From: an uncultured bacterium
GTDB taxonomy: Bacteria > Krumholzibacteriota > Krumholzibacteriia > LZORAL124-64-63
Direction of reading: 5' to 3'
NCBI GenBank assembly: GCA_963732385.1
Contig: CAVSZB010000009.1
Location: 1-17,853 of the forward strand
Length of the DNA: 17,853 nt
How positions within the stretch are numbered: position 1 is the stretch's first letter; each line of letters starts with the position of its first letter. Both the position numbers and the translations under genes were made by a program. The notes under the pieces were generated by a model, which was not told where the DNA came from, did no database searches, and was given only the letters and a program-made list of their open reading frames with translations. Shown one piece after another: positions 1 through 17,853 of the stretch.

Positions 1-107
1 CAGGGCGAAATCACTCTCTGTGGGGCTGTCAACTTTGGGCGTGTATCCGGGGGGCGGATCTGGTGCGCGGTAAGTGGCGGGATGCCATAGCGGCACCGGC
101 CGTCTCC

Positions 108-146
108 AACAAAGAGGGCGCCGTCGCCGTGGCCGGCGCCCATTTT
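108..146 (-). terminator. Probable intrinsic terminator of the cytochrome-porin operon (possibly bidirectional)
   Basis: On the minus strand, GGGCGCCG-(10 nt)-CGGCGCCC is followed by TCTTTGTT, about 20 nt after the porin stop. A T-run (ATTTT) also follows the stem on the plus strand. Confidence 0.6.
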
Positions 147-166
147 GTCGGGTCGGGCGAGGGGGT

Positions 167-2182
167 TCAGAACCGCCCGGTGAAGGATAGGCCGTAGAGG
201 TCGGCGGTGTAGTCGTCGTCGGAGACGGCGGTGAAATCGGTGCGGCGCCAGGTGGCGCTGAGGGCCAGGCGCGGGGTGAGGGCGCCGGTGAGGCGGGAGT
301 ACCAGCGGTCGGAATCGTTGGCCAGGTCGTCGCGGTTGCGGACCCGTTCGTAATGGGTCTCGAGTTCCCAGCCGTGGAGGGGGCGCAGCACGGCGCCGGG
401 TGAGAGACGGGAGGTCGTGCCCTTGTAGGTGGCCGGGTTGGTGACGTAGGGATCGACGGCCGCGGGCGGCAGCGGACCGGCGAGGCCGTACTCCTCCACG
501 CCGTAGGCGAACGAACCGAACAGGGACAGACGAGGCAGCGGCGTCCAGGTGCCGGTGCCGAACAGGCGGTGCGCGTCCCAGCTGCTGCCGCCGCCGGTGG
601 TATCGAGGCGCGTGAAGTCCTCGTCGATCAGTTCGGCCCCGGCGTCGAGATCGAGGTTGCCGGCGAGGCGGGCCCGGGCGGTCACCTCGGCGCGCAGCTT
701 CTCCCAGGAGCGGTCTCCCTGCGCGTACTGGCCCACGAGCGCGGTCTGATGTTCATCCACATTCTCGTGCCGGTACTCCACCCGGCCGGCGGCGCTCAGC
801 CGGCCGGACAGGCGTCGGCGCAACTTGAGGGCGAGCAGGTCGAGTGCCCGTTCGCGCTCGCCCGACTGCGCCCGCAGCAGCACGTTGCCGCCGACGAATT
901 CGTCGAGGGAGATCGTGTTGGAAGTTTCGTCCGTGATTTCGTGGCGCCAGTCGGCGTTGAGCACCGTGCCGTGCCGACCGGCGTGCTGGAAACCGAGGTT
1001 GTACACCTGCCGCGTGCGCTGCTTCTCGTAGCTGCTGCGCGTGCCGGTGAACGACTGTGCGTCGCGGACGAGCGTGGTCAGCCCCTCCTGATCCAGCTGC
1101 TGCAGCCGCGCCCCCAGGCGCAGCCGCGCTCCGGCCCATGGCCGCCAGACGAGCGTCGCCGCGCCGCTGTGCGCGCGGGCGCTGACCGCGATGGCGTCCG
1201 CGACGGCATCGCCGGACACGCTCGTGAGCGGCGTCTCCGTCAGGCTTTCGCGCGGGCGCGAGAAACGCCCCAGGTAGCCGTAGCCGCCGAGCAGCGTCAC
1301 GCGCGGCGTCGCCTCCCAGGCGCCGCCGGCGCGCACCGTCCAGGTACGGCGCTCATCGTCCCGGGCGTGGCGGTCGGTGAAAACCGTCGGGTCGGCCCGC
1401 CAGGTGGTCGTGGCGGCGCGGTCGCCGCCGTCACTCTGGAACTCCGCGTTCCAGTCGAGCGCCAGCCGGGCGCCGTCGTGCGTGCCGCCGAACCAGACGC
1501 GACGGGTCAGGATGTTGCGATCGAGCGCCGTAGGGGCGCCGAAGAGGTACGGTTCGCCGAGCAGGCCGCGTCCGAGCGAGGCGCGGGTCCCCTCCTGGCC
1601 GATGTGCTCGAAGCCGGCGCGCAGGCGCCACCCCGGGGCGACCCGGCGCGACCAGTCGATGCCGGCCATGGCCCAGCGGACGAGCGGATCGCCGCGGAAG
1701 CGACGCAGTTCGGGGTCGGCCAGGTACGGGTCGTTCGCCGTCGGATCGTCGTAGTGCGTCAGCCGGTGGTAGAAGATGCGATAGCGGCAGCCGTCCGGGT
1801 TCACCGCGGCGAAGACGAAGCTGCCCGGCATCCGGTCGTCGGTCGACAGTCGTCCCCGCAGCGTGAAGCGGCGGTCATCGCCGGCGGTGCCCCGCGCGTC
1901 GAACAGCGTGAAGCCGCGCCAGTCGTCGACCAGTCCCTCGTCCTGCGCCAGCATGGCGGCGCTCCCGGCGCGGTCGAGCCACGAAGCGCCGACGGTGATC
2001 CGCTCCGGCGCGCCGCCGGACGAGTCGCCCGGCGCGCCCCAGATCCGGCCGTACTCGACCGCCGACTGGGCGGCGGCCGCTCCCGGCAGCAGCAGCAGCA
2101 GGCAGCCAAACCCCGACGCCCGCAACCGGGCCGGCGCGGCGGCGAGGCAGCCCCTCCTTCTGGACAGGCATCCGTGTCTCAT
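167..2182 (-). CDS. mtrB: Outer-membrane beta-barrel protein, MtrB/PioB-like porin partner of the decaheme cytochrome
   Basis: 671 aa with an N-terminal signal peptide (LLLLLPGAAAA|Q), alternating amphipathic beta-strand pattern and C-terminal BAM-type signature YGLSFTGRF. It lies 12 nt downstream of an MtrA/DmsE-type gene, with an AGGAG RBS overlapping that gene's TAG. Size matches MtrB-family porins. The family call rests mainly on synteny. Confidence 0.75.
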   Translation of the reverse strand: MRHGCLSRRRGCLAAAPARLRASGFGCLLLLLPGAAAAQSAVEYGRIWGAPGDSSGGAPERITVGASWLDRAGSAAMLAQDEGLVDDWRGFTLFDARGTAGDDRRFTLRGRLSTDDRMPGSFVFAAVNPDGCRYRIFYHRLTHYDDPTANDPYLADPELRRFRGDPLVRWAMAGIDWSRRVAPGWRLRAGFEHIGQEGTRASLGRGLLGEPYLFGAPTALDRNILTRRVWFGGTHDGARLALDWNAEFQSDGGDRAATTTWRADPTVFTDRHARDDERRTWTVRAGGAWEATPRVTLLGGYGYLGRFSRPRESLTETPLTSVSGDAVADAIAVSARAHSGAATLVWRPWAGARLRLGARLQQLDQEGLTTLVRDAQSFTGTRSSYEKQRTRQVYNLGFQHAGRHGTVLNADWRHEITDETSNTISLDEFVGGNVLLRAQSGERERALDLLALKLRRRLSGRLSAAGRVEYRHENVDEHQTALVGQYAQGDRSWEKLRAEVTARARLAGNLDLDAGAELIDEDFTRLDTTGGGSSWDAHRLFGTGTWTPLPRLSLFGSFAYGVEEYGLAGPLPPAAVDPYVTNPATYKGTTSRLSPGAVLRPLHGWELETHYERVRNRDDLANDSDRWYSRLTGALTPRLALSATWRRTDFTAVSDDDYTADLYGLSFTGRF

Positions 2183-2194
2183 GGGGCGGCGCTC

Positions 2195-3145
2195 CTAGGG
2201 CTTCCGGTAGGTTTCATCAACGTTCGAGCCGTGGACCTCGACGTGGCAGTCGTAGCAGCGCGCCCGCCGCCCGAGGAACGCGGCATGGTCGGTCTGTCCG
2301 ATCACCGGGTAGCCCGGCTCGTGGTGGCAGCGCAGACAGAGCGAATTGCTGTCGGTGAGGAGCAGCCGGTCGTTGGGCGACCCGTGCGGACGGTGACAGA
2401 CCGTGCACGGCTCGGTGACGACCGCCTCGTGCTCGAAGACGAACGGTCCGGCCACCTCCGCGTGGCAGCGCAGGCAGGGACGCGCCTCGTCGTTGAGCGC
2501 CGACACGCCGCTCTGCTCGCCGTGCGGCGCGTGGCAGTCCACGCAGCCGATCTCCCCCTCGAGCACCGGATGGTGGTACTGCAGGCGGAAGTCGGCCAGC
2601 TGGCCCGGATGGCACTGGAGGCAGAACTCGCCGGCGATCCGGAAGGCCGCCTGGGGGCGATACCCCCTGGCGAAGTGCGCCTGGTCCGCGTGGCACTCGG
2701 CGCAGGAGGCGGTCGAGCCGGCGTGCGGGTTCTCCTCCCAGGAACGCTTCAGGCCGGTGTGGCACTGGAGGCAAAGGTCGGCGCGGACATCGGGCGACAG
2801 CGAACCGAGGGCGGCAACGCCGAGGACCGGTCCGGCGCCCCCCGCTTCCACGTGCAGGCTGCCGGGGCCATGGCATGCTTCGCAGAGGCCGGGGCCGTTG
2901 CCGGGGACCATGGTCCGGCGCCCGAGCGCATGCGGAGTGCCTCGATAGTACTCCGCCACCTCGGCGTGACACTCGGCGCACGCCTCGGAACCGACGAAAG
3001 AGGCTCCCGGCGGCGGCGCCGGGCGGTCGGCGACGCCGGCCACGGCCACGGCCACGGCCAAAACCAAGGCCGACACCGCCAGCGCCCCTGGCAGGATCCC
3101 GCCACGCAGGCTCCCGGCGCGGTTGTGCGCAGTCATCCCGCTCAC
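2195..3145 (-). CDS. mtrA: Periplasmic decaheme cytochrome c, MtrA/DmsE/PioA family
   Basis: Ten CxxCH motifs (CAECH, CEACH, CLQCH, CAECH, CLQCH, CVDCH, CLRCH, CTVCH, CLRCH, CYDCH). Family-typical strings include CEACHGPGSLH, HHPVLEG, GPFVFEH, CHRPHGS and C-terminal CHVEVHGSN. It has a hydrophobic signal peptide. The GTG start at 3145 overlaps the upstream TGA (GTGA); an alternative ATG is at 3136. Confidence 0.9.
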   Translation of the reverse strand: MSGMTAHNRAGSLRGGILPGALAVSALVLAVAVAVAGVADRPAPPPGASFVGSEACAECHAEVAEYYRGTPHALGRRTMVPGNGPGLCEACHGPGSLHVEAGGAGPVLGVAALGSLSPDVRADLCLQCHTGLKRSWEENPHAGSTASCAECHADQAHFARGYRPQAAFRIAGEFCLQCHPGQLADFRLQYHHPVLEGEIGCVDCHAPHGEQSGVSALNDEARPCLRCHAEVAGPFVFEHEAVVTEPCTVCHRPHGSPNDRLLLTDSNSLCLRCHHEPGYPVIGQTDHAAFLGRRARCYDCHVEVHGSNVDETYRKP

Positions 3146-4260
3146 CGCCCCGCGGCCAGGGTCTTGCGGCCGGTGGAGTGGATCGTCCCCGCGTACTGCG
3201 CGGCCCAGGCCCGGTCCTCGCCGGTGTGGCAGGCGAGGCAGGCGAAGTCCGTGGTCAGGTAGCCGTTGGCGAAGGTCTGCCCCTCCGCCGTATAGAACTG
3301 CGCCGCGTCGGCAGCGGGGTTGATGCGGAAAAGGTGCGCGCGGACGTCACCGCGGAACGGCGAGCCGGCAACGGCCGACTTCGTCGCGTAGGGCAGGTGG
3401 CAGTTGACACAGGTGTGCGCGCCATCACCGGTGTTGTAGATCTCGATATCGCCGTGGCAGTTCTCGCACTGCAAAACGACCCCCTGCGCCACCGCCTGGT
3501 GCGTCGTCGAATGCGGATCGTGACAGGCGACGCAGGTCAGCGTGTTGTGGGCGCCACCGAGCAGTTCGTCGTACTGAGCGTTGTTGCGGATGAAGCCGTC
3601 GGCCGCCTCGATCCGGTGGGCGGAATCGCCGCGGGAGTGGCACTCGCCGCACAGGCCGGCGTCACGGTCCAGCGCGATGTCGCTGGCCAGTTGCGACAAC
3701 GCGTGCGCACCGCCCGCGCCGTGGCAGCGCTCGCAATTGACCCCGTCCTGCAGCCAGGCACCGGCCAGCCCCGGCAAACCGCCCTGGTTCCCGTCCCCGG
3801 TGACGCCGGTGGCGTGGCAACGGGCACAGGTGAAGGCAAGGTTTGCCGCGTCCGGCTCGAACGGCCCGAAAACGAATGTCGCCAGGTTCCACTGCGCTGC
3901 GGCGCCGGTCAGGAGATACCCCTGACGGTCGACGAACCCGGCCTTCCACCCATGGCCGCCGATCACATAGAGGATATCGTTCCAGCCGCTGCCGGCAGGC
4001 GGGGTGGGCACGGCCGAGTACGGGAACAGGGGCGCGCGCTCGTCGACCACCCGGCTCAGCGCGAAGGCATGCCCGCTGTTGGCGAACAGCGCATACTCGG
4101 ACTGGTGGCAGGAACGGCAGGCCTGCGGACCGACATAGGCATGCTCGAGCGTGACCTCGCCCGGCAGGCGCACCGGCTCGATATCGTCCTCACACCCGAC
4201 CACCAGTGGCAGGATTCCGAGCGCCACGACCAAGCCGAGCGCGAACCTGAGGCGGATCAT
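3142..4260 (-). CDS. Octaheme c-type cytochrome lipoprotein
   Basis: ATG at 4260 is preceded by a GGAGGG RBS. Signal peptide ends in lipobox LVVG-C23. Eight CxxCH motifs (CRSCH, CARCH, CERCH, CGECH, CVACH, CENCH, CVNCH, CLACH) in 372 aa. First gene of the operon. Confidence 0.88.
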   Translation of the reverse strand: MIRLRFALGLVVALGILPLVVGCEDDIEPVRLPGEVTLEHAYVGPQACRSCHQSEYALFANSGHAFALSRVVDERAPLFPYSAVPTPPAGSGWNDILYVIGGHGWKAGFVDRQGYLLTGAAAQWNLATFVFGPFEPDAANLAFTCARCHATGVTGDGNQGGLPGLAGAWLQDGVNCERCHGAGGAHALSQLASDIALDRDAGLCGECHSRGDSAHRIEAADGFIRNNAQYDELLGGAHNTLTCVACHDPHSTTHQAVAQGVVLQCENCHGDIEIYNTGDGAHTCVNCHLPYATKSAVAGSPFRGDVRAHLFRINPAADAAQFYTAEGQTFANGYLTTDFACLACHTGEDRAWAAQYAGTIHSTGRKTLAAGR

Positions 4261-4412
4261 GATTCCCTCCCTGGAAAACGGTCCCCGGTCGCCAGCGGGC
4301 TCCCGGTGGCGCTGCCGCCGCAAGGCGACCCTGAACCCGCGCGGCCACGGCCGTCCTGGCGCAGGCTCCGGAGCTGATCCTCAGCAATCGCTATTCCTAG
4401 CGGACATGTGGG

Positions 4413-4441
4413 ATCTTGAAAACCGGGCTGAAGGGTGTCAA
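4413..4441 (-). promoter_or_regulatory. Putative sigma70 promoter for the octaheme-mtrA-mtrB operon
   Basis: Minus strand TTGACA (4441-4436), 17 bp spacer, then CAAGAT (4418-4413). The -35 is a perfect match and the -10 is partial. Confidence 0.5.
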
Positions 4442-4627
4442 GCGCAATGTCCTGCCGAGGCCGACGATATCGGATGCCGGCACTCCGCTTTCGCTCCACT
4501 TTTGAGTTTACCCCGGCCGCCGTCCGCCGATGATCATACTTGGTTGATAGGATTTCACCCCACCGTCGCGGTCACGCCATCTCGCCGGCCGCGACGACGG
4601 GCGGATACCTCAGCAGGAGGCGGATCC

Positions 4628-6550
4628 ATGTTCAGACGCTGGATGCTGGTGCTGCTCGGCTGCACCGTCCTGATGATCGGCCTCTCGTCGTGCGACGACG
4701 ATCAGGACACGACAGGTCCTGGAACGCAGCCGCTCATTTCCCAGATCACGGCCACTGCGACAATCGTCGATGCCGGCGGCCAGGTCACGCTCACGGTCAG
4801 CGCCTCCGGCACCGATCTGACCTGGCTCTGGACCGCCAGCGGCGGCACCTTCGACAGTCCGACGACCGCGTCGACCCTCTGGACCGCCCCCGCCGCCCCC
4901 GGCGTCTACCTGGTGTCGGTCACCGCCGCCGCCACGAACAACCTCACCGCGACCTCGAGCCGGGCGATCGGCGTCGAGATCGGGCTGCAGGTCTCGGCGG
5001 CCACCGCGTCGGTCCGGATCGCCAACCAGACCCGCATCGCGGCGCTGGCCGTCGGCGACGACCTGACCTATCAGTGGACCACCACCGCCGGCACGCTGAC
5101 CCAGGTCACGCCCGACACCGTGCTATGGCGCGCGCCCGAAGCGGTGCCGACCCAGAACCCGCGCGTGCAGGTCGTGGTGACGGACGGCTCGGGCAACGCC
5201 CGCACGGAAGCGGTCGAACTGCAGGTCACGGCCTATCTTCCGACCGACGCTCCGGTCTACCGCGGCGACGCCTACTGCGGGCTGTGCCACGTCGGCACGC
5301 ACGCGAACTGGTCAACCACTGCCCACAAGACGGCGTACGAAACGCTGGCCGCGATCGGCATGGGCCAGAACGCCTACTGCCTCGGCTGCCACACCGTCGG
5401 CTCCGTCGGCCTGGACGCGGATCCGGCCCTCGACAACGGGGGCTACGACGAGATTCCGATCGCAGCGCTGCGCGGCGTGCAGTGCGAGAACTGCCACGGA
5501 CCGGGCGGCAACCACCCCGGCACGCAGCCGACACTGCCGGTCAGTTTCGCGGCCGAAACCTGCGGCGACTGCCACAACGGCGCGCACCACCCGTTCTACG
5601 ACGAGTGGGCCGGCTCCGGCCACGGCAACTCCGACCTGCTCGACGGCGGCTCGCCGGCCCGCAACCGCTCCTGCGCGAAGTGCCACAACGGACTCAACGC
5701 CGCCACCTACCTCGACAATCCGCCCGGGTTCGTCAACCCGGCGACCAACCCCACCGTGGCCGGCAAAATCAACTGCCAGACCTGCCACTCGTCGCACGGC
5801 ACCGAGAACCGGGCCGACCTGCGCAACGCCGCCGCCACCGACGTCGTTTTGCCCGACGGCTCGGTCATCCCGCAGGCCGGCGCGGGGCGTCTCTGCATGG
5901 CGTGCCACAACGGGCGCCGCACTCTCACGAACATCACCGACCAGCTGAACAACGGCACCGCCCACCTCGGTCCGCACCACAGTTGCCAGGGCGACATGCT
6001 GGCCGGAACCGGCGCCAACGAGGCGATCAATCCCGGCTTCCCCTGGGGATCGAGCACCCATCTCCAGATCCAGGACGGCTGCGTGAGCTGCCACACGCAC
6101 GCCAAAGCGAACGACGTCGATGCCGGCGTGCCGAACTACACCGGGCATGACTTCCAGCCCACGGTCGAGGCGTGCCAGACGTGCCACGGCGCGATCAGCG
6201 CTTTCAGCGACGTCGCGGCGATCGCCGATTACGACGACGACGGCGAGGTCGAGGGGATCCAATTCGAGGTTGCCGGGCTGATCGAGACCCTGCACGAGAC
6301 GATCCTCGACCGCAGCGACTCCCCGGAGCAGCGCCAGGCGCTCGTGGACGACTACGAGGCAAGCATCGGCGATATCACCATCTCGAACATCGCCCAGCGC
6401 AACGCCGCCTACAACCTGGCCTTCGTGGAGTTCGACGCCAGCCACGGCGTGCATAACGCCAAGTACGCCATTCAGTTGTTGCAGCAGAGCATCCTGTATC
6501 TCGCGCCACCCGAAAAGGTCACGCGGCATTGGAAGCTGCTGCTCGACTAG
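4628..6550 (+). CDS. Nonaheme c-type cytochrome lipoprotein with two N-terminal Ig/PKD-like domains
   Basis: AGGAGG RBS at 4615-4620 and ATG at 4628, giving 640 aa. Lipobox LSS-C22. Two Thr/Val-rich beta-sandwich repeats (DLTWLWTASGGTF..LWTAP and DLTYQWTTTAGTL..LWRAP). Nine CxxCH motifs (CGLCH, CLGCH, CENCH, CGDCH, CAKCH, CQTCH, CMACH, CVSCH, CQTCH). Helical C-terminus with DASHGVHNAKYAIQLLQQSI. Confidence 0.88.
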   Translation: MFRRWMLVLLGCTVLMIGLSSCDDDQDTTGPGTQPLISQITATATIVDAGGQVTLTVSASGTDLTWLWTASGGTFDSPTTASTLWTAPAAPGVYLVSVTAAATNNLTATSSRAIGVEIGLQVSAATASVRIANQTRIAALAVGDDLTYQWTTTAGTLTQVTPDTVLWRAPEAVPTQNPRVQVVVTDGSGNARTEAVELQVTAYLPTDAPVYRGDAYCGLCHVGTHANWSTTAHKTAYETLAAIGMGQNAYCLGCHTVGSVGLDADPALDNGGYDEIPIAALRGVQCENCHGPGGNHPGTQPTLPVSFAAETCGDCHNGAHHPFYDEWAGSGHGNSDLLDGGSPARNRSCAKCHNGLNAATYLDNPPGFVNPATNPTVAGKINCQTCHSSHGTENRADLRNAAATDVVLPDGSVIPQAGAGRLCMACHNGRRTLTNITDQLNNGTAHLGPHHSCQGDMLAGTGANEAINPGFPWGSSTHLQIQDGCVSCHTHAKANDVDAGVPNYTGHDFQPTVEACQTCHGAISAFSDVAAIADYDDDGEVEGIQFEVAGLIETLHETILDRSDSPEQRQALVDDYEASIGDITISNIAQRNAAYNLAFVEFDASHGVHNAKYAIQLLQQSILYLAPPEKVTRHWKLLLD

Positions 6551-6578
6551 CCCGGCACGCCAACGTACCGTGTCACCG

Positions 6579-6611
6579 GGAGCCGGACCCCGCGGTCCGG
6601 CTCCTGCGTTT
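6579..6611 (+). terminator. Intrinsic terminator after the nonaheme cytochrome gene
   Basis: Perfect 11-bp stem GGAGCCGGACC-ccgc-GGTCCGGCTCC followed by TGCGTTT, 28 nt after the stop. Confidence 0.7.
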
Positions 6612-6658
6612 GCCGGCGTCCAGCTCCGCCACCGCGCCATCGCCACCGGCCGGCTATG

Positions 6659-6667
6659 TGCTATATT
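6659..6667 (+). promoter_or_regulatory. Putative extended -10 promoter element for the S1 gene
   Basis: TGcTATATT (TGn + TATAAT-like) in a locally AT-rich patch about 70 nt upstream of the S1 ATG. Confidence 0.4.
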
Positions 6668-6735
6668 CATGAGTCAGAGAAACCGGCCGCCCGGAGGGCG
6701 GCGACCTGCGCTGGATCCAGGGAAAGGGACACGAG

Positions 6736-7887
6736 ATGTTCGAGCAAGACGACGACGACGGCATCACCGGCGACACGCCCGACACCGGTGCGGAGGACTT
6801 CGCCCAGCTGCTGGCGAACGAGCGCAGCGAACCGGCGAAACCGGAGCCGCAACCAGGCGAAAAGGTCACCGGGACCATTGTCCAGATCGGAGACACGGAG
6901 GCGTTCGTCGATTGCGGCGGACGCGCCGAGCTGCCGATCGCGCTGCGCGAGCTGCAGAACAACAAGGGCGAATTTAACTTCGCCGTGGGGTCGACCATCA
7001 CCGCCTGGGTCCGGCTCGACGGCGAGAAGCAGTACCTGTCGATCTCCGGTCACGCGCGCGGGCGCGACACCGCGCCGATCGAGGAGGCCCACCGTTCCGG
7101 CATGCCGCTGTCGGGAATCGTCAGGGAGACGAACAAGGGCGGCTTCGTGATCGATCTCGGCGGGCACCGCGCATTCTGTCCCATCTCCCAGATCGACTCG
7201 CACTTCGTCGAGGATCCGCAGGTCTTCGTCGGCCAGACGCTGCAGTTCCGGGTCGTCGAATTCGGCGCCGGCGGACGCACCCTCGTCGTTTCGCGGCGCG
7301 CCATCCTGAGCGAGGAGATCGCGGCCCGGGCCGCCGAAACCCGCAGCACCCTCAAGACCGGCGACGTGCGCGAAGGCACGGTCTGCCGACTGATGACCTT
7401 CGGCGCCTTCGTCGACATCGGCGGCGTCGAAGGGCTGGTCCACGTTTCCGAGATCTCCCACGAACATGTCGAGTCGCCCATGGCCGTGCTGCACCCCGGC
7501 CAGACCGTTCAGGTGCAGGTGATCGGCATCCAGAATCTCGGCGAGGGGAAGGCGGAGCGCATCAGCCTGTCGATGAAGGCTCTCACCGGCGATCCGTGGC
7601 AGGACGCGGCGCGCGCGCTGCAACCGGGGACCAACGTCACCGGCACCGTCCGGCGGCTGGCGGACTTCGGCGCATTTGTCGAACTGCTGCCGGGCGTGCA
7701 GGGAATGGTGCACGTGTCGGAGCTTTCGCACGAACGCATCCGCCACCCGCGCGACGTGGTGCGCGAAGGCGAAGCGGTCACCGTGCGGATTCTCGAGTTC
7801 GATGCCGCCCGCAAGCGGATCTCGCTCTCTTTGAAGCAGGCCGGGGGCGATGGCGACGACGACGAGGCGGACGGACCGGAAGCGTGA
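6736..7887 (+). CDS. rpsA: 30S ribosomal protein S1-like protein with four S1 domains
   Basis: 383 aa with four S1/OB repeats (GEKVTGTIVQI..., NKGGFVIDLGGHRAFCPISQID, FGAFVDIGGVEGLVHVSEIS, FGAFVELLPGVQGMVHVSELS...RISLSLK), acidic termini and a GAAAGGGA RBS. Confidence 0.85.
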   Translation: MFEQDDDDGITGDTPDTGAEDFAQLLANERSEPAKPEPQPGEKVTGTIVQIGDTEAFVDCGGRAELPIALRELQNNKGEFNFAVGSTITAWVRLDGEKQYLSISGHARGRDTAPIEEAHRSGMPLSGIVRETNKGGFVIDLGGHRAFCPISQIDSHFVEDPQVFVGQTLQFRVVEFGAGGRTLVVSRRAILSEEIAARAAETRSTLKTGDVREGTVCRLMTFGAFVDIGGVEGLVHVSEISHEHVESPMAVLHPGQTVQVQVIGIQNLGEGKAERISLSMKALTGDPWQDAARALQPGTNVTGTVRRLADFGAFVELLPGVQGMVHVSELSHERIRHPRDVVREGEAVTVRILEFDAARKRISLSLKQAGGDGDDDEADGPEA

Positions 7888-7897
7888 CGGCCCGGTC

Positions 7898-9085
7898 TCA
7901 GCCCCCAGGAGAGCCGGTCGGACCGGCCTGCCTCCACTCCTGGCGCAGCCGGGCGACCGCATCCACGAGGGTCCGCGCCGCGTAGTCGACCTCTTGCGCG
8001 GTAGTGCCGCGGCCAAGCGCCATGCGCACGGTCGCCAGGGCGAGTTCGCGCGGCAGGCCCAGCGCCAGCAACACCGGCGACGGATCCCCTTCCCCGCTGG
8101 CGCAGGCCGCGCCGGACGACACGGCCAGGGTCGGCACGGCGGCCAGCAGACGGCGCGGCGGTATCCCCTCGAAACTGAGACTGAGGCTGCCGGGCAGCCG
8201 GCGCTCGGGATCGCCGTTGAGGCGCACCCCCGGCAGCCGCTCACGCACCCACGCCAAAAGCCGCGCCGCCAGCTCCCGCAACCGCTCTCCCTCCGCCCCC
8301 ATCTCGGCCCGCGCCAGGCGGCACGCCTCCCCCAGGGCCACGATCCCCGGCACGTTCAGGCTGCCGGCACGCAGGCCCCGCTCCTGACCACCCCCGGTCA
8401 GGAGGGGGGCGAGCGTGATCCTGGGCGCCCGCCGACGCACGTAGAGCGCCCCCACTCCCTGCGGCGCGTACAGCTTGTGTCCCGACAAAGAGAGCAGGTC
8501 GATATTGTCGGCATCCACGTCGAGCGGCACTTTGCCGACCGCCTGCGCCGCATCCGTGTGGAACACGACGCCGCGGGACCGGCACAGCGCGCCGATCTCA
8601 CGCACCGGCTGCACGGTGCCGAGCTCGTTCTGCGCCGCCATGATCGACACCAGCGCCGTGTCGGCGGCGAGCGACGCGGCGACGGCGGCAGGATCGACCA
8701 CCCCGTCGGATCCGGCCGGCACCACCGTGACACGCCAGCCGTGCGCCGCCAATTCCGCCAGCGGCTCCCGCACCGCTTCGTGCTCGAAGCCGCTCGTGAC
8801 AACGTGACCCGGCGCACCGGCCCGGGCGGCCGCGAATCCCTTGAGGGCCAGGTTGTTCGCCTCGGTCGCGCCGGAGGTGAAGACGATCTCGCGCGCGGTG
8901 GCGCCGATCATCAGGGCCACCTCCTCGCGCGCCGCCTCGACCAGACTCGCCGCGGCCCAGCCGTAGGCGTGGGTGGCGCTGGCGGGATTGCCGAAGTGGA
9001 CCTCGAGCGCCTCGCGCATCTTCGCAAGCACGCGCGGATCGGGCGGGGTGGAGGCGTGGTGGTCGAGGTAGACCGGCAGCCGCAT
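7898..9085 (-). CDS. iscS: Cysteine desulfurase, IscS/NifS (group I) type
   Basis: Motifs YLDHHASTP, FGNPAS, EIVFTSGATEANNLA, HTDAAQAVGK, SGHK (PLP lysine), GGGQERGLRAGS and catalytic loop SSGAACASG. Confidence 0.9.
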   Translation of the reverse strand: MRLPVYLDHHASTPPDPRVLAKMREALEVHFGNPASATHAYGWAAASLVEAAREEVALMIGATAREIVFTSGATEANNLALKGFAAARAGAPGHVVTSGFEHEAVREPLAELAAHGWRVTVVPAGSDGVVDPAAVAASLAADTALVSIMAAQNELGTVQPVREIGALCRSRGVVFHTDAAQAVGKVPLDVDADNIDLLSLSGHKLYAPQGVGALYVRRRAPRITLAPLLTGGGQERGLRAGSLNVPGIVALGEACRLARAEMGAEGERLRELAARLLAWVRERLPGVRLNGDPERRLPGSLSLSFEGIPPRRLLAAVPTLAVSSGAACASGEGDPSPVLLALGLPRELALATVRMALGRGTTAQEVDYAARTLVDAVARLRQEWRQAGPTGSPGG

Positions 9086-9149
9086 GGTCGTGGCGCCCTT
9101 CCCCCGCGGCGCGCCGGCCCGCGGCCGCGCGCGGTCGGGGCGGACCGGA

Positions 9150-10106
9150 TCAACTCAACGCGAGCATCCTGAGAATCGGCCGTTCGGCCTGCCGCCGCAG
9201 CTCCTCCGGAATGGTGATTTCCGGATTCCGGTCGCGCAGGCAGAGGTAGAGCTTCTCCAGGGTGTTCTTCTTCATGTGCGGACACTCGTTGCAGCTGCAC
9301 GATTCGTCCGCGCCGGGGGCGGGAATGAACTCCTTGCCGGGATTCTCCTTGCGCATCTGGTGGAGGATGCCGGCCTCCGTAACCACGATGACGCGCCGCG
9401 CCGCGGTCTCCTGCGCGAAGCGCAGGATGGCGGTCGTCGAACCGATGAAATCGGCGTGCTGCAGAACCCCCTCCGTGCACTCGGGATGGGCGACCACCGC
9501 CGCGTCGGGATGCCGCACCTTCAATTCCACCAGCTTCCTCTCGCTGAAGACCTCGTGGACTTCGCACGACCCCGGCCACAGCACGAGCGGCCGGCCGAGT
9601 TGCTTCGCCACCCACGCCCCGAGGTGACGGTCAGGCGCGAAGATGAGCGGCTCGTCGGCCGGAAATGACCCCGCGATCCGCACCGCGTTGGACGAGGTGC
9701 AGATCACGTCGCTGAGCGCCTTGGTGTGGGCCGAGCAGTTGATGTAGCTGATGACCCGGTGACCGGGGTGCCGCGCCACGAAGGCGGCAAAGGCGTCGGC
9801 CGGACAGCCATCCGCCAGGCTGCAGCCGGCCGTCAGGTCGGGCAGCAGGACCTGTCGGTCCGGATTGAGGATTTTGGCCGTCTCGGCCATGAAGTGGACC
9901 CCGGCGAAAACGATGACGTCGGCCCGGGTCGCCGCGGCCTGCTGGGCCAGCGCCAGGCTGTCGCCGATGAAGTCGGCCACGTCCTGGATGTCCGGCTCCT
10001 GGTAGTAGTGCGCCAGGATGACCGCGTTGAGGCGGCGCCGCAGATCGTCAATACCGGCGAACAGATCGAAACCTGGCTCCAGGACCGAGGTCACGGGAAC
10101 GGCCAT
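9150..10106 (-). CDS. nadA: Quinolinate synthase NadA
   Basis: Motifs [72 protein letters not shown] and [11 protein letters not shown] at 10106 has a GGGGAG RBS, giving 318 aa; the longer ORF-track start at 10256 is unlikely. Confidence 0.96.
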
Positions 10107-10228
10107 GATGACTCCCCGCGCAGCGGACGCCGGGCCCCGGGCGGGGGGCCTGTGATCGTTCCCAATTTCGCCCCGGGAGGCTGTGGCGGCAAGCTCCGCT
10201 TCCGGTCCGCCCCCCCCCCAGCCAAGGG

Positions 10229-10257
10229 TGGACTTTCCCCGCGCCCGGTCATACATT
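10229..10257 (+). promoter_or_regulatory. Putative sigma70 promoter for the beta-propeller lipoprotein gene
   Basis: TGGACT (10229-10234), 17 bp spacer, then TACATT (10252-10257) in the only AT-rich patch of the intergenic region. Confidence 0.45.
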
Positions 10258-10395
10258 TATCAGTCGGATGGTCGCCCCGGACGGGCGGCTGCCGCAGCCC
10301 GGGGCCGGCCGGCCGGCGCCGGGGTGGAAGTGGAATGGAAACCCCCACGCCTTCCCCGAAGGGTTCTGGCAGACATGCACGAGGGAGAATTGGCC

Positions 10396-11487
10396 ATGAC
10401 CGGTCGCCATCCCGGCCGCCAGGGGCGGCTGCTCGCCCGCGGCGCCGCCCTCCTGACGGGCCTTCTGCTGCTCGGCCTGGCCGGCTGCGGCGAGAAGATC
10501 AAGTCCTTCACCTACGACCCGCCGCCGGAGACGACCAGCCAGCCCTGGCTGCTCGACATCTGGGGCAGCGGGCCGGACGATATCTACATCGTCGGCCGAC
10601 CCGGCGTCCTGCTCCACTGGGACGGGACGGAGTGGGCTCTGCAGCCCCTCGGCACCAGTGAAACCCTCACCGCCGTGTGGGGTACCGGACCGGCGGACGT
10701 CTTTGTGGTCGGCCACAAGGGGCTCGTGTACCACTTCAACGGCTCCGGCTGGTCGCAGATGGGCAGCGGCACGAGCCGCAACCTCTATTCCGTTGGCCGC
10801 GGCCCCGGCAATGCGATCTACATCTGCGGCGAAAGGGCGGTCCTGTTCCGTCTCGACGGCGGAAACTGGGTGGCCACGCCCGACACGGCCATGCTCTACA
10901 ACGCGGCCGGCACCGCCACTGAAGACACGCTCCTGCGCAGCCGCTTCCAGATCGTGGCGCTCACCTCCGTGACGCCCTACGCCATCAGCGGCAGCGACGG
11001 CGTGGCTCTGATGATCGATACCAAGCCCACCCGCTGGCGCCGCGGCCACATCGACAGCCGCGACTGGATCAACACCGGCTGGGGCGGCGCGAACATCCCG
11101 GACAACTGGCTGATCAGCGACACCGGCAGGCTGTACCGTCTGCAACCGGAGCTGTCGTGGCTCGAGGTGGGCAGCCCCTCCACCATCGCCGTGGACGACA
11201 TGTGGGGCACGCCCGACGCGTTGACCTACTACTTTGTGACCCGCGACGGGGACATCGTGCGGCGCAGCGCGGACGGCACGAGCACCACGCTCGTCTACGA
11301 CGGCGGCTTCTGGCTCTCGGGCATCTGGGGCAGCGCTGCCGATGACATCTACGCCGTCGGATACGACGGCGTGCTGGTGCACTGGGACGGCAGCGCCTGG
11401 TCGACCCTCACCGTGCCGCTGCCGGCGGCTAAGACGCTTCCGGTCGACGCCGTCGAGACCGACAGGTTTGGCCGGCCGCTGCTTTGA
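10396..11487 (+). CDS. Lipoprotein with Trp-rich repeats, predicted 7-bladed beta-propeller, function unknown
   Basis: GAGGGAG RBS, ATG at 10396 and lipobox LAG-C. About seven repeats of type L-x-x-I-W-G-S-x-x-D-D-I-Y-x-V-G-x-x-G-x-L-x-H-W-D-G-x-x-W. Confidence 0.75.
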   Translation: MTGRHPGRQGRLLARGAALLTGLLLLGLAGCGEKIKSFTYDPPPETTSQPWLLDIWGSGPDDIYIVGRPGVLLHWDGTEWALQPLGTSETLTAVWGTGPADVFVVGHKGLVYHFNGSGWSQMGSGTSRNLYSVGRGPGNAIYICGERAVLFRLDGGNWVATPDTAMLYNAAGTATEDTLLRSRFQIVALTSVTPYAISGSDGVALMIDTKPTRWRRGHIDSRDWINTGWGGANIPDNWLISDTGRLYRLQPELSWLEVGSPSTIAVDDMWGTPDALTYYFVTRDGDIVRRSADGTSTTLVYDGGFWLSGIWGSAADDIYAVGYDGVLVHWDGSAWSTLTVPLPAAKTLPVDAVETDRFGRPLL

Positions 11488-11524
11488 GCTCGTCGCCCCG
11501 CGCCGAGCGATCGCAATTTCTCCT

Positions 11525-11556
11525 GACCCGGCCCCCTTCAGGGCCGGGTCTGTTTT
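11525..11556 (+). terminator. Intrinsic terminator
   Basis: 10-bp stem GACCCGGCCC-ccttca-GGGCCGGGTC followed by TGTTTT. Confidence 0.75.
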
Positions 11557-11590
11557 CGTTCACCCCAGAGTCCGGTTCGGGAGGTCCCGC

Positions 11591-13561
11591 ATGAACTGTT
11601 CTCGACACCTCAGCCGTGTATTCGCCGGTCTGACACTCGCCCTGGGCATTTTGGCCGCCGGCGCCGGCATGGCCTACGATCCCGATCCCTCGGCTCCCCG
11701 CGCCTCCGTGCCGGGCAGTTTCCAGTGGCAGCCGGGCCATCTCTTCCCCACCGTCGAGGCGTGGGAGCAGGAGTTCGCGGCGACGAGCGCCGAACTGCCC
11801 TCCCTCGATCAGTGGCGCGGCAAACTGGGCGAATCCCCCGAGGCGATCTACGACTGCCTCGAAACCCTCTACCGCCTGCGCGACCGTCTCTACACGCTCT
11901 ACCTGTACGCCGACAGCCGCTTCAACGGCGACCAGAGCGTCGATGAGAACAAGGTGCGGACCGGCCGCATCCAGATGCTGTTGCCCGCCTTCGGGCAGGC
12001 GATCTCCTACGTCGAGCCCGAACTGCTGACCATCGATCAGGGCGTGCTCGACGGCTTCCAGGCCCGGCACGCGGGCCTGGGCGGGACCTATCGCTTCTAC
12101 CTGCAGAATGTGCGCCGCCTCAAGGCCCACACGCTGTCGCCGGGCGAGGAAAAGATCCTCGCACTGACCGGCAACCTGGCCGAGGTGCCGGCCGCGATGC
12201 ACGAGGCGATGCTGAACCTCGACGTCGAGTTCCCCCAGCTGGTCGACGAACAGGGCCGCTCGGTCCCGCTCACCCTCACCGGATTCAGCCGCTACCGCTC
12301 CTCCCCCGTCTACAACGTGCGCCGGCAGGCGGCCGATTCGTTCTTCGCCACCCTCCGCCAGTACGAGAACACGCTGGCCACCTCGCTCGACGGCGCGGTC
12401 AAGGCCCACATCCTGAACAAGGAAGCGCGCGGTTACGCCTCCTGCCTCGAGGCGGCGCTGACCCCCGACGCCATCTCCCCCGCCGCCTACAACATGCTGG
12501 TGGAGACGATCGGCGCGAACCTCGGCCGCTCGCTGCACAAGTACATCGCGCTGCGCCGCAAGGTGCTCGACCTCGACGGCCCGGTCACGTTCGCGAACCT
12601 CTACAATCCGCTCGTGGATGAGGTGGAGGAGAACTACCCCTTCGTCCAGGCGCAGGAGATGATCGTGGCCGGCCTCAAACCGCTCGGCCCCGACTACCTC
12701 GCGCAGTTGCGCACCGGCCTCGACCCCGCCAACGGCTGGATCGACGTCTACCCGAACGAGGGCAAGCGAGGCGGCGCCTACAGCAACGGCAGCGCGCGCT
12801 CGGCGCACCCGTTCATCCTGCTCAACTACGACAACAGCCTCGACGCGGTATCGACCACGGCGCACGAACTCGGCCACGCCATGCACTCCGTCTACAGCAA
12901 CCGCAGTCAGCCGGCGGTCTACTCCGGCTACACCACCTTCCTGGCCGAGGTCGCCTCCACCTGCAACGAGGCGCTGCTGCTCGACTACATGCTCTCCCGC
13001 ACGACCGACATCCCGCAGCGGCTGAACCTGCTCAACCAGCGCCTCGAGAGCATCCGCCTCACCATCTTCCGCCAGACGCTGTTCGCCGATTTCGAGCAGC
13101 GCTTCCACGCGCACGCCGAGCAGGGCGAGCCGCTCACGGCCGCCTTCCTCGACGCGACGTACAGGGAACTGATCCAGAAATACTACGGCCCGGACTACGC
13201 GATGGGCGAGAACGATGAGGTGGAGTGGGCCTTCATCCCCCACTTCTATTACAACTACTACGTCTTCTCCTACGCGACCGGCCTCACGAGCGGCCTCTCG
13301 CTCGCCACGCAGATCACCGCCGGCGGCCAGCCCGCAGCCGACCGCTACATCAACGGTCTGCTCAAGCAGGGCGCCTCCGCCCCCCCCCTGACCCTGCTGC
13401 GCAACGCCGGCGTCGACCTCGAAACGCCGCGCCCCATCCTCGACATGCTCGACCTGTTCGAAAAGACCGTCGCCGAATTCGACCGCACCTGGACCCAGCT
13501 CCAGCAGCAGCGGGCGGCGGCGGGCAAACCGGGCAAGGGGGGCAAGGGCGGAAAGGCCTGA
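11591..13561 (+). CDS. pepF: Oligoendopeptidase F (peptidase family M3B) with N-terminal signal peptide
   Basis: GGAGG RBS and ATG at 11591. Motifs WIDVYPNEGKRGGAYS, HPFILLNY, zinc motif AHELGHAMHS, FLAEVASTCNE, TIFRQTLFADFE and EWAFIPHFYYNYYVFSYATG. Confidence 0.93.
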   Translation: MNCSRHLSRVFAGLTLALGILAAGAGMAYDPDPSAPRASVPGSFQWQPGHLFPTVEAWEQEFAATSAELPSLDQWRGKLGESPEAIYDCLETLYRLRDRLYTLYLYADSRFNGDQSVDENKVRTGRIQMLLPAFGQAISYVEPELLTIDQGVLDGFQARHAGLGGTYRFYLQNVRRLKAHTLSPGEEKILALTGNLAEVPAAMHEAMLNLDVEFPQLVDEQGRSVPLTLTGFSRYRSSPVYNVRRQAADSFFATLRQYENTLATSLDGAVKAHILNKEARGYASCLEAALTPDAISPAAYNMLVETIGANLGRSLHKYIALRRKVLDLDGPVTFANLYNPLVDEVEENYPFVQAQEMIVAGLKPLGPDYLAQLRTGLDPANGWIDVYPNEGKRGGAYSNGSARSAHPFILLNYDNSLDAVSTTAHELGHAMHSVYSNRSQPAVYSGYTTFLAEVASTCNEALLLDYMLSRTTDIPQRLNLLNQRLESIRLTIFRQTLFADFEQRFHAHAEQGEPLTAAFLDATYRELIQKYYGPDYAMGENDEVEWAFIPHFYYNYYVFSYATGLTSGLSLATQITAGGQPAADRYINGLLKQGASAPPLTLLRNAGVDLETPRPILDMLDLFEKTVAEFDRTWTQLQQQRAAAGKPGKGGKGGKA

Positions 13562-13584
13562 CCAGGCACGACCGTCGTGAAATC

Positions 13585-13618
13585 GGAAGGCCGCGGCCCC
13601 ACGGGATCGCGGCCTTCC
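13585..13618. terminator. Hairpin between convergent pepF and ATPase genes, probably a bidirectional terminator
   Basis: GGAAGGCCGCGG...TCGCGGCCTTCC inverted repeat between two converging stop codons. T-tails are weak. Confidence 0.55.
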
Positions 13619-13633
13619 CGCTTATGCCGTAGC

Positions 13634-14809
13634 TCAGGCCAGCGCTCCGTCCCAGAGCTGCGCGCAGAACAGTCGCCAGGGCAGGATCTCGATCCCGTCG
13701 TCGGTGGTGCGGGGTTCATCCGTGCGCGCGACGATGATCGCCCGACCGACCCGATGTTCCTCCTTCAGCGCCCTGAGCCCCCGGAAATCGGCGGCTCGGA
13801 CATGGCGGCCCGACTTGATTTCGATGGCCGCCTCGAGGTCGCCGACGATGAGGTCGACTTCGTAGCCCGAGTGGGTCCGCCAGAACGTCAGCGGACGGTC
13901 ATCTCGATGGTAGGCAAGGTACGCACGCACTTCATTCAGCAGAAAGTGTTCGAAGGCGCGGCCGTACAGATCCGAGCCCTCGACCACCACGGTCGCCTCC
14001 GGGTGCAGAGCGCGCGCGACGCCCACATCGAACAGGTAGTACTTCGCGGTCTCGACGAGACGGCGCCGTGAGCTTTTCCGCCACGGCTCCAGCGTGTATC
14101 CCAGCAGCGTGTCATCGAGGATCTGGAAGTAGTTGCGGACCGTGCTCGGCGAGACCCCCGTTTCGCGCGCGATATTCGCGTAGTTGAGCTGCTGGGCATG
14201 CATCAGCGCGACAACCTGGAGGAAGCGGGCGAAGGCGGGAACATTGCGCGTCGCCGATTCGCCGATGATCTCCTCGCGGATGTACGCGTTCACGTAGGCC
14301 TTCAGCCGGGGGGACGGCTCGTCAACCAGATAATGGACGGGCAGACCGCCGTGGTGGAGGTACCGGTCCAGATCGAGGTCGGGGATCTCGCGGCTCGTCA
14401 GCGGCAGCAGATGATGTTCGACCGCCCGTCCACCCAGCAGATTGCGGGCGCGCCGCCGCAGCGTGCGCGCGCTGGACCCGCACAGCAGGAAGCGCGTGGC
14501 GGTGTTTTCGAGCAGCCAGTGCACCTCTTCCAGCAGGGCCGGCACTTTCTGGATTTCATCCACCACGACGACCGGCGGTCGGGTAGCGAGGATCTGCTCC
14601 CGCAACAACTTCGGCGTAACGCTCAGCTCGGCGCTCAACGTGGTGTCCAGCAGGTCGTAGAAGCGGGCCGTAGGGAAGCGCTGGTGCAACAGCGTGGTCT
14701 TGCCTGACTGGCGAGGCCCCCACAGAAATGCCGCAGCCGAACCCGTGACGGGGTTGAGAGACCACGGCAAGACCAGCAATCTATGGAAGTTGACTGGCGG
14801 TTCGCTCAA
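13634..14809 (-). CDS. AAA+ ATPase (AAA_14) with C-terminal DUF4143/PD-(D/E)xK-like domain
   Basis: Walker A GPRQSGKTT, Walker B VVVDEIQK, LCGSS, LLGGRA, GGLP, KYYLFDVGV, GRAFEHFL and FWRTHSGYEVDLIV...IEIKSG. The start is uncertain: there is no ATG near the expected N-terminus (FHRLLVLP), so TTG 14809 was chosen. Confidence 0.85.
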   Translation of the reverse strand: MSEPPVNFHRLLVLPWSLNPVTGSAAAFLWGPRQSGKTTLLHQRFPTARFYDLLDTTLSAELSVTPKLLREQILATRPPVVVVDEIQKVPALLEEVHWLLENTATRFLLCGSSARTLRRRARNLLGGRAVEHHLLPLTSREIPDLDLDRYLHHGGLPVHYLVDEPSPRLKAYVNAYIREEIIGESATRNVPAFARFLQVVALMHAQQLNYANIARETGVSPSTVRNYFQILDDTLLGYTLEPWRKSSRRRLVETAKYYLFDVGVARALHPEATVVVEGSDLYGRAFEHFLLNEVRAYLAYHRDDRPLTFWRTHSGYEVDLIVGDLEAAIEIKSGRHVRAADFRGLRALKEEHRVGRAIIVARTDEPRTTDDGIEILPWRLFCAQLWDGALA

Positions 14810-15050
14810 GTGGTGATTATCGCGAAATACAGCAACATTGCCAACGATTTTCACAAGGCGTCGGGATGGATAATCGATCAACCAGCAGACTGAAGTTTCT
14901 GTACTTTAGGTATCCGAGTCGGTGATCTGAGGCGGAGGCATCACCCACGACGGCTCTCGCCCAAAAACCATCGCAAACGACACCCCCGCCCCACGAGCGC
15001 TATCCTGGCTAACGGCACGGAGGCGATCAATCGCATCGGCTGGAATCGGC

Positions 15051-15100
15051 TGGAAAACATGTGAATCCCGATGTAGAATGAGACGCATATCCAATTGGAT
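15051..15100 (+). promoter_or_regulatory. Putative promoter and operator of the XRE regulator gene
   Basis: TGGAAA (15051-15056), 17 bp spacer, TAGAAT (15074-15079), followed by the perfect palindrome ATCCAATTGGAT (15089-15100). Confidence 0.45.
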
Positions 15101-15129
15101 CCGCCGCAGTCATCAATCATCTGAAGGGT

Positions 15130-16539
15130 GTGCCATTGACCGCCGGCATTGTCGAACTTCCCGACGATTTTCCTGAGCGCCTGCGTAACTTGCGAGAACA
15201 TAGGTATTTGACTCAAACCGACCTCGCCTTCCGCGCCGAGATCTCTCCCCGTTCCGTCCACGAACTCGAGTCCGGCCGGCGCGACCGGGCACAAGTCCAG
15301 ACGATCATGCTCCTGGCCAAGGTGCTTGAAGTGACCTATGCCGATCTCTTGAACGGGAAGACTTCTGCACCTGTTTCGGGCGATCCGGCCGAGAACGACC
15401 GCGGGCAGATCCCGGTGGCAGACTCCGCAAAGACTGCACCTGCAACGCCTTCACCCCCCACGTCCCAGTTTCCAGCGACCTCGCCGCCTCCACCGGCGCC
15501 CACCGTCGCCTCGAGACACCGTCCCGGCCGGATCGCCCTCGCCGCCGCCGCCCTGTTGCTGACGGCGAGCGTGCTCCTGGTCGTGGCCGGAGGTCCCGGC
15601 CGAAAATTCCAGGTGCGTGAGTCCGACGGCATCGTCGAAGTCCACGACGCCCTGCTGGGGCGCCTTCTCTGGCGGCAGGATTTCGCCAATGCCATTCAGT
15701 GCTGGCGCGTATCTCCCTGGGACGACGACATCCTGCTCGTCGGGCTTGCCGCCCAGAGGGCCGGAGGTGGCCAGCTGCTGGCGCTGGATCTCAAGAGCGG
15801 CAAGACGCTCTGGGACATCGAACCCGATCTTGCTCCGCTGGCGCAGGCTTTCGATCCGCAGTTCGTCTACAGCGGTGCGTTCCACTGCCGGGACATCCTG
15901 GAAGCCGATCTTGACGGCGACGACCGGCGGGAAATCGTCGTCAATTTCATCCACAACAAGTGGTTCCCCAGCGTCGTCTGCGTCGTCGGCCGCGACGGCG
16001 CGGTCGAATCCCAGTACGCCAACCGGGGCCACGTCTACGACATCCACATCGCGGACACGGATTCCGACGGGAAAGACGAGATCATCTGCGCCGGCACCAA
16101 CAACGCGCCGGCCTACAACGGGGCCACCATCTTCATCCTCGATGACGAGCACCGCACCGGTGCCGCCATCGATCCGCTGACCTCGCCCGGGTGCGGAACC
16201 CCGGATTCGTCGCTCGTGCGGATCGTCATCCCGATCTGGCCGGAGGAGGCGCTCCGAGCTCTCGGCACCCGGGATCGCATCGAGGCCTTCGAAGCCCGAA
16301 CGTTCAACAGGCAAGACGGCACCGTGGGCATCCAGGCCAGCATCGGCCATCAGAAAGACGATTACTACAGTGTGGATTTCGACGCGGAGCTGCGTCCGAC
16401 TTTCCTGGGAATCAGCGACCACCTGCTCACGAAATTCACCCAGGGGGGCGCAAGCGAACACCTGTGGGACCGCGCCTGGCTGAACGGGCACCTGCGCTTC
16501 GAGCAGGGCATCCTGGTCGAGTCATCGCCTTTGCCCTGA
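15130..16539 (+). CDS. Membrane-anchored XRE-family HTH regulator with extracytoplasmic FG-GAP/propeller-like domain
   Basis: N-terminal HTH_3-like RLRNLREHRYLTQTDLAFRAEISPRSVHELESGRR...LAKVLEV, a Pro/Thr-rich linker, one TM helix IALAAAALLLTASVLLVVAGG, then LLALDLKSGKTLW (PQQ-like), DLDGDDRREIVV and DTDSDGKDEIICAG (FG-GAP/Ca-binding-like). The GTG start is approximate. Confidence 0.75.
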   Translation: MPLTAGIVELPDDFPERLRNLREHRYLTQTDLAFRAEISPRSVHELESGRRDRAQVQTIMLLAKVLEVTYADLLNGKTSAPVSGDPAENDRGQIPVADSAKTAPATPSPPTSQFPATSPPPPAPTVASRHRPGRIALAAAALLLTASVLLVVAGGPGRKFQVRESDGIVEVHDALLGRLLWRQDFANAIQCWRVSPWDDDILLVGLAAQRAGGGQLLALDLKSGKTLWDIEPDLAPLAQAFDPQFVYSGAFHCRDILEADLDGDDRREIVVNFIHNKWFPSVVCVVGRDGAVESQYANRGHVYDIHIADTDSDGKDEIICAGTNNAPAYNGATIFILDDEHRTGAAIDPLTSPGCGTPDSSLVRIVIPIWPEEALRALGTRDRIEAFEARTFNRQDGTVGIQASIGHQKDDYYSVDFDAELRPTFLGISDHLLTKFTQGGASEHLWDRAWLNGHLRFEQGILVESSPLP

Positions 16540-16609
16540 GCTCCCTGTTCCCCTCCCGGGCGATCCGCCGAGCGCCCGGAATCATCTGGCAGACCACGGC
16601 GGGCGGGGG

Positions 16610-17612
16610 CTACCGGGAGGGGCCGGTACGGGCTGCCGACACCAACTCGGGCGCCGCGGGCAGCACATCCCAGCGTCCAGCCTCGCCGAGCACCTGCCGG
16701 GTCGCGCCGACGATCAGCGGATCGGGACCGCTCACGATCGCGCGATCCTTGTTCGGGTACGGGAGCGTGGCGAGGAAGTGCTGGAGGCAGTTGATCCGCG
16801 CCCGTTTCTTGTCGTCGGACTTGACGATGGTCCAGGGGGCGTCGGCGGTGTCCGTGTAGAAGAACGTCGCCTCCTTGGCCTCGGTGTAATCGTCCCACTT
16901 GTCGAGCGAGGCGAGGTCGATGGGCGAGAGTTTCCACTGCTTGAGCGGGTCCTTCATGCGCTGCGCGAACCGGCGCCGCTGCTCCTCCTGGGTCACCGAG
17001 AACCAGTACTTGAGCAGGATGATGCCGGAGCGGACGAGCATCCGCTCGAACTCGGGGCACTGCCGCATGAACTCGAGGTACTCGTTGGGCGTGCAGAAGC
17101 CCATGACCCGCTCCACGCCGGCGCGGTTGTACCAGGAGCGGTCGAACAGGCACAGCTCGCCCGCCGCCGGCAGCTGGCTGATGTAGCGCTGGAAGTACCA
17201 CTGCGACGCTTCGCGTTCGGTCGGCTTGGCCAGGGCCACCACGCGCGCCGTGCGCGGATTCAGATGCTCCATGAAGCGCTTGATCGTCCCGCCCTTGCCC
17301 GCCGCGTCGCGCCCCTCGAACAGCGCCACGACCCGCTGGCCCGTTTCCTCGATCCAGCGCTGCGCCTTCATCAGTTCCTGCTGGAGCCGTCACCTTCTCC
17401 TCGTCATAGAGCTCGCGCTTCATGTGGCGGGAGTAGGGGAACTTTCCCGTCTCGAAGCTCTGGTGCGGTTTCGCCGGGGCCGGCTTCCGCTCCCTTTCGC
17501 GCTCCTCGGCCGGTCCGAGCGACGACGGCGCGCCGGCCATGGTCTCGGGCCGCCCCTCCGGAGCGTCGAGCAGCGCGGTCTGGCCGTGCGTGGAGCGTCC
17601 GTGTGGCTTCAT
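16610..17612 (-). pseudogene. ppk2: Polyphosphate kinase 2 (class I), frameshifted by one extra base near 17390 (pseudogene or sequencing error)
   Basis: The C-terminal frame has FEGRDAAGKGG, EHLNPR, WYFQRY, FDRSWYNRAGVERVMGFC, DPLKQWKLSP and APWTIVKSDDKKRARIN. The N-terminal part (ATG 17612, GGGAGG RBS; FETGKFPYSRHMKRELYDEEK) is in a different frame. The total span of 1003 nt is 3n+1. Confidence 0.85.
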
Positions 17613-17754
17613 TGCCGCCCTCCCGGCGAATAGCGATCCAGGATACCCGACACGTATCCACCCGGTATCGGTACGAAAGGGCCCGACCTGAGCCGGGAGG
17701 GCGACGCGGCGGGGGGCTCGTGCGTCGGCAACCTGGCCGCGCTCGCAGGACGGC

Positions 17755-17788
17755 AAACAAGAAGGGCCCGCCCTCCGGGCAAGCCCTT
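17755..17788 (-). terminator. Intrinsic terminator downstream of tRNA-Lys
   Basis: Minus strand AAGGGCTTGCCC-gga-GGGCGGGCCCTT (stem with G-U pairs) followed by CTTGTTT, about 17 nt after the tRNA CCA. Confidence 0.65.
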
Positions 17789-17805
17789 GTCCCACTTGAA
17801 GTTGT

Positions 17806-17853
17806 TGGTAGGCCGCTCCGGACTCGAACCGGACACCATCTCCTTAAAAGGGA
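17806..17853 (-). tRNA. tRNA-Lys(UUU), 3' portion; 5' end lies beyond the window edge
   Basis: Minus strand reads TCC-CT TTT AA-GGAGA (anticodon arm), TGGTGT, CCGG-TTCGAGT-CCGG (T arm), then AGCGGCCTA-CCA (encoded CCA). Confidence 0.9.

What the first reader, a model, noticed from the sequence alone, without database searches (positions are those of the whole stretch)
167..6550. Non-canonical porin-cytochrome extracellular electron transfer cluster: MtrAB with an octaheme and a divergent nonaheme lipoprotein instead of MtrC
Seen: four genes with 27 CxxCH motifs (8+10+9). The octaheme, decaheme and porin genes are tightly coupled (GTGA overlap; RBS overlapping a stop), and the nonaheme gene is divergent across a 367-bp spacer, with terminators closing both ends. 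Known: MtrAB, PioAB, MtoAB and DmsEF form outer-membrane electron conduits, and in Shewanella MtrCAB the surface partner is the decaheme lipoprotein MtrC. Inference: the position MtrC occupies in mtrCAB is taken here by an apparently unrelated 372-aa octaheme, with a second lipoprotein cytochrome potentially co-regulated. This would be a distinct conduit architecture for metal, humic, electrode or cell-to-cell electron exchange. The direction of electron flow cannot be read from the sequence.
Basis: partly seen in the sequence, partly recalled or inferred. Interest (0 to 1): 0.85.

Follow-up and report, generated by a model that had tools for sequence, protein, structure and literature searches.

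The report
MtrAB conduit with two OcwA-type lipoproteins
Four neighbouring genes in an uncultured bacterium encode a ten-heme cytochrome, a predicted 26-strand outer-membrane barrel and two heme-rich predicted lipoproteins related to OcwA, a surface reductase of Gram-positive metal reducers; together they likely carry respiratory electrons out of the cell, an untested variant of a known wire.

Summary
In detail: 8+10+9 CxxCH motifs, tight coupling, 367-bp divergent spacer. The decaheme passes the DmsE/MtrA model. The porin misses the MtrB Pfam model but folds as a 26-strand, plug-less barrel whose best match is MtrB (TM 0.69; TonB receptors 0.46 or less). Neither lipoprotein is an MtrC. The octaheme folds like MccA/OcwA/OmhA. 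The nonaheme matches OcwA motif for motif, on an Ig-like stalk. The host is likely Krumholzibacteriota. The full layout recurs in three other genera. Related decaheme-porin pairs carry other caps, and octaheme caps fall in separate clades (one clade rejected), so caps look swappable. The octaheme has lost OcwA's His-His pair in 4 of 5 nonaheme-paired loci, hinting at a relay-plus-terminal-reductase split. Outward flow is favoured (OmcS-like and cytochrome b/c genes in the genome) but not shown. Both lipoprotein families also occur without a conduit. My paper searches found no description, but this scan noted the same MtrAB + OcwA-type octaheme module earlier in Armatimonadota and Acidobacteriota. 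Verdict: new variant of a known kind.

The parts
116..141 (.). GC-rich hairpin with T-rich tails on both strands; likely terminator after the porin
   Evidence: (called on + strand only)
167..2182 (-). Outer-membrane beta-barrel, 671 aa; predicted 26 strands, no plug; divergent MtrB-type porin
   Evidence: AF2 pLDDT 87, strands counted from DSSP; Foldseek top hit MtrB 6r2q_B TM 0.69; no own MtrB_PioB hit; 18 of 54 family members hit it at E<=0.1
2195..3145 (-). MtrA/DmsE-family decaheme cytochrome c, 316 aa
   Evidence: TIGR03508 195.7 bits vs cut-off 192.2; MtrA 6r2q_A E 6.5e-40
3142..4260 (-). Octaheme predicted lipoprotein (Cys23), 372 aa; MccA/OcwA-type fold without the C-terminal helix bundle; NN in place of the family's HH pair
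4261..4627 (.). 367-bp divergent spacer; a CTTGAC element facing the octaheme recurs in all 5 spacers compared (possible -35 box)
   Evidence: read from the printed spacers; the promoter scanner did not call it
4628..6550 (+). OcwA-type nonaheme predicted lipoprotein (Cys22), 640 aa: PKD/Ig-like N-terminal region, 9 hemes, HH320/321, HH450/451, Met457, C-terminal helical region with DASHGVHN
   Evidence: no structure model made
6579..6604 (+). Perfect GC-rich hairpin after the nonaheme, weak T tail; possible terminator
   Evidence: not called by the scanner

Best explanation
The locus encodes an MtrA-family decaheme, a predicted MtrB-like 26-strand barrel and two OcwA-clade predicted lipoproteins that likely form an outward electron conduit across the outer membrane. 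Shown: family of the decaheme, predicted fold of the barrel and octaheme, OcwA-type motifs of the nonaheme, conserved gene order. Inferred: (1) the decaheme sits inside the barrel as MtrA does in MtrB; (2) the co-transcribed octaheme is displayed on the surface and docks on the outer end of the wire, taking MtrC's role; (3) the divergently encoded nonaheme, lifted on Ig-like domains and keeping both His-His pockets, would be the terminal reductase that receives electrons from the octaheme and reduces Fe(III)/Mn(IV) oxides, humics or flavins; (4) electrons would come from the quinol pool through the genome's cytochrome b/multiheme c or NapC/NrfH-like proteins.
For: Decaheme over the TIGR03508 cut-off and E 6.5e-40 to MtrA. 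Barrel: 26 strands, best match MtrB TM 0.69, TonB receptors <=0.46; nearest named Atlas cluster MtrB/PioB at 0.98, but recognition 2254 is below the tool's 2300 mark, so weak support. In all 40 porin-positive relatives that I read (of 54) the upstream gene is a decaheme, one cut by a contig end. Octaheme model matches MccA, OcwA and OmhA (E 2e-10 to 3e-8, TM 0.47-0.60). Nonaheme profile's best solved match is OcwA (E 2e-19), with H320/H321/H450 invariant and H451/M457 nearly invariant in 92 sequences. OcwA is a surface terminal reductase with two HH pockets (PMC6703420 passages). All 4 nonaheme hits in the host's family (4 of 86 genomes) are divergent from an octaheme. Nonaheme-family genes lie beside a same-strand MtrA-like gene in 18 of 80 metagenome loci. 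Octaheme homologues are common as lipoproteins in Chloroflexota, which lack an outer membrane (recalled), fitting a cell-surface habit. In G056 a cytochrome b/11-heme gene follows the porin on the same strand and a NapC/NrfH-like gene follows the nonaheme; the host has a 73%-identical copy of the former elsewhere and an OmcS homologue (E 3e-55).
Against: No experiment, expression data or complex model. Neither lipoprotein family needs a conduit: 0 of 80 loci from the cross-phylum octaheme scan had an MtrA-like neighbour (about half are distant relatives, many are short, and only 3/64 of the collection was scanned). The 4 nonaheme hits in other families of the phylum show no MtrA-like or porin-profile neighbour in the stretches fetched. 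G014 (98% complete) has the octaheme-decaheme-porin operon but no nonaheme hit. Asp at +2 of the nonaheme would mean inner-membrane retention under the E. coli rule (recalled). No secretin reached the GspD cut-off. The octaheme model is as close to the sulfite reductase MccA as to OcwA. Direction cannot be read from MtrAB sequence (PMC8805035 passages), and Cyc2 as well as OmcS genes were reported in Krumholzibacteria (PMC7914226 passages).
Confidence: 0.62

Rival explanations
1. Same architecture, but used for electron uptake (Fe(II), reduced humics, cathode or a partner cell), as in PioAB/MtoAB or the conduits of ANME partner bacteria.
For: MtrAB homologues work in both directions (PMC8805035 passages). 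The porin family is closest among NCBIfam models to GSU2204/OmcL (37 of 54 members at E<=0.1), and OmcKL homologues are proposed for uptake in HotSeep-1 (PMC10553843 passages). The genome has ACIII-like genes (label recalled).
Against: The characterised clade members on cell surfaces, OcwA and OmhA, are reductases. The cytochrome b/11-heme neighbour resembles Geobacter CbcL, a quinol oxidase for outward flow (label recalled). I did not search for Cyc2.
Confidence: 0.15
2. The lipoproteins stay on the periplasmic side and feed or drain an uncapped decaheme-porin pair; nothing replaces MtrC outside.
For: Nonaheme +2 Asp (E. coli retention rule, recalled); MccA and c554, same clade, are periplasmic (recalled); both families occur without conduits; the Ig-like stalk could span the periplasm.
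Against: Acidic runs after the Cys (CEDD, CDDD) also resemble the surface-export signal of Bacteroidota (recalled), and Krumholzibacteriota are listed in the FCB group. The octaheme is translationally coupled to the decaheme. OcwA-clade genes sit beside MtrA-like/porin pairs in several lineages.
Confidence: 0.13
3. The conduit powers a surface enzyme for a soluble N or S oxyanion (nitrite, hydroxylamine, sulfite, polythionates), in the way DmsEF feeds extracellular DmsAB.
For: OcwA reduces nitrite and hydroxylamine in vitro; the octaheme model matches MccA; sister conduits of the same porin family carry rhodanese lipoproteins, pointing to S/Se chemistry.
Against: No CxxCK motif among the 27. 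OcwA's nitrite turnover is low, 1 per min, and it does not reduce sulfite. The octaheme lacks the HH pair. The genome has separate OTR-like and HAO-like multihemes.
Confidence: 0.1
4. Not exclusive of the above: the three-gene operon is the conduit and the nonaheme is only a neighbour inherited with it.
For: Separate strand; missing in G014; stands without a conduit in 4 genomes of other families. The five paired loci are related, so not independent.
Against: 4 of 4 nonaheme hits in the family keep the head-to-head position although flanking genes differ; HH loss in the octaheme is seen in 4 of 5 paired loci, while both halves of the G014 tandem and the five f8 conduit octahemes keep HH.
Confidence: 0.3

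Closest known systems
Shewanella MtrCAB (PDB 6R2Q)
   Same: MtrA-family decaheme followed by a 26-strand barrel; a lipoprotein cytochrome gene directly upstream (order lipoprotein-A-B).
   Different: No MtrC (no TIGR03507 match over cut-off in the genome); the upstream gene is a 372-aa MccA/OcwA-fold octaheme; porin 11% identical to MtrB in the structural alignment; a second, divergent lipoprotein cytochrome.
OcwA of Thermincola potens (PDB 6I5B) and OmhA of Carboxydothermus ferrireducens (PDB 6QVM)
   Same: Nonaheme: 9 hemes, two HH pairs, a conserved Met, C-terminal helical motif. Octaheme: hemes 1-4 with the beta-sheet insertion.
   Different: OcwA and OmhA act on Gram-positive surfaces; OmhA is described as not tied to porin-cytochrome complexes (PMC7829351 passages). 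The nonaheme lacks the beta-sheet insertion and adds a lipid anchor and Ig-like domains. The octaheme lacks OcwA heme 5, the helix bundle and here the HH pair.
MccA sulfite reductase (PDB 4RKM)
   Same: Best Foldseek match of the octaheme model (TM 0.54-0.60 on the query); eight-heme core equal to OcwA hemes 1-4 and 6-9.
   Different: About half the length, no long C-terminal helices, no CxxCK or CX15CH motif; copper site not tested.
Geobacter Pcc / OmcKL (GSU2203-GSU2204) and OetABI
   Same: Porin + periplasmic cytochrome + outer lipoprotein cytochrome logic; weak matches to the GSU2203 and GSU2204 models.
   Different: Below both cut-offs (192 vs 325 bits; 19.8 vs 350); the porin has no CxxCH.

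Membership tests
MtrA/DmsE decaheme (TIGR03508) | Ten CxxCH motifs and score over the family cut-off | tested here: met
   10 motifs; 195.7 vs 192.2 bits
MtrB/PioB porin (PF11854, TIGR03509) | HMM score over the cut-off | tested here: not met
   No hit for the window protein; 18 of 54 relatives hit PF11854 at E<=0.1, best 9.6e-10
MtrB/PioB porin (fold) | 26-strand barrel without plug, encoded directly after the decaheme | tested here: met
   Predicted model; gene order
TonB-dependent receptor | 22 strands plus N-terminal plug (recalled) | tested here: not met
   26 strands, no plug; TM <=0.46
MtrCAB system | MtrC/OmcA-family surface decaheme | tested here: not met
   Octaheme 22 bits vs 209; genome-wide none over cut-off; UndA TM 0.09
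MtrCAB system | Decaheme bound inside the porin; cap bound to its outer face | not tested
OcwA-type nonaheme | Nine CxxCH, two HH pairs, Met ligand candidate, C-terminal helix bundle | tested here: met
   Nonaheme: against PMC6703420 passages; second HH and Met placed by inspection after heme 7; no 3D model
OcwA-type nonaheme | Beta-sheet domain between hemes 1 and 2 | tested here: not met
   Hemes 1 and 2 are 34 residues apart in the nonaheme, 97 in the octaheme
OcwA-type (octaheme) | Nine hemes, HH pocket at heme 2, helix bundle | tested here: not met
   8 hemes, NN for HH, no long helices; same structural clade all the same
NrfA/MccA enzymes | CxxCK active-site heme; CX15CH motif in MccA | tested here: not met
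   All Cys in the mature octaheme other than the lipid Cys lie in CxxCH
Surface terminal reductase | Surface exposure and reduction of extracellular acceptors | not testable with these tools
   Needs localisation and activity assays

The most novel reading that the evidence does not exclude
OcwA-clade cytochromes are a second general class of caps for MtrAB-type wires, recruited several times. In this lineage the job is split: a His-His-less octaheme acts as a pure relay on the barrel and a stalked nonaheme with two open heme pockets acts as the terminal reductase, joining the Gram-negative wire to the Gram-positive surface reductase.
Probability: 0.3. Interest if true: 0.72.

Novelty: new variant of a known kind. 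Interest (0 to 1): 0.55.

Why it matters
Screens for extracellular electron transfer look for MtrC and for the MtrB Pfam model; this locus has neither, so such conduits would be missed (54 of 86 genomes of the host's family carry this porin type). It links the Gram-negative MtrAB wire with OcwA, known as a Gram-positive solution, and gives a natural series of one chassis with different caps, which makes testable whether the cap sets the substrate and the direction of flow. It also suggests a respiratory role in metal or humic cycling for an uncultured phylum.

Full report
Observation. The four ORFs, their heme counts (octaheme 8, decaheme 10, nonaheme 9), the GTGA overlap, the AGGAG over the decaheme stop and the 367-bp spacer are as described. 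Shuffled versions of the proteins never gave more than 2 CxxCH motifs in 2000 tries each. Hairpins lie at both ends, but terminator-like sites are not enriched over shuffles and only the one at 122-138 was called. The window is contig C9 of a 3.8-Mb, 96%-complete assembly. It overlaps the ends of C7 and C4, so the frameshifted copy on C7 is read as the same locus. The closest named homologues are labelled Candidatus Krumholzibacteriia (82% for the octaheme), so the host is inferred to be Krumholzibacteriota.

The core. The decaheme passes TIGR03508 (195.7 vs 192.2 bits) and matches Shewanella MtrA over its length (E 6.5e-40). The 671-aa protein has no Pfam hit, and the genome has no PF11854 match. 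From 46 relatives in the exhaustive search and fetched loci I built a 54-row alignment. 18 rows hit MtrB_PioB and 37 hit the GSU2204 model at E<=0.1. The AlphaFold model (pLDDT 87, pTM 0.82) has 26 strands by my count of the DSSP elements and no plug. Foldseek ranks MtrB first (E 3e-13, TM 0.69, 11% identity); the TonB receptors listed score 0.46 or less.

The lipoproteins. Both have OcwA (6I5B) as best solved match by sequence (E 2e-13 and 4e-10) and by profile (5e-29 and 2e-19), and they are homologous to each other. The octaheme model (pLDDT 89) matches only MccA, OcwA and OmhA at E<=0.001 (TM 0.47-0.60); the MtrC-family UndA scores 0.09. These three proteins form one structural clade (PMC9250108 passages). 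The octaheme keeps hemes 1-4 with the beta-sheet insertion, skips OcwA's heme 5 (my reading of motif order) and has no helix bundle. The nonaheme has all nine hemes, HH320/321 aligned to the first OcwA HH pair, a second HH450/451 with Met457 after heme 7 (placed by inspection), and the C-terminal DxSxGVHN motif; these residues are invariant or nearly so in 92 sequences. OcwA's two HH pairs cap open, five-coordinate hemes, and it is proposed as a terminal reductase (PMC6703420 passages). The nonaheme lacks the beta-sheet insertion and has a PKD/Ig-like N-terminal region. It was not modelled.

A His-His difference. Most octaheme-family members carry H at the two positions (47 and 44 of 70). The window and G155 have NN, G056 and G193 have NY, and G046 keeps HH: lost in 4 of 5 nonaheme-paired loci. 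The G014 tandem and the five f8 conduit octahemes keep HH. Some homologues outside these loci also lack it (16 of 70 rows have N at the first position), and the five loci are kin, so this is a lead, not a result.

Conservation. Of 200 relatives in the phylum, 54 had the porin (all in the host's family, 54 of 86), 48 the octaheme at E<=1e-20 and 8 the nonaheme at E<=1e-40. I read the surroundings of 40 of the 54 porins; each follows a decaheme. The complete four-gene layout is in G046, G056 and G193, three other genera. G155 shows nonaheme and octaheme up to its contig end. G014 has a 16-heme tandem octaheme and no nonaheme hit. G166 is split over contig ends. Most other porin loci carry a different cap, a likely selenocysteine multiheme plus rhodanese lipoprotein. 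In family f8, five genomes pair the octaheme with a distant decaheme and a shorter porin homologue. In quick trees the f1 conduit octahemes form one clade (SH-aLRT 97), four f8 ones another (100), and G027 sits elsewhere; one clade is rejected (p-AU 1.5e-6). The decaheme tree is consistent with this. So caps appear to be exchanged on an MtrAB chassis, as argued for MtrC diversity in PMC8805035 (passages).

Results against a tight link. None of 80 loci from the cross-phylum octaheme scan had an MtrA-like neighbour (partial scan, many distant or short loci). The four nonaheme hits outside the family have none either. On the other side, 18 of 80 metagenome loci of the wider nonaheme family have a same-strand MtrA-like neighbour, 15 with a porin-like ORF.

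Location and direction. Both are inferred. The acidic residues after the lipid Cys can be read as inner-membrane retention (E. coli rule) or as a surface-export signal (Bacteroidota); both rules are recalled, not tested. Secretin-like genes are present but below the GspD cut-off; cytochrome c assembly genes are present; no MtrC passes the cut-off. The genome has an OmcS homologue, a cytochrome b/11-heme protein resembling CbcL (label recalled), NapC/NrfH-like, Hmc-like and ACIII-like genes. In G056 the CbcL-like gene follows the porin directly. I put outward respiration at about 0.62, uptake at 0.15, periplasmic partners at 0.13 and a surface oxyanion enzyme at 0.10.

What is in print. Searches for Krumholzibacteriota + multiheme + porin, OcwA with porin-cytochrome terms, non-MtrC MtrAB clusters, OmcKL/GSU2204 and Verrucomicrobia porin-multiheme clusters showed no paper describing an OcwA-clade cap on MtrAB. 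The library lacks most subscription papers. I saw passages of PMC7914226, PMC9769843, PMC10553843, PMC7829351, PMC6703420, PMC9250108, PMC12133095, PMC8805035 and PMC5615132, the abstract and outline of PMC4245776, and only listings for the rest; no supplements, whose gene tables may hold such clusters. PMC7829351 notes that OcwA's nearest nonahemes come from Gram-negative bacteria. PMC5615132 reports other porin-multiheme clusters with an extracellular cytochrome; I did not test whether they match the metagenome loci here. PMC7914226 reports OmcS and Cyc2 genes in a Krumholzibacteria genome. Two unchecked notes of this scan describe MtrAB with an OcwA-related octaheme in Armatimonadota and Acidobacteriota; I had stated the OcwA reading before seeing them.

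Verdict. A real, conserved porin-cytochrome locus that works like MtrCAB but is not a member of it: new variant of a known kind, interest 0.55. The pairing of a His-His-less octaheme with a stalked OcwA-type nonaheme is its most distinctive and least tested feature.

Noticed in passing
L046-L078, L263-L265 (e.g. L046:2148-3632, - strand): Sister clusters of the same porin family have another cap downstream (in the loci read in full, after a TetR-like gene; label recalled): a multiheme lipoprotein split by an in-frame TGA in a conserved G-TGA-GG context in 29 of 31 loci where the gene was seen (36 examined; the other 2 have an open frame without Cys there), followed by a rhodanese lipoprotein in the loci read in full. 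Likely a selenocysteine multiheme with no NCBIfam family. SECIS not tested.
   Followed up: partly
G000:C7:17284-25680 (L279), about 8-16 kb beyond window base 1: OmcS-like hexaheme (6EF8, E 3e-55), a second hexaheme frame and a 42-heme cytochrome: a possible nanowire cluster near the conduit.
   Followed up: partly
L043:5265-7433 (G014); also L131, L133, L089, L090: Tandem fusions of two octaheme units (15-16 hemes); in G014 the fusion sits in the cap position and the nonaheme was not found.
   Followed up: partly
L196-L258 (18 of 80 metagenome loci): OcwA-type nonaheme next to a 7- to 10-heme MtrA-like gene, with a large porin-like ORF seen in 15; the ~720-aa set is a profile homologue of the window's porin (HHalign 99.3%). 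Lineage not determined.
   Followed up: partly
L079-L081, L083, L086 (family f8): Decaheme + 520-540-aa porin homologue (HHalign 98.6%) + octaheme, an independent pairing; other f5/f8 genomes have a 5- or 6-heme gene in that slot.
   Followed up: partly
window 1-9232 and 9690-17853: The window bridges two contigs: it overlaps the start of C7 and the end of C4 at about 98% identity, so these contigs can probably be joined through it.
   Followed up: yes
window 10183-11487 (+): ORF encoding a likely lipoprotein with repeated WG..P.D/W.F.G..W motifs (propeller-like); no Pfam or NCBIfam hit.
   Followed up: no
window 6736-7887 (+): Short, four-domain S1-type RNA-binding protein directly after the nonaheme; same neighbour in G046 and G155.
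   Followed up: no
G000:C7:1181621-1184767 and C7:1248073-1257508: OTR-like octaheme next to an unassigned porin-like gene; an HmcABC-like cluster with 19- and 13-heme genes beside the cytochrome b/11-heme gene.
   Followed up: no
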